From a virus (taxonomy: Duplodnaviria; Caudoviricetes), in IMG/VR virus record IMGVR_UViG_3300034071_002803, positions 1 through 58,047 of that record: a DNA stretch of 58,047 nucleotides. One strand, given 5' to 3'. Position numbers and translations under genes: made by a program. The notes beneath the pieces are model-generated. The model saw only the letters and a program-made list of their open reading frames with translations. It was not told where the DNA came from and did no database searches. Below are positions 1 to 58,047 of this stretch, one piece after another (the stretch's first letter is position 1; every line of letters starts with the position of its first letter).

Positions 1-74
1 CGAGCGACAGCAGACGACTTACATGATCTGCTTCGTATTCGTACTGATCGTAGCATTGTTTACAGGAGGTCTAG

Positions 75-467
75 GTGAATAAGGAGCAGTTGATTGAACT
101 CTTTAGGGGGAAGCCGGCTCTACTCAAGGACATTGACGGCGACGGCCATTCAATCGTTTCAAACGATTACTGGACGAACGCAGGATGGCCAGATGACTTT
201 GTGAAGGAACTATCGGAGTTTCACGAGTCAGACTTCAGCCACCCGAAGTCAACGATCTTTGACAGCGAGGGTCATCCAATCGCTGGAATGCGAGGCATCG
301 GTTGCCTTCGCTTCCACTATTGGATCGCTAGTACGCTGGAGCTCCCTTGGGGAAACGAGGAGGGTCAAATCGGTGAGTACCTCGGCAGAGGGTCGCAGGC
401 TGCTGCGATCGCTGAGGTAGCGCGATCGTTCTTGAAGGCTCAGGGGATTTCACCCCAGGAGTCGTAA
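75..467 (+). CDS. hypothetical protein (early region)
   Basis: 130-aa ORF, GTG start with AGGAGG RBS, followed by hairpins/terminator. Confidence 0.8.
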   Translation: MNKEQLIELFRGKPALLKDIDGDGHSIVSNDYWTNAGWPDDFVKELSEFHESDFSHPKSTIFDSEGHPIAGMRGIGCLRFHYWIASTLELPWGNEEGQIGEYLGRGSQAAAIAEVARSFLKAQGISPQES

Positions 468-511
468 TGTCTACGCCAGAGGGTTGATGACCCCTTCCCT
501 CTGGCTTCCCG

Positions 512-552
512 CCCCCTCACCGAGCTGACCCTCGGTGGGGGAGCTTTCTTTT
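512..552 (+). terminator. intrinsic terminator
   Basis: CCCCCTCACCGAG/CTCGGTGGGGG stem followed by CTTTCTTTT; preceded by a second hairpin GCCAGAGGG/CCCTCTGGC (475-505). Confidence 0.7.
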
Positions 553-692
553 ACCCCCAACCCTTGAGATCGCCGCGACCCCCAACCCTGAGATACCGGC
601 ACGACCCGCGACTGAGAGACGCCCCAAGGGACGCTCGTGAGAGAAGAAATCCAGACCTTTACTGAACAAGTCTCTATCCTTATTCAAATCTC

Positions 693-714
693 ATTGTTAC
701 ATCTCTGTAACAAT
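693..714. promoter_or_regulatory. operator-like palindrome ATTGTTACA-N4-TGTAACAAT
   Basis: perfect 9-bp inverted repeat in intergenic DNA. Confidence 0.5.
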
Positions 715-854
715 CGCGGCAACCCGTCACCCCCCTCTAGCCCTAACTCGGGGCTAGGCATCATTGTTGCTCGTGGTGTACCATAGCGTTAGCGGCAGGG
801 CAGCAGCTCAGCCGCCGTAGCGGTCAGGCTACTCAGGCAGAAAGGGGGTCACAA

Positions 855-1085
855 ATGAACAAGGAAACAAAGCTCAGCAGTCAAGCCGAGCTGGCCGTTT
901 TGAATGTCGTTGGCACGGCATATCACACCAGTCTTGGTTCACAGCTCCGCCAGCTCGCTGGGGAGTTTGGTAACGATGTCTGGGTCTTGGCGCAGGAGCT
1001 ATTGGTGAAGTCCACCGCGCTCCCACCGCAGGGACACAAGTGCGATAACAAGGACTTGTGCGAGTACGGCTATCGTTGCGTCTAA
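855..1085 (+). CDS. hypothetical protein
   Basis: 76-aa ORF with AAGGGGG RBS and Cys/His-rich C-terminus. Confidence 0.7.
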   Translation: MNKETKLSSQAELAVLNVVGTAYHTSLGSQLRQLAGEFGNDVWVLAQELLVKSTALPPQGHKCDNKDLCEYGYRCV

Positions 1086-1190
1086 TCTGTTCGGCGCATT
1101 TGGATTTGCGCTGAGCTGGTAGCAAGAGGTTCGCTGGGTCGGGGGTTATCGCCCCCGGCTCAGCGAGCCACAAGAGTAAGGAGTAGTGAA

Positions 1191-1388
1191 ATGTGTGAGG
1201 TCTGCGCTAAGGAGCTATACAAGGAGCGCCGTCGCCGTCAGTACGCTGACAAGCGACGCAAGAAGGGTCTGCTGGCAACAAGGCGGCTGACTCCAGAAAC
1301 TAATAGGGCAGTGAATCTTGCGCTCTGGCTTCAGGACTTTGGCGATAGCGATCAGGTAGCTCGCGGCAGACACATTGACCTCGGCTGA
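1191..1388 (+). CDS. small basic protein with CxxC
   Basis: AAGGAG RBS; MCEVC start followed by an Arg/Lys-rich helix. Confidence 0.65.
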   Translation: MCEVCAKELYKERRRRQYADKRRKKGLLATRRLTPETNRAVNLALWLQDFGDSDQVARGRHIDLG

Positions 1389-1420
1389 GGAGTAGCGCTC
1401 TCCTCTAAGCGGTTGCTCTT

Positions 1421-1460
1421 GGACCTCTCGTCGCTTCGGCGACGAGGGGTCCATTTGCTT
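1421..1460 (+). terminator. intrinsic terminator
   Basis: 14-bp stem with a cTTCGg tetraloop followed by ATTTGCTTT. Confidence 0.7.
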
Positions 1461-1672
1461 TGTGCCTACTGACTGGCCGGCTTCACATCTCAATGCGCCA
1501 CACCCGCCACTAGCACGCGCCAACGCCCCCGCCACACCCAAACACCCCCCACCCGCCCCATTTGCCCCCCGGGGTGCGTAAAATTTTGCTGCTATTTTTT
1601 TATTGTTTATTACCCCCAACCCATACCACATACCACACGCCATTATGGCTAATACAAAGCATGGTATATTGC

Positions 1673-1700
1673 TTGCCACGCCAGTTAGCTGGGTTATAAT
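1673..1700 (+). promoter_or_regulatory. sigma70-type promoter
   Basis: TTGCCA-N16-TATAAT; additional TGGTATAT extended -10 boxes near 1662 and 1734. Confidence 0.6.
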
Positions 1701-1764
1701 GCTGCGCAAGGTAATCGGACCTAATACTACGCATGGTATATCCTTTGAGCTGGTGAGGTGTGGC

Positions 1765-2478
1765 ATGGCATCGGGAATTCTTCGAGCACCGCGCTGGGCC
1801 CGCGCATACCAATTTAGTATTATGGCCCCGAAAGGCATGTCTGACCGGGCGCTGAAGCGGTGGAAGCCAATGCTCGACCAAGCACAGAAAATTGCGGAAA
1901 CGGAATCCGTACCGCTTCGCTTGCTGCGGATACACCACCACCCCAATAACCCGATGGACTGCGCAGCTGGGGCCGCCTACGAAAAGACCAACGAGATCAT
2001 GATGTGCACAGTCCCGTCGGATATGGACACGCTATTGCATGAATTTGCACACCTGTTAGCGCATGGCGGGCACACAGAGGCATGGGCGGAAACATGCTTT
2101 TTCCTGTATCGTAGGTACCTACCAAAGCACGAAATTGATTTCGCGGTTTGGGAAGCATGTAGGGTATACAAGAACGCACGGGTGGTATTCCGTCGTCAGC
2201 GTAAGGAAAAGAAGCTACGCGCCAAAAAGGCAGTAGCAACGAGAAGGAGGAGGGGGACCAGTGTCAAGCCAGAAAAGCCAGCCACAGAAGGACCAGACCT
2301 TCGAGGAGGTCTTTCAGGAGATCTACCAGGAAGCGTTCAGCCTGTTGATCGACCGACAGACGAAGTACGGCTCTGCGAATATCTCCCAACTGGGCCTGTA
2401 CGGAGTGATAAGCCGGATAGCGAACGACAAGACCTCGCGGATTCTACACGCGATGAACGGCTCTTTGATTGCGGGTAG
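1765..2478 (+). CDS. HEXXH zincin/SprT-like metallopeptidase-domain protein
   Basis: TLLHEFAHLLAHGGH motif; GAGGTG RBS before ATG 1765; the 3' end overlaps the next gene. Confidence 0.65.
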   Translation: MASGILRAPRWARAYQFSIMAPKGMSDRALKRWKPMLDQAQKIAETESVPLRLLRIHHHPNNPMDCAAGAAYEKTNEIMMCTVPSDMDTLLHEFAHLLAHGGHTEAWAETCFFLYRRYLPKHEIDFAVWEACRVYKNARVVFRRQRKEKKLRAKKAVATRRRRGTSVKPEKPATEGPDLRGGLSGDLPGSVQPVDRPTDEVRLCEYLPTGPVRSDKPDSERQDLADSTRDERLFDCG

Positions 2479-2629
2479 GGTGCACCTCAAGCCATTTGAG
2501 ACCCACGCGGACGAAACTATTGAGGACGCCCTGCTCGACATTGCAAACTACGCGCTGATTGCCATTGCCCTCAATCGCGGAAAGTGGGGCGCTCCCCTGA
2601 AGTCCGAGGTTGAAAAGCATGGCGCTTAA
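2261..2629 (+). CDS. DUF1599 / nucleotide-modification-associated domain 1 (MazG-like all-alpha) protein
   Basis: RQTKYG...RIANDKTSRI...ETIEDALLDIANYALIA pattern; AGGAGG RBS before GTG. Confidence 0.75.
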   Translation: MSSQKSQPQKDQTFEEVFQEIYQEAFSLLIDRQTKYGSANISQLGLYGVISRIANDKTSRILHAMNGSLIAGRVHLKPFETHADETIEDALLDIANYALIAIALNRGKWGAPLKSEVEKHGA

Positions 2630-2747
2630 GAAGCGGGATTCCGATCGCTACATCTTTTCTGCCAGGTCTGGCGAAGAGCCAGTTAGCTGGAAGTGGAGCA
2701 TTATCGGCGCGATCATTGCTGGCGCGCTGGCAATGCTATTCCTGTGA
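2619..2747 (+). CDS. small membrane protein (42 aa; not in ORF track)
   Basis: MALKKRDSDRYIFSARSGEEPVSWKWSIIGAIIAGALAMLFL; its stop overlaps the methyltransferase start (GTGA). Confidence 0.6.
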   Translation: MALKKRDSDRYIFSARSGEEPVSWKWSIIGAIIAGALAMLFL

Positions 2748-3934
2748 GGCACGCCTCATTTTTTAGCGGCGTCGGCGGACTGGACATTGGTTTTACCCGC
2801 GCAGGGATGACCACGGTAAGCTTTAGCGAAATTGAGCCATATGCCTCTCAAATACTTACAGAACGATTCCCAGAGATACCAAACATTGGAGATATCACCA
2901 AGCTAGACGGGAAGGAGATACCTGATGCGGAAATCTGGACGGGGGGATTCCCCTGCCAAGACCTCAGCCTCGCAGGAAAGCGAGCCGGTTTTGATGGCGA
3001 AAGAAGTGTCCTCGCTTTTTCATTCCTCAACCTTGTGGAGCGACGTAAGCCTCGGTGGCTGGTGCTGGAAAACGTCCTTGGGCTCTTCTCTTCCTCTGGC
3101 GGTCGCGACTTCGGAAGGCTCCTCCGTGAAATGGATGAACTCGGGTACTCTGTTGCGTGGAGAACTTTCGATGCAAGATACTTCGGAGTCGCCCAACGAC
3201 GCCGTCGAGTGTTCATTGTCGCAAGTCTTATCGAAGAAGGCCCCGCAAAGGTTCTCTTTGAGTGCGAAGGCGAGTGCGGGCATCTTGGAACGAGCACGCA
3301 AGCGCGGAAAGAACCTGCCGGAGAGCCTGAAAGCCTCGCTCGAGAGTGGGAGCTTTTCAACCCGCCGTTTGACCCCGACAGAATGCGAAGTTCTTATGGG
3401 ATGGCCGAAGGGCTGGACAATCAGCAACTGGTGGAAGGCAAGACCGCGCAAGCGGAAGACCCACAACGGGTAGGGAATTTTGAGCTGTACGACTTTCCTG
3501 AAGACTCTGTCGCCCCAGCGCTAGCTTCTTCAAGGGCAAGAGACCAGATTGCGTACAGCATTCGAGAGGATGCCAAGGCAAACAACTTTTCGGCAAATGA
3601 AATTAAAGTTGCCAATGCCCTTCAAGCTCTTTGGCCAGGCGAGCAGTCACATCATGCCCAGACATTTATTGTTGGGTCTTCCTACGACGGATACAACCAA
3701 AAGCTTGACCCAGACGGACCACATCGAACCTTGAGGATTGGACGCGACTCTACAGACTTTGTTGTTGCAGAGGGCGGCGTATCTGACGACCCCCTGCTGC
3801 CAGAGGGGCTTGATATGCATCGGTACCGGGTGTGCGGAAACGGGATCGCTGCCCCAGTGGCAGAGTGGATTGCCAGGCGCATTATCGCCATAGATGCCCT
3901 CCAGGAAGCCCCAGGAGCCAAGGTAGGGCTTTAG
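2744..3934 (+). CDS. C5-cytosine DNA methyltransferase, large (alpha) subunit
   Basis: motifs I FSGVGG, IV GFPCQ, VI ENV, VIII QRRRRVF and X RYRVCGNG; motif IX is absent from this frame. Confidence 0.92.
   Translation: MRHASFFSGVGGLDIGFTRAGMTTVSFSEIEPYASQILTERFPEIPNIGDITKLDGKEIPDAEIWTGGFPCQDLSLAGKRAGFDGERSVLAFSFLNLVERRKPRWLVLENVLGLFSSSGGRDFGRLLREMDELGYSVAWRTFDARYFGVAQRRRRVFIVASLIEEGPAKVLFECEGECGHLGTSTQARKEPAGEPESLAREWELFNPPFDPDRMRSSYGMAEGLDNQQLVEGKTAQAEDPQRVGNFELYDFPEDSVAPALASSRARDQIAYSIREDAKANNFSANEIKVANALQALWPGEQSHHAQTFIVGSSYDGYNQKLDPDGPHRTLRIGRDSTDFVVAEGGVSDDPLLPEGLDMHRYRVCGNGIAAPVAEWIARRIIAIDALQEAPGAKVGL
2925..3473 (+). CDS. overlapping-frame C5-MTase small (beta) subunit carrying motif IX
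   Basis: +1 frame inside the MTase gene; AAGGAG RBS 7 nt upstream of ATG; RRLTPTECEVLMGWPKGWT matches motif IX. Confidence 0.8.
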   Translation: MRKSGRGDSPAKTSASQESEPVLMAKEVSSLFHSSTLWSDVSLGGWCWKTSLGSSLPLAVATSEGSSVKWMNSGTLLRGELSMQDTSESPNDAVECSLSQVLSKKAPQRFSLSAKASAGILERARKRGKNLPESLKASLESGSFSTRRLTPTECEVLMGWPKGWTISNWWKARPRKRKTHNG

Positions 3935-3935
3935 G

Positions 3936-4127
3936 GTGGCAAAGTACCAGCCAGACCAGGAAGGGCCGTCAAAACGCCGCAAAACCCCATTGCTGGGCAT
4001 TTGTAACTACTGCGGTGCACCCAAGCAGGTATATGAGCAGGAAGACGAGTACAAGGTTATCTTTAGGGCATGCCTAGAGTGCATTAGGGACATTGCAAAC
4101 GGGTATCGACCTAGCGAACCGTCTTGA
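3936..4127 (+). CDS. small zinc-ribbon protein
   Basis: CNYC...CLEC. Confidence 0.6.
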   Translation: MAKYQPDQEGPSKRRKTPLLGICNYCGAPKQVYEQEDEYKVIFRACLECIRDIANGYRPSEPS

Positions 4128-4722
4128 TTGACTCCCAGTCGCCAGCGTCCTGCCAGCCCCCAATGTAGAGGTCCCGAAGCTGGTGAATCTTATGGTACTG
4201 CGTTAGCACATCAACCATTGGGATCTCTGGTGAGAATCTTTCTGGGGAAATCTTATCGATTGCATGCCGCAGTGCATCAACATCAGTAAACTGATATAAC
4301 CCCATACAGACTGGCACACGCGGCTTGCCGCGAATCCATCCTCCAGCTGCTGGATAATCCCACTGCCGGTTGATTGGCATATTTGAAACGCCAACCCAAT
4401 CACCGACATCCATCACTGGTCCCTTAAGCAGGCTATCGGCAAAAGAAACAAGCAGTGTGCCGGTGTGCGTTGTCTTTGAAAGATAGTGCCGAAGTGCAGA
4501 GGCTGGGCCGCCGCCACCGTCGTATCCGTAAATCTCTGACCCCTCCCATTCGTTTGACGCAAGTGTCTCAACATCCTTGCTTAGGACGACCGCATCAAGG
4601 GGTACTTCAAGCCAGGCATCTGTATGCCACTTATGGACTGGCTTGTCTTTTGCCCACACAAGCATTTTGCAAATACCATCAAGCCTGGTTGACTTGCCAG
4701 CGGAAAGAACAACGACTCTCAT
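4111..4722 (-). CDS. sugar-phosphate nucleotidyltransferase-like protein
   Basis: VVLSAGKSTRL...K N-terminal motif; C-terminal WQDAG. Confidence 0.75.
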   Translation of the reverse strand: MRVVVLSAGKSTRLDGICKMLVWAKDKPVHKWHTDAWLEVPLDAVVLSKDVETLASNEWEGSEIYGYDGGGGPASALRHYLSKTTHTGTLLVSFADSLLKGPVMDVGDWVGVSNMPINRQWDYPAAGGWIRGKPRVPVCMGLYQFTDVDALRHAIDKISPERFSPEIPMVDVLTQYHKIHQLRDLYIGGWQDAGDWESIKTVR

Positions 4723-5396
4723 GATCCCTTAAGCTTTTTTGCGATTGCCGTAACTTGGTCTGGGTTAATCGGCTGCAAGAATTTCTTCTCAGCGATATTG
4801 TCTCGATATTCTTGCTCGATCTTTCTTACCATCTCTTTTGTTACAAGATATCCATAAGACTGGTGGCTTTCATGTATCCAGTTTGGAGAGAGTCGATATT
4901 CCCATGTAACCTCTGGTATGCAAACAAATGTTGCACCGGCAGCAACAGCCCTACACCAGAATGTCCAGTCATATCCATACTCTGTGCCAAACTTTCCAAT
5001 TTTGTCAAATAGGCTTTTTCTAACAAGCGCATTGTGGCTGATGTTGTTGTTCTCAAAAAGCTTGTCTGGGCTGAATGGAACGTTGTACCAGCCAGAGTAA
5101 TTCTCGCCCTTGGCATACGAGTAGACGACATCAACGCCGTCAACCGCCTCCTTCAGAAGTCGCTCAATATGGTGCGGCATAAGGATGTCGTCGTCATCAA
5201 GGATTTGCACCCACTCGGTTTGCACCATATCAATCAGGCCGTTCTTTATGAACGCTCCGCCCTTTCGATTCGTGTCAATGCCAATGTAGTGCTCGGCAAC
5301 TGGGGATGTTTGGGCTTCGACGCAGGCAATAGCCTCAAGCAAGAGGTGCTGCCGGTCTGGGACGGTTGCGGTGATAACGCTAACCGCGCTGCTCAT
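4719..5396 (-). CDS. glycosyltransferase family 2
   Basis: VSVITAT...EWVQILDDDD...YDW.FW pattern. Confidence 0.85.
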   Translation of the reverse strand: MSSAVSVITATVPDRQHLLLEAIACVEAQTSPVAEHYIGIDTNRKGGAFIKNGLIDMVQTEWVQILDDDDILMPHHIERLLKEAVDGVDVVYSYAKGENYSGWYNVPFSPDKLFENNNISHNALVRKSLFDKIGKFGTEYGYDWTFWCRAVAAGATFVCIPEVTWEYRLSPNWIHESHQSYGYLVTKEMVRKIEQEYRDNIAEKKFLQPINPDQVTAIAKKLKGS

Positions 5397-5397
5397 A

Positions 5398-5700
5398 TTA
5401 CAGGCCGAACTTTGTGATTAGCTCTTCGGCAAACAAGACCCCAGTTGTCGACTTTGGGGACTCGCCAGCCTTAATCACGACAAGTGTCGGGACGCTCTTG
5501 ATTTCAAATTCCCTGACCGCGTTTGGGTTTTTGTCTACATTCACTTTTACAATTTGTAGATTTGGCTTCATTGATGAAAGTCGCTCAAGCTCTGCGCTAA
5601 TCGCTCTGCATGGATGGCACCACGGTGCCCAGAAATCAATAATGGTGTCGCCCTTTGCGATAATGCTTGAAAGCGATTCTGTGCCGAGCTCAAAAATCAT
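5398..5700 (-). CDS. trxA: thioredoxin
   Basis: IDFWAPWCHPC, KVNVD, SVPT; AGGAG RBS before ATG 5700. Confidence 0.9.
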   Translation of the reverse strand: MIFELGTESLSSIIAKGDTIIDFWAPWCHPCRAISAELERLSSMKPNLQIVKVNVDKNPNAVREFEIKSVPTLVVIKAGESPKSTTGVLFAEELITKFGL

Positions 5701-5734
5701 TTGGCGTCTCCTGATGTGGTGTTGGGGGGTTTCT

Positions 5735-5762
5735 ATTATAACAAAATCCCCGCAGCTAGCAA
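5735..5762 (-). promoter_or_regulatory. sigma70 promoter for the trx-GT2-nucleotidyltransferase genes
   Basis: TTGCTA-N16-TATAAT with TG extension on the minus strand. Confidence 0.65.
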
Positions 5763-5770
5763 GTGCCATG

Positions 5771-6124
5771 TTATTTGCGGAAGAGCACTTGGTGCTCTAG
5801 GTTCGCCTCGACGCCATACGCTTCAAAAATCTGTATTGCTTGAGCTTCAGTCATATCTGCAGAATCAGTGCTTCCATACCAAGATGTCTTTAGTGTTCCG
5901 CCAGTAGGGTATCCATCTCGACCTATGTGCAACTCTGCCCAGATGTTAGGGCCGTTAAGCGCAAAGTACACATGCACAACGCGCTTTGGCTCAACAGAAA
6001 GGCACTCAAGAAATTCCTGGCTTTCCTTTTCGTTTTTTTCTTGCCACTCAGCACATTCCGCTACTGTCTTTTCAAGGATATTAAGAGCATCGCCCTCATT
6101 AATTTCGTTCACAGTATTTTTCAT
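5771..6124 (-). CDS. hypothetical protein
   Basis: 117-aa ORF, translationally coupled to its neighbour. Confidence 0.7.
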   Translation of the reverse strand: MKNTVNEINEGDALNILEKTVAECAEWQEKNEKESQEFLECLSVEPKRVVHVYFALNGPNIWAELHIGRDGYPTGGTLKTSWYGSTDSADMTEAQAIQIFEAYGVEANLEHQVLFRK

Positions 6125-6444
6125 GACTTCCTCAAGCTGTGGATGAAGATTGGGTTTTTAATTTCGCCGCTGCGAAGCGATCCGAGGATATTATACGAAA
6201 ACCACTCAAGGGCGTCCTGCCAGTGGTCGCAGGTGTCCTCGCAGGATTCCTCTTCGCAATTTAGCTTAAAGTTTTCTTGCAAGCCAGCAACACATTCGTC
6301 TCTGTCGTACACCGCAATGCTGTGGCTGATGTTTACGTCAAATACCTCACCGATTCCAACAAGGGCGTGTTCAATCTCGGGAAGGAAAATTACATCGTCG
6401 CCAACGACAAGCTGGTCGCCGTCTTCCATATCAAATACCGGCAC
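6121..6444 (-). CDS. hypothetical acidic phage protein
   Basis: AVYD..CV..L...EWFSYNILGS..GE..PIFI pattern typical of small phage proteins; AGGAGG RBS. Confidence 0.75.
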   Translation of the reverse strand: MPVFDMEDGDQLVVGDDVIFLPEIEHALVGIGEVFDVNISHSIAVYDRDECVAGLQENFKLNCEEESCEDTCDHWQDALEWFSYNILGSLRSGEIKNPIFIHSLRKS

Positions 6445-6452
6445 AAGCCCTC

Positions 6453-6848
6453 CTAAAACTCACCGCACGCCAGCGGAAGCTTTGAAATTGTTACATCCCA
6501 TGCCGACTCAACTGCGGCAACTCCATCTATGGTATCAGCAATCCAGAGCGTGTGGGACTCTACGATGTCCCTTGCCTGTTGGCCGCATGGGCTTTTGGGG
6601 ACGCGGGAAGCCTCGTCTTTTACCCATTGTATCTTTTGATCTAATGCTTTACGCCAAACAAGGTCTGGCTCCCAATTCACACTAGCTTCTCCAATCCACA
6701 TGCTCTCATGCCAGAAGAAGACTTCTGCCCGCAAGGCCGTAAGCCTATCCGTAAATCGTGACGAATCCGTACCGGGCGCAACAGACCCCTGAAAGATTAC
6801 GACAAGGGTGAATGCGTATGACAGGAGTAAGACATCAAATCCGCGCAT
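6453..6848 (-). CDS. hypothetical protein with N-terminal hydrophobic/signal segment
   Basis: MRGFDVLLLSYAFTLVVIF start. Confidence 0.6.
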   Translation of the reverse strand: MRGFDVLLLSYAFTLVVIFQGSVAPGTDSSRFTDRLTALRAEVFFWHESMWIGEASVNWEPDLVWRKALDQKIQWVKDEASRVPKSPCGQQARDIVESHTLWIADTIDGVAAVESAWDVTISKLPLACGEF

Positions 6849-6850
6849 GG

Positions 6851-7429
6851 CTAAAAGCTGAACCTTGCAAGCTGGTATGCCTCTGCCCTGCCGTATCCGC
6901 ATCGATACCCCCACCAGGTGTCCTTCGCCAGCAGATGCTCTTTGGTGAAGTACTGGTTGTGCAACTGGCTCTTATGGCACCCCAGCGCCTTTGCCCTGGC
7001 GGCAACCAAATCCGGGGTTAGGTCAAGGTATGTATTTGGGTTGAATCCGTGCAGCGTGGACGGGGTGGCGTAGTAAGCAAGCGACGTATGTCGCCGCCTC
7101 AAAGCAGATAGGGTCGCTTCAGATACGGATCGGTGGTCCTGGTGGGTATCTTCTGGGTGTGGGGCGAGCACAAGGTCGTATTCAGACGAGAGCTCCGTAA
7201 TATCGTCAATAAGCTGACTATCGATCTGAACTGAGCCGTCCTTACGGTGCAGGAACTGTATGTTGGCATTAATGGTCTTGGCTGAAGCTTGTGCTTCCTT
7301 TGCTCTATCGCTAGAGCTTGTTCCAGTCACGATGACGATCTCAACGCTTTCTGCATGCACGCTGGACAGCAGACCCCAGCAGCCGTATTCCACATCATCT
7401 GGGTGAGGACCGATTGCGAGGATCTTCAT
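6851..7429 (-). CDS. PIG-L/LmbE family N-deacetylase
   Basis: AIGPHPDDVE, HPEDTHQDH and CHKSQ motifs. Confidence 0.9.
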   Translation of the reverse strand: MKILAIGPHPDDVEYGCWGLLSSVHAESVEIVIVTGTSSSDRAKEAQASAKTINANIQFLHRKDGSVQIDSQLIDDITELSSEYDLVLAPHPEDTHQDHRSVSEATLSALRRRHTSLAYYATPSTLHGFNPNTYLDLTPDLVAARAKALGCHKSQLHNQYFTKEHLLAKDTWWGYRCGYGRAEAYQLARFSF

Positions 7430-7619
7430 TCCCGATACTCCTGTATAGACCCACTGTTTGTGGGGTTTAGGTAGTTTTACGGTGACGGAAAACTACCGTT
7501 TTTTAAAAATTTTTTCCAAGCTTTGCACGAGCAGAGCTGACAGGCGGCCCGCCTAACCCTGACAACTTGATCAATTATAACTTTGCTATCAGTCAAACTC
7601 CACAAAGCCTATGGTTATT

Positions 7620-8393
7620 CTAGCTTGATGTTCTTTTATCTTTTAGTCTTACTTCTGGTGTGCCCCTGCTTGGGGATACATGATATGTAACAAATTCTGG
7701 GTATTTCTCCAAAAGGTACTTTACGCCCTCGGAAAGTGTTTCTTCAGTTCTAAATTCCTGCATTCCGCCCGGCTCACCAATATACTTAGTGTCAACCGCG
7801 ATGTACTCTAGCCTTAGAACGCCACCGTCCCTAAGATAAAATTTAATAGATTTTTCATAATCATCTTTGTCGTTTGTTCCAATTAGCTCACACTCGTCGT
7901 GCCTTATTATTACGCCGTACATGGTTCCTATAATAAAAGACAGGTCGACACGAATCTTTGGCTTCATAAAATATGGATTCATAACTGGGTAAATTCCCCA
8001 CAGGTTAAAGCCCAGGGTTTCCAGAGCAGAAAATGATTCAACAAATAGATCTGGAAGGCTTGGTACATCTTCAAGTGTTTTCTCGTCAATCATTTTAACT
8101 ACCCTAGTCAAATCGTCGTCGCAGAAAACAACTCTTGAGCCGACCGGGTATGCCCTAGCCAGGTAATTCCTGAAACCCATTGCCCCGGGCTTTGCTTCAT
8201 ACTTTATAAGCTGTCCGTAGGTTTCAGCATCAAGTGACTCAAGGTATTCTTGGTGCTGGTCTTCCCCGCGAACATGAACATGAATCTTTTCTGGCGGAAC
8301 TCCGCCCCTAATAAGTGTCGGGATTGTTTTGTTTTTTATGGTATCTGGTCTTCCGTATGACGGTATGGCAACCACATAATCGCTACTGTTCAT
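7620..8393 (-). CDS. TET-associated (GREB1-like, GT-A) glycosyltransferase 1
   Basis: VAIPSYGR...FCDDD...DKDDYE...GGVLR...PGGMQ pattern; directly downstream of the TET gene. Confidence 0.8.
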   Translation of the reverse strand: MNSSDYVVAIPSYGRPDTIKNKTIPTLIRGGVPPEKIHVHVRGEDQHQEYLESLDAETYGQLIKYEAKPGAMGFRNYLARAYPVGSRVVFCDDDLTRVVKMIDEKTLEDVPSLPDLFVESFSALETLGFNLWGIYPVMNPYFMKPKIRVDLSFIIGTMYGVIIRHDECELIGTNDKDDYEKSIKFYLRDGGVLRLEYIAVDTKYIGEPGGMQEFRTEETLSEGVKYLLEKYPEFVTYHVSPSRGTPEVRLKDKRTSS

Positions 8394-9288
8394 TTTTCTT
8401 GCTCCTTTCAATAAGCTCTGCAGCACTAGTCGCGGCAAGAATATCGTCTCTCATGCCCTTTTCTCTTGATGTGCGCTTTCTTCCCGCCCTCCTCTGCTCC
8501 ACGGCGTGCGTAAAGCAGTCTTTCATTCCCCGCAATGCATAGTAGACAATGCTGCAGCGATACCCATCTTCTTTTGTTACGGTCATTGGAGTTACTCCGT
8601 GAACAAGCTTAAGTCCGCAAAAAAATGCAGCGTATCCATCTCTGCAAGCTAATGTAATCCCGTATTCTGGTATGTGGAGATGGCCGCCATCAACTCCCTC
8701 GCGAACAACCGGCATTGCGGCCCATGTATCAAAATTAAACCCATCTCGATGGTAGGGAAGTTGCGCAGTCCAGTTGACCACGCCGCTAGTCCAAATTGAT
8801 TCTTCGGTCAGCTTCCAGTCCTTATCAACCTGCTGCATTGTTTCGTAATTTTCAGCATATATATGCGGGGCAAATTCGCTAAGCATCTCCCCCATCTCCA
8901 TAGAGACTTGGGCGAGCGCCGCATTTTGCATCGGAGACTCGGAGGCAAGAGATGTTGGCTTGCAGGCATCCCTAAGCTGTATGGGCTTCCTGGGTGCCAT
9001 TCCGAAGGTTCTGGATTGGGTCGTAAGCCCGGTTCCTTTGCGCGCCACCCCGCCAAACGGAACATCTATGGTTGTAACTGCCCACCTCAAAAGCTCAGTA
9101 GTTTTTGTAGGCAGCTTAAGATGGGCGACAATTGGCTCACCAGTCTCAGCATCAAAAATAATTTCGCTTTTGTTTACATTTGGCTTAATGTTATTGACTT
9201 CGGTTCCAACAAGCACATCCGCCTCTTCTGGCGTTATGAGCCTCTTAGCCGCGCTTACTGTAACTTCGCCAAACGAGTATCTAGCCAT
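8383..9288 (-). CDS. TET/JBP-family 2OG-Fe(II) dioxygenase
   Basis: TSGVVN..QLPYHRD (HxD), GGHL.IPEY, LVHGVTP (distal His), RCSIVYY (2OG-binding Arg). Confidence 0.87.
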   Translation of the reverse strand: MARYSFGEVTVSAAKRLITPEEADVLVGTEVNNIKPNVNKSEIIFDAETGEPIVAHLKLPTKTTELLRWAVTTIDVPFGGVARKGTGLTTQSRTFGMAPRKPIQLRDACKPTSLASESPMQNAALAQVSMEMGEMLSEFAPHIYAENYETMQQVDKDWKLTEESIWTSGVVNWTAQLPYHRDGFNFDTWAAMPVVREGVDGGHLHIPEYGITLACRDGYAAFFCGLKLVHGVTPMTVTKEDGYRCSIVYYALRGMKDCFTHAVEQRRAGRKRTSREKGMRDDILAATSAAELIERSKKNEQ

Positions 9289-9965
9289 TATTCTTGCTCT
9301 GGTGCCTTTTCTCCAGTCGCGTCCTCAATAAGCTTCAAGATGGCCTGGGCGTTGCTTTCAAGCTTGTGCTTCTTTCGGTATTCACCAAGCTTTTCTTGTA
9401 CCCAGGCATAAACAGCGTTCTGGTACTCAAGTGCCACAAGGCGCGTCAACTTTGAGCTGTACTTCTCTGCCAGCTCTGCAAGGCTAGGCATTGAGCCAGT
9501 GCCAGATGCCTTTTCGGAGATTTCTTTTGCAATCTTTTCAACGTCCTTGTTAAGCAAGCGCTCAAGGTCATCAAGATCGGAGAAATTAAAACCCGTGGAC
9601 TCAAGGATTGAGTCGTCAAGGGAATTAAGAGCGTCGTAAAGAACCTTTTCGTTCCAGCTTGAAAGGTCACCTGCACGGTTATCTGCAATTGCGTAAGCTC
9701 TTGCCCGGTCAAGATCGTCAAACGGAAGCTCATGAACCGCAATTTCGCTCCAGCCAATAGACTTTGCTGCCTCAAGCGTGCCGTTACCAGCGACAACGAC
9801 CCCACTTCTGGTCACAACAAGCGGCCTTTGCTGACCAAACTCTTTAAGCGAGGCAGCGATTGCCTGGATATTCTTCTCGTTGTGCTTGCGTGGGTTTTCG
9901 GTATCGTAAGTTAGATCGTCAACGCTAACGATTTTTACTTCAAACTTATTTGACTTGCCTGCCAT
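9288..9965 (-). CDS. ParB/Srx N-terminal-domain protein (modification-associated)
   Basis: NPRKH...SLKEFGQQRPLVV...VVAGNGTLEAA...AYAIADNR. Confidence 0.85.
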   Translation of the reverse strand: MAGKSNKFEVKIVSVDDLTYDTENPRKHNEKNIQAIAASLKEFGQQRPLVVTRSGVVVAGNGTLEAAKSIGWSEIAVHELPFDDLDRARAYAIADNRAGDLSSWNEKVLYDALNSLDDSILESTGFNFSDLDDLERLLNKDVEKIAKEISEKASGTGSMPSLAELAEKYSSKLTRLVALEYQNAVYAWVQEKLGEYRKKHKLESNAQAILKLIEDATGEKAPEQE

Positions 9966-9973
9966 AAATCCTC

Positions 9974-11074
9974 CTATATAATTCTTTTGGCTTTCGCCAT
10001 TGCTGAAGCTATTACCTGGTCCATATCATAATACCTGTACTCGCCAAGTCTACCACCAAGAACAAGTCGAAGCTCGGACTCGGCCCGCTCTTTGTATTTT
10101 GCGTACTTTTGGTGGTTTTTATCGTCTGCTATCGGGTAGTAAGCAGTTTTTCCAGGCTCCCAGGTGTCTGGGTATTCTCTGGTAATTACTGTTTTTGACA
10201 CATTTGCATAACTGTTAATATCAAAGTGCTTGTGCTCAGTAATTCTTGTCCAGGGAATATCAATTGAAGGGTAATTTACGACCGCATTACCTTGGAAATC
10301 TGGCGTGTCGAGCACTTCGTGTTCAAATTTAAGACCTCGGTACTCAAGTGGGCCGTACTCTTCAAACCTGAATAGCTCGTCAACACCTCCGCTAAAGACA
10401 ATTTGCTTGCCTTTCATTCTCCAGTAATCAAGATCTGCCCCAAAATCAGACTTAAGCTGAATATTCAAGCCCTCTGACATATTTTCTATCCACTTTGTAT
10501 ATCCACCAATAGGAATACCTTGATATTTACTATGGAAATAGTTGTCATCAAAGGTAAATCTGATTGGCAGGCGCGAAACGACAGTGTGGTCTATCTGGCT
10601 TGGAGACCTACCCCACTGTTTTGTGGTGTAGCCGTAGAAGAATTTTTCGTAAATAGTTTTTCCAACAGTTGAAAGAAGGTATTCCTCAACAGTTTTAGGC
10701 TTTTCAATCTTAACAATGTCTGCAGCAAGCGCATTTCTAGCTTCTAGGGGTGTTTTTGCCCTAAAAAGCTGGTACATGGTCATTAGATTAATTGGAAAAG
10801 AGTAAATTTCTTCCCCAAACCGTATTTTGGGTCTATTTACAAAATTATTAAAGCTTGCAAATCGATTGGCATAGGCCCATATGTCCTCACTGTTGGTGTG
10901 GAAGATATGCGGGCCGTGTACATGCACCTGGATTCCTTCAATCTCGTCAGAAATGATATTTCCGCCAATTCTGTCTCTTTTTTCTATTATCAGGCAGGTT
11001 TTTCCCGCGTCTGTTACCGTTCTGGCGAATGTAACGCCAAAAAGCCCAGCGCCAACAACTACAAAGTCATACAT
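9974..11074 (-). CDS. glf: UDP-galactopyranose mutase
   Basis: VVGAGLFG FAD motif, HVHGPHIFHT, GYTTKQWG, TRITEHKHF, GRLGEYRYYDMDQ. Confidence 0.95.
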   Translation of the reverse strand: MYDFVVVGAGLFGVTFARTVTDAGKTCLIIEKRDRIGGNIISDEIEGIQVHVHGPHIFHTNSEDIWAYANRFASFNNFVNRPKIRFGEEIYSFPINLMTMYQLFRAKTPLEARNALAADIVKIEKPKTVEEYLLSTVGKTIYEKFFYGYTTKQWGRSPSQIDHTVVSRLPIRFTFDDNYFHSKYQGIPIGGYTKWIENMSEGLNIQLKSDFGADLDYWRMKGKQIVFSGGVDELFRFEEYGPLEYRGLKFEHEVLDTPDFQGNAVVNYPSIDIPWTRITEHKHFDINSYANVSKTVITREYPDTWEPGKTAYYPIADDKNHQKYAKYKERAESELRLVLGGRLGEYRYYDMDQVIASAMAKAKRII

Positions 11075-11870
11075 TAGATCTCTCCCTAAGATTTACTATT
11101 GCATTTTGCAACTTCTCAACAGTTAAAACCTCATATTGTCTCATTGCCATCCACCATGTTCCGCCAGGAAGCTTGCCGTCCATATATTTTTGGACATAGA
11201 ACTTCCTTTCCTTATACGGGCTTTCAAACTCGGTTGCCAAAGCATCCTTTTGGCTTCCCTGGACTCTTGTGTGCTCTGCCGGCGAGGCATCTATGCACCC
11301 GATTCTTCCACCATGAATAGACCTTCCCTCTTTATGGTGGTATTTCTGTTGCCACCATTCTGGTATTCCCCAGCCATGCCCGTAAGGGGAATCATTGAAT
11401 ATCGGAAGGGACGCCTTGAACGCCCTGCTGGTCATCAGGAACGCACCAACATCAATCGTATTAAGCGTTCTAAATATGCCTCCCTTTTTTCTCCTAAACT
11501 TGCTATCTCCGGGCTCCATTACAAACCCAGGGCAAGCAAGATCAAAATCAAAATAATCAAATGTCTCAATAAACTTAAGTATGTTTTCCCTGCTCATATA
11601 TATGTCGTCATCCATAATCAAAAATCTTTTATACTGGTTAATTGTTGATTTATACTTTTTAAAAAAATCCCTTATTAGATGAAACTTGTTACCTTTTTGC
11701 TTTAATATATATTTAGCAGACTTCCAGAATTTATCAGAATAATCCTTTTCGCCCCAAAAACAAATTCCAACATCAATGCCATCTTCTGGCCTGAAGAGCT
11801 CCATTCGCTCGTGTTCGGACCAATACTCTTTTCCAGATCCAGTAACTATTAAAAGAAGTGTTTTATCCAT
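11067..11870 (-). CDS. putative glycosyltransferase (DUF707-like GT-A)
   Basis: FLIMDDDI DxD motif, DLACPG, HGWG, IGCIDA..AEHTR. Confidence 0.6.
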   Translation of the reverse strand: MDKTLLLIVTGSGKEYWSEHERMELFRPEDGIDVGICFWGEKDYSDKFWKSAKYILKQKGNKFHLIRDFFKKYKSTINQYKRFLIMDDDIYMSRENILKFIETFDYFDFDLACPGFVMEPGDSKFRRKKGGIFRTLNTIDVGAFLMTSRAFKASLPIFNDSPYGHGWGIPEWWQQKYHHKEGRSIHGGRIGCIDASPAEHTRVQGSQKDALATEFESPYKERKFYVQKYMDGKLPGGTWWMAMRQYEVLTVEKLQNAIVNLRERSNV

Positions 11871-11873
11871 AAT

Positions 11874-12827
11874 TTATTTGAATATATCCTTGCTTGGGTT
11901 AAAGCCTGTTTCTTTAATATACTTCACTCGCCATTCTCTTTGCTTTTCGTTGGATATAGTGAAATCTAAACTTGCAAGGTAATCTGCGTCAAGCCATTTT
12001 GCGGGCTTGAACAAGCCGGGGTATTTTCTCACAAGCTTTTCGCATGCTTCGTTTCTTTGCTCTGTTCTTTTTGTTTTGCCCTCAGCCTGCAAGCCACCAG
12101 GCATCTCGCCATATAGCGGCGCATCAAGAAGTAGCCATTGGTTGGTAAGCACTTTTCCATATACAAGCATGCATTTTGCCCAAAGGTCAACATCGTCCAG
12201 CTCGATGCTGTCATCAAGGGATATTCTTCGATCTTTTTTTATCAGCTGAAATGCTATCGGGTGCCTGCCCCAGTGCCACTTTGATTTCTCCCACCCCTTG
12301 ATCAGGTAAGGGTTTATTCCGTTGATCCAGTCCTCATCAGTCTCAAGCGTTGAGACAGCTGCCATTGAGTTAATCCCACAATATCCAATTTTTTCTTGAT
12401 CGCAGATAGAAATCATTTCCATTATCATTTTCTTGCCATCTTCGCTGTCTGGAGTGTGCGACCATAGATCACCGTATTCTTTTCTTCGTTTAATTTTTGG
12501 AAGGGTTGTTTTTGTCCAGTAGTGCTCTGGAACTACCGACCTAAATGTAACAATGTCGTCATCCAGGAAGAGCGCCCACTCCCCATCCTCAAGGGTTTCA
12601 TATATAAAATTCTGCTGTCTGACTTTTCCATTTCCTGGCCAGCCAGCCCTTACGCCAGAGACAATAATCTTAGCATTTGCCTTTATGGCTGCGTCCCTAT
12701 AAAGGTTTGCCTCATCTTCACTATGCAGCACAAGGAATTTTTCAAATCCCTGAATGCCCGGCGCATTAAGGGTAAAGCAAAACTCAGATCTTGCGTATGA
12801 AAAAATGAAAACCTTGGGCAAATTCAT
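11874..12827 (-). CDS. TET-associated (GREB1-like) glycosyltransferase 2
   Basis: FIFSYAR...LFLDDDI...DDVD...PGGLQ...LVRKYPG, paralogous to 7620-8393. Confidence 0.7.
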   Translation of the reverse strand: MNLPKVFIFSYARSEFCFTLNAPGIQGFEKFLVLHSEDEANLYRDAAIKANAKIIVSGVRAGWPGNGKVRQQNFIYETLEDGEWALFLDDDIVTFRSVVPEHYWTKTTLPKIKRRKEYGDLWSHTPDSEDGKKMIMEMISICDQEKIGYCGINSMAAVSTLETDEDWINGINPYLIKGWEKSKWHWGRHPIAFQLIKKDRRISLDDSIELDDVDLWAKCMLVYGKVLTNQWLLLDAPLYGEMPGGLQAEGKTKRTEQRNEACEKLVRKYPGLFKPAKWLDADYLASLDFTISNEKQREWRVKYIKETGFNPSKDIFK

Positions 12828-12842
12828 TGCCCAAGGTTATCA
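12810..12842 (-). promoter_or_regulatory. extended -10 promoter overlapped by a 12-bp inverted repeat
   Basis: TGA-TAACCT-N6-ATG; AACCTTGGGCAA-N5-TTGCCCAAGGTT. Confidence 0.5.
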
Positions 12843-12861
12843 CATTAAATCTAACTAATCG

Positions 12862-13320
12862 TTAAAATGGCAAGTCTTCAAAGCCCTCTTCTTCTCGCTG
12901 GGACTTTGCCTTACTGCCATACGAAGAGTCCTTACCGTAGCCTCCGCCACTGCTGTAAGAAGAGCCTCGGGACTGACCGCCAGCCGCCTTTTTCTCAAGC
13001 CCAGCCTTACCCCGCGATAGGAGCTGAAGAAACTTTGCCGTTACCTGAATATCTGTTCGCTCCTTGCCATTGCGGTCACTCCATGTGTTTAGCTCTGGGG
13101 TGCCCTCGATATACACAAGGTCTCCGGCGTTTAGGAGATCTGCGGCAAGGTCGGCTCGACCATCCCAGCATGTAATTGGAAACCACTGGGTATCTTCGTT
13201 TCCATCCTTATCCTTGCCCTTGTTAATCGCAACGCTAAAGTTTGTAACATTGCGACCGTTCTTGGTGGCTCGGGTCTCTGGCTGCTTGCCAACACGTCCA
13301 ATCAATTGAAGCTTAATCAT
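12862..13320 (-). CDS. ssb: single-stranded DNA-binding protein
   Basis: LIGRVGKQPE, FSVA, GDLVYIEG OB fold; acidic EDLPF tail. Confidence 0.95.
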   Translation of the reverse strand: MIKLQLIGRVGKQPETRATKNGRNVTNFSVAINKGKDKDGNEDTQWFPITCWDGRADLAADLLNAGDLVYIEGTPELNTWSDRNGKERTDIQVTAKFLQLLSRGKAGLEKKAAGGQSRGSSYSSGGGYGKDSSYGSKAKSQREEEGFEDLPF

Positions 13321-13690
13321 TATTTTTCTCCTCTACAAATTCTAATGTTATGTACTCCACCTTGTGCCGACGCTCCATTTTCCAAACTCGCGGGAGGAAT
13401 CGAACATCGTTAATGTCCATTGCCTTCGCACAAGCGTCTAATGTGAGCTTAAGGATGTTGTCCGCATCCATTGGTCGGTTTAAAAAGGTGTTGATATTGA
13501 CCACAATTTGGGTCTCGTCCCCAGACAGGGACCACTTCTTACTCTTTATTTCCCAGCGCACTACCTCCTCTACATAATCTTTCCAAGCCCTTGCTGGCCT
13601 GGTCATATATATAATCTTACCGGCGGACCGGTAAGCCGAATTCCACGATGGCGGTCTTCCGTTTAGCCTAATCGCCAGCGGCTCTGCCAT
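13313..13690 (-). CDS. rusA: RusA-like Holliday junction resolvase
   Basis: PPSWNSAY...DADNILKLTLDA...INDV. Confidence 0.8.
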   Translation of the reverse strand: MAEPLAIRLNGRPPSWNSAYRSAGKIIYMTRPARAWKDYVEEVVRWEIKSKKWSLSGDETQIVVNINTFLNRPMDADNILKLTLDACAKAMDINDVRFLPRVWKMERRHKVEYITLEFVEEKNND

Positions 13691-13691
13691 C

Positions 13692-14312
13692 TTACCTCTT
13701 GCCCAGCTCTGGGCGCAAGTCCTGCGAGTCAATTCTTACAAACCGATTAGTTTGCTGAAGCCTGCTCACAGCAGCACCATAGCCCAAAACGTCTAGCTCG
13801 TCTAGCGTTCTATTGCTTGTCATGATTGTTGGCAATAGTCGTTGATACCTGCTCTCTACCAGCACGTAAAGCCTTTCCGTAGCCCAGTCAGTAGCCTTTT
13901 CTTTGCCGAAGTCATCAAGAACGACAACTGAGGCATGCTTGCAGCAGTATTCAAAAAGCTCCTGCGCCTCAGATTCCTGGAACTTAAATGATGCCCTAAT
14001 TCTGTCAAGAAAAATAGGAACATTCAAAAATCTTACTTTGGAAAGTCCGTTCTTGTAGATTTGATGCTTTACTGCTGCGACAGCCAGGTGGGTCTTTCCA
14101 ACGCCTGGTGTTCCTATCAGTGAAAAAGACCGATCGCCAAAATCCTTGCTGCCAGCCCATTCCTTTGCCGCCTCAAATGCCTTTTCGGCTCCCTTTCTGA
14201 ATTGAAAATTCTCAAAAGAGCATGGGGCATACCTTGGCGGAATCATAGAAAGATCAAAAGCTTTGTGCCTTCGCTCTAGCTTAATGTTTTCCTCACTCAA
14301 TATATCGGTCAC
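13692..14312 (-). CDS. DnaC/IstB-like AAA+ helicase loader
   Basis: GTPGVGKTHLA Walker A, VVLDDFGKE Walker B, TSN; GGAGG RBS before GTG. Confidence 0.9.
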   Translation of the reverse strand: MTDILSEENIKLERRHKAFDLSMIPPRYAPCSFENFQFRKGAEKAFEAAKEWAGSKDFGDRSFSLIGTPGVGKTHLAVAAVKHQIYKNGLSKVRFLNVPIFLDRIRASFKFQESEAQELFEYCCKHASVVVLDDFGKEKATDWATERLYVLVESRYQRLLPTIMTSNRTLDELDVLGYGAAVSRLQQTNRFVRIDSQDLRPELGKR

Positions 14313-15036
14313 GGTCGCCTCCCGCTGAAGTGTTTGCCCTAACACCAGATCTCCTGGCTGAGGCAACCTTGGTCAAATAAGATAGCGGATCTCCCTTGAG
14401 ATCTCGTAGAGCTGATTCGCAGATTGCCGACATGAGCGCCGGAATCCCGCCAGGAAAATCCTTCATTAGCTTTGCAAGCCTTCCATAATCTCCACGCTGT
14501 GGGACCATTCCAAGCTGGGCGCCCATAAACTCGCCAAGGCGACCCTGCGTATTCGGGCCAGATATTACATACTCCATCCACTCCTTGAGGCTCCTAACAG
14601 CAACCTGCTCATAATCGTCGCGAAGCCCCAAGCGCTCGTATCGCTCTCTTGCATTTTCTGCCATTTGCTTTCTTTCAATCCTGCCATTGTCTAGAGGGGT
14701 TTCTTGCCATTCATCCCAATCGTGAACGACAAGACCATCCATCAATCCAACGCGCCTAAAGACCGGAAGATACTTTGCGTTTTGGGTGCCAATTATTGCT
14801 TCTATGTGCTGGTCCGATTCAAATACACCATTGGTTTCAGAGGCAGCGCAAAGCAATACAACCCAAGCCCATCTGGCATTGTTGTCTGGTAGCCTCCAGA
14901 GCTTCTTGTGCTTCGGAAGGTCGCTATAGCAGCGCCACCACCTTATTCCTGGGGCGTGTCCTTCTTTACCCGAAGGTTCGGTATCAGAATCTTCAAAGAG
15001 TCCATTGAATGAAGCTCCTGCGGATGACTTTCCCAT
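14293..15036 (-). CDS. putative replication initiator (replisome-organiser-like)
   Basis: WWRCYSD..KHKKL...VHDWDEWQ N-terminal pattern; immediately upstream of the DnaC-like gene. Confidence 0.6.
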   Translation of the reverse strand: MGKSSAGASFNGLFEDSDTEPSGKEGHAPGIRWWRCYSDLPKHKKLWRLPDNNARWAWVVLLCAASETNGVFESDQHIEAIIGTQNAKYLPVFRRVGLMDGLVVHDWDEWQETPLDNGRIERKQMAENARERYERLGLRDDYEQVAVRSLKEWMEYVISGPNTQGRLGEFMGAQLGMVPQRGDYGRLAKLMKDFPGGIPALMSAICESALRDLKGDPLSYLTKVASARRSGVRANTSAGGDRDRYIE

Positions 15037-15803
15037 TTGTTGCAGACCTCCCTATATTCGCATGTTGCATGAGCCCATGAGGATGGGTTCGGGTATATCG
15101 CACCCTTCTCAACCGAGTCCAGAAATGCTCTTGCCTGAATATACAGCTTATCAAGATCATACTGGTTTCTCGTAGTTTGCCTTCGCTCCACCAGCGGGGC
15201 CTTAACAGACTTAGTTATGATATTGAATGTTACAGTTGGATCGTGGGCAAAATTGTCTCTAATTGCCATCGCGTATGCGGTGGCCTGAATGTCTCCGTGC
15301 TCTCTTCCAGCCTCCCACTTTCTTTCTGCTGTTTTGTGCTCAACAACATCATGTTGCTTAGTGATCATGTCAACCTGTGCCTTGAGCCTAATCGGAAGCT
15401 TGCCAAGTTTTGAGTGCGAGATTTCAGCAAACATTGTTCGCTCTACCGCTTCCGCCTCCCAATCATCTCCGGCATCAATTCCCGCAACAAGCATCTTTTC
15501 CCCAAGAGCCGAGTCACCGATCTGATCCCTTTTCTCTTCAGACGACCAGTCAACCTTTGCAGACTCTTCTGCGTAGGTTGTTCTATACATTCTAAGAGAT
15601 AGATCTCTCCTGTTTGGCAACTTTGAGTTTCCGTACCAGGTTGCAAGCCCAGAATGAACCGCCGTCCCTAGCGCAAAAAATGTTGTTGTTTTGTCGGTCC
15701 AAAGACCCATCTTGTACTTGTACCACCAGCGAAGCGGGCACGAGAGGAACTCTCGAAGCTCGCTGACGCTGACGTAGTCAACATTCCTTTCCTGAATTGA
15801 CAT
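14943..15803 (-). CDS. PD-(D/E)XK RecB/Cas4-like exonuclease
   Basis: SVSEL..F.SCP..W, GTAVH, VDM...VVEHKT, Q..AY, C-terminal C..REVC. Confidence 0.85.
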   Translation of the reverse strand: MSIQERNVDYVSVSELREFLSCPLRWWYKYKMGLWTDKTTTFFALGTAVHSGLATWYGNSKLPNRRDLSLRMYRTTYAEESAKVDWSSEEKRDQIGDSALGEKMLVAGIDAGDDWEAEAVERTMFAEISHSKLGKLPIRLKAQVDMITKQHDVVEHKTAERKWEAGREHGDIQATAYAMAIRDNFAHDPTVTFNIITKSVKAPLVERRQTTRNQYDLDKLYIQARAFLDSVEKGAIYPNPSSWAHATCEYREVCNKWESHPQELHSMDSLKILIPNLRVKKDTPQE

Positions 15804-16351
15804 CAGACTAGCTCTGCTGAGCGGCTCTTCCAAACAGACTGGAGCGCCTTGCGCTGGTCTGCATCAAGAGATGATCCAACAATATCCTGACCAATTTGCT
15901 GCAGTTCAGCCTTGGTGCCAGCAGACTGGATTGCAGAAATCCAATCAGCAAGAGCAGGATCGTCAAGGAAAATGCGCTGCGCAGCCTCCTCAATCTTCTC
16001 CTGCTTTTCTGGCTGCTTCTTTGATCGAATCTCATCGTCTGAAGCAATTCTCTTTGATGGGAGCCCAGCCATCACCAGCGCCCTGCCAACTGCAGATGTT
16101 TCGCAGTTCTCAACTTCGCTTCCGCGAGTGTAGGGCGTGCTTCCTGGAATATTCATCGCGCTGTGGCCAGTGCCGGCTGGCTGTTCATCTGGCGACTCGC
16201 CGCGATACACAGCAGCACTAAAGACAACGCGCTTGTCCGTAAGCTCAATAAGCCGTGGCTCAATTCTGGCTTTTGGGTAAACCTCAAACCAGGCACGGAG
16301 TCTCTCTGCGACATCAATGTAGTCCTTAAGAACGCTCTTATCAAATGGCAT
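15803..16351 (-). CDS. single-strand annealing recombinase (Rad52/Sak/ERF-like)
   Basis: YIDVAER...ENCETSAVGRAL...IASDDE; adjacent to the exonuclease. Confidence 0.7.
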   Translation of the reverse strand: MPFDKSVLKDYIDVAERLRAWFEVYPKARIEPRLIELTDKRVVFSAAVYRGESPDEQPAGTGHSAMNIPGSTPYTRGSEVENCETSAVGRALVMAGLPSKRIASDDEIRSKKQPEKQEKIEEAAQRIFLDDPALADWISAIQSAGTKAELQQIGQDIVGSSLDADQRKALQSVWKSRSAELV

Positions 16352-16353
16352 TT

Positions 16354-16623
16354 TTACTTCTCCTTACTGCTTGCGGAATCCAGATCAGAGAAAAGCTCCT
16401 CCTCTGGGAGACCAAGATATTCGGCGAGCTTTACTCGCATTGGCTTCGTCATCGGGGCGTGACCGTACTGTACCTGATTTAGATACCCGTAGGAAATCCC
16501 AAGATGTCGAGCAACCCAGCGTCTCTTAACGCCAGCCTCTGCAATGATTTCCCATACGCGGGCTGTTCCCTTACGCTGGGCCTCGCGAACTGACTTCAGC
16601 TCGTCTCCTGATTGCTTGCTCAT
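16354..16623 (-). CDS. XRE/Cro-like HTH regulator
   Basis: WVARHLGISYGYLNQV...LAEYLG..EELF. Confidence 0.85.
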   Translation of the reverse strand: MSKQSGDELKSVREAQRKGTARVWEIIAEAGVKRRWVARHLGISYGYLNQVQYGHAPMTKPMRVKLAEYLGLPEEELFSDLDSASSKEK

Positions 16624-16637
16624 CCAACCTCCTTACT

Positions 16638-16700
16638 GGCAACATTACTGCTTTATGTTGCCTACCACCAGAGTATAAGCGGGCTAAGACCTGTCGTCAA
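16638..16700 (-). promoter_or_regulatory. promoter plus operator of the replication operon
   Basis: TTGACG-N17-TATACT (16700-16672); GGCAACAT-N9-ATGTTGCC palindrome (16638-16662) between the -10 box and the RBS. Confidence 0.7.
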
Positions 16701-16875
16701 CCGCCTTTTTGCAGGAGCAATGCGTGACCTTGTCGCCAGACCCGGTGGACTTCCCTAAAGATCTGATTGAGCCAAACTTAATACCAGTGCTTTTTCGGTT
16801 TTTGCAATTTTTTGACGCACATGTAATTCGCTCAACGCCGCTTGCAATGCTTCGGTCAGTATCCGTATTTTTCAT
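16684..16875 (-). CDS. small Cys-containing hypothetical protein
   Basis: 63-aa ORF overlapping the HNH stop. Confidence 0.45.
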   Translation of the reverse strand: MKNTDTDRSIASGVERITCASKNCKNRKSTGIKFGSIRSLGKSTGSGDKVTHCSCKKAVDDRS

Positions 16876-17152
16876 GTAGGTACTCCTTTATAGCTGCCCG
16901 CCACCTTTTGGATGATTCTGTTTTTACTCTATGGTGCCAGCCACAAAGTATAACACAATTTTCCATTGTTGATGGTCCGCGCTTGCCAAGCCCAGATGTT
17001 GAAACATGGTCTATTTCAAGCGCAATTCTTCCGCCAGAACCAAATTGGCTTCCGCATCTATCTTCCATGCCAATTACTGGCCCTATGCAGGTCTTGTCTC
17101 TTTTGAGCAGCGCAAATCGAAGCTCTGGCGTTACGGGGTCTTTGTGGGGCAT
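16856..17152 (-). CDS. HNH endonuclease
   Basis: RDKTC...LEIDHV...ENCVILCGWHHRVKT. Confidence 0.85.
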   Translation of the reverse strand: MPHKDPVTPELRFALLKRDKTCIGPVIGMEDRCGSQFGSGGRIALEIDHVSTSGLGKRGPSTMENCVILCGWHHRVKTESSKRWRAAIKEYLHEKYGY

Positions 17153-17397
17153 TAGTCTTCCCAGATAGCTTCTGAGATTCTTCCTGCCGTCCTTAGCTCG
17201 CGAAGCTTTTCAACTTCTTCATAAAACTTTCTAATTTTATAATCTATTGCCATTAGCAATTTTTGATCGTCTTCAAGTGGCACCCTAGAGGACGCACTTA
17301 CCACCGCGCCCTGAGCCCTGCTCATGTCTCTCTCTAGGGCGTCAAGAACCCTGTTGCAGATTGAATTACTTCGTTTCCCCTGAAAGTTGTTTGACAT
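17152..17397 (-). CDS. hypothetical coiled-coil protein
   Basis: ORF starting MSNNFQ; stop overlaps the HNH start. Confidence 0.6.
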   Translation of the reverse strand: MSNNFQGKRSNSICNRVLDALERDMSRAQGAVVSASSRVPLEDDQKLLMAIDYKIRKFYEEVEKLRELRTAGRISEAIWED

Positions 17398-17524
17398 TCT
17401 TTTTCTTAACCTCCGCTGTTGATGCCTTCTTTGCGGCATCTTCTGCTCGAACCAGTCTACACCCAATACAAAAACAGGGTTGAATGTGCGACTTTGGGCC
17501 TTCTGTCTTTGGCAGCTTTGCCAT
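17366..17524 (-). CDS. small basic CxCxxC protein (52 aa; not in ORF track)
   Basis: MAKLPKTEGPKSHIQPCFCIGCRLVR...; TAATG overlap with the portal stop. Confidence 0.55.
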   Translation of the reverse strand: MAKLPKTEGPKSHIQPCFCIGCRLVRAEDAAKKASTAEVKKKNVKQLSGETK

Positions 17525-19722
17525 TATTCGTTATCGAGCTGACGGACAACCTTCCCGCTCCAAGACCACCCAGCGTCTCCGCCCCATAGCGCCCAGGCAA
17601 TTCTGCCGTTGCTTGGGTACCCGTCAGAGCCAGGGGCCCAGCCCTTACCCTTCTTGTCTACCTCATGGCGAGCAAAATAAGCATTCATTTTTCGCACTCT
17701 TGGAGCAGTCATTCGGTTGCCAACCAGCATTCTTGCCGTAGTCTGACCAGGGCCAATTCCGCCGCGACCAAACTCCTTGCGCCAATCAAGTCCGCGCTGC
17801 GCTTCCTTCCTGACAGACTCTGGGACATCAAGGTTTGCAGCAGTTTTATCAAGTTTTACATTTTCTGAGTTTGTAACCTTGCTGATGCCAAGCTTTTTAT
17901 ACTCCTCGCGAACAGCGCTATTATTTTCAATTGCCTCAACAACGCTGCGGCTTCCTAGTATTTTGCTCATCTTATATTTCTTCCACTGCAATTCAGTACC
18001 TGCCGGGAAGTCGCTAAGGAATATCTCGCTATGCGGAATGTCGTTTGAATCAAGCCAAGACTTAGTTTCCTCCAGCCGCTTAATGTTTCTAGCGCTAAGG
18101 ATATAAATGTCATGATCCATTGACTCGGTTCGCAGATGCTCAACAACCGCTTCGTTTACTTTTCCGCCGTCCATGTCAATTGTTCCATCAATATCGCAAA
18201 CTATTACTGGATCTCCAGCAGATTTCTTCCCCTTGGATGGTCGCTGGTTTGGCGCCATCTCTGGGTTATTTACCGGGTTGACCATTTGTGCCCCCTGCGG
18301 AGTTGGCTTCATTTTTGCCGGCGGGGTCTTTGGCGGGGTTGGCTTGCCGCCCTCTGTCGGAGTAGGCGCTCCGCCTTCTGGCTCTGGCTCTGGCTCTGGC
18401 AGCGGGAATTCACCAAGAACCCTGCGTCGCAACTCAATCTCGTAAAGACTTAGTGGCATATAGCCCTGGGGCGTTGGAATCCAAACATCGTCCCCAAGCT
18501 CCCCAACGCCCTCCATGCCCCTTTCCTTAAGAGCTTCATTAAGGCGCATCCACGGCATACCAGCCATTGAGGCCTTGTAGTAGCTTGAAATTGTGTCCAT
18601 GCTTGCTCGTCCAACGTCTGTGAATGAAAACCTTAGCTTGCGGTCATAGCGCCATACAATTTCTCTGGTGATGTATTCGGCAATCAAGTCAAGAAGTGGC
18701 GCGATACCAACATCTTGAGTGAAGCCAGCGCCAACTTCGGCGGTGCTCCTGTTCACATCAAAGCTAATGCCAATATCCTGCGGCTGAACACCAAAGACGG
18801 CACAAATTTTTCTGGCAAGGTAGACCTGCCACTCCATAAACTGCATGTCCCTGTTTGAAGAGGCAAGCGGCATCCATTGAATGCCCTTTGCGCCGCCAGT
18901 GATTGCGATCTGGCTCTTGCCTGCAATCTCTGCCTCCCAGTAAGCCTTAAATGAATCAACCTGATCTGCACGAATGCCCTCGCCGAGGTTAAGAATTCCC
19001 GGCGGAACAGCCTGCTTTACCGTTTTGGAGTTGTAATCAGCAGCGGCAAGATCCGCCTCAATGGTATCGGCAAGAACCTCAAGCGGAGAAAGACCGATTG
19101 GGCTATATGTGACTGGGTTTGCCATAATGACAACCATCTCATCGTTTCTATACGATGCAACAAGCTCACCAGTTTCCGCAGTGTGTTCGTAATATCGCGG
19201 CTGATTTGGCTTAGTGCCATCCCACTTTGCATCAAACGAGATAAGTCCGGCGTCCTTCGGCCAAAGATTGGCAATCGGATCAACCATTGACCCGGGCTTA
19301 AGCTTTGCCCCGCGCTTCATTTCAATCTCAATAGCCCCTTGGTCCAAGACAAGGATGTCTTCAACAATTGGTTCAATAAACGAACGCCAGGAGTCGCCTC
19401 TCTGGTTCGGGTTTCTCAAGAGCAACTTGACTCGGTTTGACTCAATTTCGTTTGCTGCCTCGCCCACCCAGTCAGCTGAAACAATGTCCCATTTTGCGCG
19501 GCTAATCTGTGTCCTGCGGAGGTTGATTGCGGCGCGAAGCCAAGGGTTGCTTCGAGACCACCGGCGGAGCTGTGAGACGCTACGCTTCTGTAGCTGCCCA
19601 GTGCTTACAGCGCCACGGGCGTAGGGGGAAATATCAAAATCTGGAATAACGCTTGGCTCGCTATTCTTCTCGGCGCCACCGCCAAAGATTCGCTGAAAGA
19701 GACTTGGTCGCTGCTCTGCCAT
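17524..19722 (-). CDS. portal protein fused to a HAD phosphatase and a C-terminal phage domain
   Basis: HK97-like portal (LLRNPN, GLSPL, DMQFME..RKICAVFGV.P.DIG, NEA); Pro-rich linker; CDIDGT HAD motif; AWALWGGDAG domain. Confidence 0.88.
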   Translation of the reverse strand: MAEQRPSLFQRIFGGGAEKNSEPSVIPDFDISPYARGAVSTGQLQKRSVSQLRRWSRSNPWLRAAINLRRTQISRAKWDIVSADWVGEAANEIESNRVKLLLRNPNQRGDSWRSFIEPIVEDILVLDQGAIEIEMKRGAKLKPGSMVDPIANLWPKDAGLISFDAKWDGTKPNQPRYYEHTAETGELVASYRNDEMVVIMANPVTYSPIGLSPLEVLADTIEADLAAADYNSKTVKQAVPPGILNLGEGIRADQVDSFKAYWEAEIAGKSQIAITGGAKGIQWMPLASSNRDMQFMEWQVYLARKICAVFGVQPQDIGISFDVNRSTAEVGAGFTQDVGIAPLLDLIAEYITREIVWRYDRKLRFSFTDVGRASMDTISSYYKASMAGMPWMRLNEALKERGMEGVGELGDDVWIPTPQGYMPLSLYEIELRRRVLGEFPLPEPEPEPEGGAPTPTEGGKPTPPKTPPAKMKPTPQGAQMVNPVNNPEMAPNQRPSKGKKSAGDPVIVCDIDGTIDMDGGKVNEAVVEHLRTESMDHDIYILSARNIKRLEETKSWLDSNDIPHSEIFLSDFPAGTELQWKKYKMSKILGSRSVVEAIENNSAVREEYKKLGISKVTNSENVKLDKTAANLDVPESVRKEAQRGLDWRKEFGRGGIGPGQTTARMLVGNRMTAPRVRKMNAYFARHEVDKKGKGWAPGSDGYPSNGRIAWALWGGDAGWSWSGKVVRQLDNE

Positions 19723-19949
19723 TAAATCCCCCTAATACTTCTTCGAATAGCGCTTCTAAATGTGTCGTCAGCCATCCACTTGTTAACAGAATCCCGAAAC
19801 TCTGGGAGGGTCATATTAACAACCTGATGCCCCTTGTTGTATCTGATCGTATTGGCGTTGATGTACCTAATCCAATACCTTGGGACAGCAAAGGTTCCGT
19901 CTTTGAATTCGACTACAATGGTAGACGATGCGTCAGGAATTGTGCTCAT
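19722..19949 (-). CDS. hypothetical protein
   Basis: 75-aa ORF coupled to the portal start. Confidence 0.65.
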   Translation of the reverse strand: MSTIPDASSTIVVEFKDGTFAVPRYWIRYINANTIRYNKGHQVVNMTLPEFRDSVNKWMADDTFRSAIRRSIRGI

Positions 19950-20439
19950 CTTCAGAATCTACCTGCTCAAGCTCCTCAAGGACTCCAGACAAAATGTCGT
20001 CTGGGCTTTCATCTGGCTCATCATAAAGGTCTTCTTCCTCTTTTGCAATAAGCTCAGAAAGTAGCTTGCGGTACTTCTTTTCTTGTGGAACACTCATCCT
20101 TGACCTGTGCAAATCCGCATAACACCAATGGCAAACTTTGTATCTCTTTTGACCCTTTGCCCTTGGGACTATTGGCTCTGGGTAAAGTTCTTTTACTAGG
20201 TGGTTTGGTCCGGCCATAATTCCACATGCCGCGCATCTTGGGTGGGCGGCTTCAAGGTCCTTATATCTAGCCACCACTGGGGCAATGGTTTTCTGGAGTC
20301 TCAAAAGAGACGAGGCAAGCTCTCGGACTTGTGCCTCGTGATGATTTATCTGCGAGCAAAGCGGGCACGGATTTGCGCCATCAACGGGCGCTCCGGTTGT
20401 CTCTTCTTGCTCGTTATCAAACATAGTGTCATCTACCAT
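19933..20439 (-). CDS. zinc-finger/coiled-coil protein with acidic tail
   Basis: CPLC, CAAC and CHWC pairs; probable leaderless start at 20439. Confidence 0.7.
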   Translation of the reverse strand: MVDDTMFDNEQEETTGAPVDGANPCPLCSQINHHEAQVRELASSLLRLQKTIAPVVARYKDLEAAHPRCAACGIMAGPNHLVKELYPEPIVPRAKGQKRYKVCHWCYADLHRSRMSVPQEKKYRKLLSELIAKEEEDLYDEPDESPDDILSGVLEELEQVDSEDEHNS

Positions 20440-20585
20440 TGTTACAATATAGCACATCGGAAACTATTGTTTATAAAACTGAATATTTAATAAATCATTT
20501 TTACTGTAAAAACAAGTGTAGTATTTTTGAATCTTGACTTTACATAATCAATAGGTTCATTATGTGTGCTATATTGTAACAATGG
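20436..20585. promoter_or_regulatory. divergent twin promoters formed by a 21-bp perfect inverted repeat
   Basis: TGTGCTATATTGTAACAATGG at 20565-20585 (+) and 20436-20456 (-); each contains a TG-c-TATATT extended -10; AT-rich spacer. Confidence 0.75.
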
Positions 20586-20636
20586 CGCTAAGGGCGCCTG
20601 TGGTAAAACCACCATATAAACATTGAGGGAGCTAAA

Positions 20637-22325
20637 GTGGATTTCAAGCTTTACACCACGGCACTCAAGGCGTACACCGCCGACAACGGCGACCTTTATG
20701 TTCGGGGAACAACCTCCTCTACCATCCGCGACCTTCATGGCGACGAGATGACCCTAAACGCGCTGCACACAATGCGTGATACTGCCAAAAATAATATGAC
20801 CATTTGGCTTAACCATAATTACAATGTTCCTGACGATATCTTTGGCTCCGTATCAGACGCCTTCATTGAGAAGCGCATGGACGCAGCTACTGGTCAAGAA
20901 GTTTATGACCTTGATATCGCTATTCGGGTTGTCGGCGAAGACGAGAACCCACTTGCAATGAAGGCATACCGCGCTATTAAGCGTGGCGTCAAGCTTGGCT
21001 TGTCCATTGGCGCCCGAGTGGAAAAGGTTTCAAAGCGCAAGGACAATAACGACCAGGAAACCTATGTTATTGACAGCGTTCGACTCCTTGAGTCGTCAAT
21101 CGTTGGAATCCCCGCCAATCAGCGCTCATATCTTCAGAATGCTCTTAAGAGTGTTCGTGGTGGGGCTGGTAATCTTCCGGACATTGATGAGCTCCTCGAG
21201 GAGACTAAGTCCGCTGAGGGAAGATTCAAGGTTGGAGATATGGTCACTTGGGGTTCAAGTGGCGGTGACGCAACTGGCAAGATCACAAAGATTGTCCAAG
21301 AGGGCAAGCTTGAGGTTCCAGATTCGTCATTTACTATCGAGGCTGATGAGGACGATCCGGCAGTCCTTATTCGCGTTTACCGAGACGCAAAGCCATCAGA
21401 TCGACTTGTTGGGCACAAGATGTCCACTCTTCGAGCTGCAAAGTCTTTTGACGCATCTGCCGAAGCGTTTACTGTAGAAACAGAAACTGAAGAGGAGACA
21501 TTTGACATGGATGAACTAGATCAGAAGAAGACCCGTGTAACCGTTACGGTTAGCACGGATGCGGAGGCCAATAACGAAGCCGCCGCTGCTGTCGCACCCT
21601 CCGCTCCGGCGGCGGCGGCCCCCCTTGAAGAGGTAGAGGCTGCTGCGCCAGAGGTAGAGGTTGAGCCAGTCGTTGAGGAGCCAGCCGTTGAGCCTGAAGT
21701 TGCAGAGCCAGTGGTTGAGGAGCCAGCGGCAGAAGAGCCAGTTGCTGAGGAGCATCCGGCAGCAGCCCCAGAAGTTGAACTAAGTGACTTGCTAGTACTT
21801 GCATCAGCCGACGAGGTTGTTGAAAAGGCTGGCGCATCGGTAGCTGAGCGACTTGCAATTGTTGTCAAGGAACTTAAGTCAATTGCCGATCAGTACGCTA
21901 AAGACGAGAGTTCAAATGCAGACTCAATCATGAAGATTGTTGATGCACTCAATAAGGTGCTCGGCACGGAAGAGTCCTCACCGGCTTCTGAAATGCCAAG
22001 CAAGAGCGCCGATTCTACCGAGATTACTGCTCCAGAAGGCAATGGCCTTGTGGAGTTGGAGTCACTTGCTAAGTCTGCACTGGATGCAGCCATCTCAGCA
22101 CAGCAGGAAGTTGCCGCGATTCGCCGCGAGTTTACTGAGCTGTCGGACGAGAAGGCCAAGGTCGAGGGCGAGCTTGCCAAGGCGCTTGATGTTGTCGGTC
22201 GGTTGATGAACCTACCCGGCGGCCGCAAGGAAATTGAAACAACTGGGACGAAGGGCTCGACGGCAGTTTCTGCCCCGTGGCTTTCACCCTACATTCAGCG
22301 TGTCCTAGACACAGAGGAGAAGTAA
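20637..22325 (+). CDS. prohead protease/scaffold fusion with internal Tudor-like (DUF2945-like) domain
   Basis: RDLHGDEM, NHN, GLSIG, LLESSIVGIPANQ protease motifs; FKVGDMVTW.SSGG.A.GKI domain; acidic scaffold. Confidence 0.85.
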   Translation: MDFKLYTTALKAYTADNGDLYVRGTTSSTIRDLHGDEMTLNALHTMRDTAKNNMTIWLNHNYNVPDDIFGSVSDAFIEKRMDAATGQEVYDLDIAIRVVGEDENPLAMKAYRAIKRGVKLGLSIGARVEKVSKRKDNNDQETYVIDSVRLLESSIVGIPANQRSYLQNALKSVRGGAGNLPDIDELLEETKSAEGRFKVGDMVTWGSSGGDATGKITKIVQEGKLEVPDSSFTIEADEDDPAVLIRVYRDAKPSDRLVGHKMSTLRAAKSFDASAEAFTVETETEEETFDMDELDQKKTRVTVTVSTDAEANNEAAAAVAPSAPAAAAPLEEVEAAAPEVEVEPVVEEPAVEPEVAEPVVEEPAAEEPVAEEHPAAAPEVELSDLLVLASADEVVEKAGASVAERLAIVVKELKSIADQYAKDESSNADSIMKIVDALNKVLGTEESSPASEMPSKSADSTEITAPEGNGLVELESLAKSALDAAISAQQEVAAIRREFTELSDEKAKVEGELAKALDVVGRLMNLPGGRKEIETTGTKGSTAVSAPWLSPYIQRVLDTEEK

Positions 22326-23557
22326 TGTCTGAACAGCGAGAGCGGCTGGAAGACGTCCAGAAGGGACTTGAGTCCCTTGCCGACGCCCCAGCTTTGGTGG
22401 GACGTGATGTTGCCACCAAGTCGATTGACGTTGCCGACGCATATGCAACGCAGCGCGAGCTTCGCAAGAAGTTTACAAAGCTAAACACGGCTGATCTTAA
22501 CGAGATGCTTGATATCCAGGCAGCTCGCGAGACCGGCAAGCAGGCTGATAGCGATGTGCTTAACCGCCTTGCTATGGCTAACCCAAATATCGCCAAGCTT
22601 CTTGATTCAAGCGGCGGCGCGGCTCTTATCCGTCAGGACCTTGAGCCAATCCTTTACGCTTTGTTCGTAAAGAAGTTCCCATTCTTCGAGCGCATTCGTA
22701 AGGAAGGGGCAAACGGCCTCGTCCATGCGTTCAACCAGCAGACCGCTTATGGCGATGCAGTGTTCCAGACCGAGACCGGAACGGTCACAGATGACTCGAA
22801 CACCTATTCACGCCAGACGACCAACGTGGCCGTTCTTGCAACCCGACGCGGTATCACGCTGAAGTCGCAGTTTGCCATTAGCCAGGGCGGCGCTCCTGGG
22901 CAGCAGGGCCTTTCAACTGAGCTTGCAGGTGGCGTAACCGCCATTGCCCACAAGCTTCAGAAGACCTTGTTCCAGGGTAATGCCACGACTTCTGCATCAG
23001 CTGGTGCAGCCACCGAGCTCGGCGCGTTTGACGCGAACGGGTTTGATGGTCTTCGCAAGGTCCTTGGCGCGGCGGCTGGCACTGCCCAGATCGTCAACAA
23101 GGGCACGGCTTCGTATTTGTCAACGATTAACAGCAACGTTGCGGAAATCCTCAACGCTGGTGGTAATCCTTCGGCACTTCTCGTTGCCCCACAGGACTAC
23201 GCTGGTCTTGTGAATGAGCTCACGAACCTCGTTCGCTACAATGCCCCGTCGCAGGTCGACCAGGCTGCTGGCGCAACGTTTGGTTCAGTCGTGACCGCCG
23301 CTGGCGCACTGCCAATCATGGCTGTGCCTGGTGACTCGATCGGCTCGTACGTTGTAAGCTCGGTCAGCTATCGCGACATGTATGTCGTTGATGAGTCGAC
23401 TTGGTCGATGCCGTACCTTGGTGCGGACTCGATCACGACGCTTGAGATCCCAGTCGGTGTAAACGGTTCCCTTTCGCGCCTGTACATCATGTATGTGATG
23501 TTTGGTCTTGCGAACAAGGCTCCGCAGTTCAACGGCAAGATCCGAGTAACAGCCTAA
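22325..23557 (+). CDS. major capsid protein (HK97 fold)
   Basis: follows the protease; GAGGAG RBS; GAALIRQDLEP, FDGLRK, YVMFGLANKAP motifs; about 410 aa. Confidence 0.85.
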   Translation: MSEQRERLEDVQKGLESLADAPALVGRDVATKSIDVADAYATQRELRKKFTKLNTADLNEMLDIQAARETGKQADSDVLNRLAMANPNIAKLLDSSGGAALIRQDLEPILYALFVKKFPFFERIRKEGANGLVHAFNQQTAYGDAVFQTETGTVTDDSNTYSRQTTNVAVLATRRGITLKSQFAISQGGAPGQQGLSTELAGGVTAIAHKLQKTLFQGNATTSASAGAATELGAFDANGFDGLRKVLGAAAGTAQIVNKGTASYLSTINSNVAEILNAGGNPSALLVAPQDYAGLVNELTNLVRYNAPSQVDQAAGATFGSVVTAAGALPIMAVPGDSIGSYVVSSVSYRDMYVVDESTWSMPYLGADSITTLEIPVGVNGSLSRLYIMYVMFGLANKAPQFNGKIRVTA

Positions 23558-23613
23558 GTAATCGCCCCACGCGGGGTGGTATGATTGAGGCCGGGGATTT
23601 CCCCGGCCTCAAT

Positions 23614-23629
23614 TGTTTCATGTGGAACA
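23614..23629. promoter_or_regulatory. parS-like site
   Basis: TGTTTCATGTGGAACA; its reverse complement differs at one position from the TGTTNCACGTGAAACA consensus. Confidence 0.5.
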
Positions 23630-23883
23630 TGTCAAAATTACCAAAAAAGCTTCTTAAAAACCCAAGCAGGCTTATAGCACAACGTGTTATTGGCATGTCT
23701 ATTGAGCACCTGCAAGAGAAAATGTGCGAAATTGAATGGGATATGGACGGAACGCTTGGAATAGGCAATACTGAATTTGTTACATTTGTAAACCGGCGGG
23801 CGACAATCCCGTATCGCCTGCTTAATAGTGCCCTTGCAGCGGGAGCAAGAAAGGTTGATGAAAATGGCAATAATGAAAGATAA
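23629..23883 (+). CDS. hypothetical protein
   Basis: ORF starting MSKLPKK downstream of the capsid gene. Confidence 0.6.
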   Translation: MSKLPKKLLKNPSRLIAQRVIGMSIEHLQEKMCEIEWDMDGTLGIGNTEFVTFVNRRATIPYRLLNSALAAGARKVDENGNNER

Positions 23884-24214
23884 GGCTATCGAAGAGGCCG
23901 TTGTAGCATCGGAGCCGGTCGTTGATGTTGCGCCAGATCTAGTTGTTGAGGTTGTGCCAGAGCCAGCTGTGGAAGCAGCTAAGGCCGAAGCTAAGCCAGT
24001 AGTTGACGCTAAGGAAGTGGTAGTTCAGGCCAAGAAGGAAGACACGGTTGCCGTTGGCGGTCAAGCTGACGAGCGAGTTGTTGTTGGTGGACCGCTGCGC
24101 GGAACCAACTTTGCCGCAGACGGAACCCCATATCTTTTTACTAGCAATGGCGTTTGCGCAATCTTTAAGAAGCATCTTCCAGAGTTCCAGGCTCGCGGCT
24201 GCGCAGAGCTTTAA
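23864..24214 (+). CDS. hypothetical head-associated protein
   Basis: Val/Ala/Glu-rich N-terminus; position after the capsid gene. Confidence 0.65.
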   Translation: MAIMKDKAIEEAVVASEPVVDVAPDLVVEVVPEPAVEAAKAEAKPVVDAKEVVVQAKKEDTVAVGGQADERVVVGGPLRGTNFAADGTPYLFTSNGVCAIFKKHLPEFQARGCAEL

Positions 24215-24268
24215 TTCGTAGTCGGCATTTCTCTGGACTAAATAGCACAAAAAGGACACAATACAGAC

Positions 24269-25192
24269 ATGGCGATTATTAATGTATCTGTTCCTTCGGT
24301 AAACACAAGCATGGCGACTTACAACGCCATTCAAGTTGGCTATGCCCCAACTAAAGAAGTCGCCGCCGCACAGAGCGGCACTGGCTGGGTCAACGCAGGA
24401 GCGCTTGCCACGCTTGTAACAAATGTAACCCTTTATGAAATTAATGTCACCGCAGGCGCAGCAAACCAGTGGTATGTTTGGCGGCTATTTAATACATCAA
24501 ACAGCTCAGCTGGATCATGGTCAACGCCAGTTATTGGAAAATCATCTGGTTACTTGACGGTAGAAGAGTTTAAAGACCTTGGTCTTGGCGATCTTACAAA
24601 TCCAGACGGAACAGATATTGACCCAGCAAGGCTCCAATCATTCCTTAAGTCTGCCTCTGCGGTTGCAGATAAGGTTGTCGGGTATAAGTTTGAGTACCGG
24701 CAAACAACAGAAAAGCATCCATGGGATCAAAAGAGCCGAAGAATTTACCCGCGAGAGAGGAATATAGTTTCTGTCTCTGCGGTTAAGATTCAGGTATCTG
24801 CCCAGCAAAGCGCGGACTTTACCGTTCAAGATATCTACCTAAACCCTGACCGTGGATATATTGAGATTACGAGCCTGGCAAATGTTACATATTCCCTATT
24901 CCCAGCCATTGTTGCGCTTGGCATGATCCAACCCCAAGCAATGATTACTTACACCCATGGGTACGAAACAATCCCAGAAGATGTGAAACTTGCAGTTGGG
25001 CATATTGCCGCAGACATGCTGGTCAAGGACAACATCATTAAGAAGGGAATGGGGGGGCTTAATAGCTTCTCCATCGGCGGAATGAGCATGACCTTTAATC
25101 AGGGCAGCAAGTCAAATACAATGGGGGATCACGATATACCGCAGATTGCCAAGACACTTCTGCGCGAGTACATCATGATCAATGTTCGATAA
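24269..25192 (+). CDS. head-tail adaptor (gp6/gp15-like) with N-terminal beta domain
   Basis: YLTVEEFK...ITYTHGYETIPEDVKLAV...SFSIGGMSMTF...LLREY. Confidence 0.8.
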   Translation: MAIINVSVPSVNTSMATYNAIQVGYAPTKEVAAAQSGTGWVNAGALATLVTNVTLYEINVTAGAANQWYVWRLFNTSNSSAGSWSTPVIGKSSGYLTVEEFKDLGLGDLTNPDGTDIDPARLQSFLKSASAVADKVVGYKFEYRQTTEKHPWDQKSRRIYPRERNIVSVSAVKIQVSAQQSADFTVQDIYLNPDRGYIEITSLANVTYSLFPAIVALGMIQPQAMITYTHGYETIPEDVKLAVGHIAADMLVKDNIIKKGMGGLNSFSIGGMSMTFNQGSKSNTMGDHDIPQIAKTLLREYIMINVR

Positions 25193-25518
25193 TGCTACCA
25201 GGATTTACTAGGAACATTACACTAACTCGCCAATCTGTTACTGGCCAAGACGCTATTGGAGTTCCTTCAAAGACTGCAAGCGCGGTTTGGACCAAGAAGG
25301 GCTTCTATGGAAATCCAGTTAGCGATTTCAACGAACCGGCAACTGGCTTTTCGTTCAAGGGAAAGTTTAATTTTTACCTTCCGCCAATGCCAGTAGACGA
25401 TATCCCAAACACTGGCGATATTTTGACCGCAGATGGCATGGCGTACATTGTTGAGGTAATAACCCTTGATGCAATATCTCACCATATTGAGGTTCTTGCA
25501 AGAAGGTTTGAGCGATGA
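25192..25518 (+). CDS. head closure/stopper protein
   Basis: QDAIG.P...GDILTADG..Y.V..HHIEV; synteny. Confidence 0.7.
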   Translation: MLPGFTRNITLTRQSVTGQDAIGVPSKTASAVWTKKGFYGNPVSDFNEPATGFSFKGKFNFYLPPMPVDDIPNTGDILTADGMAYIVEVITLDAISHHIEVLARRFER

Positions 25519-26030
25519 GAGTTTCAATAAAGATAGACAATGCGGCCCTAAACAGCATTATTAAGAAAACTAGCCAAATGGCAAGCGCGCTCAATGTTGA
25601 TCAAAACGATCGGCTTAAGCAGAAGCAGCTAGACGCAATAGATCAGGCCGTGTACGGTCCAGACTCTGGTCTTGGAAAGGCGCCAACTCTTGCCTCTAGA
25701 TTTGCCAAAACCAGGAAAAGCACAGCCCCAGGAAACCCCGCTGGTGGAACACCAGTTCAAACTGGCAGGCTACAGAAAGCCTTGACGGTACCTGGCGCCC
25801 CCTACTCAAGATATAGCAGAAGGGCTTTCAAGAACTCAGTTCAGGTATCCATTTCTGCAAACCCAAGCGGCAGGAAAGGGTTCAAGTATTTCCCAGTAGT
25901 TGAGGCTAAATACGGATTTTTTGACTACGAAACATCAAAAGGTTCGTTTATAACAACAACCATGCCAAGGCTAGCCAAGAGGTGCAGAGAGCTCCTCCAA
26001 GAGGCCCTTCGGTTGCCGCTAAAGCGCTAA
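25515..26030 (+). CDS. neck/tail-completion protein (HK97 gp10-like)
   Basis: TPVQTGRLQKAL...YFPVVE; synteny. Confidence 0.65.
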   Translation: MRVSIKIDNAALNSIIKKTSQMASALNVDQNDRLKQKQLDAIDQAVYGPDSGLGKAPTLASRFAKTRKSTAPGNPAGGTPVQTGRLQKALTVPGAPYSRYSRRAFKNSVQVSISANPSGRKGFKYFPVVEAKYGFFDYETSKGSFITTTMPRLAKRCRELLQEALRLPLKR

Positions 26031-27232
26031 AACTCGCAGCGAAGAACCTTCAGGTCGTCCCAGCCAGTTTGACCAACAACAAGGGTCAACATCCCAGATC
26101 GAGCACTTGAGCCGCTTGTTTCAGCAAACCATTGCGACCCGCCATCAAGTGATGGTGCCTGGATGTGCGTTCTTGCGCCGTGCTCAGTGACGCTAAGGTG
26201 GTGGTAGTGCCCGGTTAGCAACAGCGTTGCATCTGCTACTGGCGCCATACCAAGCGCTTGCTTCGCCCACCAGGTACCAATCTTGCCAGATGCGTTTCCG
26301 CCCCCGCGGGCCTGGTGACCATGTGCCAGCCCGACAACCGTCCCGTGCACATCAAGAGTAAGCGTGAGCTCGCTCTTTGGGAAGGCAAACTTTACATGGG
26401 AATATGCATCGCTTGCGCCGAGGATTTCGGCAACCTGCTCAAATACGGCAACATCATCGTTGTCGCCAAAGGTTGTGTATGCCTTACCGCCCTTGCGGTT
26501 TTCTCCATGATTTCCTGGAACCGCAGCAACAATTACTAGCGGGGCAAAGGTTGCCCAGTGGGTAAGAGCCTTAACAATCAGTCGCCTGGCTACGGTTGTC
26601 TGCTCTCGGCGGTCAAGATCGGTCTGAAACTCTTGCATATCGTAGAAGCCAGAGCAGCCCTCAACAACATCCCCAAGGCCAACCACGATAAGCCGATCAA
26701 GCTTTCTGCCAGCTTTTGTTAACTCTTTCCAGCGAGTTTCTACCTCTGCAATTCCAGAAAGGAATCGCTGAACTGTTGCGGCTGTTCCTCCGCCTTCGCC
26801 CTTGCCAATCTGCAAGTCGCTAAGTGCAACAATCAACGCCGAGTCGCCATCAGCTAGCTCAGCCTTTTTAGGCTTGTGCTTTTTAATCTCCGAGATTAGC
26901 TCTTCAACTTCTGCGCCATTAGCCTTGTTCTTTCGGACGACTTTGCCCTTCCACTGGCGATTAAGCACGCCAAGCGTGTCGCCCCAAACATTAAACAAGA
27001 CAGGCTCGACAACCTCAAAATTTTCTGGCTCAAGGCCCCAAACCCTTAGTACCGCGCTCCAGTCTGGAGCACTCTCTGACGGCATGCCGGTTGTAGTAAC
27101 AGTCCCTTCATTTCCGCTCCAAACCACACCAGGCTCCCAGCCCTCTGGGTGCTGACGCTTGTTTGGCTTTGAACGCTCTAGTTCATTTTGAACTTGCAGC
27201 AACTCGTCCATTAGCTTATTTACTTCTGGCAT
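26027..27232 (-). CDS. calcineurin-like metallophosphoesterase
   Basis: SDLQIG, GLGDVVEG, PGNHGE, AHGH, GHYHH motifs. Confidence 0.85.
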   Translation of the reverse strand: MPEVNKLMDELLQVQNELERSKPNKRQHPEGWEPGVVWSGNEGTVTTTGMPSESAPDWSAVLRVWGLEPENFEVVEPVLFNVWGDTLGVLNRQWKGKVVRKNKANGAEVEELISEIKKHKPKKAELADGDSALIVALSDLQIGKGEGGGTAATVQRFLSGIAEVETRWKELTKAGRKLDRLIVVGLGDVVEGCSGFYDMQEFQTDLDRREQTTVARRLIVKALTHWATFAPLVIVAAVPGNHGENRKGGKAYTTFGDNDDVAVFEQVAEILGASDAYSHVKFAFPKSELTLTLDVHGTVVGLAHGHQARGGGNASGKIGTWWAKQALGMAPVADATLLLTGHYHHLSVTEHGARTHIQAPSLDGGSQWFAETSGSSARSGMLTLVVGQTGWDDLKVLRCEF

Positions 27233-27471
27233 GTGCATTCACCCCTTCTATGTCGAGATATGGTGTGGCGGCGAAGGTCATACCCCTTCCGGTTTAACCA
27301 CACCTCTATGGTCATTGAATCAATGGTCGCGTCCTCAAAAGCCGCCTTAAGCGCCTTTGCCTCTTCACCTGGCATTACTGATACTACCTTAAAAACTGAG
27401 CAAGTTGCACCAATCTTTTTAGCGCTTTGGATAGACTTAATTTCATCTAAAAGACTGTTAAATTCAGCCAC
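27220..27471 (-). CDS. small partner protein of the phosphoesterase
   Basis: AGGAGG RBS plus GTG; C...TISRHRRGECTC. Confidence 0.7.
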   Translation of the reverse strand: MAEFNSLLDEIKSIQSAKKIGATCSVFKVVSVMPGEEAKALKAAFEDATIDSMTIEVWLNRKGYDLRRHTISRHRRGECTCQK

Positions 27472-27588
27472 AACTCCTCCTTGCTTTAGGGGCATTATAA
27501 CCCATGTACATCAGGTTAGAGCCGTCAATATACTTTTGTCAACAGGTAATCCATAAATTGTGGACATCTATAGCAGAACAGGATTTGG

Positions 27589-27617
27589 TTGCCTTTTTTT
27601 TGCGTTAGATACATAAT
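27589..27617 (+). promoter_or_regulatory. promoter restarting the tail operon (leaderless)
   Basis: TTGCCT-N17-CATAAT, 6 nt before ATG 27624; divergent TATAAT at 27494-27499 (-). Confidence 0.6.
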
Positions 27618-27623
27618 CACTTT

Positions 27624-28022
27624 ATGACGGGACTTTATGAAACATTCTTCTCGACGCTGTCTGGCGACGCCACCCTTCAAGGGCTGCTTGGCGCCTCAGC
27701 AACCGATAAGAAGGTTTATCCCGTTTGGCTGCAGGGAAAAAGCAGCCTACCAGCTATACGGGTAGCGGTTTCTGGTGTGACCAGCGATATTGGTCTGCCG
27801 ATAGATCGACCAGTTGTAGATGTGTACATGGCTAGCGCAATTAGTCCAACACAGTTAAACTCGATCTCTGCGAGAGTAGATTACCTACTTAACCGGAAGA
27901 GGCTATCTGGACCCAACGGATTCGTTATGCATATTTGCTACAAGGTAGTTGAGCAAGATGATTTTGACGAAGCCACTCAAGAATATCGGAGAGTAATCCG
28001 ATACAGCATAATTAGCAAATAG
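27624..28022 (+). CDS. tail terminator protein (DUF3168-like)
   Basis: LSGDATLQGLLG...KVYP...LPAI; precedes the tube genes. Confidence 0.7.
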   Translation: MTGLYETFFSTLSGDATLQGLLGASATDKKVYPVWLQGKSSLPAIRVAVSGVTSDIGLPIDRPVVDVYMASAISPTQLNSISARVDYLLNRKRLSGPNGFVMHICYKVVEQDDFDEATQEYRRVIRYSIISK

Positions 28023-28031
28023 GAGAACCAA

Positions 28032-28658
28032 ATGCTTACACTTGGCTCTGGAATTATCCAGGTCTCGTACTGGAAGTCTGGCGCTGTTAAGGGTACTGGT
28101 ACATCCAGCTACTTTAGCGGCGAGTCCCAGTACACGGGATCTAACCTTGTCACGATCGGCGAGATCGGTGGCGATGTTGAGTTTGACATCAACTTCCAGG
28201 AGCGCGAGTTCCTGGGCCAGTACAACTTCGCGATTGCCAAGGCGTTCTTTGGCGGCAAGGTTGAGGTGCGCGCTCGTCGCGTTGAGCTCAACCTCGCAAA
28301 CCTGAAGAACCTCTTCAATCAGAACAGCACGGCGACCACCCCAGTGGCGGTTGACAATGGCGGAAGCGCCTTTAGCTTTGATGTCACCACTAACGGTGGC
28401 AGCGGGCAGGCAACCACCGGACCTGCTGGTCTTCCGCGACCGCTTTATGTGAAGTTTGTCCACACTCGCTCGGATGATCCGAGCAAGACCGTGACGATTC
28501 ACCTTCCAAAGGCGTACAGCATGGCCCTGACCTATCCATTCACCCGCGAAGACATCGCGGTAATGGACTTGGACTTCAGCGCCATCGTTGACCGAAATTG
28601 CGTAACCACTGGCACGACGACCGCCCCGACTATCGTGGCGATCGAAGCAACCGCGTAA
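28032..28658 (+). CDS. major tail tube protein
   Basis: TLGSG...IGEIGGDVEFD...IHLPKA; synteny. Confidence 0.75.
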   Translation: MLTLGSGIIQVSYWKSGAVKGTGTSSYFSGESQYTGSNLVTIGEIGGDVEFDINFQEREFLGQYNFAIAKAFFGGKVEVRARRVELNLANLKNLFNQNSTATTPVAVDNGGSAFSFDVTTNGGSGQATTGPAGLPRPLYVKFVHTRSDDPSKTVTIHLPKAYSMALTYPFTREDIAVMDLDFSAIVDRNCVTTGTTTAPTIVAIEATA

Positions 28659-28676
28659 TAACAAGGAGACGCGCAC

Positions 28677-29732
28677 ATGTTTACTCTCGGCTCTGGTCGA
28701 CTTTCAGTAGCTAGGTGGTATGAGGGCTCACGAGTTGAAACCCCAGCCACCATCACCGCTGTCGGAACTGGCACTGGTGGATCTAACGCTGCCGGGACGT
28801 ACTATGTGCGCGTCTCCGCTAGAAACGCATACGGCGATGGCACGCCGACTGCCTCAACGGCAGTAACAATTACCTCTGGTCAGGGTATTAAGATTGACTG
28901 GACCGCGCCAGCAAGTGGCGCAACGCCAACACACTATGACATCTATATCGGTACTGTTGCTGGCGAAGAGTCACGGCAGGCTGCTGTTGCTGCCCCGACA
29001 GTAACCTATACCAGGACCACGGCTATTGTTCAGGGTCAAAAGCGCGCAGTTATAACTGGCGTCTCTGGCGACGGCACAACTGTTACATATACTGCTGCCA
29101 ATAATTTTGCAGCCGGGCAGCTGGTAAACATTAGCCAGGTTATTCCTTCGGCATACAACCTTAAGAATGTAACCATTGCAACAGCTTCTACAACTCAGTT
29201 TACTGTTACCAATGCGGCTACTGGAACCTACGAGAGCGGTGGACTTGCCGAAGTTGGTCAGTCTGCCCGGTATGTTGGGCTGATTGACATTGGGGAAATC
29301 GGCGGTGATGTCGAGTACGACATCAACTACCAAGAGCGAGAGTTCCTGGGTCAGTTCAACTTTCCAATCTCCAAGCAGTTCTTCGGCGGCAAGTCAGAAA
29401 TCCGCGTTCGCCGTATTGAAATGGACATTCTAAATCTTGAGCTTGTTCAGCAGGGTGGATACCAGTACGATGCAGCAAATGCAAAGCACAGCCTTGATCC
29501 GCTCCCAAATAATGGCCTCTTGCGAAAGGGTCAACCGCTTTATGTTCAGCTTACACATACCAGAAGTGACGACACAAGCAAAACAGTAACCATCACTTCT
29601 CCAAAAGCCTATCTCATCAACTTCACTATTCCGTTCACGCGAGAGGATATTGCCGTGATGGACTTTGACTTTATGTTGACGTATGATAGCACTAAGCCCA
29701 GCGGCCAGTTGGTGCTAATTAGTGGTAGCTAA
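28677..29732 (+). CDS. second tail tube paralogue with inserted FN3/Ig-like and beta-barrel domains
   Basis: shares TLGSG, IGEIGGDVE.DIN.QEREFLGQ.NF, HTRSDD.SKTVTI and PFTREDIAVMD.DF with 28032-28658. Confidence 0.8.
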   Translation: MFTLGSGRLSVARWYEGSRVETPATITAVGTGTGGSNAAGTYYVRVSARNAYGDGTPTASTAVTITSGQGIKIDWTAPASGATPTHYDIYIGTVAGEESRQAAVAAPTVTYTRTTAIVQGQKRAVITGVSGDGTTVTYTAANNFAAGQLVNISQVIPSAYNLKNVTIATASTTQFTVTNAATGTYESGGLAEVGQSARYVGLIDIGEIGGDVEYDINYQEREFLGQFNFPISKQFFGGKSEIRVRRIEMDILNLELVQQGGYQYDAANAKHSLDPLPNNGLLRKGQPLYVQLTHTRSDDTSKTVTITSPKAYLINFTIPFTREDIAVMDFDFMLTYDSTKPSGQLVLISGS

Positions 29733-29742
29733 GGAGTAGAAA

Positions 29743-30045
29743 ATGAGCGAGGGAAAGAATCCGGGGGCTCTGAGCGTGGCCCGTTCAAAGAACGCCCTTA
29801 ACCTGAACGATCTTGCCGATCTCCAGGACCGATACGGTTCTTTGGACAAGATCGATCTGACCAACTTCTCGGTTGTTCGGTTTGTGCTTTGGCTAATCAT
29901 CCGAAAGGAAGAGCCAGAGGTTACCGAGCGCGAGGTTGGTGAGCGCTTTGACATGCAGACAATGCAGTCTGAAATGACCAAGGTACTTGCCCGCAGCGGT
30001 TTGATCAGCGAGGACCAGGCAGAGGGAAAAGCGGTAGCGGAGTAA
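29743..30045 (+). CDS. tail assembly chaperone (gpG-like)
   Basis: lies between tube and TMP; slippery heptamer near its 3' end. Confidence 0.8.
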   Translation: MSEGKNPGALSVARSKNALNLNDLADLQDRYGSLDKIDLTNFSVVRFVLWLIIRKEEPEVTEREVGERFDMQTMQSEMTKVLARSGLISEDQAEGKAVAE

Positions 30046-30314
30046 GCAGTTGGTCTGAAACGGACTGGGGTGTGCTCATGGGCTCATATGCAGAAGCCTT
30101 TGGGTACACACCAGATCAGTTTTACCAATTGACTCTTCCGCAAATCGCAGCGTTTGGACGGTACATAGAAGAGAGAGATAAGGAACTGGACTCAGCAAAG
30201 AGTTCTTCGCCAAGTCGAAAGTCCAAATCCGAAAAGCCTGTGTCCTCGGTAGAAAACCTGGTTGCAGTTTTTGGTGACGACGAGACAAAGCGAAGGTTGC
30301 TGAGCGATGGCTGA
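30024..30314 (+). CDS. -1 frameshift extension of the tail chaperone (gpGT-like)
   Basis: G GGA AAA at 30024-30030 in the correct phase; the -1 frame is open to 30314 (FGYTPDQFYQLTLPQ). Confidence 0.8.
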   Translation, partial: GKSGSGVSSWSETDWGVLMGSYAEAFGYTPDQFYQLTLPQIAAFGRYIEERDKELDSAKSSSPSRKSKSEKPVSSVENLVAVFGDDETKRRLLSDG

Positions 30315-33300
30315 AAATACCGAACAGCTAAAAATACAGGTACAGGTTACTGGTGCAGACCAGGCTGCGCAGCAGCTTAACGCACTAAGCCTTGCCGCAC
30401 GCGATTTCGGTAGAAAGCTTGGCGGATTCAACACTGGGGCGACATCGTTCCAGGCTAACATGCAGGGAATCGAGCAGTCGTCTGCTCGCGCATCACGGGC
30501 AGCCCAACAGCTTGGTGGCGTTCTCGGGACGCTTGGTGACCAGTTCCGGCTTGCGGCAGCAATCACATTTACGCAAGCAATCGGTTCACAGCTTGCATCT
30601 GGGCTTGGTGTTATTCGCTCTGGAATCATCAGCTTCAACGCCATCCTGGAAACAGCACAGGTCGGACTTGGAACTCTTATTAGGAATCGAGCTGAGCTTG
30701 ATGCCTATGCTGCAGCAAACATTGAAATTGCTAGGACAAGCGCGGATGCCGCCGAGGCGGAGAAAATTCGCGCAAAAACAACAAAAGAATATGCGGTAAG
30801 CCAGCAAGAAGCTAACAACATGGCCCAGCAGCAAGTTGAGCTGCTTCGCCAGTTTGCAAACGTAACTCCGTTCTACTTTACTGGTCTAACCAAGACCGCA
30901 GTCATGATGCAGGCATTCGGCTTCCGCATGGAAGAAATCCTGCAGAAAGACTCAATGGGCAATTTCCAGGGCGCACTTGTTGCGATTGGAGATGCTGTAG
31001 CGGCGCTTGGCGGTGGCGACGAAACAATTACAAGAATCGCCTACGCACTTGGGCAAATGAAGTCGGCTGGTCGCGTATACCAAAACGACATGATGCAGCT
31101 GGCGAACGCTGGTATTGCTGGATATCAAATCCTCGGCAAGGCGCTCATGGACGACCTAGAAAAGGCTGGTCAGACAAGTAGCGCGCTTTACAAGAGTCTT
31201 GTTGAGAATCCAGTGGAAGTAATTCGCGACCTTGCAAAGAGGGGCAAGCTAAGCGGAGAGGCAGCTGCAGAGGCAATTCTTGCTGGCTTGAATGAGCGCT
31301 ATGGCGGGGGCATGAAGCGCTTCCAGAAGACATTCCAAGCCTCGCTGTCAACATTGAGCGACACAACTCAATCACTTGTTGCCGTTGCGTTCAAGCCACT
31401 CTTCTACTATGTAAGAGACTCGATGGTAAATCTTGCCATGGAGCTCCAGAAGCCACAGGTCATGGAGGCTGCAAAGCAGTTTATGACCATGGCAGACGCA
31501 TTGGTTGGCATACTAAAAATGCTTGCGCCAATCATCAAAGAGGTTGCCCTTGCTATTTCTGGAAGGCTAAATGTAGCAATCCTTAACCTTAACCTTGACT
31601 CAATGACTGGCAAGGCAAACCAGCTGCTTTCGTTTATAAAGATACTTGGCGCGTCACTGCAAACAGTTGTTGAGTTCCTTGGAAGTAAGTTTGGACAAAG
31701 CATCACAATGGCTGGTGCTGGAATTGCGCTGTTCCTGAAGTTCCTATCTGCAAACCCAGTTATCAACTTTATTGTTGGCGTTGCATCCGCAATCGGTATT
31801 TTGCGCAAGGCCTACGACGAAAACCTATTTGGTCTTCGCGATACGCTCATGCCGCTTATCGACATGCTTACAAACCAAAGCGCAGAGCTTGGCAAAAACA
31901 TTCAAATCCTTGCCCAGGCATTCCTTACTGCATTCTCTGAAACAATTGTTAATGTTGTTGTAACGCTTGGAAATGCTCTTGGTGGTCTGTTTAACATCTT
32001 GAGCGGTATAGCAAAGATTTTCGCCCCTTCGAGCACGGCAGCTGAGGCATTCGGCAAGGTTCTCGGCACAATCGTTGCCCTCATGATCACTAAGAAGATT
32101 GTTATTGATGGATTTGCCGCAAGCCTTTCTAGGGCTGCCTTGGCTGCAAGAAGCCTTGGGGCTGGCGCCGGTCAGGGTCTTGTTTCGCAGCTTGGTGGAT
32201 ACTTCAACATCCAAAGACCAAAGGACCTGATCAACCCGCAGGCAATGACAAAGGCTCAGGCAAAGCAGTACATTGCCATGAGCCCGCAGCAGCAAGCCCG
32301 AGTCCGATCACTCAACGATTCATACCGTGCGCTTAACGGAACGCTTGGAAAGACAGTAAGCGCACTTGGCGGGGTTGGCGCCGGAATGCTTGGGCTTGGC
32401 GTCGCAATCTCTATGGTCAACCCGCAAATGGGCGGAATGGTAATTGCCATTGGCGCGGTCTTGACAATAATCCCAATGATTGTTCAAGGGCTTGTTGCGC
32501 TTCGAGCCGCTATCGCTGCGTCTGGGGCAAGCCTCACTGCATTCCTTGCAACGCCAGCAGGTCTTGCGCTTATTGCAATTGGCGCCCTTACGGCTGGTGT
32601 TGCAATCTTTGCAATGTCGCAAAGGGATGCAACTGAGCAAACTAGAAACCTTAACGAGCAGCTAGAGAATCAATATAAGGCTGCCGGAGAGCTCGTAAAG
32701 ACCTATGACGCTCTTACCGAAACCGCATATAGGTTCATGTTTTACACGAACCCAACAGATCTATGGGACATTTCTGCAGTTCGCGCCTTTAATGATGCAC
32801 TTCCGCTTAATAGCATGGAGCGCATTAACGAGGAGTTCTCGCACTTTATTAGTGAAATTGAGGGCATTAGCTGGACGCAGGGAATTAAGGATGCATTTGT
32901 TGGCTGGGGTGAAGACATTGGTCTTGCTCTTCAGAACCTATCCGCAATGGGGACTGAGCTACAGACTGCAATAACACTTCAAGAGCAGCTAAACGACGAT
33001 GTTGAGCAATTTGCAAGACTGCAAGAGCTGCAAAAGCTCATGCTTGCAACTGGGATGTCTGCCGATCAAATCTTGCCGCTTGGCATTGAGGAGATTAGAA
33101 AGCTTGTTGCCGCTGCAAACCCAGATCTTGACAGCAATCAGTGGCTTGAAATTGCAAGAAAGATTGACTCACTTAACGATAGTCTTTCTGAAAATGAGAT
33201 GGCGTGGCTTCGTGCCTCTATTGCGGTTGATCCATATCTTAAGAATATTGCCGAGCTGGTTGGATTGGATGTTCAATCGTCTATTGACTATCTGACATCT

Positions 33301-34917
33301 GTTGCAAAGCTCAACCAAAGGATTGCAGATCTTTATGACCAGCAGCAGCAGGATTTGGCTCAAGCTGCATATGAAAGAAAGCTAAAGCTTCTTACTGCTG
33401 CACTTGACGAAGCCACAGACGCTGCAGATCAGGCAAGAAGGGCCTTTGAAAAGCTATTTGATCAATTCAAGTTCTTCTATGACCAGCTTGTCATGCAGCT
33501 GCAAATGGTCCTGCAGGACAAGTTTGCTGCGCAGGTAGAAGCTCTAAAAAAGCAGGCTGAAGAGGCAATCCGCGCCATCCAGGTCCTTAATGAAGGGAAC
33601 CTGACAACCGTTGGCGCGCTAAGGGATCAGCTTGCGGTCATGAAGGAAATAATTGATGACCGGGAGCGAATGAACCAACTTCAAGAGGCGTCTCTTGCAA
33701 TGGAGCGCGCACAGCTTGGTCTTTACGACGCAAGCAAGGACCCATTTGAGGCAGCTATTGCAATTCGAGAAGCCGCCGCAAACAAGCAGAAGGCGCAAGA
33801 GCAATACACCATTGCAACCATGGAGGACACACTCCAGGGGGCTGAGGCGCAAATTGCTGCAATACAGGCGAAATACGACACCCTGCTCAAGCAGCTCCAG
33901 AATGATCAAGCCCTTTTGTCGAATCAGTTTAACAGCTATTTCTCTGACTATCTTGACTTTATCCAGGCGATTGCCGACGGAGAGCTGACGGTAAAGGAGG
34001 CAAATGCCAAATTCCTTGAACGATACGGCGTTGCCAATGTCTTTGGAAAAACCGAAGCAGAAAAGGCACTCGGCTGGGACAACCTCCTTGCGGGGGCAAG
34101 CAAGCTATTTGGAATTGATATTGGTCAACTTACAAGCCTTGAGCAAAATCTAAATAACTTTGGCAGCAACTTTGGCAATGCGTTCAAAGATAACGCGATT
34201 GGCCTCGCAAACTGGCTAAGGACTAAGTGGCCCGGCTTGATGAAGGCGGCGATAACCGCTGCGGCAACATCAATTGAGGTTGAGACGGCTCAGGCCGCTC
34301 TGAATGCCCTTAAGCCGCCGACGCCAAAGAAGGCTGGCCCAACCGAGCTAGACGAGTATCAGCAATCTATCATTGTTAAAAACTGGAACGACTCGATGAT
34401 CGGCATGATTTCGCAGCTCAGGGACAAGCTTACCAAGCTGGGTAAAAATGGCGGTCTTTACTACTCCCAGATGATGGGTTATTTGACCAATACATTTAAG
34501 CTTGCAAACGGCGCTATTAAGAGCCGACCGCAAGATGCAACAAAATTCAATCAATACATGCAGGGTATCTGGGGCACTCTAAAGGGTCAGGCGGAAACTC
34601 TTTATACAAGATTTAGCGGCGGCGTACAGCCGTGGGGTTATCGCGGCGCCAGGGCGCAAGGCGGAATGGTTGGAACTGGCGGCTCTTATCTTGTTGGCGA
34701 AAAGGGACCAGAGCTATTTATGCCATATCAGCGTGGTATGATTATCCCACACACTGTTACATCAGCGTTGATGAAGACAATCGGAACCAACAGGAGCATG
34801 GCTACTGTTATCAACATTAATAACCCAGTTGTCCGAGATGACAGGGACATCAGAAAGATGGCTGAAAGGGTCTCTGCCGCTCAGGTCAGCGTGCTTCGTT
34901 CCTACGGGAGGCGCTAA
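30307..34917 (+). CDS. tape measure protein
   Basis: 1536 aa; tape-measure N-domain (FANVTPF...ALGQMKSAGRV...QLANAGI), hydrophobic helices, C-terminal RAQGG.V..G.SYLVGEKGPELF. Confidence 0.93.
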   Translation: MAENTEQLKIQVQVTGADQAAQQLNALSLAARDFGRKLGGFNTGATSFQANMQGIEQSSARASRAAQQLGGVLGTLGDQFRLAAAITFTQAIGSQLASGLGVIRSGIISFNAILETAQVGLGTLIRNRAELDAYAAANIEIARTSADAAEAEKIRAKTTKEYAVSQQEANNMAQQQVELLRQFANVTPFYFTGLTKTAVMMQAFGFRMEEILQKDSMGNFQGALVAIGDAVAALGGGDETITRIAYALGQMKSAGRVYQNDMMQLANAGIAGYQILGKALMDDLEKAGQTSSALYKSLVENPVEVIRDLAKRGKLSGEAAAEAILAGLNERYGGGMKRFQKTFQASLSTLSDTTQSLVAVAFKPLFYYVRDSMVNLAMELQKPQVMEAAKQFMTMADALVGILKMLAPIIKEVALAISGRLNVAILNLNLDSMTGKANQLLSFIKILGASLQTVVEFLGSKFGQSITMAGAGIALFLKFLSANPVINFIVGVASAIGILRKAYDENLFGLRDTLMPLIDMLTNQSAELGKNIQILAQAFLTAFSETIVNVVVTLGNALGGLFNILSGIAKIFAPSSTAAEAFGKVLGTIVALMITKKIVIDGFAASLSRAALAARSLGAGAGQGLVSQLGGYFNIQRPKDLINPQAMTKAQAKQYIAMSPQQQARVRSLNDSYRALNGTLGKTVSALGGVGAGMLGLGVAISMVNPQMGGMVIAIGAVLTIIPMIVQGLVALRAAIAASGASLTAFLATPAGLALIAIGALTAGVAIFAMSQRDATEQTRNLNEQLENQYKAAGELVKTYDALTETAYRFMFYTNPTDLWDISAVRAFNDALPLNSMERINEEFSHFISEIEGISWTQGIKDAFVGWGEDIGLALQNLSAMGTELQTAITLQEQLNDDVEQFARLQELQKLMLATGMSADQILPLGIEEIRKLVAAANPDLDSNQWLEIARKIDSLNDSLSENEMAWLRASIAVDPYLKNIAELVGLDVQSSIDYLTSVAKLNQRIADLYDQQQQDLAQAAYERKLKLLTAALDEATDAADQARRAFEKLFDQFKFFYDQLVMQLQMVLQDKFAAQVEALKKQAEEAIRAIQVLNEGNLTTVGALRDQLAVMKEIIDDRERMNQLQEASLAMERAQLGLYDASKDPFEAAIAIREAAANKQKAQEQYTIATMEDTLQGAEAQIAAIQAKYDTLLKQLQNDQALLSNQFNSYFSDYLDFIQAIADGELTVKEANAKFLERYGVANVFGKTEAEKALGWDNLLAGASKLFGIDIGQLTSLEQNLNNFGSNFGNAFKDNAIGLANWLRTKWPGLMKAAITAAATSIEVETAQAALNALKPPTPKKAGPTELDEYQQSIIVKNWNDSMIGMISQLRDKLTKLGKNGGLYYSQMMGYLTNTFKLANGAIKSRPQDATKFNQYMQGIWGTLKGQAETLYTRFSGGVQPWGYRGARAQGGMVGTGGSYLVGEKGPELFMPYQRGMIIPHTVTSALMKTIGTNRSMATVININNPVVRDDRDIRKMAERVSAAQVSVLRSYGRR

Positions 34918-37900
34918 ATGAATAACCAGGTTCGAGTTTACATGCAGCTGCGGGTTGACGGCGCCGATCCGCTATGGATTGATATTAGCAGCCGTTGTGA
35001 GTACGACACAATGGAGTGGGAAAAGAACGACCAGGGCACAGCCGCAATATTGCGGATTAACATGTTTACTATGCTCCCAAAGTCCACCACGCTTTGGTCT
35101 GGATATGCTGGAGCGACAAACACAGAAAAGCTCCAGGCAGCGATAAACGATGACAAGTTTATTATCCCATTCACTGACCACGCAGAAATTCAAGTCCGTG
35201 ACGCGAGCACAAGCCCGCAATCAATTCTATTTAGCGGCATTATTACAAGACATGAATCTGTCAAGGATGGCGGGTATATAGCGCACTCTATTGAGGCAGC
35301 CGACTACACGGAGCTGCTCTCAGAGTCAGTCGTTCAGTATTACTACCCACCGGTTGATAGCACAATCCAGCAGATACTTACTGCGAACGACACGGTATTC
35401 ACGGTGACCACAAAGAAGAAGACATCTAATGTTGTCACCCTGACGCTTAGCTCGCTAACAATTGATAGCCCATACAGCAGAACGCTTGAAGAAAGCGACT
35501 ATATATATGTCGCTCTTGACGATGTTAAGTTTGATGGCTACTGGAGGATCTCTGGAGTAGAGCCATCAACTAACAAGATAACCTACGCGATGAGCGGCGA
35601 CGATGTCGCGCAGTCAACGATTAGCAAGTCCGCTCGTGTACTTTCAATATTTGGCTCAACCGCAACGCCGCGAACCGATTCAAGGATAGTGAGAACATCA
35701 AGCTACATTGAAAACATAAATCCCAACTTCCTCATCAGGAAGAGGCTGTCAGACAGCTCAGTTGATCCAATTTTCTTTGGCGGCAGAACTATTCGTCAAG
35801 CAATTGACTCTATGATTAACCGCACTGGCGGGACCTACTGGATTGACTCTGGCGCACTTGATCCAGCAAGCTCGGAAACTGGCGTAATCACCATGACTAT
35901 GAACCTCCATCTTGGCGATACCAACCCAAAAAATTGGGCTGATTCTGATGACAGCGTGTTCTCTATCATGTCAAGAACCAGGGTAAATGACCTCGTAACG
36001 CTCAAGCTGGATAGCATTGCACTTGGAAGGCCGTACTCAAGGAACCTTCAGGCTGGGGATGTCGTAACCGTATTGACCGGAACGGACGACATGGACGGTT
36101 CAAAAACCATTACGGCGATAAGCTCAACCAACAACACTATTAGCTATACCTCTGCCGGGACAAATATTGCCTCCAACACGGTCTCAATAACTGGGGCAAC
36201 TTTTAACTCTGGGGCCGCAACAACGACATATACGGCAAAGCACTCATTCTCCCTTGGTCAGATTGTAACCATAACTGGAATTTCACCAAGCGGATACAAC
36301 AAAACATCTCAAGCAATTACCGCATATACGGACACAACCTTTACTGTTGGCGTGGTGAGCAGCGGGACCTACGTTTCTGGCGGAACTGCCACGCATGACG
36401 GCTACTCAATTACGGCAGTTTCTGGAACAGGTAGCTTTGCGACATATACATCATCAAACTCCCTGAAGGAAGGGGACTACATTTCCATTACTGGCGTAAC
36501 GCCGTCTGGGTACAACTCCACCCTTGTTCGTGTCTATTCAGCAAGCACGACTTCATTTGTTACAAGGAATGTAACCACTGGGTCTGCAACCGTAAGCTCG
36601 GCTAAGGCACTTGTTCTTGCCGAGGAGAACGGCGGTCAGGTAACCGTTCAGGGCATGAGCGGTATCTTTGATCGGGGTAATACCGCCGGATATTCGTTTG
36701 GAACATACACACTTGAGCCCAGCACGGGTCCTTATGGTGCGGGATACAGCGCAAAGACTCTAGCTGGTGGGAGTGGGCCGTACCTTCTTACGCTATCAGC
36801 CGCTGGATATGTACCAGTCGTAGCTGGCGAAAAGTGGTTTCATTCTGTTAGGGCTAAGTCTAGCGCCAGCCAAAAGGCTCATCTGTATGTCAATTATTAC
36901 AACAGCTCAAAGGCGCTTATCTCAACAGTCCAGCTTGCAGACCACATTGCTGGGGGCGACAACTGGGAACTTCTTTATGATGTCCATACTGTTCCTGCTG
37001 GTATTGCATACCTAGCACCAGTAGCCTATACGGACACTGGTAGCCATACCGCCTACTACACAGATTTTAAGTCCATCAAGATTACTGCTGCGTTTGGATT
37101 CCACGAATACCCATCTCCATCTGGAACAACCCGTGCAGACCGACCATCTGGAACGACGCTTGACATAGACACCTACGACTTTGAGCTCCCAGACGCCCCA
37201 AAAGAGTCTGGGGACTCCGCGAACACCCTATACCTGTACACAACGCAAACAATTAGCACAGCCGGTCAAGGCGGATTGATTGCAAAGAACACAAAAAGCA
37301 CATATACATCAGTTCAGGGTATTTGGGACGCTGGTGGAAAAATCATTGAGGCAGCCATGGCTGACGAGCGCGCCGCAACTCTTGATCTTGCCGACATCAA
37401 GGCAAGGGAGTATTTTGCTGGACTTGGTCAGACTATTGAGTCGTATACATTTGATCATGAGCAGGGCTCCCTGGAAATTGGCGCAACCGTCCCGTTCTTC
37501 TGGGAGACGAATGGTGTCGCCAAGGCGCTAATTGTCAGGTCGCAGAAGGGGTATTTGATTGGTCAAGATGTTTATTACAATGTCCAGCTTGGCGGAGACC
37601 CGAAGTTCCAAAAGAACTCTATCTACCTCATTGATCGTCAGATTCTCCAGTCCACTGACGAGACGGCAACAACGAACCCAAGCACTGACCCTGGCGTAAC
37701 GGACCCAGGAGAAGGCGGGAAGAGCGGAAACCTTGAGGTGCCAACTGATGTAGTTGCCGTCCTTAAGCCCGGAGCTTCAATAGAGGTCACATGGGCATAC
37801 TCAGATGAAATCATTTCCTTTACAAACTTTGGCGGATTTAGGGTTCGATGGAAGAGTAAGAACGACCCTGCGATAGGTGGAACCGTAATAGAAGACGTCA

Positions 37901-39267
37901 ATTGGTCTTACATCACAGGGGCTGGGATCTCCTCGACATACGCGACTATCTTTACTCACAATGCGCTGGATAGAACAAGGTATTACCAATACCAGGTGGC
38001 AGCGATCAATGGGGATACTGGGGTGCAGACAGCATGGAGCGCATCAAGCAACTACGCACTACCTGGACCGACAACGGCCAATGCTCTTGACAGCAACACG
38101 ATTGAGATCAACAACTTTACGGCTGGCGTAAGGCCAGTTCCAATTCTCACGCAAAGCCAGGCAAACGTCGCAACAACGGCGCAGGGATATTCAATAGGCA
38201 CTATTGCTGTTATTACCACAGCAGTTTCCTATACATACAGTAGCGGAACTGCAAGCGGTACAACTGCAACAATACCTGCCGGATCAGTGTGGAAAAGATT
38301 CCAGGATACTAGCGGAACGCTTATTCAAGACTGGCAGCCAGGCGGCGGGATATCAATTACTACCGACAGCCTCGTCGCTGGAACAATTAGTGCTGGAGCG
38401 ATTGCCTCCGGCTCCCTGACGCTTTCTGGGCTTACTGGTGGTTCATACGCTATTCAATCAAGCAACTCTGGAACTAGAACATTTAGCGTTACGGCTGCTG
38501 GGGTCATGGTCGCAACGGGCGCAACCCTAAATTCCGTGATTATACAAAGCGCTGGCAACTCTGCTCCTGGAATTCAGATTAGCAAAAGTGCTGACGTTGG
38601 CGACATTACCGTACCGTCCAATCAGTCAATGAGCCTCGGTCACTGGAGCGGAACAGCATTCACTGAAAGGCTAAGAATTGACTCATCTGGGCAGATGCGT
38701 TTATATGACGGCTATTTTGCCATTGGCAGATCTTCTGATACATTTAAAGTGACTGCAGCTGGGGCAGTAACCAGCGGTGCGATTACAACCACTGCTGATT
38801 TAACCATAAAAAATGCAACTCCAGCGGTCATTTTTCAGAAAGCAGACGGGACCGTGCTTGGAAGTATTGGTCACGATGGAACAAACATTTCCATCACTGA
38901 CTCTACTGGGACAGGAATACTTTCTACTGGTCAAATTTCAGCTACATCGATAAGCACAAGCGGGGCAATAACGGCGACAGGGGCAGTGAACGGGTCTAAT
39001 ATCCCGGCGTATATAAGAACCGTGGCCGGAACCACAAGTACGACTCAGGTTAACGTAAACGCATTTCAAGATTTCACAATTGCCTATACGTCTGTAGGGT
39101 CAGTCCCAGACGTCGTTCTTGCCACTATATTTCACAGCTCATCGACAGAAAATGCTTGGCTTGCTACAGTTTGGACTAAATCTGCGACGCAAGCGGTTAT
39201 CCGTGTGTATAATGTGGACGCTGCAGCGTCGACGTCGTCAAGGCAAGCCTTGATACTCGCATCTTAG
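34918..39267 (+). CDS. large tail tip/central fibre protein
   Basis: 1449 aa directly after the TMP; repeated beta modules, CBM-like and FN3-like (YQYQVAAIN) domains. Confidence 0.8.
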   Translation: MNNQVRVYMQLRVDGADPLWIDISSRCEYDTMEWEKNDQGTAAILRINMFTMLPKSTTLWSGYAGATNTEKLQAAINDDKFIIPFTDHAEIQVRDASTSPQSILFSGIITRHESVKDGGYIAHSIEAADYTELLSESVVQYYYPPVDSTIQQILTANDTVFTVTTKKKTSNVVTLTLSSLTIDSPYSRTLEESDYIYVALDDVKFDGYWRISGVEPSTNKITYAMSGDDVAQSTISKSARVLSIFGSTATPRTDSRIVRTSSYIENINPNFLIRKRLSDSSVDPIFFGGRTIRQAIDSMINRTGGTYWIDSGALDPASSETGVITMTMNLHLGDTNPKNWADSDDSVFSIMSRTRVNDLVTLKLDSIALGRPYSRNLQAGDVVTVLTGTDDMDGSKTITAISSTNNTISYTSAGTNIASNTVSITGATFNSGAATTTYTAKHSFSLGQIVTITGISPSGYNKTSQAITAYTDTTFTVGVVSSGTYVSGGTATHDGYSITAVSGTGSFATYTSSNSLKEGDYISITGVTPSGYNSTLVRVYSASTTSFVTRNVTTGSATVSSAKALVLAEENGGQVTVQGMSGIFDRGNTAGYSFGTYTLEPSTGPYGAGYSAKTLAGGSGPYLLTLSAAGYVPVVAGEKWFHSVRAKSSASQKAHLYVNYYNSSKALISTVQLADHIAGGDNWELLYDVHTVPAGIAYLAPVAYTDTGSHTAYYTDFKSIKITAAFGFHEYPSPSGTTRADRPSGTTLDIDTYDFELPDAPKESGDSANTLYLYTTQTISTAGQGGLIAKNTKSTYTSVQGIWDAGGKIIEAAMADERAATLDLADIKAREYFAGLGQTIESYTFDHEQGSLEIGATVPFFWETNGVAKALIVRSQKGYLIGQDVYYNVQLGGDPKFQKNSIYLIDRQILQSTDETATTNPSTDPGVTDPGEGGKSGNLEVPTDVVAVLKPGASIEVTWAYSDEIISFTNFGGFRVRWKSKNDPAIGGTVIEDVNWSYITGAGISSTYATIFTHNALDRTRYYQYQVAAINGDTGVQTAWSASSNYALPGPTTANALDSNTIEINNFTAGVRPVPILTQSQANVATTAQGYSIGTIAVITTAVSYTYSSGTASGTTATIPAGSVWKRFQDTSGTLIQDWQPGGGISITTDSLVAGTISAGAIASGSLTLSGLTGGSYAIQSSNSGTRTFSVTAAGVMVATGATLNSVIIQSAGNSAPGIQISKSADVGDITVPSNQSMSLGHWSGTAFTERLRIDSSGQMRLYDGYFAIGRSSDTFKVTAAGAVTSGAITTTADLTIKNATPAVIFQKADGTVLGSIGHDGTNISITDSTGTGILSTGQISATSISTSGAITATGAVNGSNIPAYIRTVAGTTSTTQVNVNAFQDFTIAYTSVGSVPDVVLATIFHSSSTENAWLATVWTKSATQAVIRVYNVDAAASTSSRQALILAS

Positions 39268-39288
39268 TAGAAAGGGTAAAATCAACAA

Positions 39289-39519
39289 ATGAAACTACCA
39301 GATACTTCAGGGTATAAGTACATTGCAATTTATGATCTTAATGGCGTTCTTGAGTCAATAATTGGAATGCCAGAAGACCAGATTGGCGGATACTCAACGG
39401 GTAACGACATGCTTTTTGAGGTTTTAGATTTTTACGATCAAGCAAAGACTGCTGAATTGGCGGTCGGGAAAATTGTCAGAAGGATAGGCCCGAAGCAGTA
39501 CGAGGTACAGGATATATAG
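39289..39519 (+). CDS. small tail-fibre-associated protein
   Basis: 76-aa ORF directly after the tail tip gene. Confidence 0.6.
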   Translation: MKLPDTSGYKYIAIYDLNGVLESIIGMPEDQIGGYSTGNDMLFEVLDFYDQAKTAELAVGKIVRRIGPKQYEVQDI

Positions 39520-39680
39520 CAGAATCAAATATGATGTCGCAAAGATGATGCGTTGATCCTCGACCTCGAATCCTTGGTCGCAGAACTGGAGTCCTAGGCA
39601 GAATTAAAAACCCAGACTAAAGGTTTTATACATCCTATAATGTAGTAGCCCCAAACGGGCTTATTACATAGGAGTATAAA

Positions 39681-40331
39681 ATGCAATACAAGGTTAAATC
39701 GCAGCTTGATCACGAGGAAAAAGGCGGGATTCTTGACGACTGCGGCCCATCAAGCGTGGCTGCAGCTGTTTCTTGGGCGTTTAAGTACGCCCCAGGTAGG
39801 GACTTCTCTGCCGCTGACGGTATTGCCGCCAAGGCAAAGGCTACTGGCTTCGTAGAGAAGCAGGGCGTCAGCGACAACGGCTCAACTCTTGGCGACCTGA
39901 TTAAGACGGCAAGGGTGCTTGGGGCAGAGGCGCGATGGGCTAAGGACTGGGCTGATGTTGTTGCTTCCGCTAAGGCTGGGGCTGCAATTGGCGTCTGGGT
40001 CCAGCAGCCAATTGGCTATCCAGCTGGAGTAGAAATTAGCGCCTGGCATGCCAAGTGGTCTAAGTGGTGGGGGCCAGGCGGAAAGGGTCATGCAAAGAGC
40101 CCAAAGCACTACAAGGAGGGTTATGGCCACATGACCTCAGCTGGCTGGTGCGCAGATTGCGGCTGGCAGTGGGCTTGCCCAACCCGATCAGGTAAGGGAA
40201 AAGAGCAATTTGGCGTAAAGGTTACAGAAGAGCAGCTGAAGGCTATTGCTGACAGCAAGCGCATCTCTGGCAAGCATGTTGCACCAGCACATAAGCACGT
40301 AATAATTATTTCGGCACCAAAGTCGAAGTAG
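39681..40331 (+). CDS. peptidase C39-like protein, putative endolysin
   Basis: SQLD...DDCGPSS (catalytic Cys), GYGHM (His); next to the holin; own promoter (TATAAT near 39635). Confidence 0.65.
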   Translation: MQYKVKSQLDHEEKGGILDDCGPSSVAAAVSWAFKYAPGRDFSAADGIAAKAKATGFVEKQGVSDNGSTLGDLIKTARVLGAEARWAKDWADVVASAKAGAAIGVWVQQPIGYPAGVEISAWHAKWSKWWGPGGKGHAKSPKHYKEGYGHMTSAGWCADCGWQWACPTRSGKGKEQFGVKVTEEQLKAIADSKRISGKHVAPAHKHVIIISAPKSK

Positions 40332-40344
40332 ATAGGAGAACAAA

Positions 40345-40731
40345 ATGAGCGTAGTTGGTTCAAAGATTAAATGGGTTATGGACAATACTGGAATTGACGA
40401 GATGCTACTTGAGGCTGGTCGTGCCTTCTTGGCCACCAGCATTGCGGTTGCGCTTGGTCTTGGAATTCCACTTTTGGACATTAGCGGCGGAGACTTCCGC
40501 ACGGTTCTTTCAGCCGGTCTTGCCGCATGCCTCCAGGTTGTTGTTCGAGCGCTTAACCCAGAAGACGCTAAGTTTGGCGTTGGCAAGGCAAAGGCTGCGC
40601 GAGAAGAGGAGGCTTCGACCTCCCACATCACCGGGGCAGCCATTGACACCGATGGCGATGGCATACCAGATGAGCTTGCTGGCACCCTTGCAGAAGAGGA
40701 TGCAGCCGAGTTTATGAAGGAAAAAGATTAA
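40345..40731 (+). CDS. putative holin
   Basis: two TM segments, RAFLA...VVRALNPED.KFG pattern, acidic tail. Confidence 0.7.
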   Translation: MSVVGSKIKWVMDNTGIDEMLLEAGRAFLATSIAVALGLGIPLLDISGGDFRTVLSAGLAACLQVVVRALNPEDAKFGVGKAKAAREEEASTSHITGAAIDTDGDGIPDELAGTLAEEDAAEFMKEKD

Positions 40732-40746
40732 TAGTTTAGGCAAAAG

Positions 40747-40779
40747 AAAATCCCCCCGCTTTTGCGGGGGGATTTTTTT
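40747..40779. terminator. bidirectional intrinsic terminator
   Basis: AAAATCCCCCCGC-TTTT-GCGGGGGGATTTT between convergent genes. Confidence 0.85.
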
Positions 40780-40787
40780 ATGGTCGA

Positions 40788-40982
40788 CTATTCGTCGCCA
40801 GAGGAAATCCTCAATGGCATTGTTATCAGCCAAGCAAGAGTTAGAAGACCAAGGGTAATACCGACAAAGTTCCTGGTATCACCGTCAGGCAAAACAATCC
40901 ATCCTACAAGAAGACCAAAAATGGTCCACGACTGGCTGACAATGTCATTAACCGCTTGAACGGCTATGTCCTTCCAGTTCAT
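40788..40982 (-). CDS. small two-TM membrane protein
   Basis: WTIFGLLVGWIVLP...ITLGLLTLAWLITMP. Confidence 0.7.
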   Translation of the reverse strand: MNWKDIAVQAVNDIVSQSWTIFGLLVGWIVLPDGDTRNFVGITLGLLTLAWLITMPLRISSGDE

Positions 40983-41082
40983 TTATTGACTTCTCCTTTC
41001 TGCGCCTTAAATACAGCATAATCAAAATTGGCTGCGCTTTTGATTTGCTTCTGTATGATCGCATTTTTAAAATCTTTTTGCA

Positions 41083-42843
41083 TTACTTTCCAATTCTCCC
41101 GTTTCGTATCCTTGCGGAATTAGATCGTTTATTTGATTGGTTGCGTTGCGGTTTATTTTTTTCGCCACCGCCACCGCCACCGCTAAATCCACCACCGTTG
41201 TTATTGCTTCTACTTGCAGATGCGGCAACTGCTGCCTGCGCAATTGTTGTCATAATTACTGCTGGGCCAACAATTGCCCTGGCTTCTTCCCGTTGCTCTT
41301 CGGTGATTTCATTTCCAAGATTCGCAACGGTGTCTACAGCATCGCCAACTGCGCCAGCAACAGCGTCAACAGCCTCGCTGACTGCTTCAGAGGCGGCCTC
41401 TACGGCTGCTCCAATTGTTTCTGCGACTACACTAGCAGCTTCGCCTATATCAGGCAGAGTGGATTCGGGTTCAACAGAAGGTAAAGGGCTGGGATCAGGA
41501 GATACGGAAGGAGCCGGCGAATCACTTGGCTCCACGGTTCCTTCGGGCGTCGGCTCGGGCTCGGAAGTCGGGTCTGGGGTTGTTCCTGGTTCATTTGTCA
41601 CCTCTGGGCTTGGAGTCGGCTCTGCAGTCGGCTCTGGAGTTGGATTTGGGGTGGGATTTGGGGTCGGCTCAATAGAAGGCTCTGGCGTGGGGGTAGGAGC
41701 CACGCTGGGGCTTGGTGATGGTGTTTCTGGGGCCGGAGTAGGGGTTGGCTCAAAAGTCGGCTCTGGGGTCGACGTAGGGGTTGGTTCGGGGGTAATTGTG
41801 GGCTCTGGAGTTGGCTCAGGCTCTGGGAGCGCATAGGTGCTTAGCCAGGATTCTGGAACCAACCCGTAGCCAGATGGTCCGCCGTACCAAAGTCTTGCGC
41901 AGGCGCCACCGACCCACTCATACATCCAAATAGAAATTGGCATAGACACTCCAGCCTGAAGGGTCGTGTACCCCTCATTTGGACCAGACCAATGGCCGCC
42001 ACATCCGTGCAAGTTCCAATCAGACAAAGCCACTTCTTCGCCAATAGTCATGTACCAGCCGTCATCGGACCAGTTCAGCCACTCCCACTGACCGCTTTCT
42101 GGAACAGTAATGTATCCATAGAAATGAACAAGAAAGAAGTCTGGGTCACATCCTTCTACCGCCGGACCGCCGCCCCAATCAAAATTAATTTGCGGGACAA
42201 TTCCCGAATAGCATGGCTCACCGCTAGGCGCCGTCTCCCAAGGATGAACATTTAAATCGTTGTAATTGTTGTAAACCTCCATGACCAATCCTGGAACATT
42301 GGGAACAGCAGTTTGCTCTGGGGTTGGTGTTGGCTCTGGCGTTGGCTCGGGGGTTGGTTCTGGCGTCGGCTCTGGCGTTGGTGTCCATGTTGCAGACGGC
42401 GTACCTGGCGCAAGCTGTGCGTCAAAGTTGCTGTGTAAATAATAGTGATTTCCATAAAAGCGATCTGCAGCTGGGTCTCCGCAGCACACGCCTGCTCGAA
42501 CTCGATACTCACCAGGGTTAACGGTGACCAAAATATTTGAAGCAAGAGAATGCGTTCCAACATGCTCCGTCCACGAGTCGTCGTTTGCCGCGATGAGATT
42601 GCCCTGGTCGTCATACAGCCATAGCATCGAGTCTACAATCCCTGAGCACCAGCCAGATGTTGTGTCGTCGCACAGGTCGGTCCAGATGTGAAGAGAGCCG
42701 CCTTCTGGGACAGAAATCCAGTAATCTTTTGTTGCGTCAACATAGTATGGCTCTGCAGCGTTAGCTATACTTGCAGAAGCTGAAAAAACAGTTGTAGCCA
42801 AGATAACCCACGAGGTTATAAGGGCGCGAATTTCTGTCCTCAT
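41083..42843 (-). CDS. secreted/membrane-anchored protein: PPC-like domain, PA14 domain, Pro-Glu-Thr stalk
   Basis: signal peptide; DSMLWLYD..G.LIAANDD; INFDWGGG...FYGYI..P..G...SDDG (PA14); PEPT repeats; C-terminal hydrophobic helix. Confidence 0.8.
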   Translation of the reverse strand: MRTEIRALITSWVILATTVFSASASIANAAEPYYVDATKDYWISVPEGGSLHIWTDLCDDTTSGWCSGIVDSMLWLYDDQGNLIAANDDSWTEHVGTHSLASNILVTVNPGEYRVRAGVCCGDPAADRFYGNHYYLHSNFDAQLAPGTPSATWTPTPEPTPEPTPEPTPEPTPTPEQTAVPNVPGLVMEVYNNYNDLNVHPWETAPSGEPCYSGIVPQINFDWGGGPAVEGCDPDFFLVHFYGYITVPESGQWEWLNWSDDGWYMTIGEEVALSDWNLHGCGGHWSGPNEGYTTLQAGVSMPISIWMYEWVGGACARLWYGGPSGYGLVPESWLSTYALPEPEPTPEPTITPEPTPTSTPEPTFEPTPTPAPETPSPSPSVAPTPTPEPSIEPTPNPTPNPTPEPTAEPTPSPEVTNEPGTTPDPTSEPEPTPEGTVEPSDSPAPSVSPDPSPLPSVEPESTLPDIGEAASVVAETIGAAVEAASEAVSEAVDAVAGAVGDAVDTVANLGNEITEEQREEARAIVGPAVIMTTIAQAAVAASASRSNNNGGGFSGGGGGGEKNKPQRNQSNKRSNSARIRNGRIGK

Positions 42844-43017
42844 TCGTCCTCTCTTTTGTTCTGGAGTACAACAATGGCCGCTAGCGCAACAAACAAATGC
42901 GAATTTGATCAGCATTTGCACTCCGTCGCAATTAAACGATATATCAAAACAAGCTGGAAATCCACAAGGTTAAAATTTACAAGTGTCTATCCTTGCGGAA
43001 TATGGTAATATCTGTTT

Positions 43018-43716
43018 ATGGAGATTTTTGTACTAGCCGTTCTTTTTGGCTCTCTTTGGTTTAGCCAGTGGTTTTTTAGGAAGTTTTGGTTTCATCGGCA
43101 ATCTCTTGACATTGATGAAATAAAAAGACTTCCGGCTGATATTGTTTGCTCTCCAGTTGACGGGGTAATTGTTTACAAGAAAAGGGTTGATAACGGTCAA
43201 GCTTTTTCAATCAAGCTGAATAAACAGATTGGAGAGCCCTGGACTGGTGGCCAGAGCGGCTGGCTCATTGGGATATACATGAGTGTTTTTGACCGTCATT
43301 TTGTCATTGCGCCAACATCTGGCACAAACACTTCTCTTTACTTTAAAACCGACAAAAACTTGCCAATGATGGATCTTTTTGAGTATGTGCGGTTTTATGC
43401 ACTATCAATTACAAGCAAAAGAATGGCTGAAAACGCAGAGGAATATGTTGACAACAATGAACGCCTAAAGCTGGATTGGAGCTCTGGGATTAAAATGCTT
43501 GTAATAGGTGATGCTAATGTTAACAAGATTGACCAGGAGCCTGGCCTAGGTGACGGGGGAAGCATTTGGGCACGAGGGGACAAGCTTCTCTTTATTCGCC
43601 GTGGCAGCCAATGCGATATATTTATCCCAGACAGCGTCGGATCACCGATTAAATCAATTGCGGTTGGCAGAAAGGTAAAAGCTGGAACGCCAATTGCCGC
43701 AGGATGGAGGGGATAA
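43018..43716 (+). CDS. phosphatidylserine decarboxylase-like (pyruvoyl) protein
   Basis: N-terminal TM; CSPVDG.I, IGIYMSVFDRH..APTSG, NER, RRGSQCD autocleavage-site motif, KVKAG. Confidence 0.75.
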   Translation: MEIFVLAVLFGSLWFSQWFFRKFWFHRQSLDIDEIKRLPADIVCSPVDGVIVYKKRVDNGQAFSIKLNKQIGEPWTGGQSGWLIGIYMSVFDRHFVIAPTSGTNTSLYFKTDKNLPMMDLFEYVRFYALSITSKRMAENAEEYVDNNERLKLDWSSGIKMLVIGDANVNKIDQEPGLGDGGSIWARGDKLLFIRRGSQCDIFIPDSVGSPIKSIAVGRKVKAGTPIAAGWRG

Positions 43717-43862
43717 TGTTTAACTTGCTATTTGTGCTATTTTTTGTTTTGGGGTTTTTGCTTAGATTTGAGAGTGGAAAAATTATTTCTGTCGCGGCTG
43801 GGCTTTGCCTTGGAGTAATTGCCAATGAGATTTATAAGTTTATTGTATGGGCAATAAGATGA
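43716..43862 (+). CDS. small two-TM membrane protein (48 aa; not in ORF track)
   Basis: MFNLLFVLFFVLGFLLRFESGKIISVAAGLCLGVIANEIYKFIVWAIR; TAATG and ATGA couplings. Confidence 0.6.
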   Translation: MFNLLFVLFFVLGFLLRFESGKIISVAAGLCLGVIANEIYKFIVWAIR

Positions 43863-44752
43863 AGTCTGCGGCAATACTATCGGCAGGCTCGCCTGGCTCC
43901 ATTGCGGTAATCAAAGTATTAAAAGAATGCGGGTATAAGGTTCACGGGGTTGATATTGACCCAAGGACTCCGGCAAAAAATCTTGTTGACTCGTTTGAGC
44001 TTAAGTCAGATCTTGAGCTGCGTGGGATTGAATCGCTTCAAGGTTTTGACTTTGTCCTCTCCTCAACAATTGAAGAGTTTGAGCTAATCGAGCGATCTGG
44101 GGCAAGACATCTTCAGCCAGGGGCAAAGGTATATGAGTCGTGTAGGGATAAGCTTGCAACGGCTGGTATTGCCTCAATGCATGGAATTAATCACCCAGTA
44201 ACTAGCGCATCCTGGCCCGGAAACGGATATAGCGGATATGTTGTTAAGCCAAGATTTGGCAGGGGCTCAAAAGGTCTATACATATCCAAAAAGCCGGTTG
44301 GCGCATTTTCTCATTTTGCAGAGTCTAGCGAGCCAATGATTATTCAGGACTTTATTGAGGGAAGAGAGTTTAATGTTGACGGCATCGCGGAGGACGGCAA
44401 CGGTATTTCCTGGTTTTGCCACTATTCCGACCTTATGCGTGGCGGCATAACGACAAAAGCAGAAACATTTGAAAACAAAAACATTAACAGCCTAGTTAAA
44501 AGTATTTGCGAAAAGTTTAATCTGCACGGTCTTTTTAATATTGGCGGGATTCTTGACGACGGAGGAAAGCCTTGGCTTATAGAAATTAACCCAAGGCTTT
44601 CCCCTGGCATTGTAATTGGGCATCTTGCTGGGGCAAGGCCAGTCTCTGCCTGGGAAAGCTTTATTGCAAAATCCCCAATTTCGTCTTCAGACTACAAGGC
44701 AAAATCTGGGGTTGTGGTGAGCAGGTATTTTGAGGAAGCTGTTATTAAGTAA
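43859..44752 (+). CDS. ATP-grasp domain protein
   Basis: CRDK, VVKPRFGRGSKG, IQDFIEGREFNVD, LIEINPRL. Confidence 0.88.
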   Translation: MKSAAILSAGSPGSIAVIKVLKECGYKVHGVDIDPRTPAKNLVDSFELKSDLELRGIESLQGFDFVLSSTIEEFELIERSGARHLQPGAKVYESCRDKLATAGIASMHGINHPVTSASWPGNGYSGYVVKPRFGRGSKGLYISKKPVGAFSHFAESSEPMIIQDFIEGREFNVDGIAEDGNGISWFCHYSDLMRGGITTKAETFENKNINSLVKSICEKFNLHGLFNIGGILDDGGKPWLIEINPRLSPGIVIGHLAGARPVSAWESFIAKSPISSSDYKAKSGVVVSRYFEEAVIK

Positions 44753-45710
44753 TTGAATTAATAATCTTTTCAATTGTGCTATTTACTGGCTCCCATCCCA
44801 ATACCCTCTTTGCCAAAGAAACATCTGCCACCAGAGAGGCTGGATCTCCCTCTCTCCTATTCTTAATGACAATATTTATTAGCTCTGGGTCTCTAGCAAT
44901 TTGATTGCCAATCTCTTGGGCGGCGTCAAATACGCTGGTTCCGGTTCCGCTTCCAATGTTTATTGCAATAAATCCATCTGATTGGCTTGAATCAAAATAA
45001 TTAAGCGCCATCACATGTGCATCAGCTATGTCAGCAACATGAACGTAATCCCTAACGGCGCTTCCGTCTGGGGTATCGTAATCGTCTCCGAATACAAAAA
45101 ATTCCAAGCCGCTATCTGCAGAGCTAATCATTCTTGGAATAAGGTGGGTTTCGTTTTGGTGAAGCTCTTTTGAGACGCTAGTTGCTCCGGCTACATTAAA
45201 ATACCTAAAGGCAATTGCCTTTAAATCATTTGACACAGATGCTGCCGCGAGAAGCCCTTCAAAGGCTACTTTTGTTTCTCCGTATGGGTTAATTGGCAGC
45301 AACGGAAATTCTTCCTTGATCGGGCTTGTGTTTGGCTGGCCGTACACGGCAGCGCTAGAGGAAAAGATAAATTCCTTAATTCCGCTGTCAACCGATGCCC
45401 TTAAAAGCTCAATGCTGTCTGCAACATTTGATTTGTAATATTCAATTGGGTTTTCAACGCTATCTTTTACAAGGCTTTTTGCTGCACAGTGAACAATAGA
45501 ACTGATTCCTTCAGCCTCAATGATATTTTTAATAGCTTCATAGTCCCCATAAGAGACCGGATAAAAAGAACTTTCTGGCGCAACAAGTTCGGTAAATCCG
45601 CTAGTAAAATTATCAGCTATTACTACTTTGTGTCCCGCTTTTATTAGCGCTTCTGAAACAGCAGATCCTACATATCCAGCTCCGCCAGTAACCAAGATGG
45701 CCTTATTCAT
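44745..45710 (-). CDS. galE: UDP-glucose 4-epimerase
   Basis: TGGAGYVGS, FSSSAAVYG, NPYGETK, FRYFNVAGA, THLIP, DG..VRDYVHV. Confidence 0.93.
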   Translation of the reverse strand: MNKAILVTGGAGYVGSAVSEALIKAGHKVVIADNFTSGFTELVAPESSFYPVSYGDYEAIKNIIEAEGISSIVHCAAKSLVKDSVENPIEYYKSNVADSIELLRASVDSGIKEFIFSSSAAVYGQPNTSPIKEEFPLLPINPYGETKVAFEGLLAAASVSNDLKAIAFRYFNVAGATSVSKELHQNETHLIPRMISSADSGLEFFVFGDDYDTPDGSAVRDYVHVADIADAHVMALNYFDSSQSDGFIAINIGSGTGTSVFDAAQEIGNQIARDPELINIVIKNRREGDPASLVADVSLAKRVLGWEPVNSTIEKIINSIT

Positions 45711-45867
45711 TTTCAGAAGTTTTAATGTTTTCCCTTTTTGCCTTGTTAGACCTATTTTCTTCTATCTCTTTGGCAAGAAGCTCAATTCTTGCATTGGCAG
45801 CGTCAAGCTGTATGACAAGATATCCAATTTTTCTAAAAAGATCCTCAACCGTAATTTCTTGTGCCAT
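45703..45867 (-). CDS. small coiled-coil protein (54 aa; not in ORF track)
   Basis: MAQEITVEDLFRKIGYLVIQLDAANARIELLAKEIE...; GAGGGG RBS. Confidence 0.6.
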   Translation of the reverse strand: MAQEITVEDLFRKIGYLVIQLDAANARIELLAKEIEENRSNKAKRENIKTSENE

Positions 45868-45872
45868 GTTAT

Positions 45873-46013
45873 TCATTCCCCCTCAATAGTTGTTTCTGGC
45901 GCTGGTGGGTTTGGATCAGTAAATACTCCATCAACAAGGACCCACCCAATTTGAACTGGGTCTTCCAGCCCTATCTTTGCAAGCAACTGCTCTACCGTGA
46001 TCTGTCCGTCCAT
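45873..46013 (-). CDS. small protein (46 aa; not in ORF track)
   Basis: MDGQITVEQLLAKIGLEDPVQIGWVLVDGVFTDP...; GAGGAG RBS. Confidence 0.6.
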   Translation of the reverse strand: MDGQITVEQLLAKIGLEDPVQIGWVLVDGVFTDPNPPAPETTIEGE

Positions 46014-46022
46014 GGCTCCTCC

Positions 46023-47069
46023 CTACAGTGGGTCAAAACCAACATTAGCGTACCCGTCTGGGTACTTCTTCCTAATTATAGCAGACTTCAGGGAGACATG
46101 TGCGTACTTCTCGTACGCGACTACCTTGTCAAAGTTTTCCTCATAATATTTATTAAAGTTTATTTTCCCAAGGTACGCCACGGGGTTCTCGCCAGCAGCG
46201 TCTATCCCCTTAAAGCGCTCCCCGAGACCCTCATACATTGAGAAAACCTCTCCGACATTGAATCTAGCGCCGTGCGTTGGCGTGGACCACTCCCCGTACA
46301 TGTGATAAATCGGGCCAACCAGAAGGGGGTATACAAAACTGAACCCAAGGGACAGCAGCTCGATAGACTGAATAATCTCTTCTTCCCAAAAGACTAGGTT
46401 GTCTGGAAGGGTAATGTGCTGTGCCAACTCTTTGCTTCCAAACATAAATGCGGCGCATGTTTTTTGCGCTGGAGCAAACCCGGTTTGGGTTGTCATAATC
46501 TTCAGTGTTCTTGAGTACATTCCACATGGGTCAACATGTTGCCAGCTAGGGATTACACCATCAATCCACCATTTCCCCTCAGAAAATGCTGGATAGCCAA
46601 TATTTTTTTCCGCAAGGTATATCTCACTTGTGCCCCCTCCTGGATGGACATACTCAAGCGGCGTGGCCGTCAGAATGGTTCTCTTGTTTTTTGTAATGCG
46701 AGTCGCTTCCTCATACTTTTTTACGAGAATCTTGTCCCAGTCATTCACAAAATATGTATGGGCATCAACCTGTAGAAAATAGTCTTCGCCATCGTATAGG
46801 CTTGCGGCTAGGTTTCTCCCCCTAGCCACGCCCCAATTATCTCTTAGGCGGAAGCGTTGCATCTTAACCATTTTCGATGCTTCTGGGTCCTCAAGAACCA
46901 CAATGTCCTGTCTGGCCTGATCCCATTCCCCAAGATTGCCAACGAAGGCAATCCCAATTTTTATATCGTTATCTCCGGACCTGTTTTGCAGGCAGGATAG
47001 AACGGTGGTTGGAAGTTCTGTGTCCCAACCAAGAACAGATACAGAAACAAAAATCTTTGGCCGCATCAA
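46023..47069 (-). CDS. GT60-like polypeptide GlcNAc transferase (Skp1-hydroxyproline Gnt1-like)
   Basis: KIFVSV...GVARGRNLA.SLYDGEDYFLQVDAHTYF..DWD, FWEEEI..SI, IYHMY. Confidence 0.75.
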   Translation of the reverse strand: MMRPKIFVSVSVLGWDTELPTTVLSCLQNRSGDNDIKIGIAFVGNLGEWDQARQDIVVLEDPEASKMVKMQRFRLRDNWGVARGRNLAASLYDGEDYFLQVDAHTYFVNDWDKILVKKYEEATRITKNKRTILTATPLEYVHPGGGTSEIYLAEKNIGYPAFSEGKWWIDGVIPSWQHVDPCGMYSRTLKIMTTQTGFAPAQKTCAAFMFGSKELAQHITLPDNLVFWEEEIIQSIELLSLGFSFVYPLLVGPIYHMYGEWSTPTHGARFNVGEVFSMYEGLGERFKGIDAAGENPVAYLGKINFNKYYEENFDKVVAYEKYAHVSLKSAIIRKKYPDGYANVGFDPL

Positions 47070-47072
47070 TGG

Positions 47073-47873
47073 TCACTTAAACTCTTTCTTCGACCAGAAC
47101 AACTTCCGGTAAGGAAGATGGAATACGCTTGCAAGGGTTGCGTCTATCTTACCCTTGCGCTCCTTAACGCGCTCCATACCCTCTTTCGTGTGTTCAATAA
47201 CCATCTCCCAATTTTCTCGTTTAAATGGCACAACCTGAACCAGCGGTGTCCCCACCGGTATAATCCCGTTAAAGTTTTTGTCTTTAAGGGCAATCATAAA
47301 ATTTAGCTTTGGAAAAAACCTATCTGAATCCATGACTCCTGGGACCACATCAAAGTACTCGTTTTGATCATTGAGTGGCGAGTGAAAAATTACCGAGTAC
47401 CCAGGTGCCGTCCTGACAATCCATGGGGTAAAGATTTTTAGAAGATGCTGCTCTTGCTTTTTGCTGTACGGGTGCTCCATCGCCTGCCCAAAGGGGTGAA
47501 AGCTGGCTCCGCTGTTTGGTGAGTCTGTTATTCTGCGCGGGTACGTAGCCGTTGTAATAACAGACGGCGCTGGGCAGACTTCTTCGTTTAGGTGGGCGCT
47601 TTCATTGTCCTTAGATTCGATGTAAATCTCCGCATGGGTCCTGATAGTGTAGCCAAGGGTCATTGAGTCAATAATTGGCTGGCAACGCTTGATACTGGCA
47701 TTATCCATGCCCGAGTTAATATTGACCTTTCGCTCCACTGAGTCCCCATCCGCCCCCCAGCCACCGTAAGCGTACATGTCCCGCCACCATTGCGGCATAG
47801 GCCGACCCGCTGGTCGCGGGTGGACACCATCGGGGATCTCATGCCAATTCCAAAACTTAATAATGTTGCTCAT
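47073..47873 (-). CDS. DUF6065-like beta-fold protein, paralogue A
   Basis: P.PA...PQWW, SIKRC.PI.D..T.GY, PW...T.PGYS, PG..D.D, IP.GTP..Q..PFKRE.W, Y...FWSKK. Confidence 0.7.
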   Translation of the reverse strand: MSNIIKFWNWHEIPDGVHPRPAGRPMPQWWRDMYAYGGWGADGDSVERKVNINSGMDNASIKRCQPIIDSMTLGYTIRTHAEIYIESKDNESAHLNEEVCPAPSVITTATYPRRITDSPNSGASFHPFGQAMEHPYSKKQEQHLLKIFTPWIVRTAPGYSVIFHSPLNDQNEYFDVVPGVMDSDRFFPKLNFMIALKDKNFNGIIPVGTPLVQVVPFKRENWEMVIEHTKEGMERVKERKGKIDATLASVFHLPYRKLFWSKKEFK

Positions 47874-48427
47874 ATACCGCAGACTCCATTTTTGAAATTT
47901 GCCGACCAGAGATTAGAGAGGGAAATATTGTTTTCCTGGAGGTACTTCTGCTGAAGCGATTTTTGGTAGTAGCCCGTATGCAGCATTGCCATCTCATATC
48001 TTACGCCGGAAGTAACTGGCTCTAACGATTGCCGATACTCCCAACTACCGCTTGGGAAGATTATCGCGGAAAGCGGCTCTGGCTGATACTCGAATTCCTG
48101 ATTAGGAAATACAATCTTACCGTCGGTAAAGTTTCCGCCAAGATAGATGATGCTAGTCGCTATGATATGTTCTAATCCCGTGCCCAAATTAGTATATTCC
48201 ACCGGTTCTGATCCGCTTTGAGTGGGAAAAGCTTGCGCTTTCGCCGTAAACAAATAAGATTTCCAGCCAAGCTCCTCCCTGTGCTCCTCAAGAAGTTTAT
48301 CTGAGTACTTTTTAAGCATCCACTCCGTTGTTATGCTATTGCTTTTTCCTTCATCAATCAGCCGAATAACTTTTTCGGCGTCAGCTGGCTCGACAAAGTT
48401 TTGAAGTACTTTAATCCTGTGGCCCAT
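47870..48427 (-). CDS. prolyl-4-hydroxylase-like 2OG-Fe(II) fold protein, apparently lacking metal ligands
   Basis: IIYL..NFTDG.IVFP....QP.P.S.IIFPS...Y.Q.LEPVTSGVRY. Confidence 0.65.
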   Translation of the reverse strand: MGHRIKVLQNFVEPADAEKVIRLIDEGKSNSITTEWMLKKYSDKLLEEHREELGWKSYLFTAKAQAFPTQSGSEPVEYTNLGTGLEHIIATSIIYLGGNFTDGKIVFPNQEFEYQPEPLSAIIFPSGSWEYRQSLEPVTSGVRYEMAMLHTGYYQKSLQQKYLQENNISLSNLWSANFKNGVCGI

Positions 48428-49331
48428 GGCTACCTCCCAGTTGGCATGTTCTCCACACGCGGTCCCCAGATGACTGCGTTTTAACAATGGTTGTTATGAG
48501 GTTTTGATACGCGCCAAGATTAGCATACCCCCTGGCTAGGGCGTAAAATGGCGGCCATCTGAGGATGCAGTCAGAAAACAGTGCCTGACCGCTGCGGCTC
48601 ATTGCCATTTTGTTAAGCCAAATACCTGGCGTTGGGGAATGGGCAAGGGCTGAAAGCTCGCCCAGGTAGTCATGCTCGGTTTTTTCCCAATTCCAGTCGA
48701 TGACCAGCAAATAAGTTTCACCTTCCCGGTCAAGGGCGTTCCTAACGTAGTTTATTTTTGCAACAGAGTAGTTAAATAGACCAGTCCTTGGATGCGCGTC
48801 GTCTTGTCGCTCTGGGTCAATTGATCTTGTCGCCAAAGGGTAATAGTACATATTGTTTTTTTCATCAATAGAAAGCTCCTCTAGGCGTATGGCGCCATCC
48901 CTGCTCTTGGTCATTCGCATGCCGGTAAACGGCAAGGCGTCCAGGAATTGATTTGCAATAACGACCATAGTGCCCCCGGGGGATGGCGGGATAAGAGCGT
49001 CTACGAGAACATTTTCTTCTTTAATAAGGCCGCGGGAAATAATCTTTTTCCGCAACTCGTCGTTGAATTCTGAGGCGTAGACCTCAATGCCGCTTGAGTT
49101 GCTTAGCTTTCCTAAAACCAAAGCTGAAAATGAGCCATCTGCCTCGCCGTCAAACCTAATCTTGTCCACATGCCCCAAAGACGAAATCCATTCGGCAACC
49201 GCGGCGGCGAACACTGGTCCGGATGAAGCAGAGTAATCCCTTTTCTCAACCCATTGTGCTTTTCCTGAATATTGGCTAGTGAGCTTTTCCTGCTCCCGAA
49301 ACCTAATCCTCTGCGGGTGGATTGTGCTCAT
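48411..49331 (-). CDS. MidA/NDUFAF7-like SAM-dependent methyltransferase
   Basis: DY..S.GPVF, GEADG, VIANQFLDALP, LLVID. Confidence 0.55.
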   Translation of the reverse strand: MSTIHPQRIRFREQEKLTSQYSGKAQWVEKRDYSASSGPVFAAAVAEWISSLGHVDKIRFDGEADGSFSALVLGKLSNSSGIEVYASEFNDELRKKIISRGLIKEENVLVDALIPPSPGGTMVVIANQFLDALPFTGMRMTKSRDGAIRLEELSIDEKNNMYYYPLATRSIDPERQDDAHPRTGLFNYSVAKINYVRNALDREGETYLLVIDWNWEKTEHDYLGELSALAHSPTPGIWLNKMAMSRSGQALFSDCILRWPPFYALARGYANLGAYQNLITTIVKTQSSGDRVWRTCQLGGSHGPQD

Positions 49332-49539
49332 CCTTCCCCCATCTCCCCACGGGACATTCTGCTTGCGGCAATTGCGCCTTGAGCTTCATGAAGCATAGGC
49401 ACTTTTTGCATTGACCTGAAAGGCGGATAAAATGCTCGCACCCACGACAAGATTTAAGGCGTTCTTCTAGTGTCTCCTTGCTGACCCTGCCAGCATTTGG
49501 ATCTAGCATGTCCCAAGGCTTAACGCTCATTAGTGCCAT
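49303..49539 (-). CDS. DUF6171-like Cys-rich metal-binding protein
   Basis: ERL..CRGC...QCKKCLCFM.LKA.L..AECP.GRW. Confidence 0.75.
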   Translation of the reverse strand: MALMSVKPWDMLDPNAGRVSKETLEERLKSCRGCEHFIRLSGQCKKCLCFMKLKAQLPQAECPVGRWGKDEHNPPAED

Positions 49540-50341
49540 CCGCTCCGTGCATTACCGGGCATCGGGGCTGCTCGGCCTCAACATATGACTTCTTCTTCCA
49601 GAAACGATTTCGGTACGCACCACCCCATACGTCTCGAGTCATAGCAACGTATTTTGTTCGGTGAGCTTCGTTATATGGAATTAATGAAGATTCCCAGTTA
49701 GTTCTTTTGATTGGAATAATCTGAAAAATAGGCGTACCCTTCGGAATCACACCTTGAAAATCGCTCTTAAGATAAAAAGTTATTTCAGACCTAAGGGGGA
49801 AGCTATCGGAATCCACTATGGCCGACATCGTGCGAAATGGCAGATCAAAGCGATTTAATGGGTGGGTGATAAGAACAGACCAGCCTTTTGGCACACCGAA
49901 TTCAAATGGTTGAATCCACAGGTATGGATTCTTATAAAAGCCTTCTGGCGAAACAAATCCCTCCATCGCACTCGGGTCTCGCGGAGGTCTAACCGGCTCC
50001 CATGGGAATTGTCGTGGCCAGTTAATCGTTGCGCCCTCGCCGCGAATATCACGCTGGACCTGCAGGTCACAGTTTAATCCCTGAATAAACCCAGTGGTAA
50101 ATGCGTCGATGATAGGAACGCAATTTTTAACAGTGTGGTTGTATTCCTGCATTTCTGGATTGAATGGAAGTCGGCCATGGGCCACTGTAGGAATTCCCTT
50201 GTACCAGTCTGGAACATACTTTGATGCTGGCCTTGGTGGCTCAAATCCAGTTTCCTGAAGATTTTCATGCTCCGGGCGCCAGGTAATCCTGTGAACATCT
50301 TCTCCCCTTAGGCGCTTAATGAGCTTCTCAACTGGATTCAC
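49520..50341 (-). CDS. DUF6065-like beta-fold protein, paralogue B
   Basis: PASKYVPDWY, TVKNCVPIIDAFTTG, PKGWS, VDSD, IPKGTPIFQIIPIKR, YRNRFWKKK. Confidence 0.7.
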   Translation of the reverse strand: MNPVEKLIKRLRGEDVHRITWRPEHENLQETGFEPPRPASKYVPDWYKGIPTVAHGRLPFNPEMQEYNHTVKNCVPIIDAFTTGFIQGLNCDLQVQRDIRGEGATINWPRQFPWEPVRPPRDPSAMEGFVSPEGFYKNPYLWIQPFEFGVPKGWSVLITHPLNRFDLPFRTMSAIVDSDSFPLRSEITFYLKSDFQGVIPKGTPIFQIIPIKRTNWESSLIPYNEAHRTKYVAMTRDVWGGAYRNRFWKKKSYVEAEQPRCPVMHGADGTNER

Positions 50342-50898
50342 TTCTTTTCCTCAAATAGAAACGCTCTGAGCTCTGCAATATCTGCCCTAATTGCATCGAG
50401 CTCTTTAGAGATGTTTTCAGCCAGCTCAGCGAGCGCTGGGTTTGCCTCCTTGCCGCACCCCTCGCATGTTCCCTCAGATCCTCCGTCGCTGGCATATGGT
50501 ACTGCTGGGTTTACAAACTTAGTCAGGCCAGCAATCTCATTAAAAAGGTCAGTCAGGCCAAGCCGAACCTCGACCTCAGCAAATGACTTTTCCCCCCAGC
50601 CAACAATTCTTGCTGTGGGAGAACCGTTTGCGGAGTTGATCAATACCGGAACTGCATTTACCCCAGCGGCGGCGGAAATAGATTGATTTGTATCAGTGGA
50701 CACAACAACAACGGCAAGGCCCTTATCCTGATACTTCTTCTCAATTGCCTCAATCCATGGGTATGCTTGCTCACAAAATGTGCAACTTGGCGATGAAAAG
50801 AAATACAGAACATTACCGCGGCTAGCGTTTTTTTCGAGCAGCTCAGTCCAAGGCGTAGTGGCCTTATCCTGCAAATCACCCTGTAGTACTTCTGGCAT
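50338..50898 (-). CDS. thioredoxin-like protein with C-terminal CxxC/coiled coil
   Basis: FSSPSCTFC, AVP, then CEGC plus coiled coil. Confidence 0.75.
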   Translation of the reverse strand: MPEVLQGDLQDKATTPWTELLEKNASRGNVLYFFSSPSCTFCEQAYPWIEAIEKKYQDKGLAVVVVSTDTNQSISAAAGVNAVPVLINSANGSPTARIVGWGEKSFAEVEVRLGLTDLFNEIAGLTKFVNPAVPYASDGGSEGTCEGCGKEANPALAELAENISKELDAIRADIAELRAFLFEEKK

Positions 50899-51535
50899 AA
50901 TTTACCCCCCCTCCTGATAGGATTTTTTCAATTACAGGGTCACCCCTGCCTGGCTGGAGTATAGCACTAAAGCTGGCGTAGAAACACCCTATCTGAAACG
51001 TTGGATCGTGGTTGACATTCACCAGATCGTATATATTAAACCTGAAGATGCCCGGGAAGAGGCGCACGATTTCTTCGGTGCTCGCCTCTGGCTCTACATG
51101 CTCCTCGTAAGGATTCATAATGCATGTCTCGGTATCATCATCAGGAACATTGTTCCCCGTCTGCTCGCACAGACCGATAGGCATGGCGATGTATGCAAAT
51201 CTGGCAGAAGCGGAGATAGCGGCCCAGAGCGCGACGGCGTCGGATCTTGGCATATGCTCAATCACATCACCAAGGACTACCAGGTCATAGGGGAAGGAGG
51301 TGATGGTGCGGGCGTCGGCAATCGTTACGGTGTCGTAAATATCATCCAGCGAAAAGCGTGTCTGATAGTACGGAAAAACCTCTATGGCATCAAGGACGGT
51401 GACGGATGGGCACGCGTTGCGAATCGCTACACCGTAACGTCCAGATCCAGCCCCAACGTCAAGGACAGTGGTGATGCCATGCTCGTTGATCCACTCGGTA
51501 AGAGCTTTAATTCCATGACCGCTAGACCAGGGCAT
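50876..51535 (-). CDS. class I SAM-dependent methyltransferase
   Basis: VLDVGAGSG, AIEVF, YDLVVLGDVIEHM, NPYEEH. Confidence 0.85.
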   Translation of the reverse strand: MPWSSGHGIKALTEWINEHGITTVLDVGAGSGRYGVAIRNACPSVTVLDAIEVFPYYQTRFSLDDIYDTVTIADARTITSFPYDLVVLGDVIEHMPRSDAVALWAAISASARFAYIAMPIGLCEQTGNNVPDDDTETCIMNPYEEHVEPEASTEEIVRLFPGIFRFNIYDLVNVNHDPTFQIGCFYASFSAILQPGRGDPVIEKILSGGGVNYARSTTG

Positions 51536-51538
51536 TTA

Positions 51539-53059
51539 TCAGGAAATCAAGATGCCGACGCTATCAGATCCAGTACTATAACTTGCGTACCAATAGTCAA
51601 TCTGGTCTGTTTCCCCTGGGTTCTGGTCGCCAAGCGGGGCCACCCCAATACCGTGACCAACTGAACTCAAATAATCGCTCTGGCCAGAGGCTTGCAGGCC
51701 GGAATTGGCAGCCTCCGTCGTCCACGCATCGTCCGTATACACATACGCCGTGTAGTCCGCACCGCTGGTCACAACCTTGATGGAGCCCCACGACTGGGTA
51801 GAGCTAGTGCTGTCGTAAAGCGCAGCAGAAGTATAATGATTGCTTCGCGTTCCAGCAGCAATGCGATCAACCTTAAGCTTATATCGGAACTTATAGTTTG
51901 GCGAGTTCTCTAAGCACGCGTTATAGCATTCTGCGCCCGATGTTGGTACGCATGTTCCGCATGCATTTGTGTTGCCGCCGCTTTTTGTGCATGTGCATGT
52001 TCGAGAATATTGTTTTCCGGTAGTGCCGCACGAGGTGCAGGTCTTGTCGGCGGATGCGCAAGTGATGTTTCCGCATGCATATGTTCCAGAGGTTGGCGAG
52101 CACGCGCCGGTCGTACACGAACCAGTCGTGTAGTTTCCAGGAGAGCAGTTGTAGACGGTGGGATTTTTGTTTCCGCCTTTTAGATTTCCAGCGACAGTGG
52201 CATTGTAGTTTGCAACTTTGCTGTTTCCTGGGCTAATCGCGTTGTAGCTGCTAAGGAATGAATTTCCAGGCGTGGTTGAGCTCTTTAGGTTTCCTGGTAC
52301 TGGTGAGTACGATACGATGTTTCCATTGTCCCTATATTTATTTCCCTTAAACGAGGGAGAGTTATAGCTATAGTTAGTCTTAGGTGCGTTATAGGAATAT
52401 TTTGCGTTTCCGCCAGTGGGGGCGTTGTAGGAATAGTTTGCGTTTCCGCCAGTGGGCGCATTGTATGAGTACGCATTAGTGTTGAAGTAGCTGACGCATG
52501 TTTCGGCATTATTGCCAACCCGCTGGGAGCAGTTTGCATCGCCGCAGACCCACGCAATCTCCGTAACATCTCCCTCAGCGCGGTATGGGTCTCCAAAGAT
52601 ATCACACCCGCAAGCCGCGTGAACATTTGTAGAGCAACCGCAACCAACAGTTTGCGTGTAGTTGGTTGTTTCTCCGGAGTTATATACAACTGGGTTTTTA
52701 TTACCACCACCGCAAGCCGTACAAGATGTGCAGGAATAATAGCCACCAACGCAAGTTGTCCCATCTTGGTATCGCTCTCCGTGCACATAGGAGATCCAGT
52801 AGTTGCTTGCGTCTTCTACCCAGAATGCAGCACCCACTCCATTTCCATGGGTCGTGGATGCCCCGGTTTCAATGCCCACCTCCGCATCTGAGTTTGGGGT
52901 AATGACCCAGCAAACGCCAGCGGACTCAACGTTTTTTGCAGCGTTGCTGTTAATTTGCCAATTAGTCGCACCCTGCCACGCAAGGCTGCCCGTGTCCGTT
53001 GAGCCCATCGTTCCAAGGGATGTATTTGTCCTGTTAAATGTATCCGCTACAAGGGCCAT
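51539..53059 (-). CDS. Cys-rich virion/fibre protein with tandem SYNAPTGGNA repeats
   Basis: about 25 Cys; lectin-like beta-sandwich halves at both termini; coupled to the upstream fibre gene. Confidence 0.7.
   Translation of the reverse strand: MALVADTFNRTNTSLGTMGSTDTGSLAWQGATNWQINSNAAKNVESAGVCWVITPNSDAEVGIETGASTTHGNGVGAAFWVEDASNYWISYVHGERYQDGTTCVGGYYSCTSCTACGGGNKNPVVYNSGETTNYTQTVGCGCSTNVHAACGCDIFGDPYRAEGDVTEIAWVCGDANCSQRVGNNAETCVSYFNTNAYSYNAPTGGNANYSYNAPTGGNAKYSYNAPKTNYSYNSPSFKGNKYRDNGNIVSYSPVPGNLKSSTTPGNSFLSSYNAISPGNSKVANYNATVAGNLKGGNKNPTVYNCSPGNYTTGSCTTGACSPTSGTYACGNITCASADKTCTSCGTTGKQYSRTCTCTKSGGNTNACGTCVPTSGAECYNACLENSPNYKFRYKLKVDRIAAGTRSNHYTSAALYDSTSSTQSWGSIKVVTSGADYTAYVYTDDAWTTEAANSGLQASGQSDYLSSVGHGIGVAPLGDQNPGETDQIDYWYASYSTGSDSVGILIS
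52381..52477. repeat. 36-bp-period coding tandem repeat
   Basis: TTTGCGTTTCCGCCAGTGGG at 52401 and 52437; encodes (N/K)YSYNAPTGGNA units. Confidence 0.85.
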
Positions 53060-54606
53060 TAATATGTCGCCTCAATGGTTACCGAAAGGTCGGCTCCAGA
53101 TGTTCCTGCGTTTACAATCTCAACTTGGAGAGTATCTCCAACGGCAAGGGAGGTAACGGTGCTAAGGGATGTGGTGACTACGGCGGCCCCTACGGTGGCG
53201 CTTGTATTGCCGTTGGTAGAGCCGTTCTTCACAAGGCGATAGGTCACGCCAGAGCCACCGCCAGCGTATGCTCGAGCGTTGACAAGAGTGCAGGCAACTG
53301 TGGAAATGAACCTTGGCTGCTTAACCCCAGTAGATAGGGTTCCAGCGATGTGGAAAGAGATTGGCATTTGCAACGCATCAAGCTTTGTCTTGTCTGATGC
53401 GCTAAGGTAACCAGGAACAGACTGTGTTGCCTCCACAACACTTAGTGTATTTCCAGATTTGGAGAGTGCGGTTCCCGCAATAATGGACGCTGCGCCGGTG
53501 AATTGCTGCCACGACATAGAATCAGTTCCTACTTTAATAATTTCGCCTACTCCGGTTCCGGTGTTCACTTGGATGTATCCTTGGTTGCCATAATTTGTTC
53601 CGTTTAAAATGTATACTGCATCACCGGACTGCACGTATTCAGCGGGAATGCTTCCGTCAAAATTAGCTGCTCTTGTGATTCGCCACGGAGTTCCTGCGCT
53701 TCCAGCGTTGCTTACAACGTAGATTCCATTATGGGCCTGATTAGTCGCTCCGATATATAGAAGCCGGTCATTTAGCAGCATCTGGTACCCGTCAACCGTT
53801 CCGATGGCTCCGTTCGTGTTTGATTCAATGTAGGCACCAACACCAGTCCCGCCGTCACCTCCTGCCGATCCAGCTGTGTAGGTGCCGTTGCCGATATTAG
53901 ACGCCTGCGCTGCCTTTACGGCTACGTGCCAGTTAACTCCGGAAGCGAATGCGTCCACATACGCTTTCGTAGCAGCATGCATGTCCTGAGTTGGGTCAAC
54001 CCCAAGGGTGATTTGATTGACGGCAGTGTTTGCGCTTCCGTCCCTAAGGACGATTGTGTTGTTGTTGGCTGATGCAGTTGCGGTGGTCTGCGCGTTGAGA
54101 ACGGTCAGCGTATTGCTGTTGCCGTCAATAGTCTTATTTGTCAGGGTCTGCGTTCCTGTATCAGAAACCAACGTAGCATCAGAATTTCCGATAACTGACC
54201 CGCCTGGAAGCAACAAGGTATTAGTCGCTTCCACGGCATGCGGCGCTGCTTTAATTTTTTGCCCGTGTGTGTTTACATAGCAATTGAGTTGTATTGATGC
54301 GTCTACTGAAGAGCCGCCTTGAACCTCAAGAATAGTTGAGGCAGGCGCGACTACAAGGTTTCCAGAGGCGGTGGTTGTCGTTCCGCCCAGTACTGGCGAT
54401 GTTAGGGTCTTGTTTGTAAGGGTTTCAGCGCCTGCGGGGGTTACTGTCACATAGGTCAACGAGCTCCACGCGGTTGTACCATCACCAATCTTAAACTGAC
54501 CCGTGGTGGTATCAAAGCCAATTTCACCAGATTGCAAGACAGGGTTAGCCGACGCCCAGTTGGCAGATGTATCGCGTCGTGGCTTAATCCTTGCTTGCGC
54601 TGGCAT
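53059..54606 (-). CDS. tail fibre protein with Mtd/hyaluronidase-type N-terminal domain
   Basis: RRDTSANWASANPVL..GEIGFDT...FKIGDG.TAW.SL; QTLTNKT repeats; AATKAYVD. Confidence 0.85.
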   Translation of the reverse strand: MPAQARIKPRRDTSANWASANPVLQSGEIGFDTTTGQFKIGDGTTAWSSLTYVTVTPAGAETLTNKTLTSPVLGGTTTTASGNLVVAPASTILEVQGGSSVDASIQLNCYVNTHGQKIKAAPHAVEATNTLLLPGGSVIGNSDATLVSDTGTQTLTNKTIDGNSNTLTVLNAQTTATASANNNTIVLRDGSANTAVNQITLGVDPTQDMHAATKAYVDAFASGVNWHVAVKAAQASNIGNGTYTAGSAGGDGGTGVGAYIESNTNGAIGTVDGYQMLLNDRLLYIGATNQAHNGIYVVSNAGSAGTPWRITRAANFDGSIPAEYVQSGDAVYILNGTNYGNQGYIQVNTGTGVGEIIKVGTDSMSWQQFTGAASIIAGTALSKSGNTLSVVEATQSVPGYLSASDKTKLDALQMPISFHIAGTLSTGVKQPRFISTVACTLVNARAYAGGGSGVTYRLVKNGSTNGNTSATVGAAVVTTSLSTVTSLAVGDTLQVEIVNAGTSGADLSVTIEATY

Positions 54607-55376
54607 TACTTAAATTCCTTCTTTGACCAGAAGAACCTACGGTAGGCTGAGGCAATGTGCGCCATCAGCTTTCGATCCGCACGGTCAAGATGCTCAAGAT
54701 CTTCTTCTGTCGGCTCTGTTTCCATCTGCCAAGACTCTCTTTTGAATGGAAAGACTTGCACAACTGGCGTTCCAGCAGGGATAATGGTTTCAATTGACGT
54801 CTCATGAATAACAAATGGAAAATTAACCACGTTCGTGTAGGTATCTGTATCAACTACACCAGGCAGCGCTTCAAAGAATCCGTTTGGATTGTTCATCGGT
54901 GGGAGGAATAAAGTTGAATACCCGGGAGGAGTCTGAATATGCCAAGGATTGATCCACTTGAATACATCGCGACCCGGGTATAGCTTTGCCAGTGGATGAC
55001 CAGCGGCTTGGCCAAATTTATGGCCCTCAACTACCTTTGTTTCATTGGAAATACCTGGTCGCCATGAAAACCTCAGGTCGGTTGGCTCGTTGGGGTCTTC
55101 ATGGTTCTTTTTTTCATTAATTTGCACATACATGTCCTGATCTGTATAGATAACATATCCAAGGCTTAGGCTGTCCAGAATCGGCACGCAGCGCTTAATA
55201 GTAGAGTTATAATCCCCAGAATTGTTCATCACCTTTTTGTCGCGCGGGGCGTTCTCAAAGCCCCCGTAGGATGGCATCTCCTTCCACCAATCAGGCATCT
55301 TGTAACCGATTGGCTTGGGCCAATACTCCTCTAGCACCTTCCTGCTCGCAATAAACTTAATTGTTTTGTGCGACAT
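54606..55376 (-). CDS. DUF6065-like beta-fold protein, paralogue C
   Basis: PDWWK, TIKRCVPILDS..LGY, NPW...TPPGYS, PGVVDTD, IPAGTP..QV.PFKRE.W, YRRFFWSKKEFK. Confidence 0.7.
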   Translation of the reverse strand: MSHKTIKFIASRKVLEEYWPKPIGYKMPDWWKEMPSYGGFENAPRDKKVMNNSGDYNSTIKRCVPILDSLSLGYVIYTDQDMYVQINEKKNHEDPNEPTDLRFSWRPGISNETKVVEGHKFGQAAGHPLAKLYPGRDVFKWINPWHIQTPPGYSTLFLPPMNNPNGFFEALPGVVDTDTYTNVVNFPFVIHETSIETIIPAGTPVVQVFPFKRESWQMETEPTEEDLEHLDRADRKLMAHIASAYRRFFWSKKEFK

Positions 55377-55390
55377 GAATAAATCTCCCT

Positions 55391-57211
55391 CTACGCTGAT
55401 CCACCATCAACAGTGATGGTGTCAAGAGAATACCACACGACATCCGTGCCATCGGTCTGTAGTACTTTCCCCGTCTGGCTGGTCTGAGATGGAAGAACTG
55501 CTGTTCGCGCGCCCTGGGCGGTGGTTGACCCAGTCCCTCCATACAAGATTTCAACTGGTGTGCCCTGCCATGTGCCAGTGCCGATTGTGCCGACAGATGC
55601 CAAAGAAGAGTTTACAACGCTAGAGCCTAGAGTCGTAGAGGAAAGAACAGAGGTTCCGTTTATTTTGAATGATGCCCCGCTTGCAATATCAAGATACCCT
55701 GTTGCAATTGTTGCGGCGGTCGTGTGAGATGTGGTACCAGCCCCAACGAGAACAACTTCAACTTTTCCTCCGCCAGCGCTGTCGGTAAAGTTTTCTGTTG
55801 CGACCCCGCGCAAGATTACTGACTCCGTTGAAAGATACCCAGTTGCCCCTCGGCCAAATATCGCAAACTCACCTAGGGTCTGGCCAGACTGCGTGGCTGA
55901 AGGTGAGGCAGATGTACCACCAGACGTTCGCGATACATAGCGGCCATACTTGTTAGTTCCGTGGGCATCAAGAACGATGATTGACGCTGCTCCGTCTTCA
56001 TTGACTGCGTGGAGAACAACATCGTCAGAGATGGCGCCAAGGGCAAGTGGTGCGCCAGTAGCGTTATCAATAGTGATTTTACCAAAGATTGTCGGGTCTG
56101 TTGCAATAGCCCACGGCGCATCGATCCAGTCAAGTCCGCCAACCTCTGTGGAGCTTGCGATCAAAACCTGATTGTTTGTCCCCACCGCAAGGGTTGAAGG
56201 GGTTTCCGCAGCGCTAGCCGTAACGATAGCACCCTTGGCGCTAAGGGCCGACTTGGGGATTGCCGCGTTCGCAGTTGATTGCGCGGCAGCAGCGGCATCG
56301 TTAATTTGTTTTGCAACAGCGGCAGTTGCGGCTCTGACTGTTGATGTTCCACTAACGCTGTTGTCAAAGTCAACTTCAAGAACCGCTGGAGATCCAGCTC
56401 CCCAAACTAGACCACTGCCTTTATTTACAGAAAATGTATCTCCAGAGATTGAAATGCCATTTCCAGCAACAACTCCTGCAAGGCCAGTAAATTGAGTCCA
56501 ATCTTGATTGTCTGTTCCGACTGCGTGGACCGCATTGGCCTGCGAACCTATTGATGTAAGCACAAATCCCTGGCCGCTATTATTTATTCCGCCCCCAGGG
56601 AGAACAAAAACAGCGTCACCACCAGAGACTTGACCTGCAATGTTGTTATTTGAATCATTGGCTCGGGTAAGCTTCCATTTGGTTGATGGTGACCCGGCAG
56701 AGGTAACAGAATAAATGCCGTTGTGGGCTGCGTTTGCCTGATTTTTTACCAGCACCCTGTCGCCAGCGCTTGGACTGAGTCCGTCAATAATCAGGTCTGC
56801 GTTTGAGCCCGCCTCAATATATGCACCAATTCCATAGCCGGAAGATTGATCTGCCGTTCCGGCCGTGTAGGTCGGGCTGTTCGGTAGAGCTGCATCTGTT
56901 GCGGCGGTAACTGCGCCGTGCCAGTTCATTCCAGTTGTAAGGCTTTCTGCGTATGCCTTTGTGGCAATTGTGTCGGTGTCAACATTCAGCGTTGCCGATC
57001 CGCTTGACGCTCCGCCAGTAAGTCCTGTGCCGGCAACAACGGCGGTAATATCACCAGACCCACCACCGCCAGCCGCAAGATCAAGCCAAGTACTACCGTC
57101 GTAGACATAGACGGTATCGTCCGTCGTGTTGTAGTACATGTCTCCCTGGGCGGGGGAGGACGGCGCGGCGGCGTATTGCGGAAGATTGATCCTACTTAGA
57201 AGCTTTGGCAT
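55391..57211 (-). CDS. tail fibre protein
   Basis: APSSP..GD.YYNT..VY.YDGSTW; GDITAV.AGTGL.GG; DRVLVKNQ...NGIY domain shared with 53059-54606. Confidence 0.85.
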   Translation of the reverse strand: MPKLLSRINLPQYAAAPSSPAQGDMYYNTTDDTVYVYDGSTWLDLAAGGGGSGDITAVVAGTGLTGGASSGSATLNVDTDTIATKAYAESLTTGMNWHGAVTAATDAALPNSPTYTAGTADQSSGYGIGAYIEAGSNADLIIDGLSPSAGDRVLVKNQANAAHNGIYSVTSAGSPSTKWKLTRANDSNNNIAGQVSGGDAVFVLPGGGINNSGQGFVLTSIGSQANAVHAVGTDNQDWTQFTGLAGVVAGNGISISGDTFSVNKGSGLVWGAGSPAVLEVDFDNSVSGTSTVRAATAAVAKQINDAAAAAQSTANAAIPKSALSAKGAIVTASAAETPSTLAVGTNNQVLIASSTEVGGLDWIDAPWAIATDPTIFGKITIDNATGAPLALGAISDDVVLHAVNEDGAASIIVLDAHGTNKYGRYVSRTSGGTSASPSATQSGQTLGEFAIFGRGATGYLSTESVILRGVATENFTDSAGGGKVEVVLVGAGTTSHTTAATIATGYLDIASGASFKINGTSVLSSTTLGSSVVNSSLASVGTIGTGTWQGTPVEILYGGTGSTTAQGARTAVLPSQTSQTGKVLQTDGTDVVWYSLDTITVDGGSA

Positions 57212-57231
57212 CGGGCCCTCCTAGCGGGGGT

Positions 57232-58047
57232 TTACCCGATTATAACAACCCTGTACTGGTTGTTGCTTGGGGCAGAGGCAAAGTCAAGAACAACGGTGCC
57301 GTTTGGGGTTCCTGTAGTCAATCCAACGGTGATGTCTGGGTAAACCTTCTCGCCGTTAGAGGTCTGGAACACTTCGGCGGTCACCCAAATGTTTCCAAGA
57401 CCATGAGAGATCGTGTAGGTCGTTGCCGTACCGTCGCCAAGTTGCGCAGTGTACTTCGTCGTTCCGCCAAGTGCCGTAAGGGCTGCGGCGGCAGTAGTCT
57501 GACCAGTACCACCGTTGGCGATGGCAAGTGCGCCCGTAACCGCAGCGCTCTGCGCAAGGTTTATTGCGCCAAATGCTGGGGCGCCACCGGCTCCAGGAAC
57601 CCGAAGAACCTGATCAGCAGTTCCTGCTGTGGTTGCACTGACAGCGCTTGTCCCGTTGCCGAGCAGTACGCCACCAGATGTCAGGGTGCTCGCGCCAGTA
57701 CCGCCGTTTGCGACTGGAAGCGTGCCAGAAACTTCGCTTCCAAGGGCAATCGTGCTTGCGGTTGTCAGCGCATCGGTACCGCCAGTTGACTTAACGATAC
57801 CAGCGGTGAATGTTGCAACACCAGTACCACCGCGGGCAACGCCAAGCGTGCCGCTCGTGAGCTTATCAGTGCCGTGGTTTGGAATGTCTGAAGCAACAAG
57901 TGATCGGAATGAAGGGGCAGAAGGCCCACCAGTTGCAGGACCAGCGAATACTGCGTTGTCTGCTGCAGTTGTGGCGCCAGTACCACCCTTGGCTACTGGA
58001 AGGGTTCCAGTTACTGTTGAAGTTGAGACATCAACAGCGCTGGTTGC
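57232..58047 (-). CDS. tail fibre protein, 5'-truncated by the window edge
   Basis: open frame from 58047 to TAA at 57232; four (T/S)G.L.VA.GGTG repeats; C-terminal TYTISHGLG...YRVVIIG. Confidence 0.85.
   Translation of the reverse strand, partial: ATSAVDVSTSTVTGTLPVAKGGTGATTAADNAVFAGPATGGPSAPSFRSLVASDIPNHGTDKLTSGTLGVARGGTGVATFTAGIVKSTGGTDALTTASTIALGSEVSGTLPVANGGTGASTLTSGGVLLGNGTSAVSATTAGTADQVLRVPGAGGAPAFGAINLAQSAAVTGALAIANGGTGQTTAAAALTALGGTTKYTAQLGDGTATTYTISHGLGNIWVTAEVFQTSNGEKVYPDITVGLTTGTPNGTVVLDFASAPSNNQYRVVIIG

What the first reader, a model, noticed from the sequence alone, without database searches (positions are those of the whole stretch)
7620..12827. TET-based cytosine hypermodification operon that includes UDP-galactopyranose mutase: candidate galactofuranosylated DNA
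Seen in sequence: a tightly coupled minus-strand run of TAGT-2, DUF707-like GT, glf, ParB-like protein, TET/JBP dioxygenase and TAGT-1. A C5-MTase (2744-3934) and a DUF1599/Nmad1 gene lie nearby, and galE is elsewhere (44745-45710). Established: phage C5-MTase + TET + TET-associated GT pathways make 5mC, then 5hmC, then glycosyl-hmC; Glf converts UDP-Galp to UDP-Galf; GalE supplies UDP-Galp. Inference: with three GTs and a Galf donor in one operon, the phage may attach Galf or a Galf-containing oligosaccharide to hmC. Galf is known from cell-wall glycans; I do not know of it on DNA.
Basis: partly seen in the sequence, partly recalled or inferred. Interest (0 to 1): 0.9.

Follow-up and report, generated by a model that had tools for sequence, protein, structure and literature searches.

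The report
Phage DNA-sugar operon with furanose mutase
A lake-water phage carries a gene cluster that most likely oxidises thymine (and perhaps methylated cytosine) in its own finished DNA and then decorates it with sugars, probably including the unusual five-membered-ring sugar galactofuranose; it is an untested new variant of a known way in which phages camouflage their DNA.

Summary
The minus-strand run 12827-7620 encodes TAGT-2, a DUF707-like GT-A glycosyltransferase, a UDP-galactopyranose mutase (Glf) that passes its equivalog cut-off, a ParB-like protein, a TET/JBP dioxygenase and TAGT-1. The run continues into a PIG-L deacetylase, a thioredoxin, a GT2 and a nucleotidyltransferase. An intact C5-MTase and a GalE are also present.

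The dioxygenase belongs to the ParB-coupled phage clade: 82 of 84 relatives have a ParB, and 78 have it directly upstream. That clade was shown in 2026 to contain ParB-dependent thymine dioxygenases. Most relatives lack any C5-MTase, including complete genomes that carry ParB-TET-TAGT. A base-J-like glycosylated 5hmU is therefore the better-supported product, with 5hmC as a possible second substrate.

Glf always sits beside the DUF707-like GT in the phage's kin (three of three contigs where the neighbour is visible). This marks that GT as the candidate galactofuranosyltransferase.

None of 50 ParB-TET viral records has Glf, and none of 89 viral Glf loci has TET, so the linkage is lineage-specific. 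UDP-Galf use for DNA glycosylation was already proposed in print for Rhizobium phage RL38J1. This scan has also noted Glf beside TET, TAGT or ParB on other DNA before.

Verdict: new variant of a known kind, biochemically untested.

The parts
11874..12827 (-). TAGT-2: a divergent TET-associated GT-A DNA glycosyltransferase (317 aa). It carries R13, the DDD motif and a DDV motif.
   Evidence: PF20691 scores 17.2 bits, under the cut-off. Of 40 relatives, 33 match PF20691. hhalign to TAGT-1 gives 98.9% probability. The AF2 model has pLDDT 89. The top BFVD fold matches are phage TAGT-domain proteins and a beta-glucosyl-HMC-alpha-glucosyltransferase. Kin loci L098 and L099 keep it at 70-72% identity next to the DUF707-like GT.
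11067..11870 (-). DUF707-like GT-A glycosyltransferase (267 aa), the candidate galactofuranosyltransferase.
   Evidence: Only 9 homologues were found in 5.8 billion proteins. Of 10 family members, 6 match DUF707 and 6 weakly match GT2. The AF2 model (pLDDT 67) matches GT-A glycosyltransferases with E about 2e-6 and TM 0.45-0.5. It lies next to Glf in L096, L097 and L098. More distant homologues lie about 1 kb from Glf in 3 of 89 viral Glf loci.
9974..11074 (-). UDP-galactopyranose mutase (Glf, 366 aa), which makes UDP-galactofuranose.
   Evidence: PF03275 scores 237 bits. TIGR00031 equivalog scores 346.2 against a cut-off of 303.75. Full-length match to PDB 1i8t, E 7.6e-112. Kin copies are 75-79% identical.
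9288..9965 (-). ParB-like protein (225 aa), the probable activator of the dioxygenase.
   Evidence: ParB_N covers residues 9-84 at 24.2 bits; PHROG ParB-like at 1e-34. A homologue lies directly upstream of TET in 78 of 84 related loci. The complex model with the dioxygenase scores 0.80 against a best control of 0.00.
8383..9288 (-). 5-methylpyrimidine dioxygenase (TET/JBP, 301 aa) of the ParB-coupled clade. It has a 43-aa C-terminal extension after the conserved Cys258.
   Evidence: Tet_JBP scores 33.9 and 35.6 bits; phrog_6059 at 2.6e-79. H180, D182, H230 and R244 are invariant. There are 1058 homologues. The closest cultured relatives are actinophage genes next to ParB, one of them annotated 'thymidine hydroxylase'.
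7620..8438 (-). TAGT-1: a TET-associated GT-A DNA glycosyltransferase. The probable start is the ATG at 8393. It is the likely base-proximal transferase.
   Evidence: PF20691 scores 36.6 bits, over the cut-off; phrog_25200 at 1e-44 and phrog_842. A TAGT-family gene lies directly downstream of TET in 16 of 84 related loci.
6851..7429 (-). PIG-L/BshB-like de-N-acetylase, a candidate tailoring enzyme for an N-acetylhexosamine.
   Evidence: PF02585 scores 65.3 bits. BshB1 model scores 54.5 bits, under its cut-off. It is conserved at 82% identity downstream of TET in kin locus L097.
5771..6444 (-). Two small genes of unknown function (117 and 107 aa), conserved with the cluster.
   Evidence: No family hit. 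Homologues at 72% and 41% identity sit in the same positions in L097.
5398..5769 (-). Thioredoxin.
   Evidence: PF00085 scores 75 bits; 75% identity in L097. Burke 2021 lists 'redoxin' among genes that co-occur with phage TET clusters.
4719..5396 (-). GT2-family (GT-A) glycosyltransferase, the fourth GT of the run.
   Evidence: PF00535 scores 28.8 bits; 76% identity in L097. No TM-like segment.
4111..4722 (-). MobA-like nucleotidyltransferase, probably for sugar activation.
   Evidence: PF12804 scores 29.9 bits; 50% identity in L097. 'CTP transferase' genes occur in the phage TET clusters of Burke 2021 and Pyle 2023.
2693..3934 (+). C5-cytosine DNA methyltransferase, convergent with the end of the operon. 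It is a possible source of a second substrate (5mC) or an independent anti-restriction methylase.
   Evidence: PF00145 scores 182 bits. Motifs I, IV, VI, VIII and X were seen in the translation. None of the 80 loci of its viral kin has a TET.
44745..45710 (-). UDP-glucose 4-epimerase (GalE), which supplies UDP-Galp. It lies 34 kb away, next to a virion-fibre glycosylation cassette.
   Evidence: TIGR01179 equivalog scores 309.6 against a cut-off of 262.3. GalE homologues lie within 10 kb of Glf in 34 of 89 viral Glf loci.
12810..12838 (-). A 12-bp-stem hairpin followed by a T-run, between SSB and TAGT-2. It covers the TAGT-2 start codon and is a possible attenuator or terminator at the head of the cluster.
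   Evidence: Best terminator-like site in 3800-13500. The start codon at 12827 is taken.

Best explanation
This is a post-replicative DNA-hypermodification operon of a lake-water tailed phage.

Inferred by homology: the ParB-like protein activates the TET/JBP-type 5-methylpyrimidine dioxygenase. The dioxygenase hydroxylates thymine in finished double-stranded DNA to 5-hydroxymethyluracil. Because the phage also has a C5-MTase, it probably hydroxylates some 5mC to 5hmC as well.

Inferred by family membership and synteny: a soluble TAGT-type GT-A glycosyltransferase then puts the first sugar on the hydroxymethyl group, as the glucosyltransferase JGT does for base J. TAGT-1, directly downstream of the dioxygenase, is the most likely candidate.

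Shown by sequence for the enzyme identities, inferred for the flux: GalE and Glf convert host UDP-glucose to UDP-galactopyranose and then to UDP-galactofuranose.

Inferred from the conserved Glf-GT pairing: the DUF707-like GT-A enzyme welded to Glf transfers Galf onto the DNA-linked glycan or onto the base.

Speculative: TAGT-2, the GT2, the nucleotidyltransferase and the PIG-L deacetylase extend and tailor the glycan, for example by de-N-acetylating a HexNAc.

The expected product is a base-J-like oligosaccharide-bearing pyrimidine that protects the DNA from host nucleases.
For: **Gene identities.**

**ParB-coupled clade.**
- In 84 viral loci with TET homologues (43-53% identity), ParB is present in 82 and lies directly upstream in 78.
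- The C-terminal extension after the conserved Cys is kept. O'Toole 2026 gives this as specific to ParB-dependent enzymes (section 11).
- The complex model supports binding of ParB to the dioxygenase. The score is 0.80 and the best of 3 controls is 0.00. That mark was reached by 58 of 80 solved complexes and 2 of 110 mismatched pairs; these counts hold only roughly because my own alignments were used. The runs agree in at least 93% of contacts, and the partner's pLDDT is at least 76.
- The interface uses dioxygenase residues 108-127 and 261-287.

**Thymine as the substrate.**
- ParB-dependent members made 5hmU in E. coli and in vitro (PMC13229309, sections 6 and 7).
- C5-MTase is present in only 7 of 50 related records, and in 5 of the 15 that are at least 90% complete.
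- All 11 searched records with ParB-TET-TAGT lack a C5-MTase, 3 of them complete genomes.
- The closest cultured relative (Rhodococcus phage Tonitrus, 50% identity) has ParB, TET, aGPT-Pplase2 and a kinase. One mycobacteriophage record calls the gene 'thymidine hydroxylase'.
- The window has no thymidylate-synthase homologue, so there is no pre-replicative route.

**DNA glycosyltransferases.**
- TAGT-1 and TAGT-2 carry the R...DDD...(E/D)DY-type motifs that Pyle 2023 describes for phage GT-A DNA glycosyltransferases related to JGT.
- A TAGT-family gene lies directly downstream of TET in 16 of 84 loci.

**The Galf module.**
- Kin contigs have these orders: L096 Glf-GT; L097 Glf-GT-ParB-TET-...-PIG-L-Trx-GT2-NTP transferase; L098 TAGT2-GT-Glf-GT; L099 SSB-TAGT2-GT.
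- The genes are tightly coupled.
- All four GTs lack TM-like segments, so the acceptor is cytoplasmic.

**Precedent.** Sugar-nucleotide-tailoring partners of DNA glycosyltransferases are known: epimerases and cytidylyltransferases in Pyle 2023, and Glf in RL38J1 in Lee 2026.
Against: No biochemical data exist for this phage.

- The C5-MTase is intact and only 4.4 kb away, and 5mYOX176 handled 5mC as well as T in vitro. 5hmC could therefore be a major or even the main product.
- The Glf link is confined to one lineage. Glf was in 0 of 84 TET loci and 0 of 50 TET records. TET and the TAGT-2 family were in 0 of 89 viral Glf loci. TAGT over the cut-off was in 0 of 42 Glf records.
- The DUF707-like GT plus Glf pair also occurs in large-virus glycan clusters with no TET seen (L210, L212, L214). 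The pair is therefore not specific to DNA.
- The glf, DUF707-like GT and TAGT genes have a lower GC content (36-45%) than their neighbours (about 49%). This fits a recent insertion.
- The window has a second glycosylation cassette among the fibre genes, and GalE lies there, not here.
- The model of the DUF707-like GT is only moderately confident (pLDDT 67).
- I could not align the dioxygenase to the characterised 5mYOX176, 5mYOX97 or 5mYOX43 sequences, because they are in supplements that are closed. Clade assignment therefore rests on ParB synteny, the C-terminal extension and the complex model.
Confidence: 0.45

Rival explanations
1. The C5-MTase writes 5mC, the dioxygenase converts it to 5hmC, and the glycosyltransferases (with UDP-Galf) glycosylate 5hmC. 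Cytosine, not thymine, is the modified base.
For: - An intact C5-MTase lies 4.4 kb from the dioxygenase.
- Phage C5-MT/TET/GT pathways that make glycosyl-5hmC are established (Burke 2021; Pyle 2023).
- Thioredoxin and nucleotidyltransferase genes accompany such clusters.
- The nearest TET sister group includes L026, which has a C5-MTase 46% identical to the window's.
- 5mYOX176 oxidises 5mC in vitro.
Against: - The C5-MTase is not adjacent and lies on the other strand.
- None of the 80 loci of its kin has a TET.
- C5-MTase occurs in only 7 of 50 related TET records and is scattered on the TET tree.
- Complete ParB-TET-TAGT genomes lack it.
- The characterised 5mC dioxygenases (clades A and B) are described as having an adjacent, co-evolving C5-MTase and are ParB-independent. 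Clade C1 enzymes were inactive on 5mC in Burke 2021, although they were tested without ParB.
Confidence: 0.2
2. Only the ParB-TET-TAGT core modifies DNA. Glf and the DUF707-like GT (perhaps with the GT2, the deacetylase and the nucleotidyltransferase) are an inserted cassette. That cassette glycosylates another cytoplasmic acceptor, such as virion proteins, together with the fibre-linked glycosylation genes and GalE.
For: - A DUF707-like GT plus Glf occurs in large-virus glycan clusters with eukaryote-type GT7, GT10 and GT90 genes and no TET.
- No Glf was found in 50 related TET records.
- The cassette has a low GC content.
- GalE and a GlcNAc-transferase sit beside fibre genes 34 kb away.
- GalE homologues lie near Glf in 34 of 89 viral loci with no DNA-modification genes detected.
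Against: - In all four kin contigs the cassette is embedded between TAGT-2 and ParB-TET, in the replication module (SSB, RusA, DnaC), not among structural genes.
- Its order changes (GT-Glf or Glf-GT) but its place beside the DNA glycosyltransferases does not.
- The genes overlap or are separated by 3-8 nt.
- The scan's earlier notes list Glf next to TET, TAGT or ParB in at least 8 other genomes. These notes are unchecked here.
Confidence: 0.25
3. The mutase works on another UDP-sugar, such as UDP-GalNAc (as in the Campylobacter jejuni enzyme) or UDP-arabinose. The DNA sugar would then be a different furanose, for example GalNAcf that the PIG-L enzyme then de-N-acetylates.
For: - The second-best solved relative is the C. 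jejuni mutase 4mo2, E 9.6e-110.
- A PIG-L-type de-N-acetylase is conserved in the cluster.
- HexNAc on DNA is known from phage clusters.
Against: - The protein passes the UDP-Galp mutase equivalog cut-off.
- At the two positions that I recall as conferring UDP-GalNAc specificity in the C. jejuni enzyme (both Arg), the window has His and Ser. It matches E. coli Glf at the first of them (alignment). The residue roles are recalled, and my literature search for them found nothing.
Confidence: 0.08

Closest known systems
ParB-dependent phage thymine dioxygenases (5mYOX clade C1, e.g. 5mYOX176 with ParB176; O'Toole et al., PNAS 2026, PMC13229309)
   Same: - A TET/JBP dioxygenase with a cognate ParB-like gene directly upstream.
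- A C-terminal extension on the dioxygenase.
- A short ParB with only the N-terminal ParB domain recognised.
- A predicted ParB-dioxygenase interface that uses the insertion region and the C-terminal extension.
- No adjacent C5-MTase.
   Different: - The described ParB-dependent subclass is 'consistently linked' with kinases, amino-acid:DNA transferases and GATases. Here the partners are glycosyltransferases and sugar-nucleotide enzymes.
- A C5-MTase lies within 5 kb.
- Activity and ParB dependence are untested.
Phage C5-MT/5mYOX/glycosyltransferase clusters making glycosyl-5hmC (Burke et al. 2021, PMC8256090; Pyle et al. 2023, bioRxiv 10.1101/2023.12.21.572611)
   Same: - Post-replicative route.
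- GT-A 'TAGT' DNA glycosyltransferases with R...DDD...(E/D)DY motifs.
- Several glycosyltransferases that build di- or trisaccharides.
- Partner enzymes that supply special sugar nucleotides (epimerase, cytidylyltransferase).
- Redoxin genes.
   Different: - Those dioxygenases (clades A and B) have an adjacent, co-evolving C5-MTase and need no ParB.
- No mutase or furanose donor is mentioned in the main text of Pyle 2023 (0 occurrences) or of Burke 2021 (0 occurrences of 'mutase').
Base J of kinetoplastids (JBP1/2 thymine hydroxylase plus JGT glucosyltransferase)
   Same: Thymine is oxidised to 5hmU in DNA by a TET/JBP enzyme, then O-glycosylated by a GT-A enzyme. Pyle 2023 finds JGT to be the top structural relative of the phage GT-A DNA glycosyltransferases.
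   Different: - Base J carries a single beta-glucose.
- It involves no ParB, no Glf and no extra glycosyltransferases.
- It has a eukaryotic regulatory role rather than serving as phage camouflage.
Glycosylated 5-hydroxycytosine of Rhizobium phage RL38J1 / Pootjesviridae (Lee et al., NAR 2026, PMC13326640)
   Same: A phage-encoded UDP-galactopyranose mutase is proposed to supply UDP-Galf for a DNA glycan whose base-proximal sugar is galactose. Several DNA glycosyltransferases are involved.
   Different: - That route is pre-replicative: a thymidylate-synthase homologue makes 5hodCMP, and the sugar is ether-linked directly to C5.
- The window has no thymidylate-synthase homologue and uses a TET route.
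- The Glf proteins are only 35-37% identical.
- Those glycosyltransferases are not DUF707-like.
T-even glucosyl-/gentiobiosyl-5hmC (alpha/beta-glucosyltransferases, beta-glucosyl-HMC-alpha-glucosyltransferase)
   Same: Sugar camouflage of a hydroxymethylpyrimidine. TAGT-1 matches phrog_842, and the TAGT-2 model matches a phage 'beta-glucosyl-HMC-alpha-glucosyl-transferase'.
   Different: - Pre-replicative 5hmdCTP synthesis.
- UDP-glucose is the only donor.
- No dioxygenase, ParB or mutase.

Membership tests
ParB-dependent phage 5mYOX (clade C1, O'Toole 2026) | TET/JBP 2OG-Fe(II) dioxygenase core with the HxD...H iron ligands and the 2OG-binding Arg | tested here: met
   Tet_JBP scores 33.9 bits (cut-off 34.9) by hmmscan and 35.6 bits in the six-frame search. 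H180, D182, H230 and R244 are invariant in 37 sequences. Weak profile matches to Naegleria Tet and TET2 lie in the His/Arg region.
ParB-dependent phage 5mYOX (clade C1, O'Toole 2026) | Cognate ParB-like gene co-located with the dioxygenase | tested here: met
   ParB ends where the dioxygenase starts, with a 1-nt overlap. The same arrangement is found in 78 of 84 related loci. The complex model scores 0.80 against a best control of 0.00.
ParB-dependent phage 5mYOX (clade C1, O'Toole 2026) | Extended C-terminus beyond the last Cys conserved in both subclasses | tested here: inconclusive
   There are 43 residues after the invariant C258, with conserved positions A262, E264 and R272. These residues lie in the predicted ParB interface. 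The reference sequences (5mYOX176 and 5mYOX97) were not available for alignment, so the equivalence of the Cys is inferred.
ParB-dependent phage 5mYOX (clade C1, O'Toole 2026) | [quoted passage not shown] | tested here: inconclusive
   The protein has 225 aa. Only ParB_N (residues 9-84) was recognised by Pfam, and only N-terminal matches came from NCBIfam. No structure was made of it alone.
ParB-dependent phage 5mYOX (clade C1, O'Toole 2026) | Oxidises thymine in dsDNA only when ParB is present | not testable with these tools
   This needs co-expression and nucleoside analysis.
Phage 5mC dioxygenases, clades A/B (Burke 2021) | Adjacent, co-evolving C5-MTase (clade I/II) that writes the substrate | tested here: not met
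   The C5-MTase is 4.4 kb away on the other strand. None of the 80 loci of its kin has a TET. C5-MTase occurs in 7 of 50 related TET records and is scattered on the tree.
TAGT, TET-associated glycosyltransferase (PF20691) | Match to the family model over its cut-off, and the R...DDD...(E/D)DY active-site motifs | tested here: met
   - TAGT-1 scores 36.6 bits against a cut-off of 27.5.
- TAGT-2 scores only 17.2 bits, but 33 of 40 relatives match the family, hhalign gives 98.9% probability, and the fold matches TAGT-domain phage proteins at TM 0.76-0.86.
- The motifs were seen.
TAGT, TET-associated glycosyltransferase (PF20691) | Transfers a sugar to a 5-hydroxymethylpyrimidine in DNA | not testable with these tools
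   This is inferred from synteny only: a TAGT gene lies directly downstream of TET in 16 of 84 loci.
UDP-galactopyranose mutase (TIGR00031 / PF03275) | Full-length match over the equivalog cut-off, with an N-terminal FAD-binding GxGxxG | tested here: met
   346.2 bits against a cut-off of 303.75. Residues 1-365 align to 1-363 of E. coli UGM 1i8t. G8 and G10 are invariant in 11 phage Glfs.
DUF707 (PF05212) / GT-A fold glycosyltransferases | Match to PF05212; GT-A Rossmann-like fold with a DxD motif | tested here: inconclusive
   - The window protein itself gives no DUF707 hit at E up to 1.
- Of 10 family members, 6 do (best E 2.9e-6).
- A distant homologue in L212 scores 49.4 bits, over the cut-off.
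- The GT-A fold is supported, but the model has pLDDT 67.
- The DDD motif is invariant.
Pootjesviridae-type glycosyl-5hoC pathway (Lee 2026) | Thymidylate-synthase homologue that makes 5hodCMP | tested here: not met
   No PF00303 match was found in the window. The record is estimated to be 67% complete, so absence from the whole genome is not proven.
UDP-glucose 4-epimerase GalE (TIGR01179) | Match over the equivalog cut-off | tested here: met
   309.6 bits against a cut-off of 262.3.

The most novel reading that the evidence does not exclude
The phage glycosylates two bases at once. Its ParB-activated dioxygenase hydroxylates both thymine and the 5mC written by its own C5-MTase. The four soluble glycosyltransferases then build on these an oligosaccharide that contains galactofuranose and a de-N-acetylated amino sugar. 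This would be a base-J-like, positively charged, furanose-bearing DNA glycan not described for any DNA.
Probability: 0.2. Interest if true: 0.8.

Novelty: new variant of a known kind. Interest (0 to 1): 0.6.

Why it matters
Phage DNA glycans decide which restriction, CRISPR and type IV systems can cut a phage. They also supply enzymes for epigenetic sequencing chemistry.

A TET-route cluster that brings its own furanose donor (GalE plus Glf) and a dedicated GT-A partner would add galactofuranose to the list of sugars on DNA. Galactofuranose is absent from mammals. The cluster would also give a candidate function to an orphan GT-A family (DUF707-like).

In addition, it would be a ParB-dependent thymine dioxygenase coupled to glycosylation, that is, a bacterial-virus counterpart of base J.

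The case is directly testable with six to eight genes in E. coli.

Tried and rejected
**Searches that led nowhere**
- blastn of the 5.2-kb region against 50,697 GenBank phage records found only four short matches (1-2% of the query) inside glf. There is no close cultured relative.
- Sequence searches of the PDB with the DUF707-like GT gave 0 hits. With TAGT-2 they gave one chance hit, E 1.9. A profile search with the TAGT-2 family also gave nothing significant.
- The DUF707-like GT has no relative in IMG/VR by pattern scan and none in GenBank phages.
- The TAGT-2 model against the PDB gave only generic GT-A and nucleotidyltransferase matches. TarP, reported by Pyle 2023 for other phage GT-A enzymes, was not among the 50 rows shown.

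**Survey for glf-TET linkage**
- Glf was in 0 of 84 TET loci and 0 of 50 TET records.
- TET was in 0 of 10 Glf records and 0 of 89 Glf loci.
- TAGT over the cut-off was in 0 of 42 Glf records. Eight of the 50 loci I asked for were not held and so were not searched.
- Only the best 80 of 212 TET relatives and the best 80 of at least 554 Glf relatives were sampled.

**Ideas considered and rejected**
- That the C5-MTase co-evolves with the dioxygenase: rejected.
- A membrane or polysaccharide acceptor for the glycosyltransferases: made unlikely by the absence of TM-like segments.

**Papers**

What I saw of each paper:

| Paper | What was seen |
|---|---|
| PMC13326640 | passages, abstract, section 28 |
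| PMC13229309 | abstract, sections 5, 6, 7, 11, 12, 13 |
| PMC8256090 | passages only |
| 10.1101/2023.12.21.572611 | abstract, passages, sections 7 and 8 |
| all other listed papers | search listings only |

Searches behind the 'not in print' statements:

| Terms | Result |
|---|---|
| 'galactofuranose' + 'hypermodification' + 'bacteriophage' | 2 papers hold all three terms; 1 is listed (PMC13326640, also held as a bioRxiv preprint) |
| '5mYOX' + 'mutase' | 0 papers |
| 'TET' + 'phage' + 'UDP-galactopyranose mutase' | 68 papers, 15 listed, only Lee 2026 relevant |
| 'DUF707' | 20 papers, 15 listed, none with an established function in the listing |
| UNGM specificity | 0 papers |

Supplements are closed and I did not ask for them. 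Dataset S10 of O'Toole 2026 and the supplementary tables of Burke 2021 and Pyle 2023 hold the reference 5mYOX sequences and domain co-occurrence tables. They may already list a mutase next to 5mYOX, which would bear on both the clade assignment and the novelty claim.

**Sequencing runs**
- No RNA holder was listed.
- Laying four lake-water or aquatic DNA runs gave only short pieces. In three of the runs these were 151-285 nt with no differences. No contig bridged two genes, so the runs say nothing on linkage or expression.

**Complex prediction**
It was used once, for ParB with the dioxygenase, and passed. It shows what the model supports, not that the proteins bind.

Full report
**What the window is.** It is a 58,047-base linear IMG/VR virus record that CheckV estimates to be 67% complete. 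It carries a portal, a prohead protease and an SU10-type capsid gene, so it is a tailed phage. The finding lies in a long minus-strand run inside the replication module. SSB, RusA and a DnaC-like loader lie directly upstream.

**Observation.**
- Glf is unambiguous: PF03275 at 237 bits, the TIGR00031 equivalog at 346.2 bits against a cut-off of 303.75, and a full-length alignment to E. coli UGM 1i8t.
- The dioxygenase scores at the Tet_JBP cut-off: 33.9 bits by hmmscan and 35.6 bits in the six-frame search, against a cut-off of 34.9. It also matches phrog_6059 at 2.6e-79. The HxD, H and R residues are invariant in 37 relatives.
- TAGT-1 passes PF20691.
- TAGT-2 does not pass by itself (17.2 bits). 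However, 33 of 40 of its relatives do, and its family profile aligns to TAGT-1 at 98.9% probability. A confident model (pLDDT 89) finds phage TAGT-domain proteins at TM 0.76-0.86 and a beta-glucosyl-HMC-alpha-glucosyltransferase.
- The 267-aa protein between TAGT-2 and Glf has only nine homologues in 5.8 billion proteins. Six of the ten family members match DUF707 and six weakly match GT2. Its model, confident mainly in the N-terminal half, matches GT-A glycosyltransferases. 'DUF707-like GT' is therefore a fair label.
- The genes overlap or are 3-8 nt apart.
- The run goes on beyond the finding. After a 190-nt gap come a PIG-L deacetylase, two small conserved unknowns, a thioredoxin, a GT2 and a MobA-like nucleotidyltransferase.
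- The C5-MTase (2693-3934, + strand) shows motifs I, IV, VI, VIII and X.
- GalE passes its equivalog cut-off.
- The DUF1599 claim rests on a 17-bit sub-threshold hit.

I collected 84 viral loci that encode relatives of the dioxygenase at 43-53% identity: 4 from a single-protein scan and the best 80 of 212 from an alignment scan.
- A ParB homologue is present in 82 of them and lies directly upstream on the same strand in 78.
- A C5-MTase homologue is present in 5.
- Glf is present in none.

Whole-record searches of 50 of these loci found a C5-MTase in 7, and in 5 of the 15 that are at least 90% complete. A TAGT-family gene lies directly downstream of the dioxygenase in 16 of the 84 loci. Eleven of those records were among the 50 searched, and all 11 lack a C5-MTase, including three complete genomes. 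In those phages the glycosyltransferase can only be fed from thymine, unless a host methylase supplies 5mC.

On a FastTree of the dioxygenases, the C5-MTase-positive loci are scattered. The window and its kin L097 form a long branch, sister to a group that includes a complete genome without a C5-MTase. Conversely, none of 80 viral loci that encode kin of the window's C5-MTase (the best 80 of 121) has a TET.

The literature fits this.
- O'Toole et al. 2026 (PMC13229309; abstract and sections 5, 6, 7, 11, 12, 13 read) define ParB-associated clade C1 5mYOXs as ParB-dependent thymine dioxygenases.
- They show 5hmU formation in E. coli and in vitro.
- They describe an extended C-terminus found only in this subclass.
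- They note that only 6% of mined 5mYOX pathways co-occur with a C5-MTase.

The window's enzyme has 43 residues after the invariant Cys258.

A complex model of the window's ParB and dioxygenase supports binding.
- The score is 0.80 and the best of three controls is 0.00.
- That mark was reached by 58 of 80 solved complexes and 2 of 110 mismatched pairs. These counts hold only roughly, because my own alignments were used.
- The runs agree in at least 93% of contacts, and the partner's pLDDT is at least 76.
- The interface falls on dioxygenase residues 108-127 and on the C-terminal extension 261-287.

In GenBank, the closest cultured relatives are actinophage and cyanophage genes (100 records). 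Rhodococcus phage Tonitrus (50% identity) has ParB, the dioxygenase, an aGPT-Pplase2 protein and a kinase. One mycobacteriophage record names the gene 'thymidine hydroxylase'. The window has no thymidylate-synthase homologue.

Against a thymine-only reading: the C5-MTase is intact, and 5mYOX176 oxidised T and 5mC comparably in vitro. Both bases may therefore be hit.

**Is Glf part of the DNA pathway?** A metagenome scan with the DUF707-like GT family found four kin contigs.
- L096 reads Glf then GT.
- L097 reads Glf, GT, ParB (87% identity), dioxygenase (86%), a 323-aa weakly GT-B-like gene in place of TAGT-1, PIG-L, two unknowns, thioredoxin, GT2, nucleotidyltransferase.
- L098 reads TAGT-2, GT, Glf, GT.
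- L099 reads SSB, TAGT-2, GT.

Glf therefore lies next to the DUF707-like GT in three of the three contigs where its neighbour is visible. The pair changes order but stays between TAGT-2 and ParB. That marks the GT as the likely user of UDP-Galf and ties the pair to the DNA glycosyltransferases in this lineage.

All four glycosyltransferases of the run lack TM-like segments. The acceptor is therefore cytoplasmic: DNA or protein, not an envelope glycan.

The evidence against:
- The link does not extend beyond this lineage.
- Three of 89 viral Glf loci have a distant DUF707-family gene about 1 kb from Glf. These sit in a large-virus cluster with PolB, RecA, GT7, GT10, GT90, a deacetylase, a HAD protein and a nucleotidyltransferase, with no TET or thymidylate synthase in the fragments. 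The pair is therefore a general Galf module, not a DNA-specific one.
- The glf, GT and TAGT genes have 36-45% GC against about 49% around them. This suggests insertion around a conserved ParB-dioxygenase core.
- GalE lies 34 kb away, next to a fibre-linked glycosylation cassette.

**Comparison with what is known.**
- Phage 5mYOX-glycosyltransferase clusters, and their dependence on partner sugar-nucleotide enzymes, are established. Pyle 2023 describes epimerase-dependent and cytidylyltransferase-dependent glycosyltransferases, mono- to trisaccharides, HexNAc, heptose and Kdo. It also describes GT-A enzymes related to the base-J glucosyltransferase.
- A mutase or furanose donor is not mentioned in that preprint's main text.
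- Lee et al. 2026 propose that the Glf of Rhizobium phage RL38J1 supplies UDP-Galf for its galactose-proximal 5-hydroxycytosine glycan. The idea of Galf on DNA is therefore in print, on a different base and by a different route.
- Among GenBank phages, Glf occurs in 89 records: Rhizobium, Agrobacterium, Aeromonas, Streptococcus and others. No organism first word shown in that output is shared with the dioxygenase list, but three Glf groups were not named in the output.
- This scan's own earlier notes list Glf next to TET, TAGT or ParB in at least eight other genomes. I did not check them. If they hold, the association recurs and DNA becomes the more likely acceptor.

The best-supported mechanism has three steps:
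1. A ParB-activated thymine (and possibly 5mC) dioxygenase makes the hydroxymethylpyrimidine.
2. TAGT-type enzymes glycosylate it.
3. The Glf/DUF707-like GT pair adds galactofuranose, and further tailoring follows.

My estimates:

| Claim | Probability |
|---|---|
| The cluster modifies DNA | about 0.85 |
| Thymine is a main substrate | about 0.6-0.7 |
| Galf ends up on DNA | about 0.55 |
| The whole statement | 0.45 |

It is a new variant of a known kind.

Noticed in passing
window 12810-12838 (-): A perfect 12-bp-stem hairpin with a T-run lies between SSB and TAGT-2. It contains the TAGT-2 start codon. It could terminate or attenuate transcription into the modification operon, or mask the start codon.
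   Followed up: no
L098:498-2729: In a kin metagenome contig, Glf is flanked on both sides by paralogues of the DUF707-like GT (GT, Glf, GT). In L096 and L097 the order is Glf then GT, the reverse of the window.
   Followed up: partly
L097:3479-4450: In the closest kin contig (ParB 87% and dioxygenase 86% identical), TAGT-1 is replaced by an unrelated 323-aa gene. That gene has only a weak GT-B-like hit (Glyco_trans_1_2, 17.6 bits). The glycosyltransferase next to the dioxygenase is therefore swapped between close relatives.
   Followed up: partly
L212:1999-13188: A fragment of a large virus carries these genes in one strand run: PolB, a polysaccharide deacetylase, a RecA-like protein, GT7, a GT10-like protein, DUF707 (49 bits), GT90, Glf, a HAD protein and a nucleotidyltransferase. 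It is a big glycan cluster inside a replication module, and its acceptor is unknown.
   Followed up: partly
GenBank phage records; phrog_6059: Homologues of this TET/JBP dioxygenase are widely annotated as 'queuine tRNA-ribosyltransferase', both in PHROGs and in RefSeq mycobacteriophage records. This looks like a propagated misannotation. One newer record says 'thymidine hydroxylase'.
   Followed up: no
G070:36742-37017, G071:24706-24981, G084:22060-22500, G096:26846-27238: In 4 of 42 Glf-bearing viral records, a sub-threshold TAGT-like match (13.7-22.3 bits) lies 2.7-4.5 kb from Glf. The distances were computed from the contig ranges. These may be divergent GT-A partners of Glf.
   Followed up: no
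window 7400-8200 and 10200-12600: GC content drops to 36-45% over TAGT-1 and over glf, the DUF707-like GT and TAGT-2, against about 49% in ParB, the dioxygenase and the flanking genes. This is consistent with glycosylation genes acquired from a lower-GC source.
   Followed up: no
window 2261-2629 (+): The ORF directly upstream of the C5-MTase gives a sub-threshold DUF1599/Nmad1 hit: 17 bits against a cut-off of 25, at 2498-2566.
   Followed up: partly
window 6453-6914 (-): This 153-aa ORF overlaps the end of the PIG-L gene and has the only TM-like segment in the run. It has no counterpart in kin locus L097, where PIG-L is followed directly by the next conserved gene. It may not be a real gene.
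   Followed up: partly
GenBank phages: Nineteen Aeromonas phage records and many Rhizobium, Agrobacterium and Sinorhizobium phage records carry Glf homologues. In the Streptococcus suis prophage records, glf sits at the very end of the record and may be host flank.
   Followed up: no
window 6800-12900 in runs X2, X3, X5: Short contigs identical to the window occur at low depth in lake-water metagenomes of other studies and years. The phage, or a near-identical one, therefore recurs in lakes.
   Followed up: partly
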